A stretch of DNA of 64,000 nt from Piromyces finnis finn (lineage: Eukaryota; Fungi; Neocallimastigomycota), in contig MCFH01000006.1 of NCBI GenBank assembly GCA_002104945.1, positions 1,054,001 through 1,118,000 of the forward strand, given 5' to 3'. The notes below the pieces were generated by a model, which was given only the letters and a program-made list of their open reading frames with translations, was not told the origin of the DNA and did not search any database. Position numbers and translations under genes: made by a program. This document shows positions 1 through 64,000 of the stretch, one piece after another (the first letter of the stretch is position 1; every line of letters starts with the position of its first letter).

Positions 1-679
1 AAGAAGAAAACAGATTTTGTATTCTATTACAAAAAATTTTTATAAAATGTTTTTTTTTATTATTATTATTAATTTTCATATATAAATTGAATAATTATGA
101 AAAAAAAATTTTTTTTCAAAATTTACTTATTGTTTTAAATTTTACATGAAATGATATAACATACCACTTTCTTTTTTTTTTTTAAAAAAATAATTTATAT
201 TTGATTTGTATAAAATCATAATTAAATGTTATTTGTATATATATATACTAATTTACTAGTTATAAATAAGTAAAATTACGTAAAAATAAAAAAAATTTTA
301 ATGATTTATTTTGACTGATAATACTTATAACATAGATAATGATTATAATAGTTCCGCAATGCAACAGGAGGAGATGTCTACTTTCTTATAATTCTTAAAT
401 TCTTTGGTTGACTAGTGTATTTTTTAATAATTAATAAATTATTTTGAATTATTATTTAATTATAATGTATATATTAATTATTATTATTATAGTTTAAAAA
501 GAAACTTTCACAACTTTTCTTATAAATAGATAATAACATTATTATAGTATTAAAAGATAAAATTTTATATAAATTATATTTTTATAAAATAAGAATAATA
601 ATATAAAAGAAATATATTTAACTTTAAATATATTCCTAAAATTTTTTATCTTTATCTCTATGTATATTAAAATTTCTAA

Positions 680-3600
680 TTACCCTCTTTTTTTCTGGCT
701 TGAATTTTGATTTGAAGGATTTGTTGTTTTTGTCGCTGAATATATATAAGAATATTTGGGATGAGGATTATAATCCTCTTCATCAGAGGTTGATAAAATC
801 TCTTCAATTTCTTTTTCAAGATTATTTGAAGAGATTGAATTTATTTTTTTTAAATTAGTATCATGTAAAATGGAATCTAAATTAAAAGATATAGTAGATG
901 AAGCTGAAAAATTATTATGTTTTTTAGTGTCATTCGATGGTGAAATCCGTTGTTGTTTCGTCATTTTATTTGAGTATGTATTTGAATATTTGTATGGATA
1001 ATGGTGTTGTAATGGTTGCTGACCAGAATTATTGATATAAACATTAGATGATGTAATGGAAGAAGAAAAAATATTACTATTTGAATTTATTTTTTCTGTT
1101 GTTGTTATTGATGATGATGCTGGTGATATACTAATATCTGGTTCATGGTGGTAGTGATAGTAGTTATCAGAAGAATCATATGAATTTTTATTAGGTGATG
1201 AAGTAAACGAAAGTGAAGAAGATTGTGATGAAGAGATCTCGGTATCGAAAAACTGAGAATGATTCGATAATAATAAGGAGGAGGTTTGACTATGTATAGT
1301 ACAGTTTGAATTGGTCTTTTCATTATGTATTGATTTAGTGTTTGTTTTTGATATGATCGGTTCTGTTTTTTCATTTTTTGATAAAAGGGTGGCATTATTA
1401 TACATGGTTTCATTATTGAATTCATTCCTCGGATAATCTTTATTAAATAAAGGATGAAAGGCTTTAGATGGGGTATGACTATGGTCATGCTTTGATTTAT
1501 GAATAAAGTCATTTACTTCTTCATCATGAATTTGATTTTTAATAGGCTTTCGTTGAAATTGTTTTTGATTATTTTTTATATCTCGTTTTTGATGATGATG
1601 ATGACGATGAATTGATGATTGTAATTTCATGGAAGAAATATAAGTAATAGAAGGAATGTCAACTAAAACATCCATTTTTTCATCATCATTATAAATTGTA
1701 TCCATTTCGGTTATGGCTGGTTCTGCTATAATTTCATGCTCTGTTTTAATTTCATTATCAAAATCTAATGAATTTAGGCTAGGAATAAATAAATTTGATG
1801 AAAAAGCTGATGGATGCATCATTTTTTTCACTCTTCTATGAACAAAATGATCTGAATCTTCTGTATTAGATATAGCTTTTTTCTGTTTTTCCTTTTTAGA
1901 TACTAATGGTTCAACGCCTTTTTTTTGATAGGATGATACTTTTTTTTCTGTTACATTTTTAATAGGTAGAATAATATCATTTATTGGCATATCACCAGGA
2001 TTTGTTTTTGACTTTGCCTTATTCAACTTTTCATTTTCACTTTCTTTCTTTGTGTCTCCTCTAGCGTCGCTTTCCTTTTCTTCCATTTGATCAATTTGAT
2101 TAGGTTCTATTTCATTGCTGTAACAACAATGATAATTATAACAACCTTTTCTACTGCTACTACTACTTGGATTATACTCATCTTGAGAGGATATTGCATC
2201 GTTAGTATCTATTGAATCGTTTGATGCTGAATATGGAATTGAAATAATCTTTTTGTCTACCTTACCAAAAGAATCGTTGGTTTTTTTAGGTTTGGTTAAG
2301 GATGTTTCAAATTCAGAAATTTCTTTTATTGTTGGTAATGATTGATGATTTGAATTTCGGATACTTTCATTTATAAATAAATCAATTACAGATGGTCTTG
2401 GCGTGGTTTCTTTGACATCCTTTTCATTCCTGCAGTTTTTATTTGATTCTACGTTCGGTATATGAGTATCATCAAAATTTGATGATAATGATTGGAATGA
2501 TGGTACTATGATTTGAGATGGTATTGATACTTGTTCTTGTTGGGGTGATAAAAGATTATCATCAATACTTTTAGAATTATTCATTAAAGATGGATGTTGA
2601 AATTCCAATGGTTCCTTTTTGTTTGAATTAAAATTTAATGAATCATCAGGTCCATTTGATATATTTATATTATTAAAAGTAATTAAATCATTAACATTGG
2701 ATGAAAATGGAACTGATGATATATAATTTATTTCTGAGTTCCTATGATGGGATTCATTAATTGAATTATTGTCCTTTTGAAGTTTTTCTATTGAAAGTGA
2801 ATTTTGCTTAATGTATCGTTTTGGTTCTCTTATACTACTTCTTTTAGACATTTTATCTCTTTGGGCTTGAATTATAATAACTGATGCTGTGGATGATTCA
2901 GTAGGTAATGAAGATATGGATGGATATTGAATCGTGATAGGTTGATCAGATGATTGACTTATGGATGATGAGAAACTATTTTTACGACATGAATCATTTT
3001 TAAATTTATATATTTTTGATTGCCTCTTTGGAAATTTTATTTTATTTTCATTTGATAGATCAATATCTTGGATATCTTCTGACATATCAGATAATTCATT
3101 AATAACTATATTATCATTAGAAGTAGAGCTTTCATTTTCATTTTGTTGTCGTTGAGTTTCACCATTTGAAGTGAAATACATTTTGGTTGCTTTTGAGTTT
3201 AATTCATTTGGTTTTTTATGATATATTATAGGATAATCTATTGATATGTCATTTTTTTCATTAATATCAATGGAATCAATTTCGGATATTAATGTTTCTA
3301 TCTTATCTATCATTTTATGGGAATGGAGTTTTCCTTGTTGGCAATAAGATTTTTTTGATAATGAACGAGATATTGGTTGTGGCTGTTGTTGTTGACTATT
3401 TTCTTCAAACAAATCAATACTATTGTGATATGGATTAGATAATTGTTCATTGAAAGAATCCTTGCTATTATTCATTATTCTTGAACTATACGATTTTTCT
3501 TTTGGCTTAAATAATATATCACTCTTACGTCCACGTAGAATGGTAATACAGTCATATTCATCATTATTAGTCATAGTAATATCATGATCAGTAAAAGATG

Positions 3601-6356
3601 ATACACTTTTTATTTTCATGCTATTATTATCATTATTATGTTTTTTCGATTTTTCTTCATCATCATTTATTGAACCAGTATGACTTAATTCATTAGTTTT
3701 TAAATCTATGATTTGATTTTCGTCTTGTGTCATTTCAAGTGGTTCTTTTTTTGGTTGAGTTGATTCTATTAATTTAACAGTATCCACAGCTTCAATGCTA
3801 TCTTTATTACTATTCGTAAGTCTGAGATTATCCTTGGGAAGATGATCATATTCAATATTTGTAATGTTTGTGAATGAATTATCTTGTTGTAATTGTATTT
3901 TTGAAGGAATTCTATCAATTTCTTCATCATGTTTTTTAATTTCTGTATATTGTTCTGATTTATCTCTGAGTGTACCTTTTTCTTCTTCTTCATTCTTTTT
4001 ACAACTTTCTTCTAGCTTTCTTATATAAGATATGCAGTTTAATGGCATAGAATTAAAAAGATTTCTATTATATTTACTATAATCAGATCGCTCTTCTGGA
4101 TTATTAGACAATAACTTAGAAATAACATACTTTAATTCGAAAGAAAAATTTTGTATTTGTGGTCGTTTAATAATATCATTGTCTTTTTCTCGTTTATCCA
4201 ATTTCCATTTGATTCTATTTCGATATGGACATTCAAATAGCATACATTCATATAGAGTTGCACCAATACTCCATAAATCGCTATTATAGCTTGCTTCAAC
4301 ACCATTAACTATCTCTGGTGCCATATATTGTAAGGTTCCCACATGTCCTTTATTAACAATAATATTATTTTTGGTATAAATAGCTAATCCAAAATCAACT
4401 ATTTTTAAAACAGGTAAATATTGATAATGAATGAGGGAACGAATATCAATCATATTTTCTTGATTCATATTAACATTATCATTTGTATTTTCAAAAGACT
4501 TATTCGATAGTGAAGAGAAAGATTTCTTCATATACATATCATTGTCTTGCCATCCAATATGAACTTTACTTAATTGTTGATGAAGAGATATAAGACTATT
4601 TTTTTTTTCAAAACTGTTACTTTTATCAATATAATATTTCATTGGAAGAGAAGAACTTGATTGAACAAGCATAATATTTTGAGGTTTGATATCTCTGTGA
4701 ATTATTTTCTTTTTGTGAATGTATTCAATAGCAGATACTAATAATAATAATAATAATTATTTTATTTACATTATAAATAAAATATAAAATAAAAAGAATA
4801 AAAAAAAACAATGAAGACGAAATTTATTAAATATAGAAAAAAATAAAAGATATAAATTATATATATTTCAATAAAAGGAATAAATTAAATAAACCTGATA
4901 AAAATTAAAATTTTACCTAATTGTTTATAAAATATTCTAACTACCACTTCATTTAAACAATTTCCCGGTCCAAGGTATGGATTAGCTCCATTATCTAATA
5001 TCCAATTTTTATTTATTATTCCTTTTTTCATAATATATTCTTTAAGGGTTCCTTGATCACAGTACTCTGTAATGATAAATATTTTATTTTTATCAGCCTT
5101 TATTTTTTTTATGTTTTAATGAGGAATGAACGAAAATTTTTATTTATAAGAAAAAGAAATAATTTAATAAATTTAAAAATATTATTAATTTAATAAAAAA
5201 AATAGAAAATAAAAAGATAATAAGGAAGAAATATAATATAATAATACAATAGGGATATGATGATATATACCCATGAAGTAATGAACTTTTGAATATTTAT
5301 ATGATTTAATTCTCTTAAGAATAAAGCTTCCTTTATCGTCTTTTTATACTTTTTTTCTGATTCGACCGTTAATGAATTTTTATCTTTGGCTATATATATG
5401 ACTTTTAAAACATGTTTTATTGGTAATCCTAATGATTTATTGGCGGGTTTTAATTCATTATTTGATGAAGTTCTTTTGACAGAGGATTCTTTTTCGTTAT
5501 CACAATAATTAACAATTGAATTAGAATTTAACGTCAAATTCAAACTGCTATGACTAAATCCACCACCTTCGAATACATTTTTTTCAGTCACCAAATAAAG
5601 TTGAGCATGTGCCGTACTAACTAATTCTTTCAATATTTTATATTTATATTTTTCAAAAGGAATGAACGTTTCCTCTTTAATATAATTTTTATTAATATAA
5701 ACAGAAATTTTTTTCGGTATTGTAATGATTTTAGTTGTATGGTTTGATTCAGCAAGAGCATTGGTAGTATCATCACTATTAGGTATTTCTGTTATTAAAC
5801 TATTATCATTTATATTTAAATTGTCATTATGAATTAATGCTTTAGTAACATCCTCTTCTTTTTTAATTAAATTTTGTGATTGGTTATTAATCTGATGATT
5901 ATATAGATAACTATTAGAAGCATTGGTATTTTTTTCACTTAACACTATTTCATTTTCATCTTTAAATATTTTTATATTATTTATTATGGCTTCTGTAAAT
6001 TGATTTATACTAATATTTGGATTTTTAATAAGCTCTGAAAATGCTATTTCCAAAGCACTCCTATAATTTTCATATTTATTAAATGATGGTGATGACGATG
6101 GATAGTAACAAGATAAGGATTGGAAACAAATAATATTTCCTGGGGTATTTACTGATAATGAATATTCTCCAAAATTTTCATTATCATGATAATTATAAAG
6201 ATAATTGCTTAAATTAGGAAGGGATATTTTATGTTCATCTAATTGATAACTATCTTTTTTTGAATTTATATCCTCATAATTAAAATAATAATCTAACCAA
6301 ACAGTTAATCTACTTCCTAAAGGAATTAAATTAAATATATTTCCATTTCCATTTAT
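680..6356 (-). CDS. Ser/Thr protein kinase (NEK-like), multi-exon, followed by ~1100-aa low-complexity C-terminal tail; exons approx 6356-5271, 5097-4919, 4737-680
   Basis: Spliced by eye via GT/AG sites: HVLKVIY (beta3 Lys), KEALFLRELNHINIQKF (alphaC), IITEYCDQGTL, IHRDIKPQNIML, LKIVDFG, GTLQYMAPE, DLWSIG. ORF track pieces are 5190-6053 and 680-4672. Confidence 0.88.
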
Positions 6357-6506
6357 CTTTTAATATTAAGTATAAGTAATTATATTACTGTTAGAATACA
6401 TTTATAATTTGTAACATATTTTTTTTTTTTTTTTTTTGGATATAAATATTTTGTAGAGTCGATTTTAATAAATAAATTTTTTTTAATACAAAAAAATTTT
6501 AACATA

Positions 6507-7453
6507 CATCAATATTTAGTATATCATTGAAAGTAATAACTTTTTCTTCTGAATCATTTTCAATATATGATTTTAATTCACTTCTTCTTCCTTAATAATC
6601 GTTTTTATTTATATATATTATATATATATATTATAGTATTTTAATATTGTGCTATAATATCATTGTTGTATTTATATGATATTCTATTAATAAAAAATTA
6701 CCACAATTTAATGATGGACCTAATATATGAATTAAATTAGAATTAATAATAATATTATTATTAACAGACTTTTTAAAATTAATGTATTTACCAATATAAT
6801 ACAGAAAATACCATTCATTTCCTCTCTAAATTTTTTTTTTTTTAATTTTTAATTTATAAATATAAATAATATATTAATAAATATAATTTCTTCAGAAGGG
6901 AGGGTATAAAATTTTTTATTTTATAAAATTTAAGATTAAATGAAAAATAAACCTACAGATACAAATGTTTGTAAATCATTTATTATATTTGCTTTCGATA
7001 TAAACTGATCGTCATTATTTGAAATATATATTATATTTTCATCTAAAAAATGATATATATTTTTCAGTATCTATTAATATGTATTTAATATTATTAGTAT
7101 TTTTTTTTAACTATATAAATTATAAATAATAATAATATATTATTGTGGAATCAATTACATTTTTTACATGATTAACATTAAATGACACTAGAAATATATT
7201 AAATATTAATGTTAATAATTAAATATGTTAATTAATTATTAATATTATTGCTACTATTGCTTTACATTGTTGATTCACTGATTTTTCAAGCTGGTTAATG
7301 ATAAGTGCAATTTTCTGTGATTAAACATATTGATATATAAAAAAAATAATTGATATCAATATAAATATAAAATATAAAATAATAAAATATAAAATAATAA
7401 AATATAAAATAATAAAATAAAAAACTTACTTTAATTGAAGCTATTCTTTCCAT
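6507..7453 (-). CDS. Probable small 5' exons of the kinase gene (or a separate small gene)
   Basis: ATG at 7453 gives MERIASIK followed by GTAAGT. Further open, GC-richer segments include KIALIINQLEKSVNQQCKAIV (~7315-7250), ISNNDDQFISKANIINDLQTFVSV (~7025-6953) and RRSELKSYIENDSEEKVITFNDILNID (~6590-6507), which ends in GTATG and joins in frame to the 6356 exon. Confidence 0.45.
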
Positions 7454-8176
7454 TATTATATTTTAACCTATCTACTATTATTATATGTGAAATATTTAAA
7501 AAAAAAATAATAAAAATTACTTTCTCAAAAATAAAAAAAAAAAAAAACTCCTTTTATTTTACTAAATAAAAAGTATAATTTCTTTTATGCAATTAGTTAA
7601 AATACATGTTATATTTTATAAAAAAGAAATTTACAATAATAATAAAAACTAATTTCGAATTTAAAGGAATATTAAATGACATTTATATATATATATTTAA
7701 TATTTACTTAAAGATATATAATTAAATTATTTTCTATAAAAAAAAATTAAGTGCGATAAAGAAAACTTTAATTTAAAATAATGTTTCTATAAATAATTAT
7801 AGTTAATTAAAAAAAAAAAGTTAACGGTTACAATCTATATTGTAAAAATAATTATTAATAATTAATAATAATGAAATTAATAATAGGAATAAATACATAA
7901 ATGAATACAAACATTAACTCAAAAAAAGTTTGATTTGAATTTAAAGTTTTATTTCAAAAAATATTAATATATTAATAAATATATTCTTTTATATATACAT
8001 AATTCTTATTTATATTTAAAAATAAGGATGAATCCTAAATAAATAAATAAAAAAAAAAGGAATATGAAATATTTATTAAATATAACTATTTACAGGAATA
8101 TGAAAAGATAGATAAATAAAATGATTTCTTAAACAACTATATTTATTATACTATGGTAGAATAACTATTAATATTA

Positions 8177-10161
8177 TTAAAAAACTATGAAGAAAAAACT
8201 AATAGCATCCCGATCTATTTCTTAATATAATCAAATAAGTTTCTCTGGTTCTGCATTTTCTATTAATGTAATAATAATAAAAAAAGTCAATTGATGGTAA
8301 ATTAAAATAAAAAATATATCTTTTTATATAATAATACTTTTAAAGAATTAAGAACAAGATAAGGAATTTCACTTAAGCGTTTATTTGCCTTTATAGATTC
8401 AATAATCCATTTATCATTAACTAATTTATAATGATTAGTTTTGCTATTAATATATTTTTGAATTTTTGATTCACTACAATATAAAAAAAAATATCAGTAA
8501 AAATAAAGCGATTTATTATAACAATTATTAATAGTTTTATTTTACCATAAAGATGAGCATATAACATGGGTCACCTTAGTTTCTGACATATACCAACTTA
8601 AAAATAACAAATTATCAATAATTTTCTTTTCTTTTTTTTTTTTAATATTTATTTTATTATTAAAAAGCAAAAAACATTTACCAAACTTTTCCTCCATGAA
8701 TTCTAATTAATCGTTTTAATTCAACATCGGTACAATTTCTGGAAAATCCTATTATTATAGGTATATAATAGTATTTTTAGTTAATGAATGAAAAAAATAA
8801 TATTTTAAGTATGTAATACAAAGAAAAGGAAATTAAAAGAAATACCATTAATATATACGACTACTCCTTTAAAGATATCACTGACCTTAAAAAAAAAAAT
8901 GAAAATAATAATTATATAATTAATAATATAATATTAATAACATTAAATATTCCTATTTGATAATACATAAAATTTTTTCTTTATATTTACTTGATCTTCA
9001 GTACTTTGTTGTCCTATTTTACTTTCTCTATTGTCCATATATGGTTTCAAACCTTTAAGTTTTAATTCTTTATTATTTTTTTCCTTTTTTATATAGTTTG
9101 GATCTACATAACCTATACAACTTTTCATAGCCCCTGTTGATGGATTATCATATATAACTGATGAAAAATTAAAATTCATTCTTTCAACATCAACATTTTC
9201 CTCAATTGGCGCTTGACTTAGATGAAAAGAATGTGAAAATACAGGATTGTGTTTAAATGAACCTGATATAAAAATATTAATTTACATATTAATTTAATAA
9301 GCAATAATTATATAAAAATAATTATATTTATTATTATTATTTACATTTTTTAAGATTAATTGTTTTAGAATCTGAGCCTTTTATGTGATTTAACTTGGAA
9401 TCACTCTCCTTATGAACCAAAGCTTTATTTAAAGCTTTGTCATTATTATTAGTGAATGAATTTGAACTTGAAATAGAATCATTGATATTTTTCATATTAT
9501 CAACGAATGGTTGTTGATTTTCATTTTTTATCTTTACACTTCTATCTTCTTGAATGTAAATATGTTGAGGATGCTGCTGTGCTTTTTCTATTTTTTCTTT
9601 ATCTTTCAGAATACGATTAGATAACATTGTATTATTGGTGATTTCTTTATTATTAGATTTATTATTTTTATTACTATTATTATTACAGTTGTTATTGCCA
9701 AATACTGAAATACGTTTTATATGACAGGGATTGTTTAAATTGTTTGAGTCTTTCATTATATTTTTTAGTTCATTACTATTATCTATAACATTTTTGTATA
9801 ACTTTTCTTCTTTTACTATATTATTAACATTGTAACATTTTTTCTTCTTTACTGTATTATCTATTTGAGAACATGGAATATCTGAAAAATAGACATCCTG
9901 AAAAATATTTTCAATTCTATCCTTATCTTTTAAAGTATATAATTCATTTGAAAAATCACAAGAATCGCATTTCTCTGAAATCTCATCCACATTATTAATT
10001 TTATTTTCTTTCAAAAGATAATTTTTAGCATCATAACTATTAAAATGTGATACTTCTTCTTTACTATTATTTTTATAATGTTTATATAACTCTAGATTTT
10101 CTATTTTTTTTTTTTTTATAATTGAATTTGAAATTTTTTGGAAATCTAATTTTCTTTTCAT
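8177..10161 (-). CDS. Multi-exon protein with C-terminal REV1-like BRCT domain, no polymerase domain
   Basis: Short exons at ~8886-8846, 8758-8684, 8597-8545 and 8478-8338 splice to IFKGVVVYINGFSRNCTDVELKRLIRIHGGKV-YMSETKVTHVICSSL-ESKIQKY...VNDKWIIESIKANKRLSEIPY, a recognisable REV1-type BRCT pattern. N-terminal exons 10161-9343 and ~9259-8989 are low complexity. Confidence 0.72.
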
Positions 10162-10676
10162 AGAAAAAATTTCATTAAATTCTTTTGTAATATTATCTTA
10201 AATTATAAGTAATAATAAGTAAAAAAACGTCATAGTAATTATTAATAACAATAATTGAAAGTAGGTATAAATAATAATAACAAATGACATATTAATTAAA
10301 AAGAAAAAAAAGAGTTTAATTCTGCTTAACGGTGGCTAAGTATAAAGGATTTTTCAAATAATAACACCTTTTTAAAAGCAAACTTCAATAAATTAATTCA
10401 ATTATTTACATCTCATATCAACATTTCGTTTTGTTTAAATAATATAATTACTCTTACCTTTTTTTTTATTCTTAGTTATAATAAAATATTTCTCCATTTC
10501 AATTATAAAATAAGAAAAAGAAAAAGAAAAAAAAATAAAAAAAAAAATTAATAATTTTTCATTTTATATTTTTATATCATAGTATCACATGATTAAGTGG
10601 TAATTTATTAAATTTTTATGTATCACTATTTTTTTTAATATTAAATATTAAAGTAGCATATATTTAATATTAGACA

Positions 10677-10855
10677 TATTTTATTTTATTTTATTTTATT
10701 TTATTTTATTTTATTTTATTTTATTTTATTTTATTTTATTTTATTTTATTTTATTTTATTTTATTTTATTTTATTTTATTTTATTTTATTTTATTTTATT
10801 TTATTTTATTTTATTTTATTTTATTTTATTTTATTTTATTTTATTTTATTTTATT
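10677..10855. repeat. (TTTTA)n pentanucleotide microsatellite, ~36 units
   Basis: Uninterrupted ttatt/ttttta periodicity read directly. Confidence 0.95.
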
Positions 10856-11162
10856 CTTTGGTGCTACTATATTTTCTTAATCTTTTTTTTAAGGTAATAA
10901 AGTTGTTATTTGTCTTTAAATTTTCACTTAATTAATAATAATTATTTAAATGAAAATATTCTAAATTGTTTTTTTTTTCTTCAATATTAATATATAAATA
11001 ATTATTTACATTATTAAATAAATATACATATACATTTGTCACAATTATCAATATTATGGATATTATATAATTAATGTCGATAAACTGATAATTAAATTAT
11101 AAATAATTAATTAATTATAAGATTATTTTTTCATAATATATATTATAATTTTGTTTACTAAT

Positions 11163-12292
11163 TTAAAACTTTGATATAAGTTCAGCCATATTTTTTAAAT
11201 TAAAAATGGAGAGAGCCATAATCAAAGGAATATCAACTTTTGATGAAATTTCTAAAACCCATCCACGATTAAGTTTTTCTTCAAAGTTATTTAATCTTCT
11301 TATTAAACCAATAACATTTCCACCCTTTTCAGGATAATTATTATAGATGAATGTAGTTTGATTGTATGTATCACATACACATACAAGTGTAACTCTATCA
11401 TTGTCAAATTTATTGGTAATTTCAACAATAATTTTAAAATGCTCATCTAATTTATTTAAATAGACAATATCACAAATTTTTTCTTTATTATTATTAAAAA
11501 TTCTAATAAAAAATAAGTAATAAAATATTTATTTATTTTATTAGTAATTTGTTTATATATTATTTATTATAAAAATATTATAGAAAATAAAATTTATTTA
11601 TTTATTTATACTTACTGTTTTTTCTTTATATTTAAAATTGTAGCACCTTTATTATTTGTTAATACTGCTTTGCTTTTTGAAAATTTAACACCATGACATG
11701 AATAAATATTTTCATTATTATTTTTAATATATTCATATTTCTCATTTACTGGAAGAAAAGAAAATTCATTTTGATGTAATTTAGAATTATTACAAAGAAT
11801 TCTAAAGTATGAAGATGTAGAACTAATATAATTGTTATTAGTTACTAAAATTGGTTTAAATATTGGTAACATATAAAATGGTTTCTTGATAGTTTTATTT
11901 ATGGAGAGTTCTGAGGTTTGAGAATGGGTTGAATATGATGTAATAGATGAATTTAAACATGGTGAACCAGGAAGAGATTCAGTGAAAGGAGAGTCGAAAT
12001 AATCTGAACTTGAGCTTACTCTTGGAGAGCGCATATAAATTGGCTTCTTTCTAATTGAAGATGTTGATATAGTTAAATTTTGATATGATGCTCCTCTTTT
12101 CTTTGCAATGATATCAATTGGTGATTTTGGACCATCATTTAAGCTTGAAGGTATTTGAAGAAAAGATGAAGCTGGAGAAGAAGTTGGGGATACAATAGGT
12201 GATGGAAGTGGTGATGATCCTCTTGAATAAGATGAGTAATCTCTAGTCATTGATAACTGAGAACAATAATAAATTGAATCAGTGTAACGCAT
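11163..12292 (-). CDS. Two-exon protein: Ser/Pro-rich N-terminus plus LURP-one/tubby-C-like (scramblase-like) C-terminal domain
   Basis: Exon 1 is ORF 11612-12292, ending at a GTAAGT donor. Exon 2 (~11505-11163) reads IFNNNKEKICDIVYL...VIGLIRR...RGWVLEISSKVDIPLIMALSIF...KF*. The ending resembles the LOR/tubby-C VDxxxIxAL motif. Confidence 0.55.
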
Positions 12293-14523
12293 TTTAAAAT
12301 AATAATTTCAAAGTATAACTGATATAATGTAAAATAATATTTTTTAAAAGCTTAATTGATGTACGATTTAAAAAAAGTTTTTTCTTTGATATAATAAACT
12401 GAATAAGATGAAATTAATAGTACTTTATAGATTAAATATGTAAAATATTAATTTCATCAAATTCAATATTCTTTTATTCTTTTTTTATTATTTTATTTTA
12501 ATTATTTCTTTTTTTCTTATTATTTCAATAATAAATATTTATGGAAAAAAAAAAAAAAAAAAAAAGGAAAAAAAATTTCGTATTTATATTAACAAGTATT
12601 TAATTAACCATTAAATTAAAATTATATTTTTAATATATTTATATTATTATTGTGAGATTTATTTATAGTAAAAATTTTCATATAAATATTTATTCTAAAT
12701 ATAGAAGGTTAGTTATGTGTAACAATAATATTTTTTAAATTTTTACGGTTACTAACGGTTTGTTTTTTTTTAATTAATTTATTTATTTTTCATTCATTGT
12801 GTAATGCTAATAACAAAAGAAAAAGAAAATAAGTAAATGATAGTTTCAAACTAAATAAATCTAAAGAAATTTAATAATATTTTAAATATTATAATAGTTA
12901 GAAATATCTCATAACTTAATTTATAATATTAAAAAAATTTTTTTAATAAAAAATAATAATAATAAATGAAAGAAAAAAGCATTATCATAAGACATATTGA
13001 TAGTACAAAAAAAAAAAAAGAATTTATTTATTCGTCATATTAATACTTCATGCATGTTTCCTTTGATAATATTAAGGGGGTGGAAGGATATCAATTTTTC
13101 TTTGAAAAAAATTATTATCATGATATTTTCTAATAATGAAATAATAATGATAAATAATGAAAATATATAATTTCTTTTTTTCTTTGAAAAAACTATTATC
13201 CTTAAATTCTAATAATACAATAATAATGATAAATAATGAAAACATTTAATCTTATTAAATATTTACATTATAATAATTACGTATAGCCATATTTTCTTAT
13301 TATGAACTTGCAATATTTAATAACTTTAAACCAATAGATGTCTCATTTAAAGCTGATGAAAAAAATATTAAAAGTTCAATATAATCAAAAATGATCCATT
13401 TAGAAGAATTAGATTAATAATTATTTATTTAACAATACATTTTTAATTAAATAATGGTTTTCTTTATAAAATATTTAATTATATGCATATAAATATATAA
13501 TTATAAAATATAGTTTTTTTTTCCTTTGTTTATACTCATTTTTATTTTAACATTTATATAAATATATTTTTGTTTATACTCATTTTATTTTACATTAGTT
13601 TTTTTAATCAAGAGATCTAATTAAATAAAAAATAAAAACCAATAAATTTAAATTAATATTTATAATTATTTAAAATGGTAGATATATAAAAAAAAACATT
13701 AAAAGAAACTAAATAAAAAAATAATAATAATAACCAAGTATAAATTATTTATAAAACTTTAAGTGATATTAATGATATTAATAGTTCATACATAAATAAT
13801 TATGGAATAAAGTTCTCATAAAAAATATTGTATTAATTAAAATTTTAATAATTAAAATTGAGTAAATTTTATTATTATAAAATTAAATGTTTATATTATT
13901 GAAGAATTTTATAATATTGAAATTTGAAAGTTGCGCTAAGACATTTTAAATGAATAAAGTTTATGTTTTATTAATTAAAAAATAAGGTACCTATATTTTG
14001 ATAACCGAGACATGCAAAAAAAAATTATTATAAGATGGAAAATTAAAAGGATATTTACTCTATTCTTTACAAAAAATTTAAAAAATTTATTATTAATTCA
14101 AAATTGAAATAAATAATGATTTTATTATCAGAGATATTTGTTATATAATAATATAAATATATATTTATTAACTTATATAAAATGATATAACAATTAAAAT
14201 AAAATAACTTTATAGGTTTTGCATAATATTAAATACATAATTTACTACATCAATATAAAATAATGTATTAATATATATGAAAGGTATAATCTATATAAAA
14301 TTTAGTTTATTAGTTATAATTTAGTTTTCTACTTTGATTTATATTTGTTGATATATATATTAGGAAAGTTGATTTATCATCAATTAAATTACAATCAAAT
14401 ATATTATTATTAATAATTTTTAGCAAAGAATTTACTATAATAAAATTTAATTAATAATTTATATTGATATATTAAAAATATAATATCAAAAGTTTTCACA
14501 TAATATGATTGAAATTAATTAAA

Positions 14524-14591
14524 TAAATCATTCATTAATCAGTATTAGTAATTCCTTATAAATCATTCATTAATCAGTATTAGTAATTCCT
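14524..14591. repeat. 35-bp direct tandem duplication ~140 bp upstream of the expansin-like ATG
   Basis: taaatcattcattaatcagtattagtaattcct occurs at 14524 and at 14559. Confidence 0.85.
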
Positions 14592-14732
14592 AATAGTATT
14601 TTGTTGTATTATGAAAAGAAAAAAAAATAATTATATTTGAATCGAAAAAAATATTAATAAAAAAAAAAGTATAAATAGAGTTGTTTATCATTTATGAGTT
14701 TTTTTATTAATTTCAGTAAAACTTATTCAAAA

Positions 14733-15833
14733 ATGAATTTTAAACTTATCTCTGTTTTATTAACAAACATTTTATTATGCCACTCACTTCCTCATCCTTT
14801 AAATAAAAGGATTGATGAATCACTCAGTGGACAAGGTGATGTCACTTATTATGGTGAAGGTGGTTCAGATCCAGCACCAACAGGTCCAGAAGGGGGTAGT
14901 CCCGGGGCATGCGGTGTAGCACCAAGAAATAATAAATATTTTGCTGCGTTAAATTACATTCAATATGGTGAATATTCAAATCCAAATAATTCAGTTGTTT
15001 GTAGAAGATGTGTAAAGGTTAAATATGGATCAAATGAAGTAGTTGTTGAAATCGTAGACAAGTGCCCTGTATGTCAATCAGGAGATATTGATCTATCACC
15101 AACAGCCTTTACTGAGTTATTTGGAAGTTTAGATGTTGGAAGAGTCCATAATGTTAACTGGAATGAAGTTTCATGTGATGAATTGGGAGTATCGAGTGAA
15201 AATGGATCCTCTAATAATGAATCAATTAAATCTAGCTATTCTAATGAACCAAATTTATATGACTCTTCTAATGAATCAATTAAACCTAGCTCTTCTAATG
15301 AACCAAATTTATATGACTCTTCTAATAAATCAATTAAACCTAGCTCTTCTAATGAACCAAATTTATATGACTCTTCTAATGAATCAATTAAACCTAGCTC
15401 TTCTAATGAACCAAATTTATATGACTCTTCTAATGAACACAATTCTTCTAATAGATCAAGTAAATATAATTCTTCTAATAGGTCAAATAGACATAACTTT
15501 ATTAACAAAGCAAATAAATATAACTCCTCCAGCGCCTCAAATAAATATAATTCAACTTACAAAAATATTATTTCAAATAATAAATGGAATGGAAAAAAAA
15601 TAGAAAACAATAGCGATTGGAATATTCAAGATCAAAAATCAAATACTTTTGGCTATCGTAAAATCTATACTACACCCAGAAATCCTACAACTATTAATAC
15701 AACAACTTCAGTTGTATATGTTAGTTCTACTTATATTACTACTACAACATCTACTATATATATTACTGAAACCTCTACTACTTATGAAACTATTACCGCT
15801 ACAGCTCAAAAATACTTTTATCATCATAAATAA
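14733..15833 (+). CDS. Secreted expansin-like / RlpA-like double-psi beta-barrel protein with repetitive Ser/Asn and Thr-rich C-terminal region
   Basis: Signal-peptide-like MNFKLISVLLTNILLCHSLP, then GDVTYY, GACG, YFAALN, CRRCVKV, VEIVDKCPVC, DIDLSPTAF (DPBB/loosenin-type motifs). Intronless. Confidence 0.85.
   Translation: MNFKLISVLLTNILLCHSLPHPLNKRIDESLSGQGDVTYYGEGGSDPAPTGPEGGSPGACGVAPRNNKYFAALNYIQYGEYSNPNNSVVCRRCVKVKYGSNEVVVEIVDKCPVCQSGDIDLSPTAFTELFGSLDVGRVHNVNWNEVSCDELGVSSENGSSNNESIKSSYSNEPNLYDSSNESIKPSSSNEPNLYDSSNKSIKPSSSNEPNLYDSSNESIKPSSSNEPNLYDSSNEHNSSNRSSKYNSSNRSNRHNFINKANKYNSSSASNKYNSTYKNIISNNKWNGKKIENNSDWNIQDQKSNTFGYRKIYTTPRNPTTINTTTSVVYVSSTYITTTTSTIYITETSTTYETITATAQKYFYHHK
15220..15440 (+). 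repeat. 60-bp coding tandem repeat (~3.7 copies; SNESIKPSSSNEPNLYDSSN)
   Basis: tctaatgaaccaaatttatatgactcttcta... recurs at 15241, 15295/15301, 15355 and 15415 with a 60-nt period. Confidence 0.92.
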
Positions 15834-16332
15834 AAAATATACTATTTGTTAATAATAGTATAATTTATCTATTTTAAATATGTAAATTTATAAACAATGA
15901 AAATGTTTGTTAAATAACATGATCAATCTCCATACTTTTGTATTATACATTTTATTATATATGTTATATATGTTCAATTATTTTATTCATTATCATTGTT
16001 AATGTAATACAATATATATTATTGTATATTATATAAAAATAAAAAATGTAACAATAACAATATTAAATAGTTTAGTTTGTTTGTAATTTATATGTACATA
16101 ATAAAGTAAAAATTTAAATATCATATATTATTTTTTTTTATTAAATTCATTAAAATATGCTTCTCTTCTTTTTATTATATTTCCCTTCAAATACCTTCAA
16201 TACATATATATATTTGTGTATTTTCTTAATTTTATAAATTTAAATATTAAATATAAACAAAAAATATATTATTCCTTTATTATTATTATTATTATATTAT
16301 TATTATTTCCTTTATAAAATAAATAATAATGA

Positions 16333-16377
<45 letters not shown>

Positions 16378-16480
16378 AAAAACATCAAATATAGGTTCAT
16401 AAAAGCATCCCTTTTACTTTTTTGAAATATTCTAATACAGAGCATAAAACTATAAAAAAAATAAACTTTTCATATTTGTA

Positions 16481-16523
<43 letters not shown>

Positions 16524-16770
16524 GATTTACTAATTATAAATTATATTATTTATTACCATATCCTCCTTTTATTATTATTATTATTATTATTATTCGCTAT
16601 AATATTTTATTTTACTTTATTAGACATGCTTTTTGTTTATTATATATACTCATTTAATTTTTTTTTATCATTTATTTATTTATTTTTGTTATTATTATAA
16701 TTATTACTATCACAGAAATAATTATTTTTCAATTTTATTTTTTTTCTTCTTCTTCTTCTTCTTCTTTTTC

Positions 16771-16820
<50 letters not shown>

Positions 16821-17004
16821 TTATTTATTTATTTTTTTAATAGGCATTTCTATTTATGAAAACATTATTTAACTTAAAAAGTATATAATTATAATATTAT
16901 TAATTATAAATATAATACCTTAATAATATTAGTCTTTTTAAAGACTTTCTTTATTACTTAATTATTAAAAAACCGAAATGTCTTTACAACAATAAATATT
17001 TTAT

Positions 17005-18964
17005 TTAAAATGGTGAATAATTTTCTTTTACTGGAGAAGTTGTTAACTTAACTAATGGCATAGCAAAATATTGTTTCCATATTCTTTTTGTATAATGAAC
17101 TAAATTTTCATATTGTAATACAAGTCTTCTAAGTTCTGACTGTTGACTTGGAGTAGATAAAATAATATGAAGATGGGCAAATAAAGTTGCATCCAAATAA
17201 GTTGGTCTTTATAAAACAAAAAGGTAAAAATTTATTTAGTTTATTAATATATTAATTAATTATTAAATAATATATTTTATTTTTACCTTTCACCAAAGAA
17301 AAATTGATTTGAAGATATTTTTTCAGATATAGCTTCTAAAGTCATTTTTGCTTGTAAATAAATCTAAAGATTTTATATATAAAAATATATATATATATAT
17401 TTAATATTTCTAAATTAATAAATTTATATATTAAAAATAAAAATATTTAAATATTAATTTAATACTAACATCTTCATCCTTAAGAACACATTTTTTGGAT
17501 AACAATGATTTTATAATTTTTCTCTTTTCAAGATATGCAAGAATATAAGAAAATGGCTTAGGATATAAATGATGATATTCATCTAAAGTTAATGTTTTAA
17601 AGTTGACTTCATCACACCATTTATTATATAACTATAAATATAAAATTATTGTTATTATTATTATTATTACTATTACTCATTATTTATCATTCATCATTTA
17701 AAATAACAATTACCCAAGCAAGAGTTAATTTTTCTTCAACTAATGAAGAAAAGGCTTTTTCTATCGATTCGTTTTCTTCAGATAATAATTGTTTTGTTTC
17801 AGACTTTTTAAAAAAAAAAATAAAAATAAAATATTCAATTAATTTCTAATAAATATTTTTTTAAAAAAATTTTCAAATATTTAATTTACATTAAATTTTG
17901 AAATTTCTTCCAATAATCCTCTTCCTGATAATAATTCGCCTTTTTCATTTATTAAAAATGGTAATTTTCCTGTTGTTATTATTATTTTCAATTGAATGTT
18001 GTAAATATAAAAATATTTATCATTATTATTATTATTACTAAAGAATATAGATAATAAAAATATTTAACAGAAAATTTTATTTTAAACTTTATAATACCTG
18101 AAGGAGACATTCCTGGCTCACTACAATGCATTGTTATATGTTCATATTTTGAAAATAAAAGAATGGTCTAATATTATTTAAGATATAAATTTTATTTATT
18201 AATACTATGATTATTTTTATCTATTCATTTTTATTTTTATTTTTATAGAATTAAATAGCATTAAAATATAAAAGGGCTTTTAAAATTACTTGAATCTTTA
18301 AAGAATCAATATCCATTGAAGCACCATCTCTACCTTGAGTACGATTTGGTGGTGGATATATATAAAGAATTGGAACCTTTCTTTCATTCAAAATTGGTTT
18401 TGGTACATGGATTTCGGGATATTCAATTAATGGAAATTTTGAGGGAATAGCTCTTATGGTTTGGTATAAATTCACTGAATTTGATTTTATAATTTCAAGA
18501 TATGGAATATTAATTATTGTTTGATAGTAATCATTAATTATTTCTCTATTTAAAGTATTCCTAACAAATAATAAATATTGTTTTTTTGGTTCATGGTATA
18601 GATATTTTCTGGAAAGAATTTTACAATGTTTATACTGATCATTAAAATCAACAATAGTTCCCCGAAAAGCATTACATAATATTTTTTCGATAAGTTCAAA
18701 AATAGCAAAATCATCTTTAATGTCTTTTCTTACTTTATTATATTTCATTATTTGAAGAGTTTTTTTATTAATTTTATTTTGAACTTGCTCATCGCTCTCA
18801 TTTTTATCTTTTTTTTCAGTATTTCTTATATTTTTAATAGGTAAATTAATTGCTGATATTTTTGTCTTTAATGTATCAATACTGTTGAAAGAATCTTTAT
18901 TCTCTACTAAAATTGATTTAAAAGCTTTACAAATATAGGTTAAAGCTTGTTCCGTTACTTCCAT
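17005..18964 (-). CDS. Metaxin/Sam35-like GST-fold outer-membrane import (SAM) protein with ~185-aa N-terminal extension; ~7 exons
   Basis: Spliced: SKFPLIEYP...ILYIYP...SMDIDSLKIQTILLFS...GMSPSGKLPFL...FSSLVEEKLTLAWLYNKWCDEVNF...YPKPFSYIL...AKMTLEAISEKISSNQFFFGERPTYLDATLFAHL...YENLVHYTKRI. These are metaxin N- and C-domain motifs. Confidence 0.8.
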
Positions 18965-20473
18965 ATTGTAGTTTACTCTATTTAAACTTTTTAATTATAA
19001 AATAATAATGATAATAATAATAATGATGAAAAAAAAAAAAAAAAAAAAAAAGAGTTCTTTTAATTAAATAGTGTAAACTACTAAAATAACTACAATTTTT
19101 TAAACCTTCCCAAATATTAATAATTAATTAATAATTGTTTTTTGTTTTTTGTTTTTTTTATTTTTTTTTTTTTTTTTAATAAATATATATAATAGATATT
19201 CTTAATTATTAAAAAAATTAAAAAAATATTAGATTTTTTTTATGAACAATTGAATTAGATAATATTGATGGTTTGATTATTATTGGATAATATACAAATT
19301 TTTAGTTATTTAATTTTAAATGAATAATCCTTATTTTAACTATAATCAAAATCAAAATATAAAAAAAAAAAATTTTTTTTAAACACTTAAAAATTATATA
19401 AATTTCTTTTATTTTATTTCATTTTTGTGATATTATTTTATTGATAATTATTTTTTTATTTTTACTATAATTATTATATCATTGATATTATACTTTGGAT
19501 TTGTACTATTATTAATTAGCCAGTATAATGTTAATTAATAATAATTATAATTATTGTGTTATTATTATTTCTTTTTATTTTATGTCTTTTTTTTTTTTTT
19601 GTTCTTAAAAAATATATATAAAAAAAAAAGTTAAAAAAAAAAAAAACATTTTTTTTAACAACCAAGTTTGTTTGTTTGTTTGTTTTTGTTTTTTTGTTTT
19701 TTTGTTTTTTTTTTTAATTTTTAAGAACTATTTAATAAAGGCTTGTAACCATTATATAAACCTTTTTCTACAATGCAAAAGAATTTGTTAATGTGAGTTG
19801 GTATCTTTAATGAATTATTGTGTTAATAATATATTTGAAATACTACATCTTATCATTACTATTACAACTTCTTTATGATTTTTAAAAATTAATAAATTAA
19901 TAGTAATAATATACAAAATCCATAAAAATAAATAATCAATATATTTTAAATTCATTAAGTAATATTAATGAATTATTCATTAATTTTATATTTTTAAATT
20001 ATATATTATTTAAATATTTTTATTTGTTTAGTTGTTGTAATATCTCTTTATATAAAAAATTAACTATTTATCAAATATATGTTTTAATTTGTCAAAAAAA
20101 ATAAAATAAAAATAAAAAGACAATAAATAATTTTGTAAATTAAAAAAGAAATATTTTATATATTCTACTTTGTAAAAAACTATTATAGTAAAATGGAAAT
20201 AAGAATAAAATAAAATATTATTACAATTTCTATTACATTGTTATTTATAACTTTTTAAATATATTTATTAGCTTTTAAAATAAAAATAAAGTAATTAGAT
20301 ATTGTTTAAAAGAAAATAAAATTAATCTTATTTTCTTTTTTTATGAATTATGATGTTTCAAAATATTCTAATGTAATTATGTTGTTTATGAATAATGTTC
20401 AGGTAAATATTTAAAAAATAAAAAAGACTTTTAATTTATTTTACCTACATAAACAATTTACATCTTAGTCAAT

Positions 20474-23400
20474 TTACCACTTTCTTAATCTAGAGTTACC
20501 CCACTTTCTTTCACCTCCAGCACCAGAGTTACTTTCAGATCTTTCCATATCACCACTATTCATTCTTCTACCTGAGTTTGAGCTACCAGATCTACCCATA
20601 TTGAAAGCAGCTGGAGCCTTGTTACCTCTCATACTTCCTTGTCTACCAGATCCAGAATTACTACCAGATCTACCCATACTACTGTCATCAGCGAATTTTC
20701 CACTACCACTACGCATTCTGTTATTTCTAGCACTCTTTCTGCTTGAGAAGGCAGTAGTCCAACCATCATCATCAGCTGGAGCAGCTTGAGCTTGACGTTG
20801 TGGTGGAACATATTTTTCACCGGAACTAGTTCTATCAGCAAGACTCTTTGGTCTCCAAGCATTACTGCTACCAGTACTTGCGCTAGTGGCCATTTCCTTA
20901 TCTCTCATCATCTTTTGTTCAGCACGAAGTTCAGCTTCTCTTTGCTTTTCAGTTTGAAGTTCCAATAATCTTCTTTCTTCAGCAGCCTTTTGTTCCTTTT
21001 CTTTTCTTTCACGTTCCTTTCTATCTTCTTCTTCAATTCTCTTTCTTTCAATTTCTTCAAGGGCTCTTCTGCTTTCTTCTTCCTTAATCTTCTTTCTTTT
21101 TTCATCAACCTTTCTCATTCTGTAACTTTCCTTTCTAATAAACATAGCTTGATCATATTCAGCTTGAGCTACAGCCTTAATTAATTCAGTACGACGCTTG
21201 ATAATTAATTCCTTGTAACTCTTGAAATCTTCGAACATTCTTAACATACTCTTCTTTAACTTCATACCTTCTTCATGCTTAACCTTAGCAACTTCAAGTT
21301 GATGTTTACATAAAGCAACATAATGAGCACGATCAGTTTTCTTTTGTTCTTCATAATCCTTCTTTAATAATGGAATTTCTTCAATACGGTAAGCTCTGTC
21401 AGTGTAATCAAGACGCTTAGTAAGTTGTTCAATCTTCTTTTGTCTTTCGCGCTTTTCTTCTTCAGCTTGCTTAATTTGAAGTTCCTTTAATTTAGCAGTA
21501 TCAAGACTTTCAAGATCTTCTGGTTTAATATTAACATTCTTTTGTCTGGCTTCTTCAGCAAGCTTTTCAGCAAGTTTTCTAGCTTCAGCTTTTTCAGCTT
21601 CAATACGAATTTTGTTAATACGTTCTTCTTCTCTCTTTTTAGCTTCTTCAGCAAGTTTAGCTTTCTTAGCTTCTTCTTCTTGCTTCTTTTGAGCAGCACG
21701 CTTCATTTGTTCTTCTTCTTCGCGTTGAGTGTTTTCTTGTTCCTTGTGTTCCTTCTTCTTTTCAATAATCTTAATACGTTCATTAATGATTTCCTTTTCC
21801 TTTTGAAGGTTTTCAAGAGCATTCTTAATAGCAATTTCCTTACTTTCTCTCTTGATATCAGCAGTTTCTGGGTTAATTAATAAAATGACAGTTTGAAGGC
21901 GCTTAGCAAGTCTAGCTAATTGCATACGCATTTGTTCAGATGGTAAAGATTGGAGTCTTGGTCCTTCTGAAATAGATCCCTTACTAGAAATAAATGGATC
22001 ATTTCCGAAAGTTAAACTTTGAGTTTCATGGTTAATACGAATATTTAATTCATTCTTCTTACAACCATTCATAATAAACTTTTCAATAGCAAAGGAATCG
22101 TAAGCTTCATTGTTAATTAAGTTAACAACGGTGTCAATCTTAATAGTTGTGTAAATTTGAGATAATTGTTGTAATAATCTGGTTAAAATAACCTTATATA
22201 ATGGTTGAATGTATTTGTTAAGATCTTCATTACTAGATAACTTTTCAATGATTGGCTTAATTTTCTTACCAAAGGATAATGGGTGGAAACGAACTTCTAA
22301 GATATTGTAAAGTTCCTTTAATTCATTTGAAACATGAGATAAAACATTCTTTTCAAGGGCTTCTCTAATAAGAATTTCTCTAGTTGGAACAGTATTGACT
22401 CTAAGTAAACTACAAAGTCTTTGAAGCTTAGATCTGTCATCAATATCATTATGAGTTTTAGCAGTAGTAATGATTGGAATAGCTAAAGCTGACATTAAAA
22501 CAACAGAAGCCATTTTACTAAGTTCTTCTTCAGTAGCATTTTCTCTACGTCTACTTAAAGTGAAGTACTTACTCCAAGCAGCAGCGTGGAATAAATAGTT
22601 TTCACTAACAAGGAATACCTTTGCTAACTTTTCATAATAATTAATTAACATTTCATCCTTTGGTGGCTTCTTTGAAAGATCTAATAAATTGTAAATATCT
22701 TCAACAGACTTGTAAGCTTCTTGCCAGAATTCTAATTCAGCAGCAACATTTAATTGGATAAAACGGACTTCTAAGTGACGTTTTAATGATTCTTCCTTAT
22801 TTAAATCAATGGAATTTGGTTGATTAGCATACTTTAAAGTTGTTTGTAAATGAAGACGAAGAGAATCACATAAACGATGGAATTCATTTCTACGTTGGTA
22901 TTTTAAACAGAAATCAAAGGCTTGTTTAACAACTTCCTATAATTTTTAAAAAAAAACAAAAAAATATTTAGAATCTATGATTATTAATCATTTAAAAAAA
23001 TATAACTTACTTGATATAAATCTTCTAAACGAGAATTATTTCTTAAAATATCTAATGCTGTACGGTAAGCTTCCCATAAGAACTTTAACCATGGGGTAAC
23101 AACTTCTCTGTTAGTTCTATCCTTACCAACTTCACTACTAACAGAACTTAATAAAATTGATTCTGGAGTTTCAGAAGCTTCAAGATCTTCAATTGAATCT
23201 AAAGTAATCTTATCAGCCTTAGCTTGAGCTTTTTCAAGTTCCATTTCAGATAATTTAATGAAGGAATCAATGTTTTTCTATAAATAAAATAATATCATTT
23301 TATAATTTTAATATTATGTTTTTTTGTTTATTTAATTCTCTATATTTCTTGATCTTTTACATACCTTGATACTATCAACACATCTCTTAATGTTAATATC

Positions 23401-24088
23401 ATTTCCTTGGATTAAACAAATATTCTTAAATTGATGAAGAGCTTCCTTTGCCATTTTACCTTTTCTTAATTTTACAGCAAGTTCAACATACTTTTCAACA
23501 ATTGGTTCTAAAATGACAAGAGAAATAATACGATTCTTCTTTACCATAATAACATCATGTAATAATTGAAGAGCAGTTTCTTCTTGTTTAGCACGAATAA
23601 GTTCTATTTGAAGAACGCATTATTAATTAAAAAATTAAAGTTAGTATTTTTTTTATAATCTAACTTAATTAAATTTTTATTTCAAATATTGTTTATTGCT
23701 CTACTAAAAAAAAGTATTATTTTAATCTATTCAAAATTTTGCTTGATCTTCTTGCTGAATTATAAATTTAATTTGATTTATTATTTGTTTTTTATTTCAT
23801 ATATTTTTATTGTAGTTCATTTTAATTATTCTTATACTTATATTAATTTCAAAACGATTAATTAATGATTGTTTATTTAATGATTATTTGTTTACATCTT
23901 TTTTGAAATTAAAAAAAAATAAAAAATTGAATCTTATTTTACTATATTTTCATCTTTCTTAATATTTATATATTTGAATTATTTATTGAATATTTAAAAT
24001 CATAACTAAATATTATTTTTTCCATTAATCATTTAATACCTTCAGCTCTCTTAAGAGCATTTTCTGGTCTTTGATAATATTGAACCAT
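20474..24088 (-). CDS. TIF32: Eukaryotic translation initiation factor 3 subunit A; 4 exons (24088-24040, ~23604-23363, ~23276-23010, ~22937-20474)
   Basis: [79 protein letters not shown] domain, coiled coil. Strong preferred-codon usage. Confidence 0.96.
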
Positions 24089-24499
24089 CTTGTATACGAT
24101 TTTTTTTATAAATATTTATATATATTAATTAATTATTAATCAATTTGATGTTTTGATATTTTTTATTATCCTCAGTTTATATATGATTCTACAACTTCAT
24201 ATAATGCTTCGGAATCTGCGTTAATATCAACTAATATGAGCTTTAATGAACTTTTTAAATTATTTATATATATATTAAGTTCGCTCAATTATCTGTGCAA
24301 GAAAAAAAAATTGAAAATTTATTGTGTATATTAAAAAAAAAAAAAATAATGGCTGATTGATTTTTAAAATTTTATTGGTTGTTATATGTTTTTTCATCCA
24401 AATATCAATTTACATTATATATTATATTATATATTAGTTTATATTTTGCGTTTAAATTGAATATAAATTTATGTACATACATTATTGTATTTTGTATAA

Positions 24500-24544
24500 C
24501 AAATACATTTGATTATTTATTTATTTATTTATTTAGTTAGTTAG

Positions 24545-24612
<68 letters not shown>
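24500..24612. repeat. (TTTA)n microsatellite in the eIF3a/PUF60 divergent intergenic region
   Basis: Direct inspection. Confidence 0.8.
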
Positions 24613-25065
24613 TAAATTTAATAAATAAATATAAATTAATCATTAATTAGCATTATCTATTAATTAGCACTATCTCTTGTATAAAAAAAAAAATAGTTAC
24701 TACTTTTTTTGGTAATTAAAAATCCTTATTTATTATTTTAATTACATATATTACCAATCATATATTTAATAATATCAATGTAATATACATAAACTTTTAA
24801 ATATTAAATAATTTTAAATTATTATATTAATTATTTTGTTAAACAGTTTATAAAAGTAAAATTACTTTGTAAATATAATATGGAAGGAATAGAAAATAAA
24901 GACAATAATATTATTGATGATAGAAACAAAGCAAATGGTTGGAATAACGAAAGTAAAATATATAAATAAATGATATATAATATAAAAATAATATAAAAAT
25001 ATAAAAAAAAGTAAAAAAGAACATATTAATAATACTAATTTCTTTAAAAAATAGGTAGTAATGAA

Positions 25066-25106
25066 ATGCAAGTAGTGGATCCAACAAAAAAACTTGATGT
25101 AACTTT

Positions 25107-25141
<35 letters not shown>

Positions 25142-27268
25142 TAAAATTATATATACAGACATTTTACAAATAATTTAAAATTAAAATGATTATTATGTTT
25201 AATTTATACAGGACAGTTCTTTAACCGAAAATCAAAAAATGCGTTTAGAACAAGCAAGAGCATATATAGAAATTCAGAATAAAAAAGTATTTGAAATTTT
25301 GAATAATAATTACTTAATTTATTACATAAATTATAAATATGTTATTTCCTTATAAATTATATCATTATATTATCATTATTGGTTTAATAATTCATATTTA
25401 TTTAAAATATAACACTTTTTAAATACATAAAAACTCATTGTATTATACTAAATATAATATAAAGTATGAAGAAGAGCCCCAAACTATTATCAATTCTACA
25501 TTATCTTCAGCATTTAATAAAGATAATACTGGAAATGAAGCACGTACTCTTTCAATTTTATGCAGAATATATGTTGGATCTATATTTTACGATCTCACAG
25601 AACAAAATATCAGAAGCGTTTTTGCACCATATGGAAGTATAAAAGGTATTAATTTAAAAATTGATCCTTCTACAGGAAAACACAATGGATATTGTTTCAT
25701 TGATTACGATTTACCAGAAGCAGCATTCCTCGCAGTTGAAAAAATGAATGGATCTGATTTTGGTGGAAGGTAAATCATAATTCATTTATATCGTTATAAT
25801 TTAATAAAAAAAAATACATACATGCGTATTAATCTTTGATATTATTATAATTTTTAATAATATCACCTACATTGTATTATTAAATTAATAAAAATTTAAT
25901 TAATTTAAATAAATTAAATAGAAAAATAAAAGTCGGAAGACCATTTAATTTTGATATAAATTTAGTACAAACATTACCAAAACCATCACCTTCAAGAATT
26001 TACATTGCAAATGTAAATGAATATTTAACTGAAGATAATTTAAAAAGTCTTTTTACACCTTTTGGAGAAATTGAACAATGCTCATTAATTGTATGTTTTA
26101 TTATAATAGCAACGATATTATATATTTTAATAATAATTAATAACAATGATAATTTCTATAATATATAATGTTTAAATTTATTTTCTTCTAACAGCCTGAT
26201 CCAATAACAAGAAAACATAAAGGTTGCGGGTAAGAAAAGGATATTTATTCATAAAATATATATTTTTAACAATAAATACTATTACATATAAGTATAAAAT
26301 AAATATTTCAACATTAAAATGAACTTTTAATAAATAAAAAAAACGAAAATTTAAAAATTAGATTTATTGAATTTAAAAATGAAGATAATGCTACATCAGC
26401 TGTAATTAATATGAGTGGTTTCGTAATTGGAGAACAAGCTTTTCAAGTAAGAAAAAGTATTATAGGTGGACCAATGCCTGAAGGAATGAAGGCTTTAGAT
26501 AAAATACCAGTACTTTCATCAAATATACCAGCTGACGTATGGGAAACAGCAAACTCAATTAATAATAACATAGGTTTGTAATAAATATTATTATAAAAAG
26601 TAAAGTTAATCAATTTCAATATATTAATGATATAACACCATTAATAAAATTAGCTGCAGTTCCAAATAAGAATCCAATAAATCATTTAGATCAAAATCCA
26701 GAATTAGAAAAAATAAATAAACAAGAAGAACAAATGTCATTGGAAGAGAATATGTCAATTAGTGCTAGTCAAAGATTATCAATAATGCAAAAATTAGCTA
26801 GACGTGACAATGATAGTACAGTTGTATTGTTAGAAAACATGGTTACCGCAAATGAAATAGATGAAGAATTACAATCCGAAATTACATCTGAATGTAGTAA
26901 ATATGGTGAAGTTACTAAAGTTGTTGTATGGATTGTACCAGAATCACCATCAGATGAAGTTAGAATATTTATTCAATTTAATACCACTGAAGGTAATATA
27001 ATATAATTAAAAGATTTTTAATTTAAATATAGAATATAAATATATAAATTTAATTTATTAAACCTATGTATTTTAATATAATATTATAACAATTTTAACA
27101 ATAATATAATAATGAAATATAATTAATATTATTAAAAAAAAAAAAAAAAAAAAAATAGCTGCAGCAAAGGCAAATTCTGAATTAAATGGTAGATACTTTG
27201 GTGGTAGACAATTAAAGGCAAAATTATATGATTTAGAAAAGTTCAATGAAAAAGATTATGCTCAATAA
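25066..27268 (+). CDS. PUF60: Poly(U)-binding splicing factor PUF60/Half-pint-like (2 RRM + UHM), ~9 exons
   Basis: LCRIYVGSIFYDLTEQNIRSVFAPYGSIKGI...TGKHNGYCFIDY, RIYIANVNEYLTED, PDPITRKHKGCG, MSISASQRLSIMQKL, VVLLENMV...DEELQSEITSECSKYGEV, VRIFIQF, LNGRYFGGR. Confidence 0.92.
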
Positions 27269-28209
27269 CTTTGAACTACAAATAATTATTAAAATATATA
27301 AAAAGAAATAAATATATATATAATAAAAAATGTAAAATGTATTGTATTAGCTAATATCCTATATATGTGAATTAATTAACTAAACATATTATTAATCATT
27401 TTTATATTTGCACATGCACTTAAAAAATATATCCAAATAATATGGAATAAATAAAGAATATCGACTTTTACTAAAAAATAATAATTTGAGATTCATCCTT
27501 TTTATATTATTCTATGTTTTTTTTTTTTTTTTTAACTTTTTTTTTTTTTTTAATCAATTAATTATATATTATTTGTTATATAAATATATCATTCAAATAA
27601 TAATTTTAACACATACAAGATTATCTATTATTTAAAAATAAAATATATATATATATATATAATATGTAATCTTACTAGATATAATTTACATTTAAAAATA
27701 TTGTGATATTGACTTTATAAAAAAAAAAAAAAACTATCAATTAAATATTAATATCATTAAAAACGAAAAAAAAAAAATAAAATGGTATTTATTATCAACA
27801 CATAAAGAAAAAGAAGAATTTCATTTCATTTTTTATCAAAAAAAAAAAAAAAAAAAAAGATATTACATTAAATAAAAAAAAAAAAAAAATATGTTTTAAA
27901 AAATAGGTATATTATATTTATTATACATTGTAATAAATATTATCATTATTACTTTAAAAGTTTGTTTTGGTTTAAAATTATATTTTTAAAAATATAAATT
28001 TGATAAAAAGTGATGTAATAAATAAATAAAAATCTATTTTAACCTTTGCTGGGAAAATATTAATTTAAAATAAGTATCTATTAATTTTATATGAGTATGT
28101 ATATATTTTTGTTTTGTCGATATTTTTGTTTGTTAAAGTAATTACTTTACAAGGCTTCTAAGTTATATCTATTTATAAACAATTTAACTAGAATGTTTTT
28201 GAATTTATT

Positions 28210-30583
28210 CTATGATAAACGACTTCTTATAGATGGTTTTGTGCTACTAAAGCTATAATTACTTTTTCTTTTTTTATATTTATTATCATAATTATTATTA
28301 TATGAATAATTGTTGTTATTATTCTTATTATAATTAGATTTATTTGATTTATAATCATTCTTTTTATATGAATAATCTTTATAATAATCATTCGAATACT
28401 CTGAATCATCATAATAATCTTGATAACTTCTTTTTTTATTTTGGCTTTTTTTATAATTATAATCGCTATTATAGTTATAATCATCACTATTATTACGACT
28501 TCGACTTGAATTATGACTGTGACTGTGATTATGACTATGACTATGTTTATAGTTACTATTGTTATTATTATTATTATGAGTATAAGAATGTTCCTTTTTT
28601 AAACTAAAGCTCTTTTGTTTCTTTTTATCAAAATGCCATGCTTCAAGTTCTTCACTTGTTATTGGTTGTGGATCTTCATTATTAATACTTAATGCGGATA
28701 CCTTAAATACTTTATTATACCTTCTTTCCTCACATTCCTATTTAAATATTGTTATTAATATATTAATTTTATTACCATTTAATATATAAGGAATATTTAT
28801 TATAAATCGTACATCACCAAAATGGCCTTCTAACCCACAATTGTAACAAAATCTACGAATATTTGATTTATATTTCTAAAATATATATATATATTAAAAA
28901 TAATTTCAAAATAAATAAATATATATATATATATAATAAATGAAAATACTTACAGATGCATTTATATTTAAATTATATCTTCTCCATAAATATGGGCATT
29001 GCTATTAAATAATTAATAAAAATTTTTTATTAAAAAAGAAAATAAAAAAAAAGGAATTTAAATATTTAATAATTACCACTGTATTATGATACTCATAACA
29101 GAATTTACAATCTTGTTTTTGCCATAAATTTGGACAATCCTAAAATTTTAATATTTATATTAATATAAATTAATAGGATTGAATAAAAATAAAATAATTA
29201 GGATCAATATACTACTTACTCTTGATTGATGACCAATACATGCACCTTTATTTTTTATAAGCAATACATTAAATTTGACATATGAAAAATAAATTATTAA
29301 TATTTACTATATTAAATATTTCTTATTGAATAAATATAAATTTCATTACATTTCAAACAAGCATTACTATAAGGGCATTTTAATGGATCATGATTGTCTT
29401 TACAAATAGGGCATAAAGTTTTCTGATTTAGTTAAGAAATAGTAAAAAAAAATATATGCATTAGTTTATTTATTAATAGTAATTATATAAATAAAAATAA
29501 TATATATAAAAATAAATAAGGATAGTATTATTTATCAAAAGCTACCTTTTGATCACAATCAATAGATAAATGACCTGTTTGTCTACAAAAGTAGCAAACG
29601 ACTTCTTTTTTTGCTTGAGGAGCAAAATATCTGGTTGTACCTTTCTATTATTTATTATTTATTAATATAAAAAAATTGTTATTCCCGATATACTATAAAA
29701 AAAAAGTATTTTTATATATTTCTAAAACTTGCATTCCAAACTTCATTATTTATCAAAACATAAATATGCATAAATTTATTTTATAAATAAAATTTACTTT
29801 ATTATCTAAGTCTTCTTCAAAATTCTCATCAACTACTGGTGATGCTGTAACAGATTTTTGTTCATCAAAACTATTAGGAAGAATAACATGTGTTATATAA
29901 TCCATAGAATCATTATCACTTGCTTCTTTTTGTAAATTTTCAGACTCTTCCGTATCCTCAACAGTTGTTATATTATTTAATGGTTGATTAGTAAAATCTT
30001 CAAATACTTCAATTTTATCTTCACTAAAATTACTGTCAGTATTAGTAATACTATCTTGTTTTATATTATTTAATGAAGAATTTGATAATCCAATTTTAGA
30101 ATCTATTTCACTATCACTGTCATCATCTACTTTTTTAATATTATTACTAACATCCTCATCATTCTCATCATCATTTTCTTCTTCACTATCTAAATTATAT
30201 ATATTTGAAAGGTCAGATTTAGAAATTGATTTTGTTTTAGCTTCATTATATATTGGGGCTGGAATAACATTTGCTGAATTTATTACTTTTGGTTTTTGTA
30301 AATTATTCTTATTGTTATTATCTATTATCTCATTGTCATTTTCAACTACTTTTTTTGAATTTGATAAAGTATCTGAACTTAATTCATTTTTTCTATTTTG
30401 TGAAGAACTTTTCTCTTGTTGTTTGTTTCCTATTAAATCAGAGGAATAATGAATTGCCGAAAGTAATTTATCTTCAATTTCAGAATCAATTTCATCTTCT
30501 TCTCCACTTTCTTCTGCTGGATCTTTATATAATTCATCTTCATATTCCATTAAATCTCTGTCATATTCATCGTAATAATCCAT
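28210..30583 (-). CDS. Air1/Air2 (ZCCHC7)-like multi-zinc-knuckle protein (TRAMP complex), multi-exon
   Basis: Acidic N-terminal exon, then RYF...VVCYFCRQTGHLSIDC, LCPICKDNHDPLKCP, ACLKC...GHQS..CP, CKFCYEYHNT..CPYLWRRY, FCYNCGLEGHFGDEC, followed by an R/S/Y-rich tail ending ...IRSRLS*. Confidence 0.82.
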
Positions 30584-30851
30584 TTTTAATAATCTTATGA
30601 TTTTATATTCTTAAAAATAATAGTTTATTGAATGACTGATATTAATTTTTTATAATACTGCTAATGATAAAAATAAATTATTTTCTAATAATACTTTTAT
30701 ATAATTTATTTCTAGGAAATTTAATTCAAATATTAATTGTTATATAATATATAGTATATATAATAAAAAAATAATAATTCTTTCTTATATAAATTGCTTT
30801 TACATTAATTCATTTCTTATTATTTAATATTCATTTAAAAAAAAAATAAAA

Positions 30852-30882
<31 letters not shown>

Positions 30883-31545
30883 TGATTTTAAATTTTTATT
30901 CAATATGATTGGATTATATTGATATTTTGTAATACCTACTTTTTAAAAATTGTTATTTACATTCACATCAATTAATAAATAAATTAATAAATAAATCACT
31001 AATAATGATTAAATAAACTTGCCTTATCAATAATATAATATAATTAATAATTATAAAAATGCTTTTATTATCAAACATAATACAATAATAACATAATAAT
31101 AATACATGAATTAACAAATAATGATGTTCTTTTTTTTTTATTATTATTACTTTATTTTATTAATAATTTTTTTTTTTTTACTTTTTTACTTTATTTCTTT
31201 ATAAAAAAACAAGAAATTTTTAAATTTTTTATTTTCTTTTTGATTTTAAATATTAAAGCAAATAAATAAATAAATTGTATAAATTAGTTAATGTATATAT
31301 AATGTATAATATGCTTATGTAAATTAATATAGAGTAGTAGAATAATATAATAAAATAATCATTACTAACTGGTATATATAAAAACATCATTTAATAATTG
31401 TGTTTCTATAAATATATTTTTGAATAAATAAAATTATGAAATATAAATTAATAATATAAAAATTATTATTATATTTATTATATTTACTTTTTTTTTTTTT
31501 TTCGATTTTAATCTATTTTTAATTTGATATAAAAATTCTATTATT

Positions 31546-34500
31546 CTAAAAATTGGTTTTTTTTAAATTGTTTGCACGATAATAATGAATAGCGATGTTC
31601 AATATTAAATTAATAATAATCCATATTGGACTTAACCAAATATATGGGTATAATAATCCAGTAGCTACAGGTAATAATATAGCATGAATTAGTAAAATAT
31701 AAGCAATTGTTGTATATGAATAATTAATAATATATTTCGTTAAATGTAACAATTTGTTAATACATTGAGCATCATGATAAATTGTTGTAATTACTGAAGA
31801 ATCTAATGAAATATCATTTAAAATACCTAAACATAAACTATATCAAGTATAGTTAAAAAAAAAAAAAAAAGAGAGGAAATAATTAATATTAATTAAAAAA
31901 GGAAATAAATAATAAAAATTAAATTATTTCTATGAATAATTACCCAATATCTGCAGCTGAAAAAACATCAGAATCATTAATATTGGTTCCTATATAGGCA
32001 ACCATATTTCTTTTATTTTCATTTGTTCGACTTATTAATTGTTCATTATCACGTTCTTCCGGCGGTTCAACCTTTACTCTTCTTTCATTGTTATTTTTAT
32101 TTATTGAAACGCCTTGGAAATTATTAGTTTCTAATGATTTACGTGATGTGGAAGGAATTGGTGCTATAACATTATAATTTGAAAATACATTTGATGAATT
32201 ATAAGGATTAAATGGATCATAGTGACGACTTTCTTGTTGATACACTTTATATTCGTTTAATTCGCGATCAAAACTTGAATTCGTAAATTTAAAACTCGAA
32301 TTCATATTCTTATTACTTTTAGAATGAAAATCATAATTGGTTTGAAGCCAGGTAATTTTTTCCCTTTTTTCACTTGGAAAAGTATTGTAAAAGCAATGAT
32401 TTTCATCGATACCTATTTGCTTGGCAATACTAACTGTTGATTTTTCATTATCATTGGAAAGTAACCATGGCTCAATATGATATTGCTCCTTTAAACATTG
32501 GATTAATGATTTAGTTCCATCACGAACATTGTCATGAATACTAAGCATACCAACAATTGTTTTGTTAATTGCAACATAAAGAACAGAATAACCATACTCT
32601 GTCCATACTGCAAGACGAGATTGATCAATTGATGATAGGCATTTCTGTTTAATCATCCACTTTTCACAACCAACATAAACATCAATTATATCATTGGAAT
32701 AACATGACCGAATTTTTGCCATAATATTATAACCCTCTGTTTCATGATAATAAAGAACATTCCATGATACCAATGTTTTATCAGGAATCGACATTTCTAC
32801 CTTTTTAATGTAATTCCTAATACATTTGGCATATACATTAGAAGAATAGGATTCAAGAGATTTTAAAATGCCATAAAATGCCTCATCTTTACCATACTGA
32901 CTAAAGTTTTTATCAATCACAACTTCGACAATACTTGGATTACCATTGGTAATTACCTGATCCTTATCAAATACAACAATATCTAATTGACTCAATTTCT
33001 TAAAAGTTAAGGCATCATCTTTAATTAAAATTCCATATTTCATGGCTATCTTTGAAGCTATCGAAATAACAATTGGGAATGTGAATTCAATAGTAAACGG
33101 AAATGCGATAATTATAACACTCAACGAAAAGACTAAACCAAATTCAACTCTATAATGATTTTTTACAGATTCGTCTTTAAAGTATGCGTTATCACTATCA
33201 AAACTACCAAAAGTCCAGACGAGTAACGTAAATATAGAAATCACAAAAATTGCAGGAATTAAATATTTATAAATACAATCAGTAAAAATATGAAATGAGC
33301 TTTTGGAAAGTTGAACATCTTCAATAAAATTAATCATGGAATAAAATGCACAATCATTAGTTGCATCCAAAATTTTTACATAAATTGAAGATTCTATATT
33401 CATTGCACCAGAAACAACACGATCCATTACAGATTTAATAACTGGTTTTGTGTTTCCACTTATCATGGATTCATCTAATTTTGTTTTACCATAGACAATA
33501 GATCCATTATATGGAACACGATTTCCTGGAAGTATTTTAATTATATCACCTTCCTTCAATTCATTAACATCAACAATAGTTTCAATCCATTCTTTTTTCA
33601 ATGATTTCTCATCAATTGTATTACAATTAGAAAGTGTTGGATCAAGAGGAGTTATTAAAACCGCTTTTTTCATTTTTAAATGCATAAACTGTGAAATATT
33701 ATCTATAGTATTTTGTCTCGTGGAAAGTTCTAAAAGTTTACATACAAAATAGCATGTAATGAATAAAGATGACGTTCCGAAATATTCATGATAAACATGA
33801 ACATTTTCATATGTGTTTTTATTTGTGTATAATTGAAGAAGTCGTATAAATATGCAAAGTGTTGAATAAATCCATATAATCCATGATATTAAACTTAAAA
33901 TGACAACACGACTTAAATAATTCCTTTTTTTCTTATTTAAATGTATTGAATCATCTAAATTATTTTTTTGATCATCAGAATATTGTAATTTCGTAAAATT
34001 ATTAACATTTTCGTTTGAATAATGGCATTCACACTTATTAGATTTAATGATTTGATATGTTTTAGTATGGATTTCAGAACCAAAATAAAATTGGACAGGG
34101 AGAGATAAAAGGAAAACTAAAATGCATTCAATATGAATATTTAATCTCAAATACACATTATTGGTAGCATGATTTACCCATTCAAAAAAATAAGGTGTAA
34201 TAAAACTAATAATAGTAAATATACTACACATTCTAAAAAATCTTTCAATTTTTGAATAAACTATAAAGCGTTTATCCATTATATCGCTAGACCTCTTTTC
34301 GATCTTATTTCTTAATTCAATATAATTAATATTTCTATTACTACTATTTGATATTTCTAAATTATCATTACTATTTCCAATATATTCAGTAATAGAAGAG
34401 GATGAATTTAATGAGTTTGCATAATTTGTTGTTAAGAAACAATTAGTATCATCTGAATCAGAATTATAACAGATTTCTGTTTTTTCTCCTTCATCTTGTT

Positions 34501-36034
34501 CTATTGATATTAAAGTATTACTATTTTTACATTTTTCAATAAAGGATGTATCTTGTTTACTAGTATATATATTAAATGGATTATTAAGTACTGATTTTTC
34601 TTCCTCTTTTGTAAGGCAGCGAAAAGAATCAGACATGGTATAAACATCAAAATTATAGGATTTCATTTCATTTATAATATCTTTAATCGTAATTTGATAT
34701 GAATTATAAATTATTGTTAAATATCTATTTTGAAAGTCAAATTTTAATGGATATTTAATTCCCGGAATTTTCAATAATCTAGATTCTATATAGGTTGCTT
34801 CCGATGCTCTATTTAATTTTGGTAATAAAAATGTTATTGAATGTAATAAAATTTTAAGATTATAATCATTATTATCTATATCATTTATTTGCTCTTTGTT
34901 AATTTTTTCCTTATAACTTAATGGTAAAAATTCTGTTTGAATTTTATTTATAGATATATTTATTTTATTTAATATAGTTTTAATGTCATCAAAAATAAAA
35001 CTTTCTACAGATTCATGATACTGGAAAATCATTGAAAAATTATATATTTCTTTACTGGAATAATTGTCCGCAAATATATCATTTATTAATCCGTAGGATG
35101 GTTGTTTTACAAATTGTAAAGAATGAATGTCAAGCTGATCAAATAAATATCGGCAAAAATAACATTTTAACCATTGGATACAACTTTGACATTCCGGATG
35201 ATACATTCCAAAAGTTATACTTTTATCATTAACTTTTGCATTTTTATCATAACTTAATTCAATATATGCACTTTTATTATATGTGTTATTATATTTTGAA
35301 CTAGTTTGTATCATTTCATTATTTTCTTTGTTTCTTGACGAATATATATAATCTTTTATAGCATTATCATTTTTATTACTGCAATCAATTTCCTGATTCT
35401 CATAAGTTGTTGTACTAATTTTCGTATTAGTTTTATTAGCTTGAATTACTTTAATGAAAGGAGAGTGAATAGTTTCCTTAATTTTTAATCCATTTTTTAA
35501 AATTACATTTTTAATTAGTATATAATTTGTAAAATCTGGATTATATTTCACTTTGATTTGATTTGTTAATAAGGATACATGAACACTTGATTCAATTGAT
35601 GGTGATATATAATATAATGGGTTTAATAATGGATAATTATTAATATCACTTATATCATCAAAGGAATTTTCGATTTCTTTTTTAAAAATTTTTTCATTTT
35701 CAAATAAAATAAGATTTCCTTGTTCAATTTTATTATTTATATTGTTGTTGTTATAATGATATTGATATTCAGTAAAATCATCTTCATTTCCTATTCCTGG
35801 AATAGAATATAATTGTTTTTTCAAATATTCTAATTTTTCGTGAGGAAAGCATTTTAATTCATTATTATCAAAATTAAAGGTTACATATTTTATCTTCCAA
35901 ACAGGTCTAATTCCTGAATTATTTTGACTTTTGAAATTATTTAATTCATTTTTATTTTTTTTGTAATTCTTTATTTTGGTATTAAATATGAAATTAAATT
36001 TTGGAACATCATTATGGCATATATGATATTCCAT
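31546..36034 (-). CDS. P1B-1 (Cu-type, CCC2/ATP7-like) P-type ATPase homologue with degenerate catalytic and metal-binding motifs; large exon ~36034-31942 plus terminal exon ~31828-31546
   Basis: Domain order (HMA-like repeats, TM helices, A-domain GDIIKILPG..LDESMISG, M4, P-domain VVFDK, N-domain, YIGTNINDS..AADIG, M5/M6 LPVATGLLYP) matches CopA/CCC2. The 5' start is uncertain. Confidence 0.88.
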
Positions 36035-38224
36035 TTTAAAAAAATCTAAATAAAATTTAATAAAGAAAAATATTAACAACTGTAGCTCAAATTAAATCAA
36101 AAAAAAAATATATAAAAATTATATACCTTTATCCAAATTTCAAATATAATATAATAGTAAACTTGTATAAATAAATGGAAGAACAAAATTAATTAATTAA
36201 AATATTTTTAATATTTATAAATTCCTGTATGGACAATTCTTTTGATTTTTTTATATACATATATAATACTACCACACTAAATTGAATATAAGTGTGTATT
36301 AGTATATATATCAATGAATATAAAAATATATTGATATAATTATTAAAAATCGAAAAAAAAAAAAAAAAAAAGAAAAGAAAAAAAAAAGGGAATAATTTAA
36401 AAATCAGATTTCGAGATTAATAAAACTAATATTCTTCTATTATTGTATATTTTACACTTTATATATATAATTTGCTGAATTTTCTCGAGTATTCTTTTGT
36501 TTGTTTTTTTTTTTTTTTTTTGTTGTTGTTGTTGTTGTTGTTGTTGTTTTCTTTGAATTATTTTTATTATTTTTTATTAGTTATTCTTTAAATTACTAGA
36601 ATTAATTAATTTATAATAATTATATCATATTATACTCATTTAACCTTTATAGTTGTTTTTATTGTTGTTGTTATTATTTTTTTTTTCAATTTTTTTGTAT
36701 TTTATATTTTTAATTATAATTATTATTTTATTTTTATTTCTATTTTTTTTTACTTATTTTAATTTTTTTTAAAGTATATTGTTAAAAATGATATATTTAT
36801 TGATAATTAGTTATTATATTAATTCTTTTATTATTTAAAATAAACTATTTCTACTACTTTTAGTGGTATTATTGTTTTACTTTAATGTTTCATTTTCATA
36901 TTTTAAAAAAAAATGATTTTTATTACTTCTACTTCATATTTTATTGCCAAACTCTCTCTATCTTTCAATTTTTTATATTAAATTTCATTATTTTTTAAAT
37001 ATTTATAAAAAAAAAAGATTAAATATATAAAATTACAATGAATATGTGTTTTTAAAATTGAAAAGAAAGAAAGAAAAAAAAAAAGTAATATAAGTAAAGA
37101 AACTTTAATTTTACTTATAAACTATCTATTAATCTTTAAAGTTTAAGGGCCTTTTTATTTTTTTATATTAGCTAATTAGCAATAAAAATTGAAATATAAC
37201 ATTATAAAATTTCAAATAAATTATTTAATATATTATATTTATTTTTAATTTAAATGTTCATATATTAAATTGCTGCTTTATTATATATTATCTTTGATTC
37301 ACAAATTTGTTTTTTTTAATAATAAATAAGATTTTATTTTAAAAAAAAAAGGTTTATCAATTATAAGTTTATCTTAAACTAATGAAATGAAAAATTTAAA
37401 AAAAAAATAAAAAATTAATACAAAAAAAAATATAAAATTTATAATTTTTTTTTTTTTTTGATAAAAAAAAATTTGATTATCTTTCTAATAATAATAACAT
37501 TTTCTAAAAAAGATTATTTATCCATTAAATAATTTATTCATTCATTTAAATATATAATATTATTATCATTCTTTTTTTTTTTTATTTAATAAAATGATAA
37601 CCTATTTTTATTCATACTTTATGATTTAACAATAATTAATAAACAATATTTTATATTTAAATGATTAATATAATCTAATAATCTACTATTAGTGATTATG
37701 TAAAATAAAAAAAGATTGAAAATAATCCAAAAAATTAAATAATTTTCTTTTTCTTCATCTTTTTTTCTCAAAATCTATTTCGGTTTTTTTTTTTTTAATA
37801 TTCATAATTTTTTTAATTATACTATCTTATAAAGTAAAAGCTCTCTATATTATCATCTTTTTACTTTTTTATCTATCATCTTTTCAAAATTCATTTTATC
37901 TATCATTTAATGTATGGAATTGTAGATAAAAAAAATTTTTTAAAAGAATAAAATTTAACTATTGCCTATAGATAATAATATTATTTATACTATTTATACC
38001 ATGTACATATTTAAGTTGACGTATTAGTATTGTTTGTAAATATATTGTAATGTATTGTAATGTAAATGTATTTAATATTTTAAGAAAATATATAATATTA
38101 TATAACAGTATATTTTTGTTATTGTTGATGTATGTTAGTAATAATTATAGTATCTTTTATTAATTTTGATAATATCTTATTAATTGTAATACAGTAATTA
38201 TAATATTTGTTATTATTAATATAT

Positions 38225-38400
38225 ATTTACTACTTATTTATTTATTTATTTATGGATTTATTTATTTATTTATTTATTTATGAATTTATTTATTTATTTA
38301 TTTATGAATTTATTTATGGATTTATTTATGGATTTATTTATTTATGGATTTATGGATTTATTTATGAATTTATGGATTTATTTTATTGTAAAAAAATTTT
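38225..38400. repeat. Compound (TTTA)n repeat interspersed with TGGA/TGAA units
   Basis: tttatggatttatttatgaatttat... repeated. It explains the spurious ORF 38207-38416. Confidence 0.8.
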
Positions 38401-39240
38401 GAATTATAAAATTTAAAAATTAAATACTTTTTAATCTTTAAATATTAATATGGATGGATAATAATTAATTTAAATTTTTTCTTCTTTTCTTAAACCACAA
38501 AAGCTACTTGTTAATTTTTAAAAGAAAAAGCATTTATTTCATATAGTTTTGAAAATATTATTTCTTTTTTTATTATTTTTAGGATATTACACCATAAATA
38601 CCAACTTTAATACTATAATAAATATATATAATGTTTATTACAGAATATATATTACACAAAACTTTTTTTAAAACACAAATATGTTGGTGTTTTCATCTTA
38701 ATTATGTTTATTTCTAAAAATTAAATATAATAAAAATTGAATTATTTATTATGACATCATTATTAGTCATGTAATAACTTTTTAATGCATAGACATTGTT
38801 TAATAAAATATGAACATAATTTAATGTAGAATGTTGTGTTAATAGATTTATAAGCCACATTATATTATATCAATGTAATTAAGATATATTATTGTTTATA
38901 AAATAAATAATATATTTATTAAAAAAATTAATGTATATCATGTGATATCATAAATATATCTGGATAGTATTATTATATTAAATTCTAATGATGAGATAAA
39001 ATATGATTTATTTTTCATTTTACTCTTTTTCTTTATGAATGGTTTTTCATTCATATTTATAATTACTATTAAATAAACATTTACCAAATTTATTCGCATA
39101 ATTGTTTTTTTACTAAGCAAAGAAAAATGAGTACTTTTACATTTCTTTTATTAATTATTTTTAATTAATTATTATTTTGTTTCACTTTCATATTTAATAA
39201 TAATAGCAAACTTCAACTTCATCATTTTAAATTTTATTCC

Positions 39241-39276
<36 letters not shown>

Positions 39277-40935
39277 ACAATTATATTAATGAATATTCTA
39301 TATATTTATCTTTTTTAATCAACTAAATATTATTTTATCTACATAATATGATTCATTTATTAAATCCAAGAATATATATATGTTATTTATAAATATATAT
39401 ATATACTTTATATGATTTCTTAATATAAATTAAAATTATAGTTGATTATCATATTAATAATTTACATAAGAATTTTACATTATATAACTCAAAATTAGGT
39501 AATTACTTTTTACTGTATTAATGTCAAACATTATGACTACGAAAAAGTCTATAGATTTTGAAATTATTTAAATAAAGTAGAAAACAAAATAATAATACAT
39601 ATAGATAGATAGATATAGATATGGATATCTTATTAATTATACTAGAAAAAGTCAAATATATAATTGTATTTAATAAAAAAACAAAGTAATATAATAAAAA
39701 TTAATCTACATTTTTTTAGATTTGAATACATAAAAAGCTAACTTCCTTCAATATTTATAGATTATTAAATAACAGTAATAAAAATACTTAAAAACTCTGC
39801 CTCATAAAAGCAAATTAATACTATACTAAAACTTTTACTTTAAATATTAAATTTCTTTTTTATAAAATAATTTAAAATATTTAATATCATTTAATATTTT
39901 CATTCACTTAGAATGCAAACCCTGTTATGAATTAAACATCTTTTTCATTAATATTTATTATATAATTGAGATTATTAAAAATGAATATAATATGATTCAT
40001 TTTTAAATAGTTTATATAGAAATATCATAATAATAATTATTATTATTATTTTTAATTATTATTCTTTAATTCATTATTACCATTAATATTTAGTAATGAT
40101 TAATTTAATAATTACTATTTTAAAAAAAAAAGATTAATACATTTGTGGTGTTACTATTAACTATTAATCTATTTATATTAAAAATTTTATTAAATGTATG
40201 TATGTAATAACTTTATTTTCAATTCATACTAATATTTTAAAAAAAATAATATATTAAATTAATTTAATTTACAATATACCAACTGGAATTTTTTATTTCA
40301 TATGAATAATAATTAAAGTTAAATTTCTGTAATTTTATTAAATAATAATAACACAAAAAAAAACAATATAATTTTTAATTTATAAATTAAATTTTTTAAA
40401 AATGGAAAGAAAAAAATAATTATAAAAACTCTAATTATTAATAAATATTATATGTATTTAGTTTTTAAGTAAAAAAAATTTTATGGAATATTAAAAATAT
40501 ATTATTATTTTGCAATATTCAATATATGAAAACAATAGAATTAAAATATATTATTATTAGTGTTTTACAAAAAAACAACCCTTTAATTTTTTTTATACCT
40601 AAAAGGTCAATAAAACTATATTAACTATTAATTATGAGTAAATTTTCATTAAATGAGTAATAAATATGAATTATTCAGCAATTAAATAATTAAGAATTTG
40701 ATTTTAATTAATTTAATTTTTTATTTTTACTATAAAATCTCAAGATTTTTCTCTAATTTTATTTTGTTTTTTTTTATTAAACTGTATAAAATTATTTAGT
40801 ATTATTTCTGGAAAATAATATCTAAAAGAATTTTTTTAAACTTAAAGTTTTAATTAAAATAAATTAGTTAAACACTAAAACAATTATCATTTTTATTATT
40901 GAATAATAATTTTTTGTTTTTGTTTATTAAAGAAA

Positions 40936-43218
40936 ATGCCATCTATTAGATCTGCTCTTGCTCTTCTTGGTGCTACTGCCGTTTTAGCCGCTCCAATGAC
41001 TAAGCGTGCTAGTGATGAATACGCTCAACGTGCTATTGACCACTACAACAAAATTACTGGTAATGGTTCTTACCAATCTGAATACTTCTCTCCAGAAAAT
41101 GTTCCATACCACTCTGTTGAAACTCTTATGGTTGAAGCTCCAGATCACGGTCACGAATCCGTCTCTGAAACCTACTCCTTCTGGGTTTGGTTAGAAGCTG
41201 TTAACGGTAAGCTTACCGGTGATTACTCTGGTGTTGAAACTGCCTGGAGCTACTTAGAAAAGCACTTAATTCCAGACAGCAAGAACCAACCAGGTAACAG
41301 CAAGTACAATCCATCTTCTCCAGCTACTTATGCTCCAGAAGATGATGATATTGAAAACTACCCAGCTAAGCTTGTTTTCCAAGACGGTATTGTTGGTGAA
41401 GATCCAATTGCTAAGGAACTTCAACAAGCCTACGGTAACTGGGATATCTACGCCATGCACTGGATTATTGATGGTGATAACTGGTACGGTTACGGTCAAC
41501 AAGGTGATGGTAAGTCTAAGCCATCCTTCATTAATACTTTCCAACGTGGTCCATCTGAATCTACTTGGAAGACTGTTCCACACCCATGCTGGGAAACCAT
41601 GAAATGGGGTGGTCGTAACGGTTTCTTAGATCTTTTCACTGGTGATAACTCTTACGCTAAGCAATGGAGATACACTGCTGCTCCAGATGCCGATGCTCGT
41701 GCCATTCAAGCCGCTTACTTCGGTTGGTTATGGGCTCAAGAAGATGGTCAAGATCTTTCTTCTGTTGCTTCTAAGGCTGCCAAGCTTGGTGATTACTTAC
41801 GTTACGCTCAATACGATAAATATTTCAAGAAGATCGGTAACTGTGTTGATTACCAAAGATGTTCTGCTGGTCGTGGTAAGAACTCTGCTCACTACCTTAT
41901 CTCCTGGTACTTCGCCTGGGGTGGAGGTTTACAAGGTGACTGGGCCTGGAGAATTGGTTCCTCCCACACTCACACTGGTTACCAATCTCCATTAGCTGCC
42001 TGGATTCTTTCCACTCAACCTGCCTTCAAGCCAAAGTCTTCTAATGGTGCTAAGGATTGGGCTACTTCCATGGACCGTCAATTAGAATTATTCAGATGGT
42101 TACAAACTCCAGAAGGTTGTATTGCTGGTGGTGCCACTAACTCATGGCAAGGTCAATACGCTCAACCATCCAGTGACATTACTACCTTCTATGGTATGTG
42201 GTACGACTGGCAACCAGTTTACCACGACCCACCATCCAACAACTGGACTGGTATGCAAGGTTGGGGTATGGAACGTGTCTGTTCCATGTACTACCTTTCT
42301 GGTAACGAAAAGGCTGGTCTTGTCTGTAAGAACTGGGCTCAATGGGTTAAGGACACTACTCGTGTTAACGGTGGTGAAGTTATCCACGCTACTAACTTAG
42401 GTTGGGATGGTAATCCAGATGAATGGAAGGCCTCTAACTTCAATAAGTCTGGTCTTAACAAATCTCTTCACGGTACTGTTACTTCTGAAGGTCTTGATCT
42501 TGGTTCCATTGCCTCTATTATGAAGGGATTAATGTGGGTTTCTATGAAGGATGGTGATGAAGAAGGTCTTTCTCTTGCTGTTTCTGTCATGGATGCCATT
42601 GAAAACTACAAGGATGATCTTGGTTACGCTGCTGAAGAACAACGTCTTGACTACGAAAAGTTCGGTGGAGAAGTTTACATTCCATCTGGCTGGACTGGTA
42701 AGAATGCTCAAGGTGCTAACCTTCAAAACGGTGTCACTTTCATTGACATTCGTCCAAAGTACAAGGAAGATCCAGACTGGTACCAAGTTGAAGACTTCCT
42801 TAATGGCGGTAACCCACCAACCTTCACTTACCACAGATTCTGGGGTCAAACCGAAATTATGGTTGCCAATGGTCTTATCTCTATTTACGATTTAGGTAAA
42901 TACGGTAAGGGTAACACTGGTGGTAACACTGGTGGTAACACTACCAAGCCAGGTAAGTGTTCTGCTGCTATTACTAGACAAGGTTACAAGTGCTGTTCTA
43001 AGAATTGCCAAGTTGTTTACACTGATGGTGATGGTGACTGGGGTGTTGAAAACGGTCAATGGTGTGGTTGCGGTGGTGCCGCTGAAGTTTGTCCATCTTC
43101 TATTACCTCACAAGGTTATCCATGCTGTTCATCTTGTGGTACCGTCTACTACCAAGATGCTGATGGTGACTGGGGTGTTGAAAACGGTGACTGGTGTGGT
43201 ATGCCAACTGAATGCTAA
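40936..43218 (+). CDS. cel48A: Glycoside hydrolase family 48 processive cellulase with signal peptide, GNTG linker and two C-terminal fungal (CBM10-like) dockerins
   Basis: VPYHSVETLMVEAPDHGHESVSETYS, MHWIIDGDNWYGYG, FINTFQRGPSESTW, QWRYTAAPDADARAIQAAY, SAHYLISWYFAWGG, GGATNSW, YHRFWGQ. Two YxDxDGDWGVENGxWCG dockerins. Intronless, with strongly biased codons. Confidence 0.97.
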   Translation: MPSIRSALALLGATAVLAAPMTKRASDEYAQRAIDHYNKITGNGSYQSEYFSPENVPYHSVETLMVEAPDHGHESVSETYSFWVWLEAVNGKLTGDYSGVETAWSYLEKHLIPDSKNQPGNSKYNPSSPATYAPEDDDIENYPAKLVFQDGIVGEDPIAKELQQAYGNWDIYAMHWIIDGDNWYGYGQQGDGKSKPSFINTFQRGPSESTWKTVPHPCWETMKWGGRNGFLDLFTGDNSYAKQWRYTAAPDADARAIQAAYFGWLWAQEDGQDLSSVASKAAKLGDYLRYAQYDKYFKKIGNCVDYQRCSAGRGKNSAHYLISWYFAWGGGLQGDWAWRIGSSHTHTGYQSPLAAWILSTQPAFKPKSSNGAKDWATSMDRQLELFRWLQTPEGCIAGGATNSWQGQYAQPSSDITTFYGMWYDWQPVYHDPPSNNWTGMQGWGMERVCSMYYLSGNEKAGLVCKNWAQWVKDTTRVNGGEVIHATNLGWDGNPDEWKASNFNKSGLNKSLHGTVTSEGLDLGSIASIMKGLMWVSMKDGDEEGLSLAVSVMDAIENYKDDLGYAAEEQRLDYEKFGGEVYIPSGWTGKNAQGANLQNGVTFIDIRPKYKEDPDWYQVEDFLNGGNPPTFTYHRFWGQTEIMVANGLISIYDLGKYGKGNTGGNTGGNTTKPGKCSAAITRQGYKCCSKNCQVVYTDGDGDWGVENGQWCGCGGAAEVCPSSITSQGYPCCSSCGTVYYQDADGDWGVENGDWCGMPTEC

Positions 43219-43685
43219 ATGATTTGATTATATAATATATGCTACATATTAAATAATTAATTCTTTTAGAATTTTCTTAAATAAACTTATTTTAATAATA
43301 TGTTAAAATAATAGAAAATAAAATAAAAAGAAAAAATAATAAAATTGTAAATCTTTAAAATTTATTTTTTATTTTTAATTTTGAAAATTATTTAGTTTTT
43401 CTAAATAAAAAGAAAAATAAAATAATATCTTAAAAAAAAAGGTTTTAGTAAGTTAAAAAAAATTAGATAACATTATGTAGGTATTAAATATATAATGAAA
43501 AATTAAAATGAAAAAAGAAATCAAAAAAGATTGATGTAAAATAAAAAAAGATAATATTAATGATTATTATTAAAAATAAAAAAAAAGACAAATAAGAATT
43601 AAAAAAAAAAAAAGTAACATTATATTAAAAGTGTTGTTTATTTGGATTCGATAATTTAGTGTAAATCCTATTTTACTTATAAGAA

Positions 43686-43747
43686 ATCAATCAAAGTGAA
43701 ATACTATGATAATAAATTTATTGAAACTAAAGATTTTATTAAATTAT
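43686..43747 (+). mobile_element. Short diverged relic of the same retrotransposon family immediately upstream of the array
   Basis: atcaatcaaagtgaaatactatgataataaatttattgaaactaaagattttattaaattat aligns to element-internal sequence at ~44243-44307. The last ~40 nt are identical. Confidence 0.8.
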
Positions 43748-43760
43748 ATCCTCTTGGGAA

Positions 43761-45337
43761 ATTAAAGCTCTTAATAACAAGGTTTTGAAAGGGCTTTTCT
43801 CAGTCAGTAAATTCTTAAGAAATCCTAATATTCCTATTCCTTTCAAAAAACTAGTACTTAACTCTCAAGTGATTAGCAGAGTTTCATACTTTGCACCATT
43901 ACTTGGATCCAACAAAGCTAGGTCTAGGATTGCTCAGAAGCATGTTAACAAAGGAATACGATGGGTTGCCGGAGTTCATAAAGCTGTATCGTTTATATCT
44001 TTATACTCTATCTCAAAAGATTTGAATATTCCTCCATTGTCAGCCAAATGTGCGTTAGCTCAGGTTAGATGTTTTAACAAATGGAAAAACTCAAATTGTA
44101 TTATCTCACACCTTGTCAATTACATTCCTAAATTTAGAAAATACACGTGGTGCAAATCAAGTAGGACACTTGATAAAAAATTAAAAAAACATGGAGATGT
44201 TAAAGCAGTTAAAAACTTTTATTGGAAAGATCTCAAAGGGAATTCAATCAAAGCGCAATATTATGATGATAATAAATTTATTGAAACTAAAGATTTTATT
44301 AAATTATGTTATGAGTACCCAGAGTTTGCCTATGGCTTCTACTGGCTATTGAAAGCAAGAAGCGGATACAAGTTGGATGCTAGAGTTGCCAAAGCTGCTA
44401 AATTTGTTGATCCAGTTTGTCCTAACTATTGTCCATGTTGCAAGTGTGGAGATCAAAGTATTAAACATTGGTTATTAGATTGTCCAACATTTAGAGATAT
44501 CCGTATTAAACATTATGATTCTATAGTCCAGCTATTAAATTTTTTCAGTCAACGTAATTCCAATAGTCCTATCAATAATAATGAAAATGTTAATATCAGC
44601 AGAGATAGCAATAACAGTAATAGTAATAGTAATAATATTAATAATAACAATAGTAATAATAACAATAGTAGTAATAGAAATAATAATATTAGTAATGATA
44701 GCAATAGTGAAGATAATAATTCTAATTTAGATAGTAATTTAGTTAATAATAGTAATAGTTCTAATAATCCGATGAATATTAATGTGTATGATTATTCTAG
44801 TGTGTGCAGTAAAATATTTAAATTCCTTCTTGGGGGAAGAAGTTTTAACAATATTAATTACAATTCAAGGGAATGGAAAGAACTTTGTAAGCGTCAGATT
44901 CAATCTGGTACTAACGAAGGAACACCATTCTTGACGGTAACCGCGGAACTTCTAACCAAAATCATGCCTTTTGCTATTGGCCAGCAATGGTCAATGTTCA
45001 AAAGGTTTGAAGCAACATCCAAGAGCGTCAATGCTGAAGAAACAGTAAGACAGGCCAGGAGGGCCAGCGCAACCAATGGAGATCATAATTTTGTCCCATG
45101 ATAAAATTTTGGTCTTTGGCTCGGTGTCCCATTGGAAGTCAAATACAATTATTATACTTTAGTATGATAGTGGCTTTCTTACTTTAATTAAAATTACTAG
45201 AATACATTATACCCAATTTTTATTCATTTGTGTTTATTTAAACATATTTTTTTATTTTTATTTTTATTTTTTAATTTTTTATTACATGTATTATAATTTT
45301 AATTAAATTAATAATAAAGTTTATAATATTTGATGCC

Positions 45338-45370
<33 letters not shown>
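43761..45370 (+). mobile_element. Non-LTR retrotransposon copy 1, 5'-truncated, poly(A) ~30 nt, flanked by 13-bp direct repeat atcctcttgggaa (43748-43760 / 45371-45383)
   Basis: Begins mid-ORF (matches copy 2 from ~49302). Has the post-RT region, CCHC, 3' UTR and poly(A) at 45341-45370. Confidence 0.92.
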
Positions 45371-45374
<4 letters not shown>

Positions 45375-45606
45375 TCTTGGGAACGTGCCTTCATTTATTT
45401 AATAAATGTAGTTTCTCAAGGGGGTCTACTCATGCTCATGGTACTGAGAGAGTAGAAAGAATTAAATCCAAGCATTGCGCAATGGATGCTTGGTTAGTCT
45501 TCAAGGGAAAATTATTAGGACTAAGCTCATGGTACTGAGCGATTAAAAAACATTTTATTCATCGAATTTAAGTATTTGATGAATAAGTTGAATGTTTGAT
45601 ATTCAG

Positions 45607-45947
45607 GTAAGTTTGTATAGTATTTAATTAGAAGAGTAATACATTTTGTTGCTGTATTTTTTCTTTTATTCATGTATTCTTGTAGTACTACTCTTCTCTT
45701 GTAAGAATCCAATGTAGTCAACTTTAGCATTTGCATTGTTCTTTTATATTCATGTAGCTATTGTTGTATTGTTTCTTGTAAGAGACTGATTCACTCTACA
45801 TCATGTAAAAATACTATTCACAAGCTTTCTGGTGTCGACATTCTTGATTCAAATTTTTTACCAATTTAAATATTTAATGAAAAGTAAAGTCAAACAAGTT
45901 TAGTGTCAAAAAGCGAATCGAATTTACTAACAACAAACCAAAACTAG
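45607..45947 (+). other. Candidate 341-nt spliceosomal intron in the retrotransposon 5' UTR (also 51199-51539, 56908-57248, 62526-62866)
   Basis: CAG|GTAAGT donor, TACTAAC branch point and CTAG acceptor 16 nt downstream of it, at identical spacing in four copies. Confidence 0.5.
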
Positions 45948-46142
45948 AATTTTTAAAAAGAGTTAACAACTAGAATTCAAAAAAAGAAACTTTAAACTTT
46001 AAACAAAGTATCGTAACAATTTTTGTACTATCCAGTACTTTTAAGAAGAGAGAGAGAGACAGATTTTTTCCATATACGTTATATTTATAATTTTTATTAG
46101 TATTTATTTTATGTTCAATTTTTTTAATTAGAATTAATTATC

Positions 46143-49100
46143 ATGTCAGTCCTTTATATTAAAGATAAGAATTATATCAGACGTGGTACCCGGTCTTATG
46201 GTATCCCCTTAGATGATATTCGCTCCTTCTTTATCCGTGGTATTCGATCATGGTCAGTAAATATGCTATGGGAAAAACTCGAGGTTATTCTAGAAGATAA
46301 ATTTAATTCAGTTATTAGTGTTAAATATTTTCAGACTTTCAATGATCACTTTTTCTTAGTCAAGGTTCATGGTTCATCGAAAGATTGTATTAAAATCTTA
46401 CACATGTTAAAGAAGAAACTTTCAGTTACCTCAATTTCCTTTTCAGCTCGTAGTAGAAGGAATCACAAATACACTTTTTCCACTCTCAAACGTAAAATTT
46501 TAGTTTCTAATAAACATCAACATTCTATTCAACAATCATTTCAACAATCAGTTCAACAATCTCATCAACAATCCGATCTTCAACTAGATCTTCAACAAGA
46601 TCTTCAACAAGTTTCCAATCATGAAAATATTCCAGATCTACAGCAAACACAATTTCATTCTCAACATTCAACAATTAATTCTAATAGCTCTATCAACTCT
46701 GATAACAGTTCAATAGTTGATAGTTCTTCAGTTTCACAGCCATCTAGTAATAGTTCTACTTATTCCTCTGATGCATCATCCATTAATAACGATGACTTTA
46801 ATAATAATAATAATAGCAACGATTCTTCCTCATCCAACAAGCCTGATAACTTTTCTTTTTGTCTTAGTTGGAACACCAATGGGTGGAATCACGAAAAGAG
46901 AGATAGTATTAGCTATTTCACAGCTATTTTCAAACCATTATTTTTATGTTTCCAAGAAACTGGTAATGGTTCTGGATCGAATACAGATTATCCTTGTCGT
47001 GTTACTTTGCGAAACTATAGACACTTTTTCAAGAAAGCTGACGAATCAGTTCCGGGAATGAGAGGTTTATATTTAGGTTTTCACAATTCATGTCAAGCCT
47101 CACTTGAAAACTTCTCTGGAAAGTATATTATTTCTATTTATACTTTTAGTCTCTGGAATAGATTCAAATGCTCGATTGGTAATGTTTATATGCCTCATAG
47201 TCATCACAACATCTATGTTGATCATGCAAAGTTAGAAGTTCGCTTGTGGTTACAAACTCATTCATCCCATCCATCGATTCTTGTTGGTGATTTTAATATG
47301 TCTAAAGTAAAATTATCCAACTGGTTATCAACTAATGGATTAGGAGATTGGGAAATTCTTCCGCTTAGAGGGTCTACTATCTCTTGGACTCGAGGTGATC
47401 AATCTTCCGACATTGACCATGCTCTTATCAATTCGAAGATGAAAGATCTTATTCACTCAGGATCATTTATAAATAATTTTTATCCTGTATCAGACCATAA
47501 GCCACTTCTTATTAATGGTAAAATTATTCCTATGGAAGATTTTTCTAATGACTTTAATGTTCCTAAGAAAATTCTGAAATGGAATAGATTAAAATGTATT
47601 GAGGAAAAGGAATCTATTCTCAGTCATAATAAATTCCAAATACTTTCAGCAAAATCCAACGATCCTAATGTTTCTACAGATGAACTTTCCAAAGAGTTTA
47701 CTTCAACTGCTTTCTCAATTGCAGACGAGCTCAGTATTACTTCAGCAAATAATGTTATAAAGTCTTCATTTCATATTTCACAACAAATTTTTAATCTTCA
47801 AAAAATCAAAATGAAGTTGTATAAGAGATTTAAAAAAGAAAGAATTTATGATATAGATGAATTTATTAAAAGAATTAAAATCTACCGTAAACTCATTGAT
47901 TACATCCACAAAAGATGTAATGAATTTAGGAAGCAAGAATATCTTCATTGGATTAAAACAGGATGTGAGTATATGAAGAGTCATAATCCTAAGAAGGCCT
48001 GGAAATGGATCAAGAAAACTGCAAAAATTGGAAAAGATTCTTTCTTTATTGCTCAACCAATTAAAAATAAAAATGGAGAATTAGTTGTTGCTACGGAAGA
48101 ACAACTAGAAGTGTGGCATGATCATTTCGAAAAGCTTGCATCAGACCCAAGTGGTGTAAGTCTTGATTTGGAGCATTGGTATGAAGAACCAATGAATAAA
48201 CGTTTTTCACTTCCTATGCTTGATGAGTGGGATATCAACCAAGATATTAGTATTGATGAAGTCAAGTCAGCTATCCTCACTACTCCAAATTATAAAGCAT
48301 CAGGTCCGGATGGTATTCCAATTGAATTTTACAAAGCATTAATTCCATCAAGTAATGATTCTAATAATGCTACAGATAATAATTCTTCTGGTAATACTAC
48401 TTCAGATAATGATGCTCATGGTTTAAATTTTATTCTTAAATTATTCAACCGTATTTGGGATGGAGATTTCCCCAACTCATGGAATGAATCCAGTATTGTT
48501 TCTATTCCTAAGAAGGGAGATTTGACAGATTGTGATAACTATCGAGGTATATCACTTATCAATAATGGTATTAAGTTGATTTCCAAAATTGTCACCACTA
48601 GAATCTCAGAATATGGTCTAAAGAATAATTTCATTAGACCTGAACAATTTGGTTTTCGAAAAAAGGAAGAAAGTATTAGTCTTTTCATTTCAATCCAAGA
48701 AATATGCCGTAGACGTCAATTAGATAATAAAGAGACATATTTGGCCTTTTTAGATCTCAGGAAAGCATACGATTCAGTCCCAATCGGTAATATTCTCCAT
48801 AAATTAGATTGTTTAGGAATCCGAGGTAAGAGTCTACAATTTATCAAAAATTTATATTTAACATCTAAGGCTAATGTCAAATTAGATGGACAATTCTCGA
48901 AATCTTTTGATGTGAAGAAAGGTGTCCGTCAAGGATGCCCTCTTTCTCCTATTCTCTTTAATCTCTTTATTAATGATATATTTAGAGAGTGCGAAGATCT
49001 AGGAGTCAGTTTAGGTGACACTCGATGCTGTGGTGGACTTTTTGCAGATGATATAGTTATTTGTGCTCCAACAAGAGGATGCTTAAAAAAGATGCTTAGA

Positions 49101-50666
49101 AGAGTTAATGAATGGGCATTGTATAATGAAATGGAATTTGGTATCCAGAAATGTTCAACGATGGTGATTCGTCCTGAATCAATAGAAAATCAGAACAAGA
49201 GAGATCCAACATTTTACTTAGCAGGACAACCCATTCCAACTACTGATTGTTATACTTATCTTGGTGTTCCATTTGATAAGAATCTGTCCCTTAAACCAGT
49301 AATTAAAGCTCTTAATAACAAGGTTTTGAAAGGGCTTTTCTCAGTCAGTAAATTCTTAAGAAATCCTAATATTCCTATTCCTTTCAAAAAACTAGTACTT
49401 AACTCACAAGTGATTAGCAGAGTTTCATACTTTGCACCATTACTTGGATCCAACAAAGCTAGGTCTAGGATTGCTCAGAAGCATGTTAACAAAGGAATAC
49501 GATGGGTTGCCGGAGTTCATAAAGCTGTATCGTTTATATCTTTATACTCTATCTCAAAAGATTTGAATATTCCTCCATTGTCAGCCAAATGTGCGTTAGC
49601 TCAGGTTAGATGTTTTAACAAATGGAAAAACTCAAATTGTATTATCTCACACCTTGTCAATTACATTCCTAAATTTAGAAAATACACGTGGTGCAAATCA
49701 AGTAGGACACTTGATAAAAAACTAAAGAAACATGGAGATGTTAAAGCAGTTAAAAACTTTTATTGGAAAGATCTCAAAAGGAATTCAATCAAAGCGCAAT
49801 ATTATGATGATAATAAATTTATTGAAACTAAAGATTTTATTAAATTATGTTATGAATACCCAGAGTTTGCCTATGGCTTCTACTGGCTATTGAAAGCAAG
49901 AAGCGGATACAAGTTGGATGCTAGAGTTGCCAAAGCTGCTAAATTTGTTGATCCAGTTTGTCCTAACTACTGTCCATGTTGCAAGTGTGGAGATCAAAGT
50001 ATTAAACATTGGTTATTAGATTGTCCAACATTTAGAGATATCCGTATTAAACATTATGATTCCATAGTCCAGCTATTAAATTTTTTCAGTCAACGTAATT
50101 CCAATAGTCCTATCAATAATAATGAAATTGATAATATCAGTAGAGATAGCAATAACATTAATAGTAATAGTAACAATAGTAGTAATAACAATAGTAATAG
50201 TAACAATAGTAATAGTAACAATAGTAATAATAACAATAATAGAAATAATAATATTAGTAATGATAGCAATAGTGAAGATAATAATTCTAATTTAGATAGT
50301 AATTTAGTTAATGATAGTAATAGTTCTAATAATCCGGTGAATATTAATGTGTATGATTATTCTAGTGTGTGCAGTGAAATATTTAAATTCCTTCTTGGGG
50401 GAAGAAGTTTTAACAATATTAATTACAATTCAAGGGAATGGAAAGAACTTTGTAAGCGTCAGATTCAATCTGGTACTAACGAAGGAACACCATTCTTGAC
50501 GGTAACCGCGGAACTTCTAACCAAAATCATGCCTTTTGCTATTGGCCAGCAATGGACAATGTTCAAAAGGTTTGAAGCAACATCCAAGAGCGTCAATGCT
50601 GAAGAAACAGTAAGACAGGCCAGGAGGGCCAGCGCAACCAATGGAGATCATAATTTTGTTCCATGA
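46143..50666 (+). CDS. 1507-aa retrotransposon polyprotein: RRM-like N-terminus, APE-type endonuclease, reverse transcriptase, CCHC zinc knuckle, Asn-rich insert
   Basis: APE: SWNTNG, FQET, GDFN, SDIDH, SDHKP. RT: ASGPDG, YRGISL, QFGFR, FLDLRKAYDSV, GVRQGCPLSPILFNLFIND, LFADD, YTYLG. C-terminal CPCCKCGDQSIKHWLLDC. Confidence 0.95.
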   Translation: MSVLYIKDKNYIRRGTRSYGIPLDDIRSFFIRGIRSWSVNMLWEKLEVILEDKFNSVISVKYFQTFNDHFFLVKVHGSSKDCIKILHMLKKKLSVTSISFSARSRRNHKYTFSTLKRKILVSNKHQHSIQQSFQQSVQQSHQQSDLQLDLQQDLQQVSNHENIPDLQQTQFHSQHSTINSNSSINSDNSSIVDSSSVSQPSSNSSTYSSDASSINNDDFNNNNNSNDSSSSNKPDNFSFCLSWNTNGWNHEKRDSISYFTAIFKPLFLCFQETGNGSGSNTDYPCRVTLRNYRHFFKKADESVPGMRGLYLGFHNSCQASLENFSGKYIISIYTFSLWNRFKCSIGNVYMPHSHHNIYVDHAKLEVRLWLQTHSSHPSILVGDFNMSKVKLSNWLSTNGLGDWEILPLRGSTISWTRGDQSSDIDHALINSKMKDLIHSGSFINNFYPVSDHKPLLINGKIIPMEDFSNDFNVPKKILKWNRLKCIEEKESILSHNKFQILSAKSNDPNVSTDELSKEFTSTAFSIADELSITSANNVIKSSFHISQQIFNLQKIKMKLYKRFKKERIYDIDEFIKRIKIYRKLIDYIHKRCNEFRKQEYLHWIKTGCEYMKSHNPKKAWKWIKKTAKIGKDSFFIAQPIKNKNGELVVATEEQLEVWHDHFEKLASDPSGVSLDLEHWYEEPMNKRFSLPMLDEWDINQDISIDEVKSAILTTPNYKASGPDGIPIEFYKALIPSSNDSNNATDNNSSGNTTSDNDAHGLNFILKLFNRIWDGDFPNSWNESSIVSIPKKGDLTDCDNYRGISLINNGIKLISKIVTTRISEYGLKNNFIRPEQFGFRKKEESISLFISIQEICRRRQLDNKETYLAFLDLRKAYDSVPIGNILHKLDCLGIRGKSLQFIKNLYLTSKANVKLDGQFSKSFDVKKGVRQGCPLSPILFNLFINDIFRECEDLGVSLGDTRCCGGLFADDIVICAPTRGCLKKMLRRVNEWALYNEMEFGIQKCSTMVIRPESIENQNKRDPTFYLAGQPIPTTDCYTYLGVPFDKNLSLKPVIKALNNKVLKGLFSVSKFLRNPNIPIPFKKLVLNSQVISRVSYFAPLLGSNKARSRIAQKHVNKGIRWVAGVHKAVSFISLYSISKDLNIPPLSAKCALAQVRCFNKWKNSNCIISHLVNYIPKFRKYTWCKSSRTLDKKLKKHGDVKAVKNFYWKDLKRNSIKAQYYDDNKFIETKDFIKLCYEYPEFAYGFYWLLKARSGYKLDARVAKAAKFVDPVCPNYCPCCKCGDQSIKHWLLDCPTFRDIRIKHYDSIVQLLNFFSQRNSNSPINNNEIDNISRDSNNINSNSNNSSNNNSNSNNSNSNNSNNNNNRNNNISNDSNSEDNNSNLDSNLVNDSNSSNNPVNINVYDYSSVCSEIFKFLLGGRSFNNINYNSREWKELCKRQIQSGTNEGTPFLTVTAELLTKIMPFAIGQQWTMFKRFEATSKSVNAEETVRQARRASATNGDHNFVP

Positions 50667-50679
50667 CAAAATTTTGATC
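50646..50679 (+). other. 14-bp stem-loop spanning the retrotransposon stop codon (also 45081-45114 and in copies 3, 4)
   Basis: gatcataattttgt-tccatg-acaaaattttgatc, 13 of 14 positions paired. Confidence 0.6.
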
Positions 50680-50902
50680 TTTGGCTCGGTGTCCCATTGG
50701 AAGTCAAATACAATTATTATACTTTAGTATGATAGTGGCTTTCTTACTTTAATTAAAATTACTAGAATACATTATACCCAATTTTTATTCATTTGTGTTT
50801 AATTAAACATATTTTTTTTATTTTTATTTTTATTTTTATTTTTATATTACATGTATTATAATTTTAATTAAATTAATAATAAAGTTTAAAATATTTGATG
50901 CC

Positions 50903-50950
<48 letters not shown>

Positions 50951-50954
<4 letters not shown>

Positions 50955-53900
50955 ATGCTTGGTGCCCTCTTAGGAACGTGCCTTCATTTATTTAATAATG
51001 GAGTTTATCAAGGGGGTCTACTCATGCTCATGGTACTGAGAGAGTAGAAAGAATTAAATCCAAGCATTGCGCAATGGATGCTTGGTTAGTCTTTAAGGGA
51101 AAATTATTAGGACTAAGCTCATGGTACTGAGCGATTAAAAAACATTTTATTCATCGAATTTAAGTATTTGATGAATAAGTTGAATGTTTGATACTCAGGT
51201 AAGTTTGTATAGTATTTAATTAGAAGAGTAATACATTTTGTTGCTGTATTTTTTCTTTTATTCATGTATTCATGTAGTACTACTCTTCTCTTGTAAGAAT
51301 CCAATGTAGTCAACTTTAGCATTTGCATTGTATTTTTATATTCATGTAGCTATTGTTGTATTGTTTCTTGTAAGAGACTGATTCACTCTACATCATGTAA
51401 AAATACTATTCACAAGCTTTCTGGTGTCGACATTCTTGATTCAAATTTTTTACCAATTTAAATATTTAATGAAAAGTAAAGTCAAACAATTTTAGTGTCA
51501 AAAAGCGAATCGAATTTACTAACAATAAACCAAAACTAGAATTTTTAAAGAAAATTTACAACTAGAATTCAAAAAAAAAAAAAAAAAGAAACTTTAAACA
51601 AAGCATCGTAACAATTTTTGTACTATCCAGTACTTTTAAGAAGAGAGAGAGAGACAGATTTTTTTCCATATACGTTATATTTGTAATTTTTATTAGTATT
51701 TATTTTATATTCAATTTTTTTAATTAGAATTAATTATCATGTCAGTCCTTTATATTAAAGATAAGAATTATATCAGACGTGGTACCCGGTCTTTGGTATC
51801 CCCTTAGATGATATTCGCTCCTTCTTTATCCGTGGTATTCGATCATGGTCAGTAAATATGCTATGGGAAAAACTCGAGGTTATTCTAGATGATAAATTTA
51901 ATTCAGTTATTAGTGTTAAATATTTTCAGACTTTCAATGATCACTTTTTCTTAGTCAAGGTTCATGGTTCATCAAAAGATTGTATTAAAATCTTACACAT
52001 GTTAAAGAAGAAACTTTCAGTTACCTCAATTTCCTTTTCAGCTCGTAGTAGAAGGAATCACAAATACACTTTTTCCACTCTCAAACGTAAAATTTTAGTT
52101 TCTAATAAACATCAACATTCTATTCAACAATCATTTCAACAATCAGTTCAACAATCTCATCAACAATCCGATCTTCAACAAGATCTTCAACAAGATCTTC
52201 AACAAGTTTCCCATCATGAAAATATTCCAGATCTACAGCAAATACAATTTCAATCTCAACATTCAACAATTAATTCTAATAGCTCTATCAACTCTGATAA
52301 CAGTTCAATAGTTGATAGTTCTTCAGTTTCACAGCCATCTAGTAATAGTTCTACTTATTCCTCTGATGCATCATCCATTAATAACGATGACTTTAATAAT
52401 AATAATAGCAACGATTCTTCCTCATCCAACAAGCCTGATAACTTTTCTTTTTGTCTTAGTTGGAACACCAATGGGTGGAATCACGAAAAGAGAGATAGTA
52501 TTAGCTATTTCACAGCTATTTTCAAACCATTATTTCTATGTTTCCAAGAAACTGGTAATGGTTCTGGATCGAATACAGATTATCCTTGTCGTGTTACTTT
52601 GCGAAACTATAGACACTTTTTCAAGAAAGCTGACGAATCAGTTCCAGGAATGAGAGGTTTATATTTAGGTTTTCACAATTCGTGTCAAGCCTCACTTGAA
52701 AACTTCTCTGGAAAGTATATTATTTCTATTTATACTTTTAGTCTCTGGAATAGATTCAAATGCTCGATTGGTAATGTTTATATGCCTCATAGTCATCACA
52801 ACATCTATGTTGATCATGCAAAGTTAGAAGTTCGCTTGTGGTTACAAACTCATTCATCCCATCCATCGATTCTTGTTGGTGATTTTAATATGTCTAAAGT
52901 AAAATTATCCAACTGGTTATCAACTAATGGATTAGGAGATTGGGAAATTCTTCCGCTTAGAGGGTCGACTATCTCTTGGACTCGAGGTGATCAATCTTCC
53001 GACATTGACCATGCTCTTATCAATTCGAAGATGAAAGATCTTATTCACTCAGGATCATTTATAAATAATTTTTATCCTGTATCAGACCATAAGCCACTTC
53101 TTATTAATGGTAAAATTATTCCTATGGAAGATTTTTCTAATGACTTTAATGTTCCTAAGAAAATTCTGAAATGGAATAGATTAAAATGTATTGAGGAAAA
53201 GGAATCTATTCTCAGTCATAATAAATTCCAAATACTTTCAGCAAAATTCAACGATCCTAATGTTTCTACAGATGAACTTTCCAAAGAGTTTACTTCAACT
53301 GCTTTTTCAATTGCAGACGAGCTCAGTATTACCTCAGCAAATAATGTTATAAAGTCTTCATTTCATATTTCACAACAAATTTTTAATCTTCAAAAAATCA
53401 AAATGAAGTTGTATAAGAGTTTTAAAAAAGAAAGAATTTATGATATAGATGAATTTATTAAAAGAATTAAAATCTACCGTAAGCTCATTGATTACATCCA
53501 CAAAAGATGTAATGAATTTAGGAAACAAGAATATCTTCATTGGATTAAAACAGGATGTGAGTATATGAAGAGTCATAATCCTAAGAAGGCCTGGAAATGG
53601 ATCAAGAAAACTGCAAAAATTGGAAAAGATTCTTTCTTTATTGCTCAACCAATTAAAAATAAAAATGGAGAATTAGTTGTTGCTACGGAAGAACAACTAG
53701 ATGTGTGGCATGATCATTTCGAAAATCTTGCATCAGATCCAAGTGGTGTAAGTCTTGATTTGGAGCATTGGTATGAAGAACCAATGAATAAACGTTTTTC
53801 ACTTCCTATGCTTGATGAGTGGGATATCAACCAAGATATTAGTATTGATGAAGTCAAGTCAGCTATCCTCTCTACTCCAAATTATAAAGCATCAGGTCCG

Positions 53901-56491
53901 GATGGTATTCCAATTGAATTTTACAAAGCATTAATTCCATCAAGTAATGATTCTAATAATGCTACAGTAATAATTCTTCTGGTAATACTACTTCAGATAA
54001 TGATGCTCATGGTTTAAATTTTATTCTTAAATTATTTAACCGTATTTGGGATGGAGATTTCCCCAACTCATGGAATGAATCCAGTATTGTTTCTATTCCT
54101 AAGAAGGGAGATTTGACAGATTGTGATAACTATCGAGGTATATCACTTATCAATAATGGTATTAAGTTGATCTCCAAAATTGTCACCACTAGAATCTCAG
54201 AATATGGTCTAAAGAATAATTTCATTAGACCTGAACAATTTGGTTTTCGAAAAAAGGAAGAAAGTATCAGTCTTTTCATTTCAATCCAAGAAATATGCCG
54301 TAGACGTCAATTAGATAATAAAGAGACATATTTGGCCTTTTTAGATCTCAGGAAAGCATACGATTCAGTCCCAATCGGTAATATTCTCCATAAATTAGAT
54401 TGTTTAGGAATCCGAGGTAAGAGTTTACAATTTATCAAAAATTTATATTTAACATCTAAGGCTAATGTCAAATTAGATGGACAATTCTCGAAATCTTTTG
54501 ATGTGAAGAAAGGAGTCCGTCAAGGTTGCCCACTTTCTCCTATTCTCTTTAATCTCTTTATTAATGATATATTTAAAGAGTGTGAAGATCTAGGAGTCAG
54601 TTTAGGTGACACTCGATGCTGTGGTGGACTTTTTGCAGATGATATAGTTATTTGTGCTCCAACAAGAGGATGCTTAAAAAAGATGCTTAGAAGAGTTAAT
54701 GAATGGGCCTTGTATAATGAAATGGAATTTGGTATCCAGAAATGTTCAACGATGGTGATTCGTCCTGAATCAATAGAAAATCAGAACAAGAGAGATCCAA
54801 CATTTTACTAGCAGGACAACCCATTCCAACTACTGATTGCTATACTTATCTTGGTGTTCCATTTGATAAGAATTTGTCCCTTAAACCAGTAATTAAAGCT
54901 CTTAATAACAAGGTTTTGAAAGGACTTTTCTCAGTCAGTAAATTCTTAAGAAATCCTAATATTCCTATTCCTTTCAAAAAACTAGTACTTAACTCACAAG
55001 TGATTAGCAGAGTTTCATACTTTGCACCATTACTTGGATCCAACAAAGCTAGGTCTAGGATTGCTCAGAAGCATGTTAACAAAGGAATACGATGGGTTGC
55101 CGGAGTTCATAAAGCTGTATCGTTTATATCTTTATACTCTATCTCAAAAGATTTGAATATTCCTCCATTGTCAGCCAAATGTGCATTAGCTCAGGTTAGA
55201 TGTTTTAACAAATGGAAAAACTCAAATTGTATTATCTCACACCTTGTCAATTACATTCCTAAATTTAGAAAATACACGTGGTGCAAATCAAGTAGGACAC
55301 TTGATAAAAAACTAAAGAAGCATGGAGATGTTAAAGCAGTTAAAAACTTTTATTGGAAAGATCTCAAAGGGAATTCAATCAAAGCGCAATATTATGATGA
55401 TAATAAATTTATTGAAACTAAAGATTTTATTAAATTATGTTATGAGTACCCAGAGTTTGCCTATGGCTTCTACTGGCTATTGAAAGCAAGAAGCGGATAC
55501 AAGTTGGATGCTAGAGTTGCCAAAGCTGCCAAATTTGTTGATCCAGTTTGTCCTAACTACTGTCCATGTTGCAAGTGTGGAGATCAAAGTATTAAACATT
55601 GGTTATTAGATTGTCCAACATTTAGAGATATCCGTATTAAACATTATGATTCCATAGTCCAGCTATTAAATTTTTTCAGTCAACGTAATTCCAATAGTCC
55701 TATCAATAATAATGAAATTGATAATATCAGTAGAGATAGAATAACATAATAGTAATAGTAACAATAATAATAACAATAGTAATAATAACAATAGTAATAG
55801 TAACAATAGTAATAATAACAATAGTAGTAATAGAAATAATAATATTAGTAATGATAGCAATAGTGAAGATAATAATTCTAATTTAGATAGTAATTTAGTT
55901 AATGATAGTAATAGTTCTAATAATCCGGTGAATATTAATGTGTATGATTATTCTAGTGTGTGCAGTAAAATATTTAAATTCCTTCTTGGGGGAAGAAGTT
56001 TTAACAATATCAATTACAATTCAAGGGAATGGAAAGAACTTTGTAAGCGTCAGATTCAATCTGGTACTAATGAAGGAACACCATTCTTGACGGTAACCGC
56101 GGAACTTCTAACCAAAATCATGCCTTTTGCTATTGGCCAGCAATGGTCAATGTTCAAAAGGTTTGAAGCAACATCCAAGAGCGTCAATGCTGAAGAAACA
56201 GTAAGACAGGCCAGGAGGGCCAGCGCAACCAATGGAGATCATAATTTTGTTCCATGACAAAATTTTGATCTTTGGCTCGGTGTCCCATTGGAAGTCAAAT
56301 ACAATTATTATACTTTAGTATGATAGTGGCTTTCTTACTTTAATTAAAATTACTAGAATACATTATACCCAATTTTTATTCATTTGTGTTTATTTAAACA
56401 TATTTTTTTTATTTTTATTTTATTTTAATTTTTTATTACATGTATTATAATTTTAATTAAATTAATAATAAAGTTTAAAATATTTGATGCC

Positions 56492-56567
<76 letters not shown>
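50951..56567 (+). mobile_element. Non-LTR retrotransposon copy 3, full length, ORF (ATG 51739, stop 56257) broken by several 1-nt deletions, poly(A) ~73 nt
   Basis: Near-identical to copy 2. Frameshifts at ~51794, ~53968, ~54809 and ~55740. Poly(A) at 56495-56567. Confidence 0.93.
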
Positions 56568-56569
<2 letters not shown>

Positions 56570-56794
56570 CATTTATTTAATAAATGTAGTTTCTCAAGGG
56601 GTCTACTCATGCTCATGGTACTGAGAGAGTAGAAAGAATTAAATCCAAGTATTGCGCAATGGATGCTTGGTGCCCTCTTAGGAACGTGCCTTCATTTATT
56701 TAATAAATGTAGTTTCTCAAGGGGGTCTACTCATGCTCATGGTACTGAGAGAGTAGAAAGAATTAAATCCAAGCATTGCGCAATGGATGCTTGG
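56568..56794 (+). repeat. Tandem ~124-bp 5' monomers (partial 56568-56670 + full 56671-56794); single full monomers also at 45371-45493, 50963-51085, 62290-62412
   Basis: Unit tgccctcttaggaacgtgcc...gcgcaatggatgcttgg is directly repeated. Right-end monomer fragments precede the full monomer in copies 3, 4 and 5. Confidence 0.9.
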
Positions 56795-59700
56795 TTAGTC
56801 TTTAAGGGAAAATTATTAGGACTAAGCTCATGGTACTGAGCGATTAAAAAACATTTTATTCATCGAATTTAAGTATTTGATGAATAAGTTGAATGTTTGA
56901 TATTCAGGTAAGTTTGTATAGTATTTAATTAGAAGAGTAATACATTTTGTTGCTGTATTTTTTCTTTTATTCATGTATTCATGTAGTACTACTCTTCTCT
57001 TGTAAGAATCCAATGTAGTCAACTTTAGCATTTGCATTGTATTTTTATATTCATGTAGCTATTGTTGTATTGTTTCTTGTAAGAGACTGATTCACTCTAC
57101 ATCATGTAAAAATACTATTCACAAGCTTTCTGGTGTCGACATTCTTGATTCAAATTTTTTACCAATTTAAATATTTAATGAAAAGTAAAGTCAAACAAGT
57201 TTAGTGTCAAAAAGCGAATCGAATTTACTAACAACAAACCAAAACTAGAATTTTTAAAGAAAATTTACAACTAGAATTCAAAAAAAGAAACTTTAAACAA
57301 AGCATCGTAACAATTTTTGTACTATCCAGTACTTTTAAGAAGAGAGAGAGAGACAGATTTTTTTCCATATACGTTATATTTATAATTTTTATTAGTATTT
57401 ATTTTATATTCAATATTTTTAATTAGAATTTATTATCATGTCAGTCCTTTATATTAAAGACAAGAATTATATCAGACGTGGTACCCGGTCTTATGGTATC
57501 CCCTTAGATGATATTCGCTCCTTCTTTATCCGTGGTATTCGATCATGGTCAGTAAATATGCTATGGGAAAAACTCGAGGTTATTCTAGAAGATAAATTTA
57601 ATTCAGTTATTAGTGTTAAATATTTTCAGACTTTCAATGATCACTTTTTCTTAGTCAAGGTTCATGGTTCATCGAAAGATTGTATTAAAATCTTACACAT
57701 GTTAAAGAAGAAACTTTCAGTTACCTCAATTTCCTTTTCAGCTCGTAGTAGAAGGAATCACAAATACACTTTTTCCACTCTCAAACGTAAAATTTTAGTT
57801 TCTAATAAACATCAACATTCTATTCAACAATCATTTCAACAATCAGTTCAACAATCTCATCAACAATCCGATCTTCAACTAGATCTTCAACAAGATCTTC
57901 AACAAGTTTCCCATCATGAAAATATTCCAGATCTACAGCAAACACAATTTCAATCTCAACATTCAACAATTAATTCTAATAGCTCTATCAACTCTGATAA
58001 CAGTTCAATAGTTGATAGTTCTTCAGTTTCACAGCCATCTAGTAATAGTTCTACTTATTCCTCTGATGCATCATCCATTAATAACGATGACTTTAATAAT
58101 AATAATAATAGCAACGATTCTTCCTCATCCAACAAGCCTGATAACTTTTCTTTTTGTCTTAGTTGGAACACCAATGGGTGGAATCACGAAAAGAGAGATA
58201 GTATTAGCTATTTCACAGCTATTTTCAAACCATTATTTTATGTTTCCAAGAAACTGGTAATGGTTCTGGATCGAATACAGATTATCCTTGTCGTGTTACT
58301 TTGCGAAACTATAGACACTTTTTCAAGAAAGCTGACGAATCAGTTCCGGGAATGAGAGGTTTATATTTAGGTTTTCACAATTCATGTCAAGCCTCACTTG
58401 AAAACTTCTCTGGAAAGTATATTATTTCTATTTATACTTTTAGTCTCTGGAATAGATTCAAATGCTCGATTGGAATGTTTATATGCCTCATAGTCATCAC
58501 AACATCTATGTTGATCATGCAAAGTTAGAAGTTCGCTTGTGGTTACAAACTCATTCATCCCATCCATCGATTCTTGTTGGTGATTTTAATATGTCTAAAG
58601 TAAAATTATCCAACTGGTTATCAACTAATGGATTAGGAGATTGGGAAATTCTTCCGCTTAGAGGGTCTACTATCTCTTGGACTCGAGGTGATCAATCTTC
58701 CGACATTGACCATGCTCTTATCAATTCGAAGATGAAAGATCTTATTCACTCAGGATCATTTATAAATAATTTTTATCCTGTATCAGACCATAAGCCACTT
58801 CTTATTAATGGTAAAATTATTCCTATGGAAGATTTTTCTAATGACTTTAATGTTCCTAAGAAAATTCTGAAATGGAATAGATTAAAATGTATTGAGGAAA
58901 AGGAATCTATTCTCAGTCATAATAAATTCCAAATACTTTCAGCAAAATTCAACGATCCTAATGTTTCTACAGATGAACTTTCCAAAGAGTTTACTTCAAC
59001 TGCTTTTTCAATTGCAGACGAGCTCAGTATTACCTCAGCAAATAATGTTATAAAGTCTTCATTTCATATTTCACAACAAATTTTTAATCTTCAAAAAATC
59101 AAAATGAAGTTGTATAAGAGATTTAAAAAAGAAAGAATTTATGATATAGATGAATTTATTAAAAGAATTAAAATCTACCGTAAACTCATTGATTACATCC
59201 ACAAAAGATGTAATGAATTTAGGAAGCAAGAATATCTTCATTGGATTAAAACAGGATGTGAGTATATGAAGAGTCATAATCCTAAGAAGGCCTGGAAATG
59301 GATCAAGAAAACTGCAAAAATTGGAAAAGATTCTTTCTTTATTGCTCAACCAATTAAAAATAAAAATGGAGAATTAGTTGTTGCTACGGAAGAACAACTA
59401 GATGTGTGGCATGATCATTTCGAAAATCTTGCATCAGATCCAAGTGGTGTAAGTCTTGATTTGGAGCATTGGTATGAAGAACCAACGAATAAACGTTTTT
59501 CACTTCCTATGCTTGATGAGTGGGATATCAACCAAGATATTAGTATTGATGAAGTCAAGTCAGCTATCCTCACTACTCCAAATTATAAAGCATCAGGTCC
59601 GGATGGTATTCCAATTGAATTTTACAAAGCATTAGTTCCATCAAGTAATGATTCTAATAATGCTACAGATAATAATTCTTCTGGTAATACTACTTCAGAT

Positions 59701-62194
59701 AATGATGCTCATGGTTTAAATTTTATTCTTAAATTATTCAACCGTATTTGGGATGGAGATTTCCCCAACTCATGGAATGAATCCAGTATTGTTTCTATTC
59801 CTAAGAAGGGAGATTTGACAGATTGTGATAACTATCGAGGTATATCACTTATCAATAATGGTATTAAGTTGATTTCCAAAATTGTCACCACTAGAATCTC
59901 AGAATATGGTTTAAAGAATAATTTCATTAGACCTGAACAATTTGGTTTTCGAAAAAAGGAAGAAAGTATTAGTCTTTTCATTTCAATCCAAGAAATATGC
60001 CGTAGACGTCAATTAGATAATAAAGAGACATATTTGGCCTTTTTAGATCTCAGGAAAGCATACGATTCAGTCCCAATCGGTAATATTCTCCATAAATTAG
60101 ATTGTTTAGGAATCCGAGGTAAGAGTCTACAATTTATCAAAAATTTATATTTAACATCTAAGGCTAATGTCAAATTAGATGGACAATTCTCGAAATCTTT
60201 TGATGTGAAGAAAGGAGTCCGTCAAGGTTGCCCTCTTTCTCCTATTCTCTTTAATCTCTTTATTAATGATATATTTAGAGAGTGCGAAGATCTAGGAGTC
60301 AGTTTAGGTGACACTCGATGCTGTGGTGGACTTTTTGCAGATGATATAGTTATTTGTGCTCCAACAAGAGGATGCTTAAAAAAGATGCTTAGAAGAGTTA
60401 ATGAATGGGCCTTGTATAATGAAATGGAATTTGGTATCCAGAAATGTTCAACGATGGTGATTCGTCCTGAATCAATAGAAAATCAGAACAAGAGAGATCC
60501 AACATTTTACTTAGCAGGACAACCCATTCCAACTACTGATTGTTATACTTATCTTGGTGTTCCATTTGATAAGAATCTGTCCCTTAAACCAGTAATTAAA
60601 GCTCTTAATAACAAGGTTTTGAAAGGGCTTTTCTCAGTCAGTAAATTCTTAAGAAATCCTAATATTCCTATTCCTTTCAAAAAACTAGTACTTAACTCAC
60701 AAGTGATTAGCAGAGTTTCATACTTTGCACCATTACTTGGATCCAACAAAGCTAGGTCTAGGATTGCTCAGAAGCATGTTAACAAAGGAATACGATGGGT
60801 TGCCGGAGTTCATAAAGCTGTATCGTTTATATCTTTATACTCTATTTCAAAAGATTTGAATATTCCTCCATTGTCAGCCAAATGTGCGTTAGCTCAGGTT
60901 AGATGTTTTAACAAATGGAAAAACTCAAATTGTATTATCTCACACCTTGTCAATTACATTCCTAAATTTAGAAAATACACGTGGTGCAAATCAAGTAGGA
61001 CACTTGATAAAAAATTAAAGAAACATGGAGATGTTAAAGCAGTTAAAAACTTTTATTGGAAAGATCTCAAAGGGAATTCAATCAAAGCGCAATATTATGA
61101 TGATAATAAATTTATTGAAACTAAAGATTTTATTAAATTATGTTATGAGTACCCAGAGTTTGCCTATGGCTTCTACTGGCTATTGAAAGCAAGAAGCGGA
61201 TACAAGTTGGATGCTAGAGTTGCCAAAGCTGCCAAATTTGTTGATCCAGTTTGTCCTAACTACTGTCCATGTTGCAAGTGTGGAGATCAAAGTATTAAAC
61301 ATTGGTTATTAGATTGTCCAACATTTAGAGATATCCGTATTAAACATTATGATTCTATAGTCCAGCTATTAAATTTTTTCAGTCAACGTAATTCCAATAG
61401 TCCTATCAATAATAATGAAATTGATAATATCAGTAGAGATAGTAATAACATTAATAGTAATAGTAACAATAGTAGTAATAACAATAGTAATAGTAACAAT
61501 AGTAATAGTAACAATAGTAATAATAACAATAATAGAAATAATAATATTAGTAATGATAGCAATAGTGAAGATAATAATTCTAATTTAGATAGTAATTTAG
61601 TTAATGATAGTAATAGTTCTAATAATCCGGTGAATATTAATGTGTATGATTATTCTAGTGTGTGCAGTAAAATATTTAAATTCCTTCTTGGGGGAAGAAG
61701 TTTTAACAATATTAATTACAATTCAAGGGAATGGAAAGAACTTTGTAAGCGTCAGATTCAATCTGGTACTAACGAAGGAACACCATTCTTGACGGTAACC
61801 GCGGAACTTCTAACCAAAATCATGCCTTTTGCTATTGGCCAGCAATGGTCAATGTTCAAAAGGTTTGAAGCAACATCCAAGAGCGTCAATGCTGAAGAAA
61901 CAGTAAGACAGGCCAGGAGGGCCAGCGCAACCAATGGAGATCATAATTTTGTTCCATGACAAAATTTTGATCTTTGGCTCGGTGTCCCATTGGAAGTCAA
62001 ATACAATTATTATACTTTAGTATGATAGTGGCTTTCTTACTTTAATTAAAATTACTAGAATACATTATACCCAATTTTTATTCATTTGTGTTTATTTAAA
62101 CATATTTTTTTTTATTTTTATTTTATTTTAATTTTTTATTACATGTATTATAATTTTAATTAAATTAATAATAAAGTTTAAAATATTTGATGCC

Positions 62195-62254
<60 letters not shown>
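56568..62254 (+). mobile_element. Non-LTR retrotransposon copy 4, full length with 1.8 5' monomers, ORF (57438-61959) with two 1-nt deletions, poly(A) ~57 nt
   Basis: Frameshifts at ~58236 (T-run) and ~58474. Poly(A) at 62198-62254. Confidence 0.93.
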
Positions 62255-62256
<2 letters not shown>

Positions 62257-64000
62257 AGAAAGAAAAAAAAATAAATCCAATATGCTTGGTGCCCTCTTAG
62301 GAACGTGCCTTCATTTATTTAATAATGGAGTTTATCAAGGGGGTCTACTCATGCTCATGGTACTGAGAGAGTAGAAAGAATTAAATCCAAGCATTGCGCA
62401 ATGGATGCTTGGTTAGTCTTTAAGGGAAAATTATTAGGACTAAGCTCATGGTACTGAGCGATTAAAAAACATTTTATTCATCGAATTTAAGTATTTGATG
62501 AATAAGTTGAATGTTTGATATTCAGGTAAGTTTGTATAGTATTTAATTAGAAGAGTAATACATTTTGTTGCTGTATTTTTTCTTTTATTCATGTATTCAT
62601 GTAGTACTACTCTTCTCTTGTAAGAATCCAATGTAGTCAACTTTAGCATTTGCATTGTATTTTTATATTCATGTAGCTATTGTTGTATTGTTTCTTGTAA
62701 GAGACTGATTCACTCTACATCATGTAAAAATACTATTCACAAGCTTTCTGGTGTCGACATTCTTGATTCAAATTTTTTACCAATTTAAATATTTAATGAA
62801 AAGTAAAGTCAAACAAGTTTAGTGTCAAAAAGCGATTCGAATTTACTAACAACAAACCAAAACTAGAATTTTTAAAGAAAATTTACAACTAGAATTCAAA
62901 AAAAGAAACTTTAAACAAAGCATCGTAACAATTTTTGTACTATCCAGTACTTTTAAGAAGAGAGAGAGAGACAGATTTTTTTTCCATATACGTTATATTT
63001 ATAATTTTTATTAGTATTTATTTTATATTCAATATTTTTTAATTAGAATTATTATCATGTCAGTCCTTTATATTAAAGATAAGAATTATATCAGACGTGG
63101 TACCCGGTCTTATGGTATCCCCTTAGATGATATTCGCTCCTTCTTTATCCGTGGTATTCGATCATGGTCAGTAAATATGCTATGGGAAAAACTCGAGGTT
63201 ATTCTAGAAGATAAATTTAATTCAGTTATTAGTGTTAAATATTTTCAGACTTTCAATGATCACTTTTTCTTAGTCAAGGTTCATGGTTCATCGAAAGATT
63301 GTATTAAAATCTTACACATGTTAAAGAAGAAACTTTCAGTTACCTCAATTTCCTTTTCAGCTCGTAGTAGAAGGAATCACAAATACACTTTTTCCACTCT
63401 CAAACGTAAAATTTTAGTTTCTAATAAACATCAACATTCTATTCAACAATCATTTCAACAATCAGTTCAACAATCTCATCAACAATCCGATCTTCAACTA
63501 GATCTTCAACAAGATCTTCAACAAGTTTCCAATCATGAAAATATTCCAGATCTACAGCAAACACAATTTCAATCTCAACATTCAACAATTAATTCTAATA
63601 GCTCTATCAACTCTGATAACAGTTCAATAGTTGATAGTTCTTCAGTTTCACAGCCATCTAGTAATAGTTCTACTTATTCCTCTGATGCATCATCCATTAA
63701 TAACGATGACTTTAATAATAATAATAATAGCAACGATTCTTCCTCATCCAACAAGCCTGATAACTTTTCTTTTTGTCTTAGTTGGAACACCAATGGGTGG
63801 AATCACGAAAAGAGAGATAGTATTAGCTATTTCACAGCTATTTTCAAACCATTATTTTTATGTTTCCAAGAAACTGGTAATGGTTCTGGATCGAATACAG
63901 ATTATCCTTGTCGTGTTACTTTGCGAAACTATAGACACTTTTTCAAGAAAGCTGACGAATCAGTTCCGGGAATGAGAGGTTTATATTTAGGTTTTCACAA
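62255..64000 (+). mobile_element. Non-LTR retrotransposon copy 5 (5' part; ORF from ATG 63057 runs open off the window end)
   Basis: Same 5' UTR and ORF start as copies 2-4. Confidence 0.92.

Follow-up and report, generated by a model that had tools for sequence, protein, structure and literature searches.

A family of P1B-type ATPase homologues in anaerobic gut fungi has lost its catalytic and membrane metal-binding motifs and is retained under selection

Introduction

Few enzymes are understood as well as the P-type ATPases, and their hallmark motifs are regarded as invariant. We ask here what has become of a copper-ATPase homologue of the anaerobic gut fungus Piromyces finnis in which these motifs appear to be substituted throughout: is it a decaying gene, an enzyme of altered chemistry, or a protein kept for another task? 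The gene lies in a 64,000-nucleotide window (contig MCFH01000006.1, positions 1,054,001 to 1,118,000 of the forward strand), and its product of 1460 aa is labeled only 'hypothetical protein' at NCBI, with no functional annotation in public databases. A first-pass annotation, made from the DNA letters alone, had proposed a catalytically dead P-type ATPase kept for a new role. Orthologues, dN/dS, spliced mRNA and the conservation of the dead motifs support this proposal, and we conclude that the protein is a genuine, selected pseudo-P-type ATPase whose family is restricted to the anaerobic gut fungi (Neocallimastigomycota). No description of such a family was found in the literature that we searched on copper P-type ATPases, pseudoenzymes and gut-fungal transporters, and a 2023 review of open questions on P-type ATPases contains none of the terms 'catalytically inactive', 'degenerate' or 'non-functional'.

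Results

Gene structure

The gene is encoded on the minus strand in two exons (36034..31944 and 31837..31546), separated by a single intron:

31944..36034, minus strand: exon 1, from the ATG at 36034, comprising 1363 whole codons and two bases of the split Gly1364 codon; its product covers the HMA-like N-terminus, the A, P and N domains and helices MA-M4
31838..31943, minus strand: intron of 106 nt, with GT at 31943-31942 and AG at 31839-31838, located after 'ADIG'
31546..31837, minus strand: exon 2, encoding the end of the P domain and helices M5 and M6 without the YN and MxxSS ligands; TAG stop at 31546-31548

The spliced product is 100% identical to the 1460-aa database protein BCR36DRAFT_409615 of Piromyces finnis (P0001). 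Whole-protein analyses were performed on this database protein, while dN/dS was calculated separately for each exon. The first-pass annotation had described an intact, spliced reading frame of more than 1400 aa, and this is what we find, with 1460 codons open in DNA of 20-30% GC. Its motif coordinates proved exact by arithmetic from the ATG, and its guess of Neocallimastigomycota as the phylum was right. Its count of 1379 codons holds for the minus-strand ORF 31940..36079, which starts at an upstream TTG, but not from the ATG, where exon 1 amounts to 1364 codons. In the orthologues of A. robustus, Neocallimastix and metagenome contig L011, the last intron lies at this position.

Homology, fold and ancestry

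By P1B sequence similarity as well as by fold, the Piromyces finnis protein is a clear Cu(I) P1B-ATPase homologue. Matches were obtained to Pfam (E1-E2_ATPase, 2.6e-26; Hydrolase, 4.3e-12) and, by sequence search of the PDB, to OsHMA4 (2.6e-40), ATP7B (~1e-35) and LpCopA (7.6e-27). The predicted fold (AF2 model) is a P1B-type 8-helix core with A, P and N domains that resembles CopA, ATP7B and HMA4, and the best Foldseek matches of the model are CopA (4bbj, 1.5e-35), ATP7B and HMA4. The initial reading of a Cu-ATPase homologue whose fold is kept is thus borne out by Pfam, PDB search, model and Foldseek. Together with the N-terminal region described below, the models strongly support for the family a predicted 8-helix P1B core that carries the A, P and N domains, preceded by three putative HMA-like domains.

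An exhaustive profile (HMM) search gave the family members scores of 1876, 1601 and 549 bits, after which scores fall to 258 bits, and no intermediates between the family and canonical pumps were found. The nearest canonical relatives come from five chytrids, two mucoromycetes, Acrasis and Galdieria, those of chytrids and mucoromycetes being CCC2/ATP7-type pumps. Phylogenetic analysis places the family within the eukaryotic clade, on a stem of 4.1 substitutions/site with crown tip branches of 0.07-0.15; this placement holds at the level of the eukaryotic clade, because long-branch and composition effects blur the exact sister group. There is strong support for the derivation of the family from a eukaryotic, fungal-type CCC2/ATP7 Cu(I) pump, and for evolution on the phylum stem about 3-4 times faster than in canonical fungal copies.

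Substitution of the catalytic and membrane motifs

We compared the family with 22 canonical Cu-ATPases in a motif table. The following substitutions are found in Piromyces finnis:

33449..33460, minus strand: A domain, SGNT for TGES; the dephosphorylating Glu is replaced by Asn
33095..33103, minus strand: M4, FPF for CPC; the universal Pro alone is retained
32948..32968, minus strand: P domain, DKDQVIT for DKTGTLT; Asp codon at 32966-32968
32834..32845, minus strand: N domain, SSNV for SEHP; the adenine-binding Glu and His are lost
32447..32458, minus strand: P domain, SNDN for TGDN; Ser and Asp are invariant across the family
31973..31990, minus strand: P domain, GTNIND for GDGIND; the first Mg-binding Asp is lost

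TGES, CPC, DKTGT, SEHP, GxG, TGDN, GDGxND, the M5 YN and the M6 MxxSS are all replaced, and the claim that every hallmark motif is substituted was confirmed motif by motif in the table. Conservation of the substitutions extends to Anaeromyces, to Neocallimastix and to five further lineages known solely from transcript or metagenome contigs. Every family member carries [SNC]GNT in the A domain, with G-N-T invariant. M4 follows the pattern [FCY]P[FY], and in the AF2 model the predicted helix still breaks at the Pro. At the DKTGTLT site, orthologues read [DN]K[DEQ]QVIT and none retains the TGT residues. The phosphorylation Asp was correctly described as kept in Piromyces finnis beside the lost TGT, but this does not extend to the family: Asp at the nucleophile position is confined to the Piromyces lineage (P. 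finnis and its closest relative), and seven of nine lineages (A. robustus, Neocallimastix, P0003, P0004, P0005, P0006 and P0050) have Asn. In the N domain, S[ST]N[VI] takes the place of SEHP and G-Y-[NS] that of GxG (GYN in P. finnis). In the P domain, TGDN is represented by S-x-D-[NS] and GDGxND by G[TN][ND]IND, mostly GNDIND, while the conserved Lys survives together with one Asp and the final Asn-Asp. Ile and Leu occupy the former ligand positions of M5 and M6.

These comparisons strongly support the loss, on the phylum stem, of the residues of the P-type Post-Albers cycle (the Asp nucleophile and TGT, the TGES Glu, the ATP-binding Glu, His and Gly, and one Mg-binding Asp) and of every membrane Cu(I) ligand (CPC, YN and MxxSS). 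All residues for ATP use and for copper binding in the membrane are replaced, and the protein is therefore almost certainly non-pumping, with a new job. Judged from its sequence, the Piromyces finnis protein would form no phosphoenzyme and would pump no copper.

N-terminal HMA-like domains and family-specific elements

Outside the catalytic motifs, we delineated five further elements:

35465..35899, minus strand: HMA-like domain 1 (aa 46-190), from the AF2 model (local pLDDT 65-78) and alignment
34937..35275, minus strand: HMA-like domain 2 (aa 254-366), the single repeat retaining CxxC
34640..34846, minus strand: HMA-like domain 3 (aa 397-465), with KLNRASEA, that is, Arg and Glu at the Cys positions of GMTCxxC
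34025..34033, minus strand: Cys-Glu-Cys (C668-E669-C670), family-specific and invariant
32015..32329, minus strand: P-domain insertion of ~105 aa, located after the PxxK lysine and before the GDGxND position

The three N-terminal beta-alpha-beta-beta-alpha-beta blocks are seen in an AF2 model of low confidence (mean pLDDT 46.5). The Pfam HMA match is below threshold (0.0014), a profile matches only HMA domains in the PDB, weakly (E 0.27), and Foldseek on the N-terminal model gives weak matches only, to ferredoxin-fold and HMA domains, which we regard as a hint. In domain 1, the beta-alpha ... beta-beta-alpha-beta fold is interrupted by a ~70-aa insert and has no metal-binding Cys; in domain 3, RASE aligns to the CxxC of canonical HMA domains. 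The first-pass annotation had the HMA-like repeats lacking CxxC but for one remnant, GMYHPECQSC. This remnant corresponds to residues 276-285 and falls within domain 2. The CxxC of this domain (C282 and C285; 35180-35191) is located at the loop/helix-1 junction like that of canonical HMA domains, carries two additional loop residues, and is kept in each of the five lineages for which N-terminal sequence was available, among them the Neocallimastix genome. An apparent 87-aa deletion in Neocallimastix proteins is a gene-model artefact rather than a loss of domain 2.

The Cys-Glu-Cys is cytosolic and follows immediately on the MB platform helix. The P-domain insertion is predicted to be disordered (pLDDT <50), contains short conserved motifs, and has a dN/dS of 0.3-1.0.

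Orthologues, selection and expression

An orthologue search and a dN/dS test had been put forward as checks on the dead-pump proposal. Full-length or near-full-length orthologues with the substituted motifs conserved were found in at least eight further anaerobic-fungal lineages. Core identity is 63-78%, comparable to the genome-wide amino-acid identity of 65-77% between anaerobic-fungal clades (bioRxiv 10.1101/2022.07.04.498725). The dN/dS ratio is 0.156 (95% CI 0.125-0.198) against the closest relative and 0.33 against A. robustus, so that the overall range of 0.16-0.33 is not near 1 and the bootstrap intervals are far below it; these values are upper bounds because pS is ~0.5, near saturation. 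By region, the 'dead' P and N domains give 0.12-0.18, the TM/A region 0.14-0.25, and M5-M6 (exon 2) 0.10-0.24.

Expression, on which the proposal also hung, is seen as spliced mRNA contigs for the A. robustus orthologue: five Logan contigs from five sequencing runs carry its ORF with three of three genomic introns removed. For two other lineages, contigs from additional runs and from JGI samples carry uninterrupted full-length ORFs (contigs alone). Split ORFs in the metagenome contig L011 reflect extra introns and not frameshifts.

Altogether, it is strongly supported that, since the losses, the family has stayed intact under purifying selection, with splicing and expression seen for the A. 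robustus orthologue. Frame disruptions, a dN/dS near 1 and patchy retention, as in a decaying pseudogene, are not observed. With catalytic residues lost, purifying selection and orthologues across species, the family would qualify as a pseudoenzyme on sequence grounds.

Search for a canonical copper ATPase

The first-pass annotation had also called for a check for a canonical CCC2 paralogue. No canonical anaerobic-fungal Cu-ATPase was found among the best 150 matches of the profile search, and none among the best 120 matches to a chytrid CCC2 query, a set to which chytrids contribute more than 35 proteins and in which AT-rich Dictyostelium is also represented. Three AT-rich proteins occur among the best 150 profile matches, namely a family member, a protein of another protist and a bacterial-type one. 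Individual candidates were rejected: P0011 is a bacterial-type single-HMA CopA; P0055 and P0125 are in compact bacterial-style gene contexts; and P0202/P0086 is a canonical pump, encoded on a eukaryotic contig with a GC content of 24%, but its best named relatives are only 47% identical and non-fungal. The literature that we found on anaerobic-fungal transporters makes no mention of a copper pump. The family is probably the last CCC2-lineage protein in anaerobic gut fungi.

This search bears on the possibility that the protein is a regulatory or structural partner of an active canonical Cu(I)-ATPase paralogue, for instance a dead heterodimer subunit or a decoy for an Atx1-type chaperone. Pseudoenzymes frequently regulate active paralogues, and the surviving CxxC HMA domain could accept or compete for chaperone-bound Cu(I). 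The option is weakened because no canonical paralogue appeared among the matches listed above, and we consider it unlikely.

Discussion

We favor, with reasonable though incomplete confidence, the reading that the family is an anaerobic-fungal pseudo-P1B-ATPase from CCC2/ATP7 stock that does not pump and most likely acts as a metal-responsive scaffold or sensor. This role is our best guess, and such a membrane protein would be analogous to transporter-derived 'transceptors'. Yeast Snf3/Rgt2 and Ssy1 are transporter folds that no longer transport and are kept as receptors with cytosolic extensions. The likeness is in concept only: their folds are unrelated (MFS and APC), and the gut-fungal protein is known from sequence. 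Input may come through HMA-like domain 2, whose retained CxxC is a putative metal site, and through the newly gained Cys-Glu-Cys at the cytosolic platform, which in real pumps is the docking place of copper chaperones. Output could pass through the conserved cytosolic head and the disordered insertion with its conserved short motifs. A bolder version, which we put forward tentatively, is that gut fungi lack any working Cu(I)-ATPase and that the product of their ancestor's single CCC2/ATP7 gene gave up pumping at the switch to obligate anaerobiosis and became a receptor or trafficking scaffold that responds to metal. It would then be the first stand-alone P-type-ATPase 'transceptor', sensing by the CxxC HMA domain and Cys-Glu-Cys.

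Rather doubtful, and slightly more so than a partnership with an active pump, is a passive channel or carrier that leaks a metal or other solute along the former ion path. All eight helices and the Pro kink of M4 persist and the TM segments are under strong constraint, which is compatible with such a function, but the former ligands are now bulky hydrophobics and not polar pore-lining residues, and we know of no precedent for a passive channel among P1B proteins. An enzyme of altered chemistry is improbable. In Piromyces finnis and its closest relative, D-K-D-Q-V matches motif I of HAD phosphatases (DxDx[TV]), and the motif II Ser, motif III Lys and final Asn-Asp of motif IV are retained, which would suit a HAD-type phosphatase in Piromyces. 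However, the nucleophile position is Asn in seven of nine lineages, one has Gln at +2, and motif IV of P. finnis (GTNIND) lacks its first acidic residue; phosphatase chemistry therefore cannot underlie a function shared by the whole family. A decaying pseudogene or annotation artefact, as the loss of all catalytic motifs and the missing functional annotation might suggest, is already refuted as far as sequence data allow, and highly improbable, given the long open frame in AT-rich DNA, the intact orthologues, dN/dS intervals well below 1, the conserved intron position and the spliced transcripts.

The gut-fungal family shares with the P1B-1 Cu(I)-ATPases (CCC2, ATP7A and ATP7B, HMA5-RAN1) homology over the whole core. 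Its eight helices, MA and MB among them, are arranged as in these pumps, the A, P and N domains fold alike and M4 is kinked at its Pro; several HMA-fold domains at the N-terminus are a putative further likeness. Unlike them, it has all catalytic and membrane metal-binding motifs replaced, two of three HMA-like domains without Cys, the ~105-aa disordered P-domain insertion, a ~40-aa insertion with CEC after MB, and the stem of 4.1 substitutions/site. A further parallel is found in alveolate guanylate cyclases (P4GC), for example those of Cryptosporidium and GC-beta of Plasmodium. Some lineages of these have a degenerate P4-ATPase (flippase) module in which the DKTGT Asp and the Glu of the A domain are gone; the module is nonetheless retained and has been proposed to act in support, without pumping (PMC13466520). 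It is a P4-type module joined to a cyclase, from which the output comes, and its motifs are lost only in some lineages, whereas the gut-fungal protein is a stand-alone P1B with all motifs lost phylum-wide.

A dead P1B-ATPase under selection across a phylum would mean that the pump scaffold is useful apart from pumping, and would offer a natural 'all-motifs-off' control for structure and trafficking work on ATP7A and ATP7B. It also raises the question of how obligately anaerobic fungi handle copper if, as our searches suggest, the canonical Golgi copper pump is absent. Family genes are annotated by domain only, and metabolic or transporter inventories could therefore miscount them as copper pumps.

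Gene structure and genomic context

The gene lies in very AT-rich DNA, with a GC content of 10-16% in intergenic regions and 20-30% inside the gene itself. Its neighbours in the window are typical of anaerobic fungi: a GH48 cellulase with CBM10 dockerins, a usual cellulosome component in these organisms, eIF3a, a kinase and a LINE reverse transcriptase. The features are as follows:

36079-31940, minus strand: open reading frame of the studied gene, first ATG at 36034
31943-31942 (GT) to 31839-31838 (AG), minus strand: intron beginning after '...SAADIG', whose AG puts exon 2 back in frame
31546-31548, minus strand: stop codon TAG of exon 2, ending the gene
32015-32329, minus strand: P-domain insertion of about 105 aa (aa 1236-1340), predicted to be disordered and missing in canonical pumps
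40936-43218, plus strand: GH48 cellulase, intact, with a pair of CBM10 dockerins (Pfam 5.6e-262 and 1.5e-28)
46143-50666, plus strand: LINE element whose 1507-aa ORF includes a reverse-transcriptase domain (RVT_1 1.2e-35)

The spliced product is 100% identical to 'hypothetical protein BCR36DRAFT_409615 [Piromyces finnis]' (P0001), and family proteins in public records are named 'hypothetical' or after their domains. The first-pass annotation had described a correctly spliced frame open for 1379 codons; the open frame and the splicing hold, and the length is corrected to 1364 codons for exon 1 from the ATG and 1460 aa in total. Whole-protein analyses were performed on the stored P0001 and codon analyses exon by exon.

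Loss of the hallmark motifs of copper pumps

Pfam assigns an E1-E2_ATPase domain (2.6e-26) and a HAD hydrolase domain (4.3e-12) to the protein, with HMA at a sub-threshold 0.0014. The closest solved structures are Cu(I) pumps, namely rice HMA4 (2.6e-40), human ATP7B (about 1e-35) and Legionella CopA (7.6e-27). We aligned the core against 22 canonical Cu-ATPases and compared them hallmark by hallmark. In P. finnis, TGES of the A domain is replaced by SGNT, CPC of M4 by FPF, the phosphorylation motif DKTGTLT by DKDQVIT, SEHP and GxG of the N domain by SSNV and GYN, and TGDN and GDGIND of the P domain by SNDN and GTNIND, while M5 YN and M6 MxxSS have no counterpart in this alignment. All catalytic and membrane-ligand motifs are lost. 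Every substitution read from the sequence in the first-pass annotation is borne out, and counting from the ATG reproduces exactly the positions it gave for the Asp codon, SGNT, FPF and GTNIND. Invariant in dead and canonical sequences alike are the Gly of TGES, the Pro of M4, the closing Thr of DKTGTLT, the Ser of SEHP, the Lys of the P domain and, within GDGxND, the Gly and the final Asn-Asp; these are the fold-defining residues, whose retention had likewise been claimed correctly.

The substituted motifs are conserved across anaerobic gut fungi

A word search recovered orthologues from Anaeromyces robustus, Neocallimastix lanati and N. 'constans', plus six transcript or metagenome proteins, so that both the family and its substituted motifs extend to other Neocallimastigomycota. 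Core identity to the P. finnis protein is 63-77%, and canonical pumps follow with 27% at most. Between clades the core is 63-69% identical, which falls in the genome-wide range of amino-acid identity between anaerobic-fungal clades (65.3-76.6%; bioRxiv 10.1101/2022.07.04.498725). The replacement motifs are almost invariant family-wide: [SNC]GNT, [FCY]P[FY], [DN]K[DEQ]QVIT, S[ST]N[VI], S-x-D-[NS] and G[TN][ND]IND. The nucleophile Asp has itself become Asn (codon AAT) in A. robustus, Neocallimastix, four further family proteins (P0003, P0004, P0005 and P0006) and the divergent fragment P0050; within the family, GAT (Asp) is found only in P. finnis and its closest relative P0002. An aspartyl-phosphate is therefore impossible for any family-wide function.

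Purifying selection and expression

Nei-Gojobori dN/dS was calculated on codon alignments, exon by exon, with bootstrap. The ratio is far below 1: P. finnis and its closest relative give 0.156 (95% CI 0.125-0.198), and comparisons with other clades give 0.27-0.33; since pS is about 0.5, near saturation given the AT-biased third positions, these ratios are upper bounds. Taken region by region, the P/N domains have a dN/dS of 0.12-0.18, TM/A 0.14-0.25, M5-M6 (exon 2) 0.10-0.24 and the first 560 residues 0.43-0.49. The strongest constraint falls on the P/N pair, the very domains stripped of catalytic residues.

Expression was found in A. robustus, whose genomic locus contains three introns. Contigs built from the reads of five public runs have the 1467-codon ORF without interruption, 99-100% identical and lacking each of the three introns, and therefore represent spliced mRNA. 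Full-length uninterrupted ORFs of two further lineages occur on contigs of several more runs and JGI samples. A decaying pseudogene, the reading that lost motifs alone might invite, is effectively excluded. The last intron occupies the same codon in A. robustus and P. finnis and is also present in Neocallimastix and in L011, the metagenome contig carrying the closest relative (18% GC). The L011 gene has two additional introns in its N-terminal half (L011:3214-3343 and about 3820-3950) that P. finnis does not share; given these differing intron sets, intron gain or loss is active in this gene, save for the conserved last intron.

Predicted fold and N-terminal region

An AlphaFold2 model of residues 545-1460, built on an alignment of 30 sequences (mean pLDDT 71, pTM 0.65), predicts a P1B core with eight long helices in P1B order, a beta-rich A domain, P and N domains, and an M4 helix break exactly at the kept Pro. 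Foldseek ranks CopA (4bbj, 1.5e-35), ATP7B and HMA4 first, with Zn/Cd pumps and KdpB lower. Two low-confidence insertions follow MB (about 40 aa) and interrupt the P domain (about 105 aa); the latter contains short motifs conserved between genera, such as F-K-x-T-N-x-S-F-D-R-E-L and D-P-F-N-P, resembling motifs for protein interaction.

The N-terminal 560 residues are poorly modelled (pLDDT 46.5), within which three beta-alpha-beta-beta-alpha-beta blocks reach a local pLDDT of 65-78. Foldseek returns weak matches to ferredoxin-fold and HMA domains, and the profile matches in the PDB, also weak, are solely HMA domains of Cu-ATPases (E 0.27). The HMA-like repeats had been described as lacking CxxC apart from one remnant. 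This is right for block 1, which has no Cys, and for block 3, where Arg and Glu occupy the Cys positions of GMTCxxC; in block 2 the C-x-x-C of GMYHPECQSC does persist, at the loop/helix-1 junction, and is kept in all lineages with data (GICHPDCKNC, GLCNPLCKNC, GICNPECDNC and, in the Neocallimastix genome, GICHSDCNDC). An apparent loss of about 87 residues including this domain in the Neocallimastix orthologues P0008 and P0010 was rejected: the N. lanati genome (L015:2001-7628) encodes the region in frame, and the gap in both is an NCBI gene-model artefact, a mis-called intron. A family-specific N-x-C-E-C is invariant immediately after the MB platform helix.

Origin and canonical copper pumps

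We searched the family profile exhaustively against 1.84 billion cluster representatives. Family members score 1876, 1601 and 549 bits, the last being P0050, a 508-aa fragment with the same dead motifs; canonical pumps begin at 258 bits and the gap is empty. In the libraries searched, the family is confined to anaerobic fungi. The best named canonical matches are from Chytridiomycota (Nowakowskiella, Gorgonomyces, Gaertneriomyces, Polychytrium, Phlyctochytrium), Mucoromycota (Umbelopsis, Apophysomyces), Acrasis and Galdieria. A maximum-likelihood tree nests the family in the eukaryotic clade (SH-aLRT 97-99 versus bacteria). Any exact sister group is tentative, as the program warns of long-branch and composition artefacts. 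The family stem measures 4.1 substitutions/site and the crown tip branches merely 0.07-0.15, compared with about 1-1.2 for canonical fungal lineages across a comparable span. The simplest reading is vertical descent from a fungal CCC2/ATP7 gene, with a burst of change on the phylum stem followed by renewed constraint.

Three of the best 150 profile matches show an amino-acid composition typical of AT-rich genomes, and P0050 is among them. The other two were rejected as anaerobic-fungal paralogues: one is a canonical pump of another AT-rich eukaryote, outside the fungi, and the other a bacterial-type CopA. A chytrid CCC2 query listed more than 35 chytrid proteins, then AT-rich dictyostelids, Heimdallarchaeota, plants and oomycetes, with identities falling to 44%; no anaerobic-fungal protein is among the best 120 matches listed, with several of these fungi's proteomes in the database. 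This result, among the matches listed, is suggestive, and anaerobic fungi probably do without a canonical CCC2. A membrane-proteome survey of three anaerobic fungi lists zinc, iron and magnesium transporters and leaves copper unmentioned (PMC5168858).

Some P1B proteins were also observed in passing. An ENA metagenome contig (L016:140-3700, 24% GC) encodes a canonical 1186-aa Cu-ATPase of an AT-rich eukaryote. This pump has a pair of HMA domains with CxxC, ends in a Cys-rich tail and is only 47% identical to its nearest named relative; Aquarius and an amino-acid transporter split by an intron are among its neighbours. P0048, an unrelated homologue of 777 aa from a Logan assembly, has NGSI for TGES, DLNGT for DKTGT and TGAPGE for TGDN with CPC intact, and may represent another, independent motif decay. 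P0154 (718 aa, ENA) is the sole other protein among the best 150 profile matches without an exact DKTGT.

Possible function and classification

From established P-type ATPase enzymology, the loss of the nucleophilic Asp, of the Glu in TGES and of both Glu and His in the N domain would rule out an E1P/E2P cycle; likewise, a high-affinity Cu(I) site in the membrane is presumably absent because CPC, YN and MxxSS are missing. The proposal of a catalytically dead, retained P-type ATPase is thereby supported at the sequence level, together with motif conservation, purifying selection and the spliced A. robustus mRNA. A role as scaffold or sensor is speculative. The block 2 CxxC and the new CEC would sit at positions that serve real pumps as docking sites for Cu chaperones and metal-binding domains, which suggests that metal or chaperone binding may still be read; the signal could then be relayed to the conserved cytosolic head and the disordered insertion with its short motifs. 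Less probably, the protein may partner a still-active pump, a reading weakened by the probable lack of canonical CCC2, or form a passive channel, in favour of which the eight predicted helices persist under constraint and against which bulky hydrophobic residues occupy the former ligand positions. Altered HAD-type chemistry in Piromyces, an unlikely reading, would concern the lineage where Asp is kept, and not the Asn-bearing majority.

By descent and fold the protein is a member of the P1B clade. On functional grounds it does not qualify as a P-type ATPase by any criterion, and we therefore file it as a pseudo-P1B-ATPase, not a copper pump. The finding is real. No description of a conserved dead P1B-ATPase was found in the literature searched, and the family is a new phylum-wide pseudoenzyme variant of a very well-known pump family. 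Among published cases the closest parallel comes from the guanylate cyclases of alveolates: their flippase module is degenerate, and some lineages have lost its DKTGT Asp and A-domain Glu (PMC13466520). There the module is of P4 type and fused, whereas the gut-fungal protein is a stand-alone P1B.

Follow-up and report, generated by a model that had tools for sequence, protein, structure and literature searches.

A head-to-tail array of individually polyadenylated LINE copies in Piromyces finnis, and a family that inserts into itself in one orientation

A tail-to-head array of six LINE units

The window analysed here is a 64,000-nucleotide stretch of the Piromyces finnis genome, and its right-hand part (positions 43748-64000) is occupied by one partial (c0) and four full-length copies (c1-c4) of a single LINE family, all on the plus strand. 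Extension to the right into the contig revealed that the array closes with c4 and then a sixth, partial unit (c5), giving six tail-to-head units over ~24.8 kb. The earlier note had counted at least five abutting same-strand copies; not a single host base separates c0-c4, each with its own poly(A), although the leftmost unit, c0, is 5'-truncated rather than full length. The array occupies 1.098-1.122 Mb of a 1.314-Mb contig (C189), ~190 kb away from the closer of the two contig ends; to its left lie genes, among them a neighbouring GH48 cellulase gene. AT-rich intergenic DNA is plentiful within the window. Window positions 36000-64000 and the 10 kb that follow are free of tRNA genes, which rules out tRNA-gene targeting at this locus.

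Directly 5' of the array sits a fragment of an older, diverged copy (43683-43747, plus strand; q4410-4477 in the numbering on c1, 90% identity by blastn and blastx). It is followed by the left copy of a 12-13 bp target-site duplication (TSD), ATCCTCTTGGGAA (43748-43760, plus strand), identical to the first bases of c1. The truncated c0 (43761-45371, plus strand; q3930-5565) is 96.9% identical to c1, carries a 31-A tail and sits in the 5' tip of c1. The full-length c1 (45372-50951, plus strand) starts with the right TSD copy (45371-45383) and comprises a 5' UTR (45372-46142) that opens with a 122-nt monomer, an intact ORF of 1507 aa (46143-50666), a 3' UTR and a poly(A) run (50906-50951). The next two units, also full length and on the plus strand, are c2 (50952-56567), with its ORF in four pieces and a 73-A tail, and c3 (56568-62254), with an extra partial monomer (q19-123) before the full one, its ORF in two pieces and a 57-A tail. 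Unit c4 (62255-64000, plus strand) crosses the window end and reaches full length at window-equivalent 67855 (L001:3855 in the extension), with 18 A. Only c1 has the intact ORF, the frame being broken in c2-c4. The partial c5 (L001:3838-4376) is clearly older, at 92% identity, and consists of q4229-4303 fused to q5075-5547 with 9 A, which puts the array end at ~68376. Further right, at window-equivalent 68529-68741, lies a diverged 3'-UTR remnant matching the old copy of the left flank. The poly(A) runs measure 31 (45341-45371), 46 (50906-50951), 73 (56495-56567) and 57 A (62198-62254) and the repeat spacing is 5595/5700/5619 bp, in agreement with the tail lengths (~30, 45, 73 and 57) and ATG spacings (5596, 5699 and 5619 bp) given earlier.

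In the single ORF of c1, a 230-aa N-terminal region without domain assignment precedes an APE-type endonuclease domain (~aa 241-452; 46863-47498, plus strand), which matches Pfam Exo_endo_phos at E=2.2e-7 (31.3 bits against a cut-off of 24.5, with the segment scanned alone) and has QET, GDFN and SDH motifs in its translation. The reverse transcriptase (RT) domain (aa 788-1043; 48504-49271, plus strand) matches Pfam RVT_1 at E=1.2e-35. With RT and APE domains, a poly(A) tail, variable 5' truncation and TSDs of variable sequence, the element is an APE-type LINE. It may be L1-like, judging by human L1 ORF2p (E=5e-33) as the nearest relative of its RT among solved structures, with R2 at 3e-18; a separate ORF1 upstream of ORF2, a feature of the L1 clade, is absent, and there is a single ORF instead. 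An Rfam search of window positions 43000-52000, covering the c0/c1 and c1/c2 junctions, returned no ribozyme or RNA family at E<=1, and a metagenome scan for the element 3' end gave no match. Nothing relevant was found in the literature on LINEs in Neocallimastigomycota or P. finnis.

Junctions and kinship of the units

After each poly(A) run of the array the element 5' UTR begins at once, and its first base falls at a different place within the ~122-nt 5' monomer every time. The four junctions thus have four distinct 5' start points (the earlier note, too, had seen that start points differ): c1 starts at q1, c2 13-14 nt further upstream than c1, c3 at q19 of its extra upstream monomer, and c4 ~38 nt further upstream. 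The full-length units differ pairwise by 30-76 substitutions (c3-c4 30, c1-c3 39, c2-c3 51, c1-c2 76), and c3 differs from a copy on another contig (C1:1183570) by only 14. In a maximum-likelihood tree and distance matrix of 16 full-length copies, c1-c4 are scattered among the copies of contig C1, each nearer to copies on other contigs than to its own neighbours. Private substitutions among these 16 number 8, 10, 0 and 15 for c1-c4, an uneven distribution (chi-square, p ~0.003). Outside the array, the closest kin of c1, c2 and c3 lie at about equal distances, ~18-21 difference-equivalents converted from bit scores, so the ages of these three units are not clearly different.

These data bear directly on tandem or segmental duplication, in which one or two copies would have been amplified via unequal crossing-over or replication slippage. 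The process does occur in the family: the three units at C1:1538337-1541163 are all 5'-truncated at q4605, have one 11-nt junction in common and carry tails of almost the same length, and a ~9.2-kb block is repeated at C1:1542-1552 kb. Tandem expansion by unequal exchange has therefore already begun in one array (C1:1538-1541 kb). The window, however, shows neither the identical junctions nor the mutual nearest relatives that mark unequal exchange there; 5' end and tail length differ at every junction, and each unit has closer kin elsewhere. Junctions and tree refute tandem duplication for c1-c4, and as an origin of the array it is exceedingly improbable. Alternating identities had hinted at a block duplication of c1-c2 into c3-c4, which was rejected on finding that shared variants follow no alternating or block pattern and that the tree scatters the units. 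With c0 carrying a TSD of its own as well, the earlier exclusion of a single segmental amplification holds. Equally remote is an assembly artefact, with LINE copies strung together or multiplied by a long-read assembler: an array of ~25 kb exceeds many reads and the frame breaks of c2-c4 could be homopolymer errors, but the units are each distinct in substitutions, 5' end and tail, and like junctions recur at many loci on many contigs.

The history of the left end is clear. Since c0 is flanked by its own 12-13 bp TSD, inside the first 12-13 nt of c1, it is a separate insertion, and this 5'-truncated copy in the c1 tip displaces our alternative of a large internal deletion joined to an RNA 5' end. 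The repeated independent retrotransposition proposed by the earlier note is supported, with the caveat that the c1/c2, c2/c3 and c3/c4 junctions are compatible both with separate insertions and with one integration in which the RT jumped between RNAs. No TSD is visible at c1/c2, c2/c3 or c3/c4, so that separate integration there is something we infer. A search for a TSD around the whole array gave no more than a shared A-run.

The reading in which c1-c4 stem from a single integration supposes that target-primed reverse transcription started on c4 RNA and that the RT then hopped serially from each 5' end to the poly(A) of c3, c2 and c1, with c0 and c5 added separately. Between c1 and c4 there is indeed neither a TSD nor a host base, all four units reach the monomer region without truncation, as if the RT had run to the RNA ends, and the nearest-relative distances of c1-c3 are alike. 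Short mosaic element pieces occur at many 5' junctions of the family; some are sense-strand pieces of own sequence with no matching remainder downstream, a template-switch signature (C1:277461-277648, C178:254948-255057, C199:8253-8438). They show that the RT of this family often switches templates, which makes a one-event origin of c1-c4 plausible, and R2 proteins yield multi-template products with head-to-tail repeats (PMC11371274). Yet four different monomer positions as 5' ends would need very heterogeneous RNA 5' ends, and the private substitutions are unequal (0 to 15). Moreover, a narrow pattern retrieved 21 tail-to-head junctions genome-wide, 6 of which contain spacers of 7-21 nt, beyond typical non-templated additions. 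Two of the spacers were checked for being TSD copies: one, of 16 nt, has no second occurrence in the genome and the other is part of a different repeat, so neither was identified as a TSD. The insertions into resident copies described below, and c0 in the tip of c1, also find no account in serial jumping. We therefore regard it as a possible but rather unlikely origin of c1-c4.

Family-wide distribution and self-insertion

The family is young and abundant in P. finnis, with ~650 3' ends (a reversed control gave 0 matches), 269 5'-UTR junctions and an estimated 3-4% of the genome. The earlier note had allowed that the array might be a lone exception among dispersed copies; it is not, as the first 100 listed 3' ends alone fall into 14 clusters, each with 2-10 members. 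Contig C1 accounts for four of these, and along contigs clusters are seen on either strand. For 44 of the 100 ends another 3' end on the same strand lies no more than 6.5 kb away, where ~7.5 such ends would be expected. Neighbour pairs within this distance are 30 same-strand and 0 opposite; at separations of 6.5-50 kb the ratio of same-strand to opposite pairs is 11 to 9, which rules out a replication-direction or domain-level orientation bias. Our detailed census covered ~200 kb of contig C1, with tail contexts classed by hand, and was complemented by genome-wide pattern counts. Of the 29 contig C1 tails sampled, 20 (~70%) are directly followed by family sequence on the same strand; opposite-strand family sequence follows none. 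Many solo copies lie in ordinary intergenic DNA.

Five solo copies are flanked by host TSDs of 11-14 bp whose sequences are unrelated to each other, so there is no single conserved host target and none of the site specificity of R1-, R2- or Tx1-type elements. The C1 sample also contains six nested same-direction insertions flanked by TSDs of element sequence (11-17 bp). Together with c0 they make seven TSD-defined self-insertions, 7/7 in the same orientation, and in two cases the nick fell exactly at the 5' tip of the resident copy. Ordinary same-orientation insertion into resident copies is thereby proven. The self-targeting proposed earlier is thus supported genome-wide, by the nested events and the close pairs alike. 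We found no sequence motif accounting for the preference; the nick context, TA followed by T, is ubiquitous in this AT-rich genome.

Could such nesting reflect survival rather than targeting? If insertion were random and copies survived best inside old, harmless ones, passive accumulation would produce nested copies by selection, and the family's share of the genome is indeed small, an estimated 3-4%; insertions into genes would be lost. Selection, however, predicts neither the strict same orientation (30:0 for close pairs, 7/7 for nested events) nor the exact 5'-tip nicks, and the window offers plenty of AT-rich intergenic DNA as an alternative refuge. Furthermore, 7 of 12 TSD-defined events struck the family itself, against ~3.5% expected (binomial p ~5e-8). 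Passive accumulation is accordingly very improbable.

Origin of the array and comparison with known systems

We interpret the array as a pile-up of separately reverse-transcribed copies of a family that is strongly biased to insert in or beside itself in the same orientation, a reading to which we give a probability of about 0.6. Integration would proceed by target-primed reverse transcription, the endonuclease nicking the bottom strand roughly where the top strand reads TA before and T after the nick, and the RNA being copied from its poly(A) tail, with a resulting TSD of 11-17 bp. Self-insertion would be favoured at the 5' tips of resident copies and at tail/head boundaries. At this locus an old diverged copy was in place, with c5 (92% identity) beside its remnant; c1-c4, from different source lineages and with their own 5' ends and tails, were stacked upstream of c5, and c0 then entered the first 12-13 nt of c1. 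We envision that c1-c4 arrived singly, each through a nick within the neighbour's poly(A) or at its border, in which case their TSDs would be invisible A-runs.

How resident copies would be recognised is a guess. The element RNA might pair with that strand of a resident copy to which it is complementary; the strict orientation would follow from this. That target choice is an orientation-specific recognition of own copies, for instance with RNA:DNA pairing steering the endonuclease to where the paired region ends (5' tip or tail), is a tentative and on balance doubtful proposal. If true, it would amount to homology-guided targeting by an APE-type LINE at any genomic location, independent of telomeres or a fixed host site.

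APE-type LINEs are usually regarded as dispersed inserters. With ~650 recent copies, mostly placed into or beside their own family, strictly head to tail and at many interstitial loci, the Piromyces family offers a natural system for self-DNA recognition by LINEs, and one in which to ask whether template jumping makes arrays in vivo. Because one array is already expanding by unequal exchange, the first steps from transposon to tandem repeat are visible. Assembly and annotation of anaerobic-fungus genomes are affected too, as such arrays adjoin cellulase genes.

The telomeric HeT-A/TART/TAHRE arrays and the rDNA elements R1 and R2 target chromosome ends or one host sequence, and the R2 endonuclease is restriction-like. 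The Piromyces array shares with them head-to-tail order, individually tailed copies and variable 5' truncation; it differs in its interstitial position, its APE endonuclease and the unrelated host TSDs of solo copies. Neither this array nor the clusters show the chromosome-end location and orientation towards the end of telomeric arrays. The earlier statement that tandem arrays are mainly telomeric or target-specific was incomplete, since Zepp and Cnl1 clusters and Drosophila dimers are also known.

Zepp LINEs of Chlorella and Coccomyxa form one cluster per chromosome, at the putative centromere or at termini (PMC3446292). Like the Piromyces element, Zepp is a poly(A) LINE in nested self-clusters tens of kilobases long, but host, base composition and structure differ, the Piromyces element having its single 1507-aa ORF and a monomeric 5' UTR. 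Cnl1 of Cryptococcus neoformans, another fungal non-LTR element, builds subtelomeric arrays of 5-80 kb that mix full-length and truncated copies and are expanded and contracted by recombination (bioRxiv 10.1101/2021.08.11.455996). The Piromyces array, in contrast, lies ~190 kb from the nearer contig end beside a cellulase gene, with others scattered along contigs. Integration into resident same-family copies, as in Zepp and Cnl1, is documented here by seven events, whereas the single centromeric or subtelomeric cluster per chromosome is replaced by many interstitial clusters per contig (C1 has four of the 14 formed by the first 100 3' ends) and many solo intergenic copies.

Drosophila non-LTR elements form tail-to-internal and head-to-tail dimers via double insertion (PMC5932611). 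There, too, consecutive insertions are recognisable from differing 5' truncations and from a target copy at the junction, and later expansion by unequal exchange resembles that at C1:1538-1541 kb; such dimers are occasional per family, however, while ~70% of the sampled Piromyces tails abut family sequence, strictly in the same orientation. The template-jump concatemers of R2 likewise consist of head-to-tail repeats with no target sequence between units (PMC11371274), but they come from reconstituted or engineered systems rather than an established natural route to arrays, and leave nested TSD events unexplained. Taken together, these comparisons place the Piromyces family among the few algal, yeast and fly elements with a self-nesting habit, one previously undescribed in a gut fungus.

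The element and its array

The LINE family that makes up the array is best described from c1 (45372-50951, + strand), which comprises a 771-nt 5′ UTR, one intact 1507-aa ORF, a 239-nt 3′ UTR and a poly(A) tail. The ORF carries an APE endonuclease (Pfam E=2.2e-7, segment scanned alone) with the QET, GDFN and SDH motifs present in its translation, a reverse transcriptase (RT; RVT_1 E=1.2e-35) that, among solved structures, comes nearest to human L1 ORF2p (5e-33; R2, 3e-18), and a C-terminal CCHC knuckle with a weak zf-RVT match. The first 122 nt of the 5′ UTR form a monomer, tandem and variable in number among other family copies; much of the 5′-end variation arises because monomer number varies among copies. 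Monomers occur in full (~122 nt) and short (~67 nt) forms within irregular arrays (C1:904291-904901, on contig C1 of the same genome, and the tail-to-head junction loci), with 1 to ~7 at the 5′ end, differing from copy to copy.

The ORF frame is broken in c2, c3 and c4, and part of these breaks may be homopolymer errors. Long low-complexity, Asn/Ser/Gln-rich stretches lie within the c1 ORF at aa 120-230 and 1330-1420 (window 46500-46830 and 50130-50400), the second varying in length among copies (alignment columns 4888-4985). The stretch coding for the CCHC knuckle is a recurrent breakpoint (q4598-4613, where q is the coordinate on c1; C1:1482742-1483109): one target-site duplication (TSD) lies at q4598-4613, fragments terminate at q4606, and a diverged (87%) related LINE carries an inserted truncated copy at the corresponding position.

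The window carries ~5.6-kb repeats from 43748 to its end, with unit spacings of 5595, 5700 and 5619 bp. Every poly(A) run (31, 46, 73 and 57 A) is directly abutted by the 5′ UTR of the next unit, no host DNA lies between units across the window array, and the four junctions begin at four different monomer positions, bearing out the head-to-tail, individually tailed layout with differing 5′ starts and tail lengths described in the earlier note. The whole window (C189:1054001-1118000) was matched to the genome contigs, and the rightward extension called for in that note covered a further 40 kb of contig C189. There, c4 proves full length and a partial sixth unit, c5, in which q4229-4303 adjoins q5075-5547 (identity 92%; 9 A), ends the array at position 68376 in window numbering. 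A diverged element fragment (q4410-4477, 90%) flanks the array on the left and a diverged 3′-UTR remnant (79-85%), on the same strand, on the right; the whole pile is probably nested within a yet older element copy.

Intergenic DNA of the window is very AT-rich. An intact GH48 cellulase gene, secreted and with two CBM10 (fungal dockerin) repeats (40936-43218, +), ends ~400 bp upstream, such that the array occupies its 3′ flank. Both this gene and the base composition are in keeping with an anaerobic gut fungus as host. No tRNA gene was found near the array (window 36000-64000 plus the next 10 kb), nor any Rfam match at it (window 43000-52000, E≤1).

Separate integrations at the array locus

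Pairwise, c1-c4 differ by 30-76 substitutions, and in a maximum-likelihood tree of 16 full-length copies they are scattered among copies from contig C1. Thus c3 lies 14 substitutions from C1:1183570 and 30, 39 and 51 from c4, c1 and c2; private substitutions number 8, 10, 0 and 15 in c1-c4, respectively. Variants common to units show no block pattern in the c1-c4 alignment. The differing junctions, scattered tree positions and lack of variant blocks exclude tandem duplication for the window array. The leftmost unit, c0 (q3930-5565), is bounded by ATCCTCTTGGGAA at 43748-43760 and 45371-45383; since the right-hand copy is the start of c1, c0 inserted into the tip of c1 with a normal TSD. The partial c5 is older than the other units. 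Taken together, junctions, tree, variant pattern, the c0 TSD and the age of c5 establish at least three separate integrations at the locus and four different RNAs as the source of c1-c4, upholding the earlier view that this was not a single segmental amplification.

Insertion into resident copies across the genome

At solo copies, host TSDs are 11-14 bp long and unrelated in sequence, with a nick context of roughly TA|T. Nested copies are bounded by the same kind of TSD, composed of element sequence, and always lie on the same strand. Two such TSDs, TCTACTGGCTAT and CTGTCCATGTTGCAA, fall within one truncated copy; TGCTGAAGAAA constitutes the initial 11 nt of a copy that is truncated at q5224; others are TAATAAAGCTTA, TGTTTCTATTCCTAAGA and one of ~30 bp. 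These events are direct proof of insertion into the family's own copies. Seven TSD-defined events (including c0) entered family sequence versus five into non-family DNA, an excess (binomial p ~5e-8) calculated with the family's estimated 3-4% share of the genome, and all seven run in the same direction (p=0.008). Two of the nicks lie exactly at the first base of the resident copy, and in the remaining events the old copy leaves a short stretch upstream (~60-335 nt), which hints, in a small sample, that a hotspot lies close to the 5′ ends of resident copies.

A scan of the genome (56,455,805 bases, 232 contigs) with a 23-nt 3′-end pattern gave 650 matches (reversed control, 0), and the monomer/UTR junction is kept in 269 copies by genome pattern count. 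Among the first 100 3′ ends in contig order, 44 lie within 6.5 kb of another end on the same strand (~7.5 expected), and 14 clusters hold 2-10 ends each. Neighbour pairs within 6.5 kb are same-strand in 30 cases and opposite in none, versus 11 and 9 at 6.5-50 kb. Chance alone would yield about 3.7 opposite-strand pairs within 6.5 kb; the family may avoid pairs in inverted orientation, or may lose them. Hand classification of the sequence downstream of each tail in ~200 kb of contig C1 found 20 of 29 directly abutting same-strand family sequence and none abutting opposite-strand sequence; a narrow pattern recovers 21 tail-to-head junctions genome-wide. The window array is therefore not the lone exception that the earlier note had named as a refutation, and the note's proposal of a self-targeting family is supported by both the nested same-strand events and this adjacency.

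At several loci a second repeat lies directly 3′ of the LINE tail (C1:283321-283440, C1:1541476-1541590, C1:1550677-1550790). It has a G+C-rich stretch with TCTCATGTTCCA, a 12-nt piece of it is the spacer of the tail-to-head junction at C189:1021931, and it could represent a SINE or else a favoured target. Elsewhere, sense-strand pieces of 30-130 nt, drawn from scattered element parts, form mosaics (C1:277461-277648; C178:254948-255057 and C199:8253-8438 on two further contigs) directly upstream of full-length copies, with the matching remainder absent downstream; such mosaics resemble the product of serial template switching as reverse transcription ends.

Origin of c1-c4 and comparison with known systems

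No TSD is visible at c1|c2, c2|c3 or c3|c4. We favor stepwise self-targeted insertion of c1-c4, at a probability of about 0.6: each copy would have entered a neighbour's poly(A) or landed at its border, the TSD being concealed within the A-run. A c1-c4 concatemer could instead stem from a single integration during which the RT, once at the 5′ end of an RNA, moved on to the tail of a further one; such jumping is known for R2 proteins (PMC11371274). Short sense-strand element pieces at many 5′ junctions, without a remainder downstream, and the about equal distances of c1, c2 and c3 to their nearest relatives elsewhere likewise make a one-event origin plausible; however, we regard it as less likely than stepwise insertion, as private substitutions are unequal among c1-c4, 6 of the 21 tail-to-head junctions elsewhere have 7-21 nt spacers, and jumping cannot account for the nested TSD events. 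Under either reading, every unit was reverse-transcribed from an RNA of its own.

Unequal exchange acts on family arrays after their formation. Three units at C1:1538337-1541163 have their 5′ end and junction in common. Each has the format q4605-5563 plus an 11-nt TSD, with a period of 942-945 bp, and a block of ~9.2 kb is repeated at C1:1542099-1552154. The array at C1:1538-1552 kb, already expanding, shows the conversion of a transposon into a tandem repeat at an early stage.

Telomeric elements target ends, and rDNA elements target a fixed site. We found no published description of behaviour like that of the Piromyces finnis LINE in the literature on LINEs in Neocallimastigomycota or this species. 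Zepp of green algae (PMC3446292) likewise occurs as nested clusters, with a single cluster on each chromosome, whereas the Piromyces finnis LINE is multi-locus; Cnl1 arrays in Cryptococcus (bioRxiv 10.1101/2021.08.11.455996) are subtelomeric, whereas those here are interstitial; and in Drosophila (PMC5932611) double insertion occasionally gives rise to LINE dimers that can later expand, in contrast to a family-wide habit. LINE self-nesting itself is thus already known from these three systems; in the Piromyces finnis family, an APE-type LINE whose host is an early-diverging fungus, it is interstitial, multi-locus, strictly oriented and family-wide.
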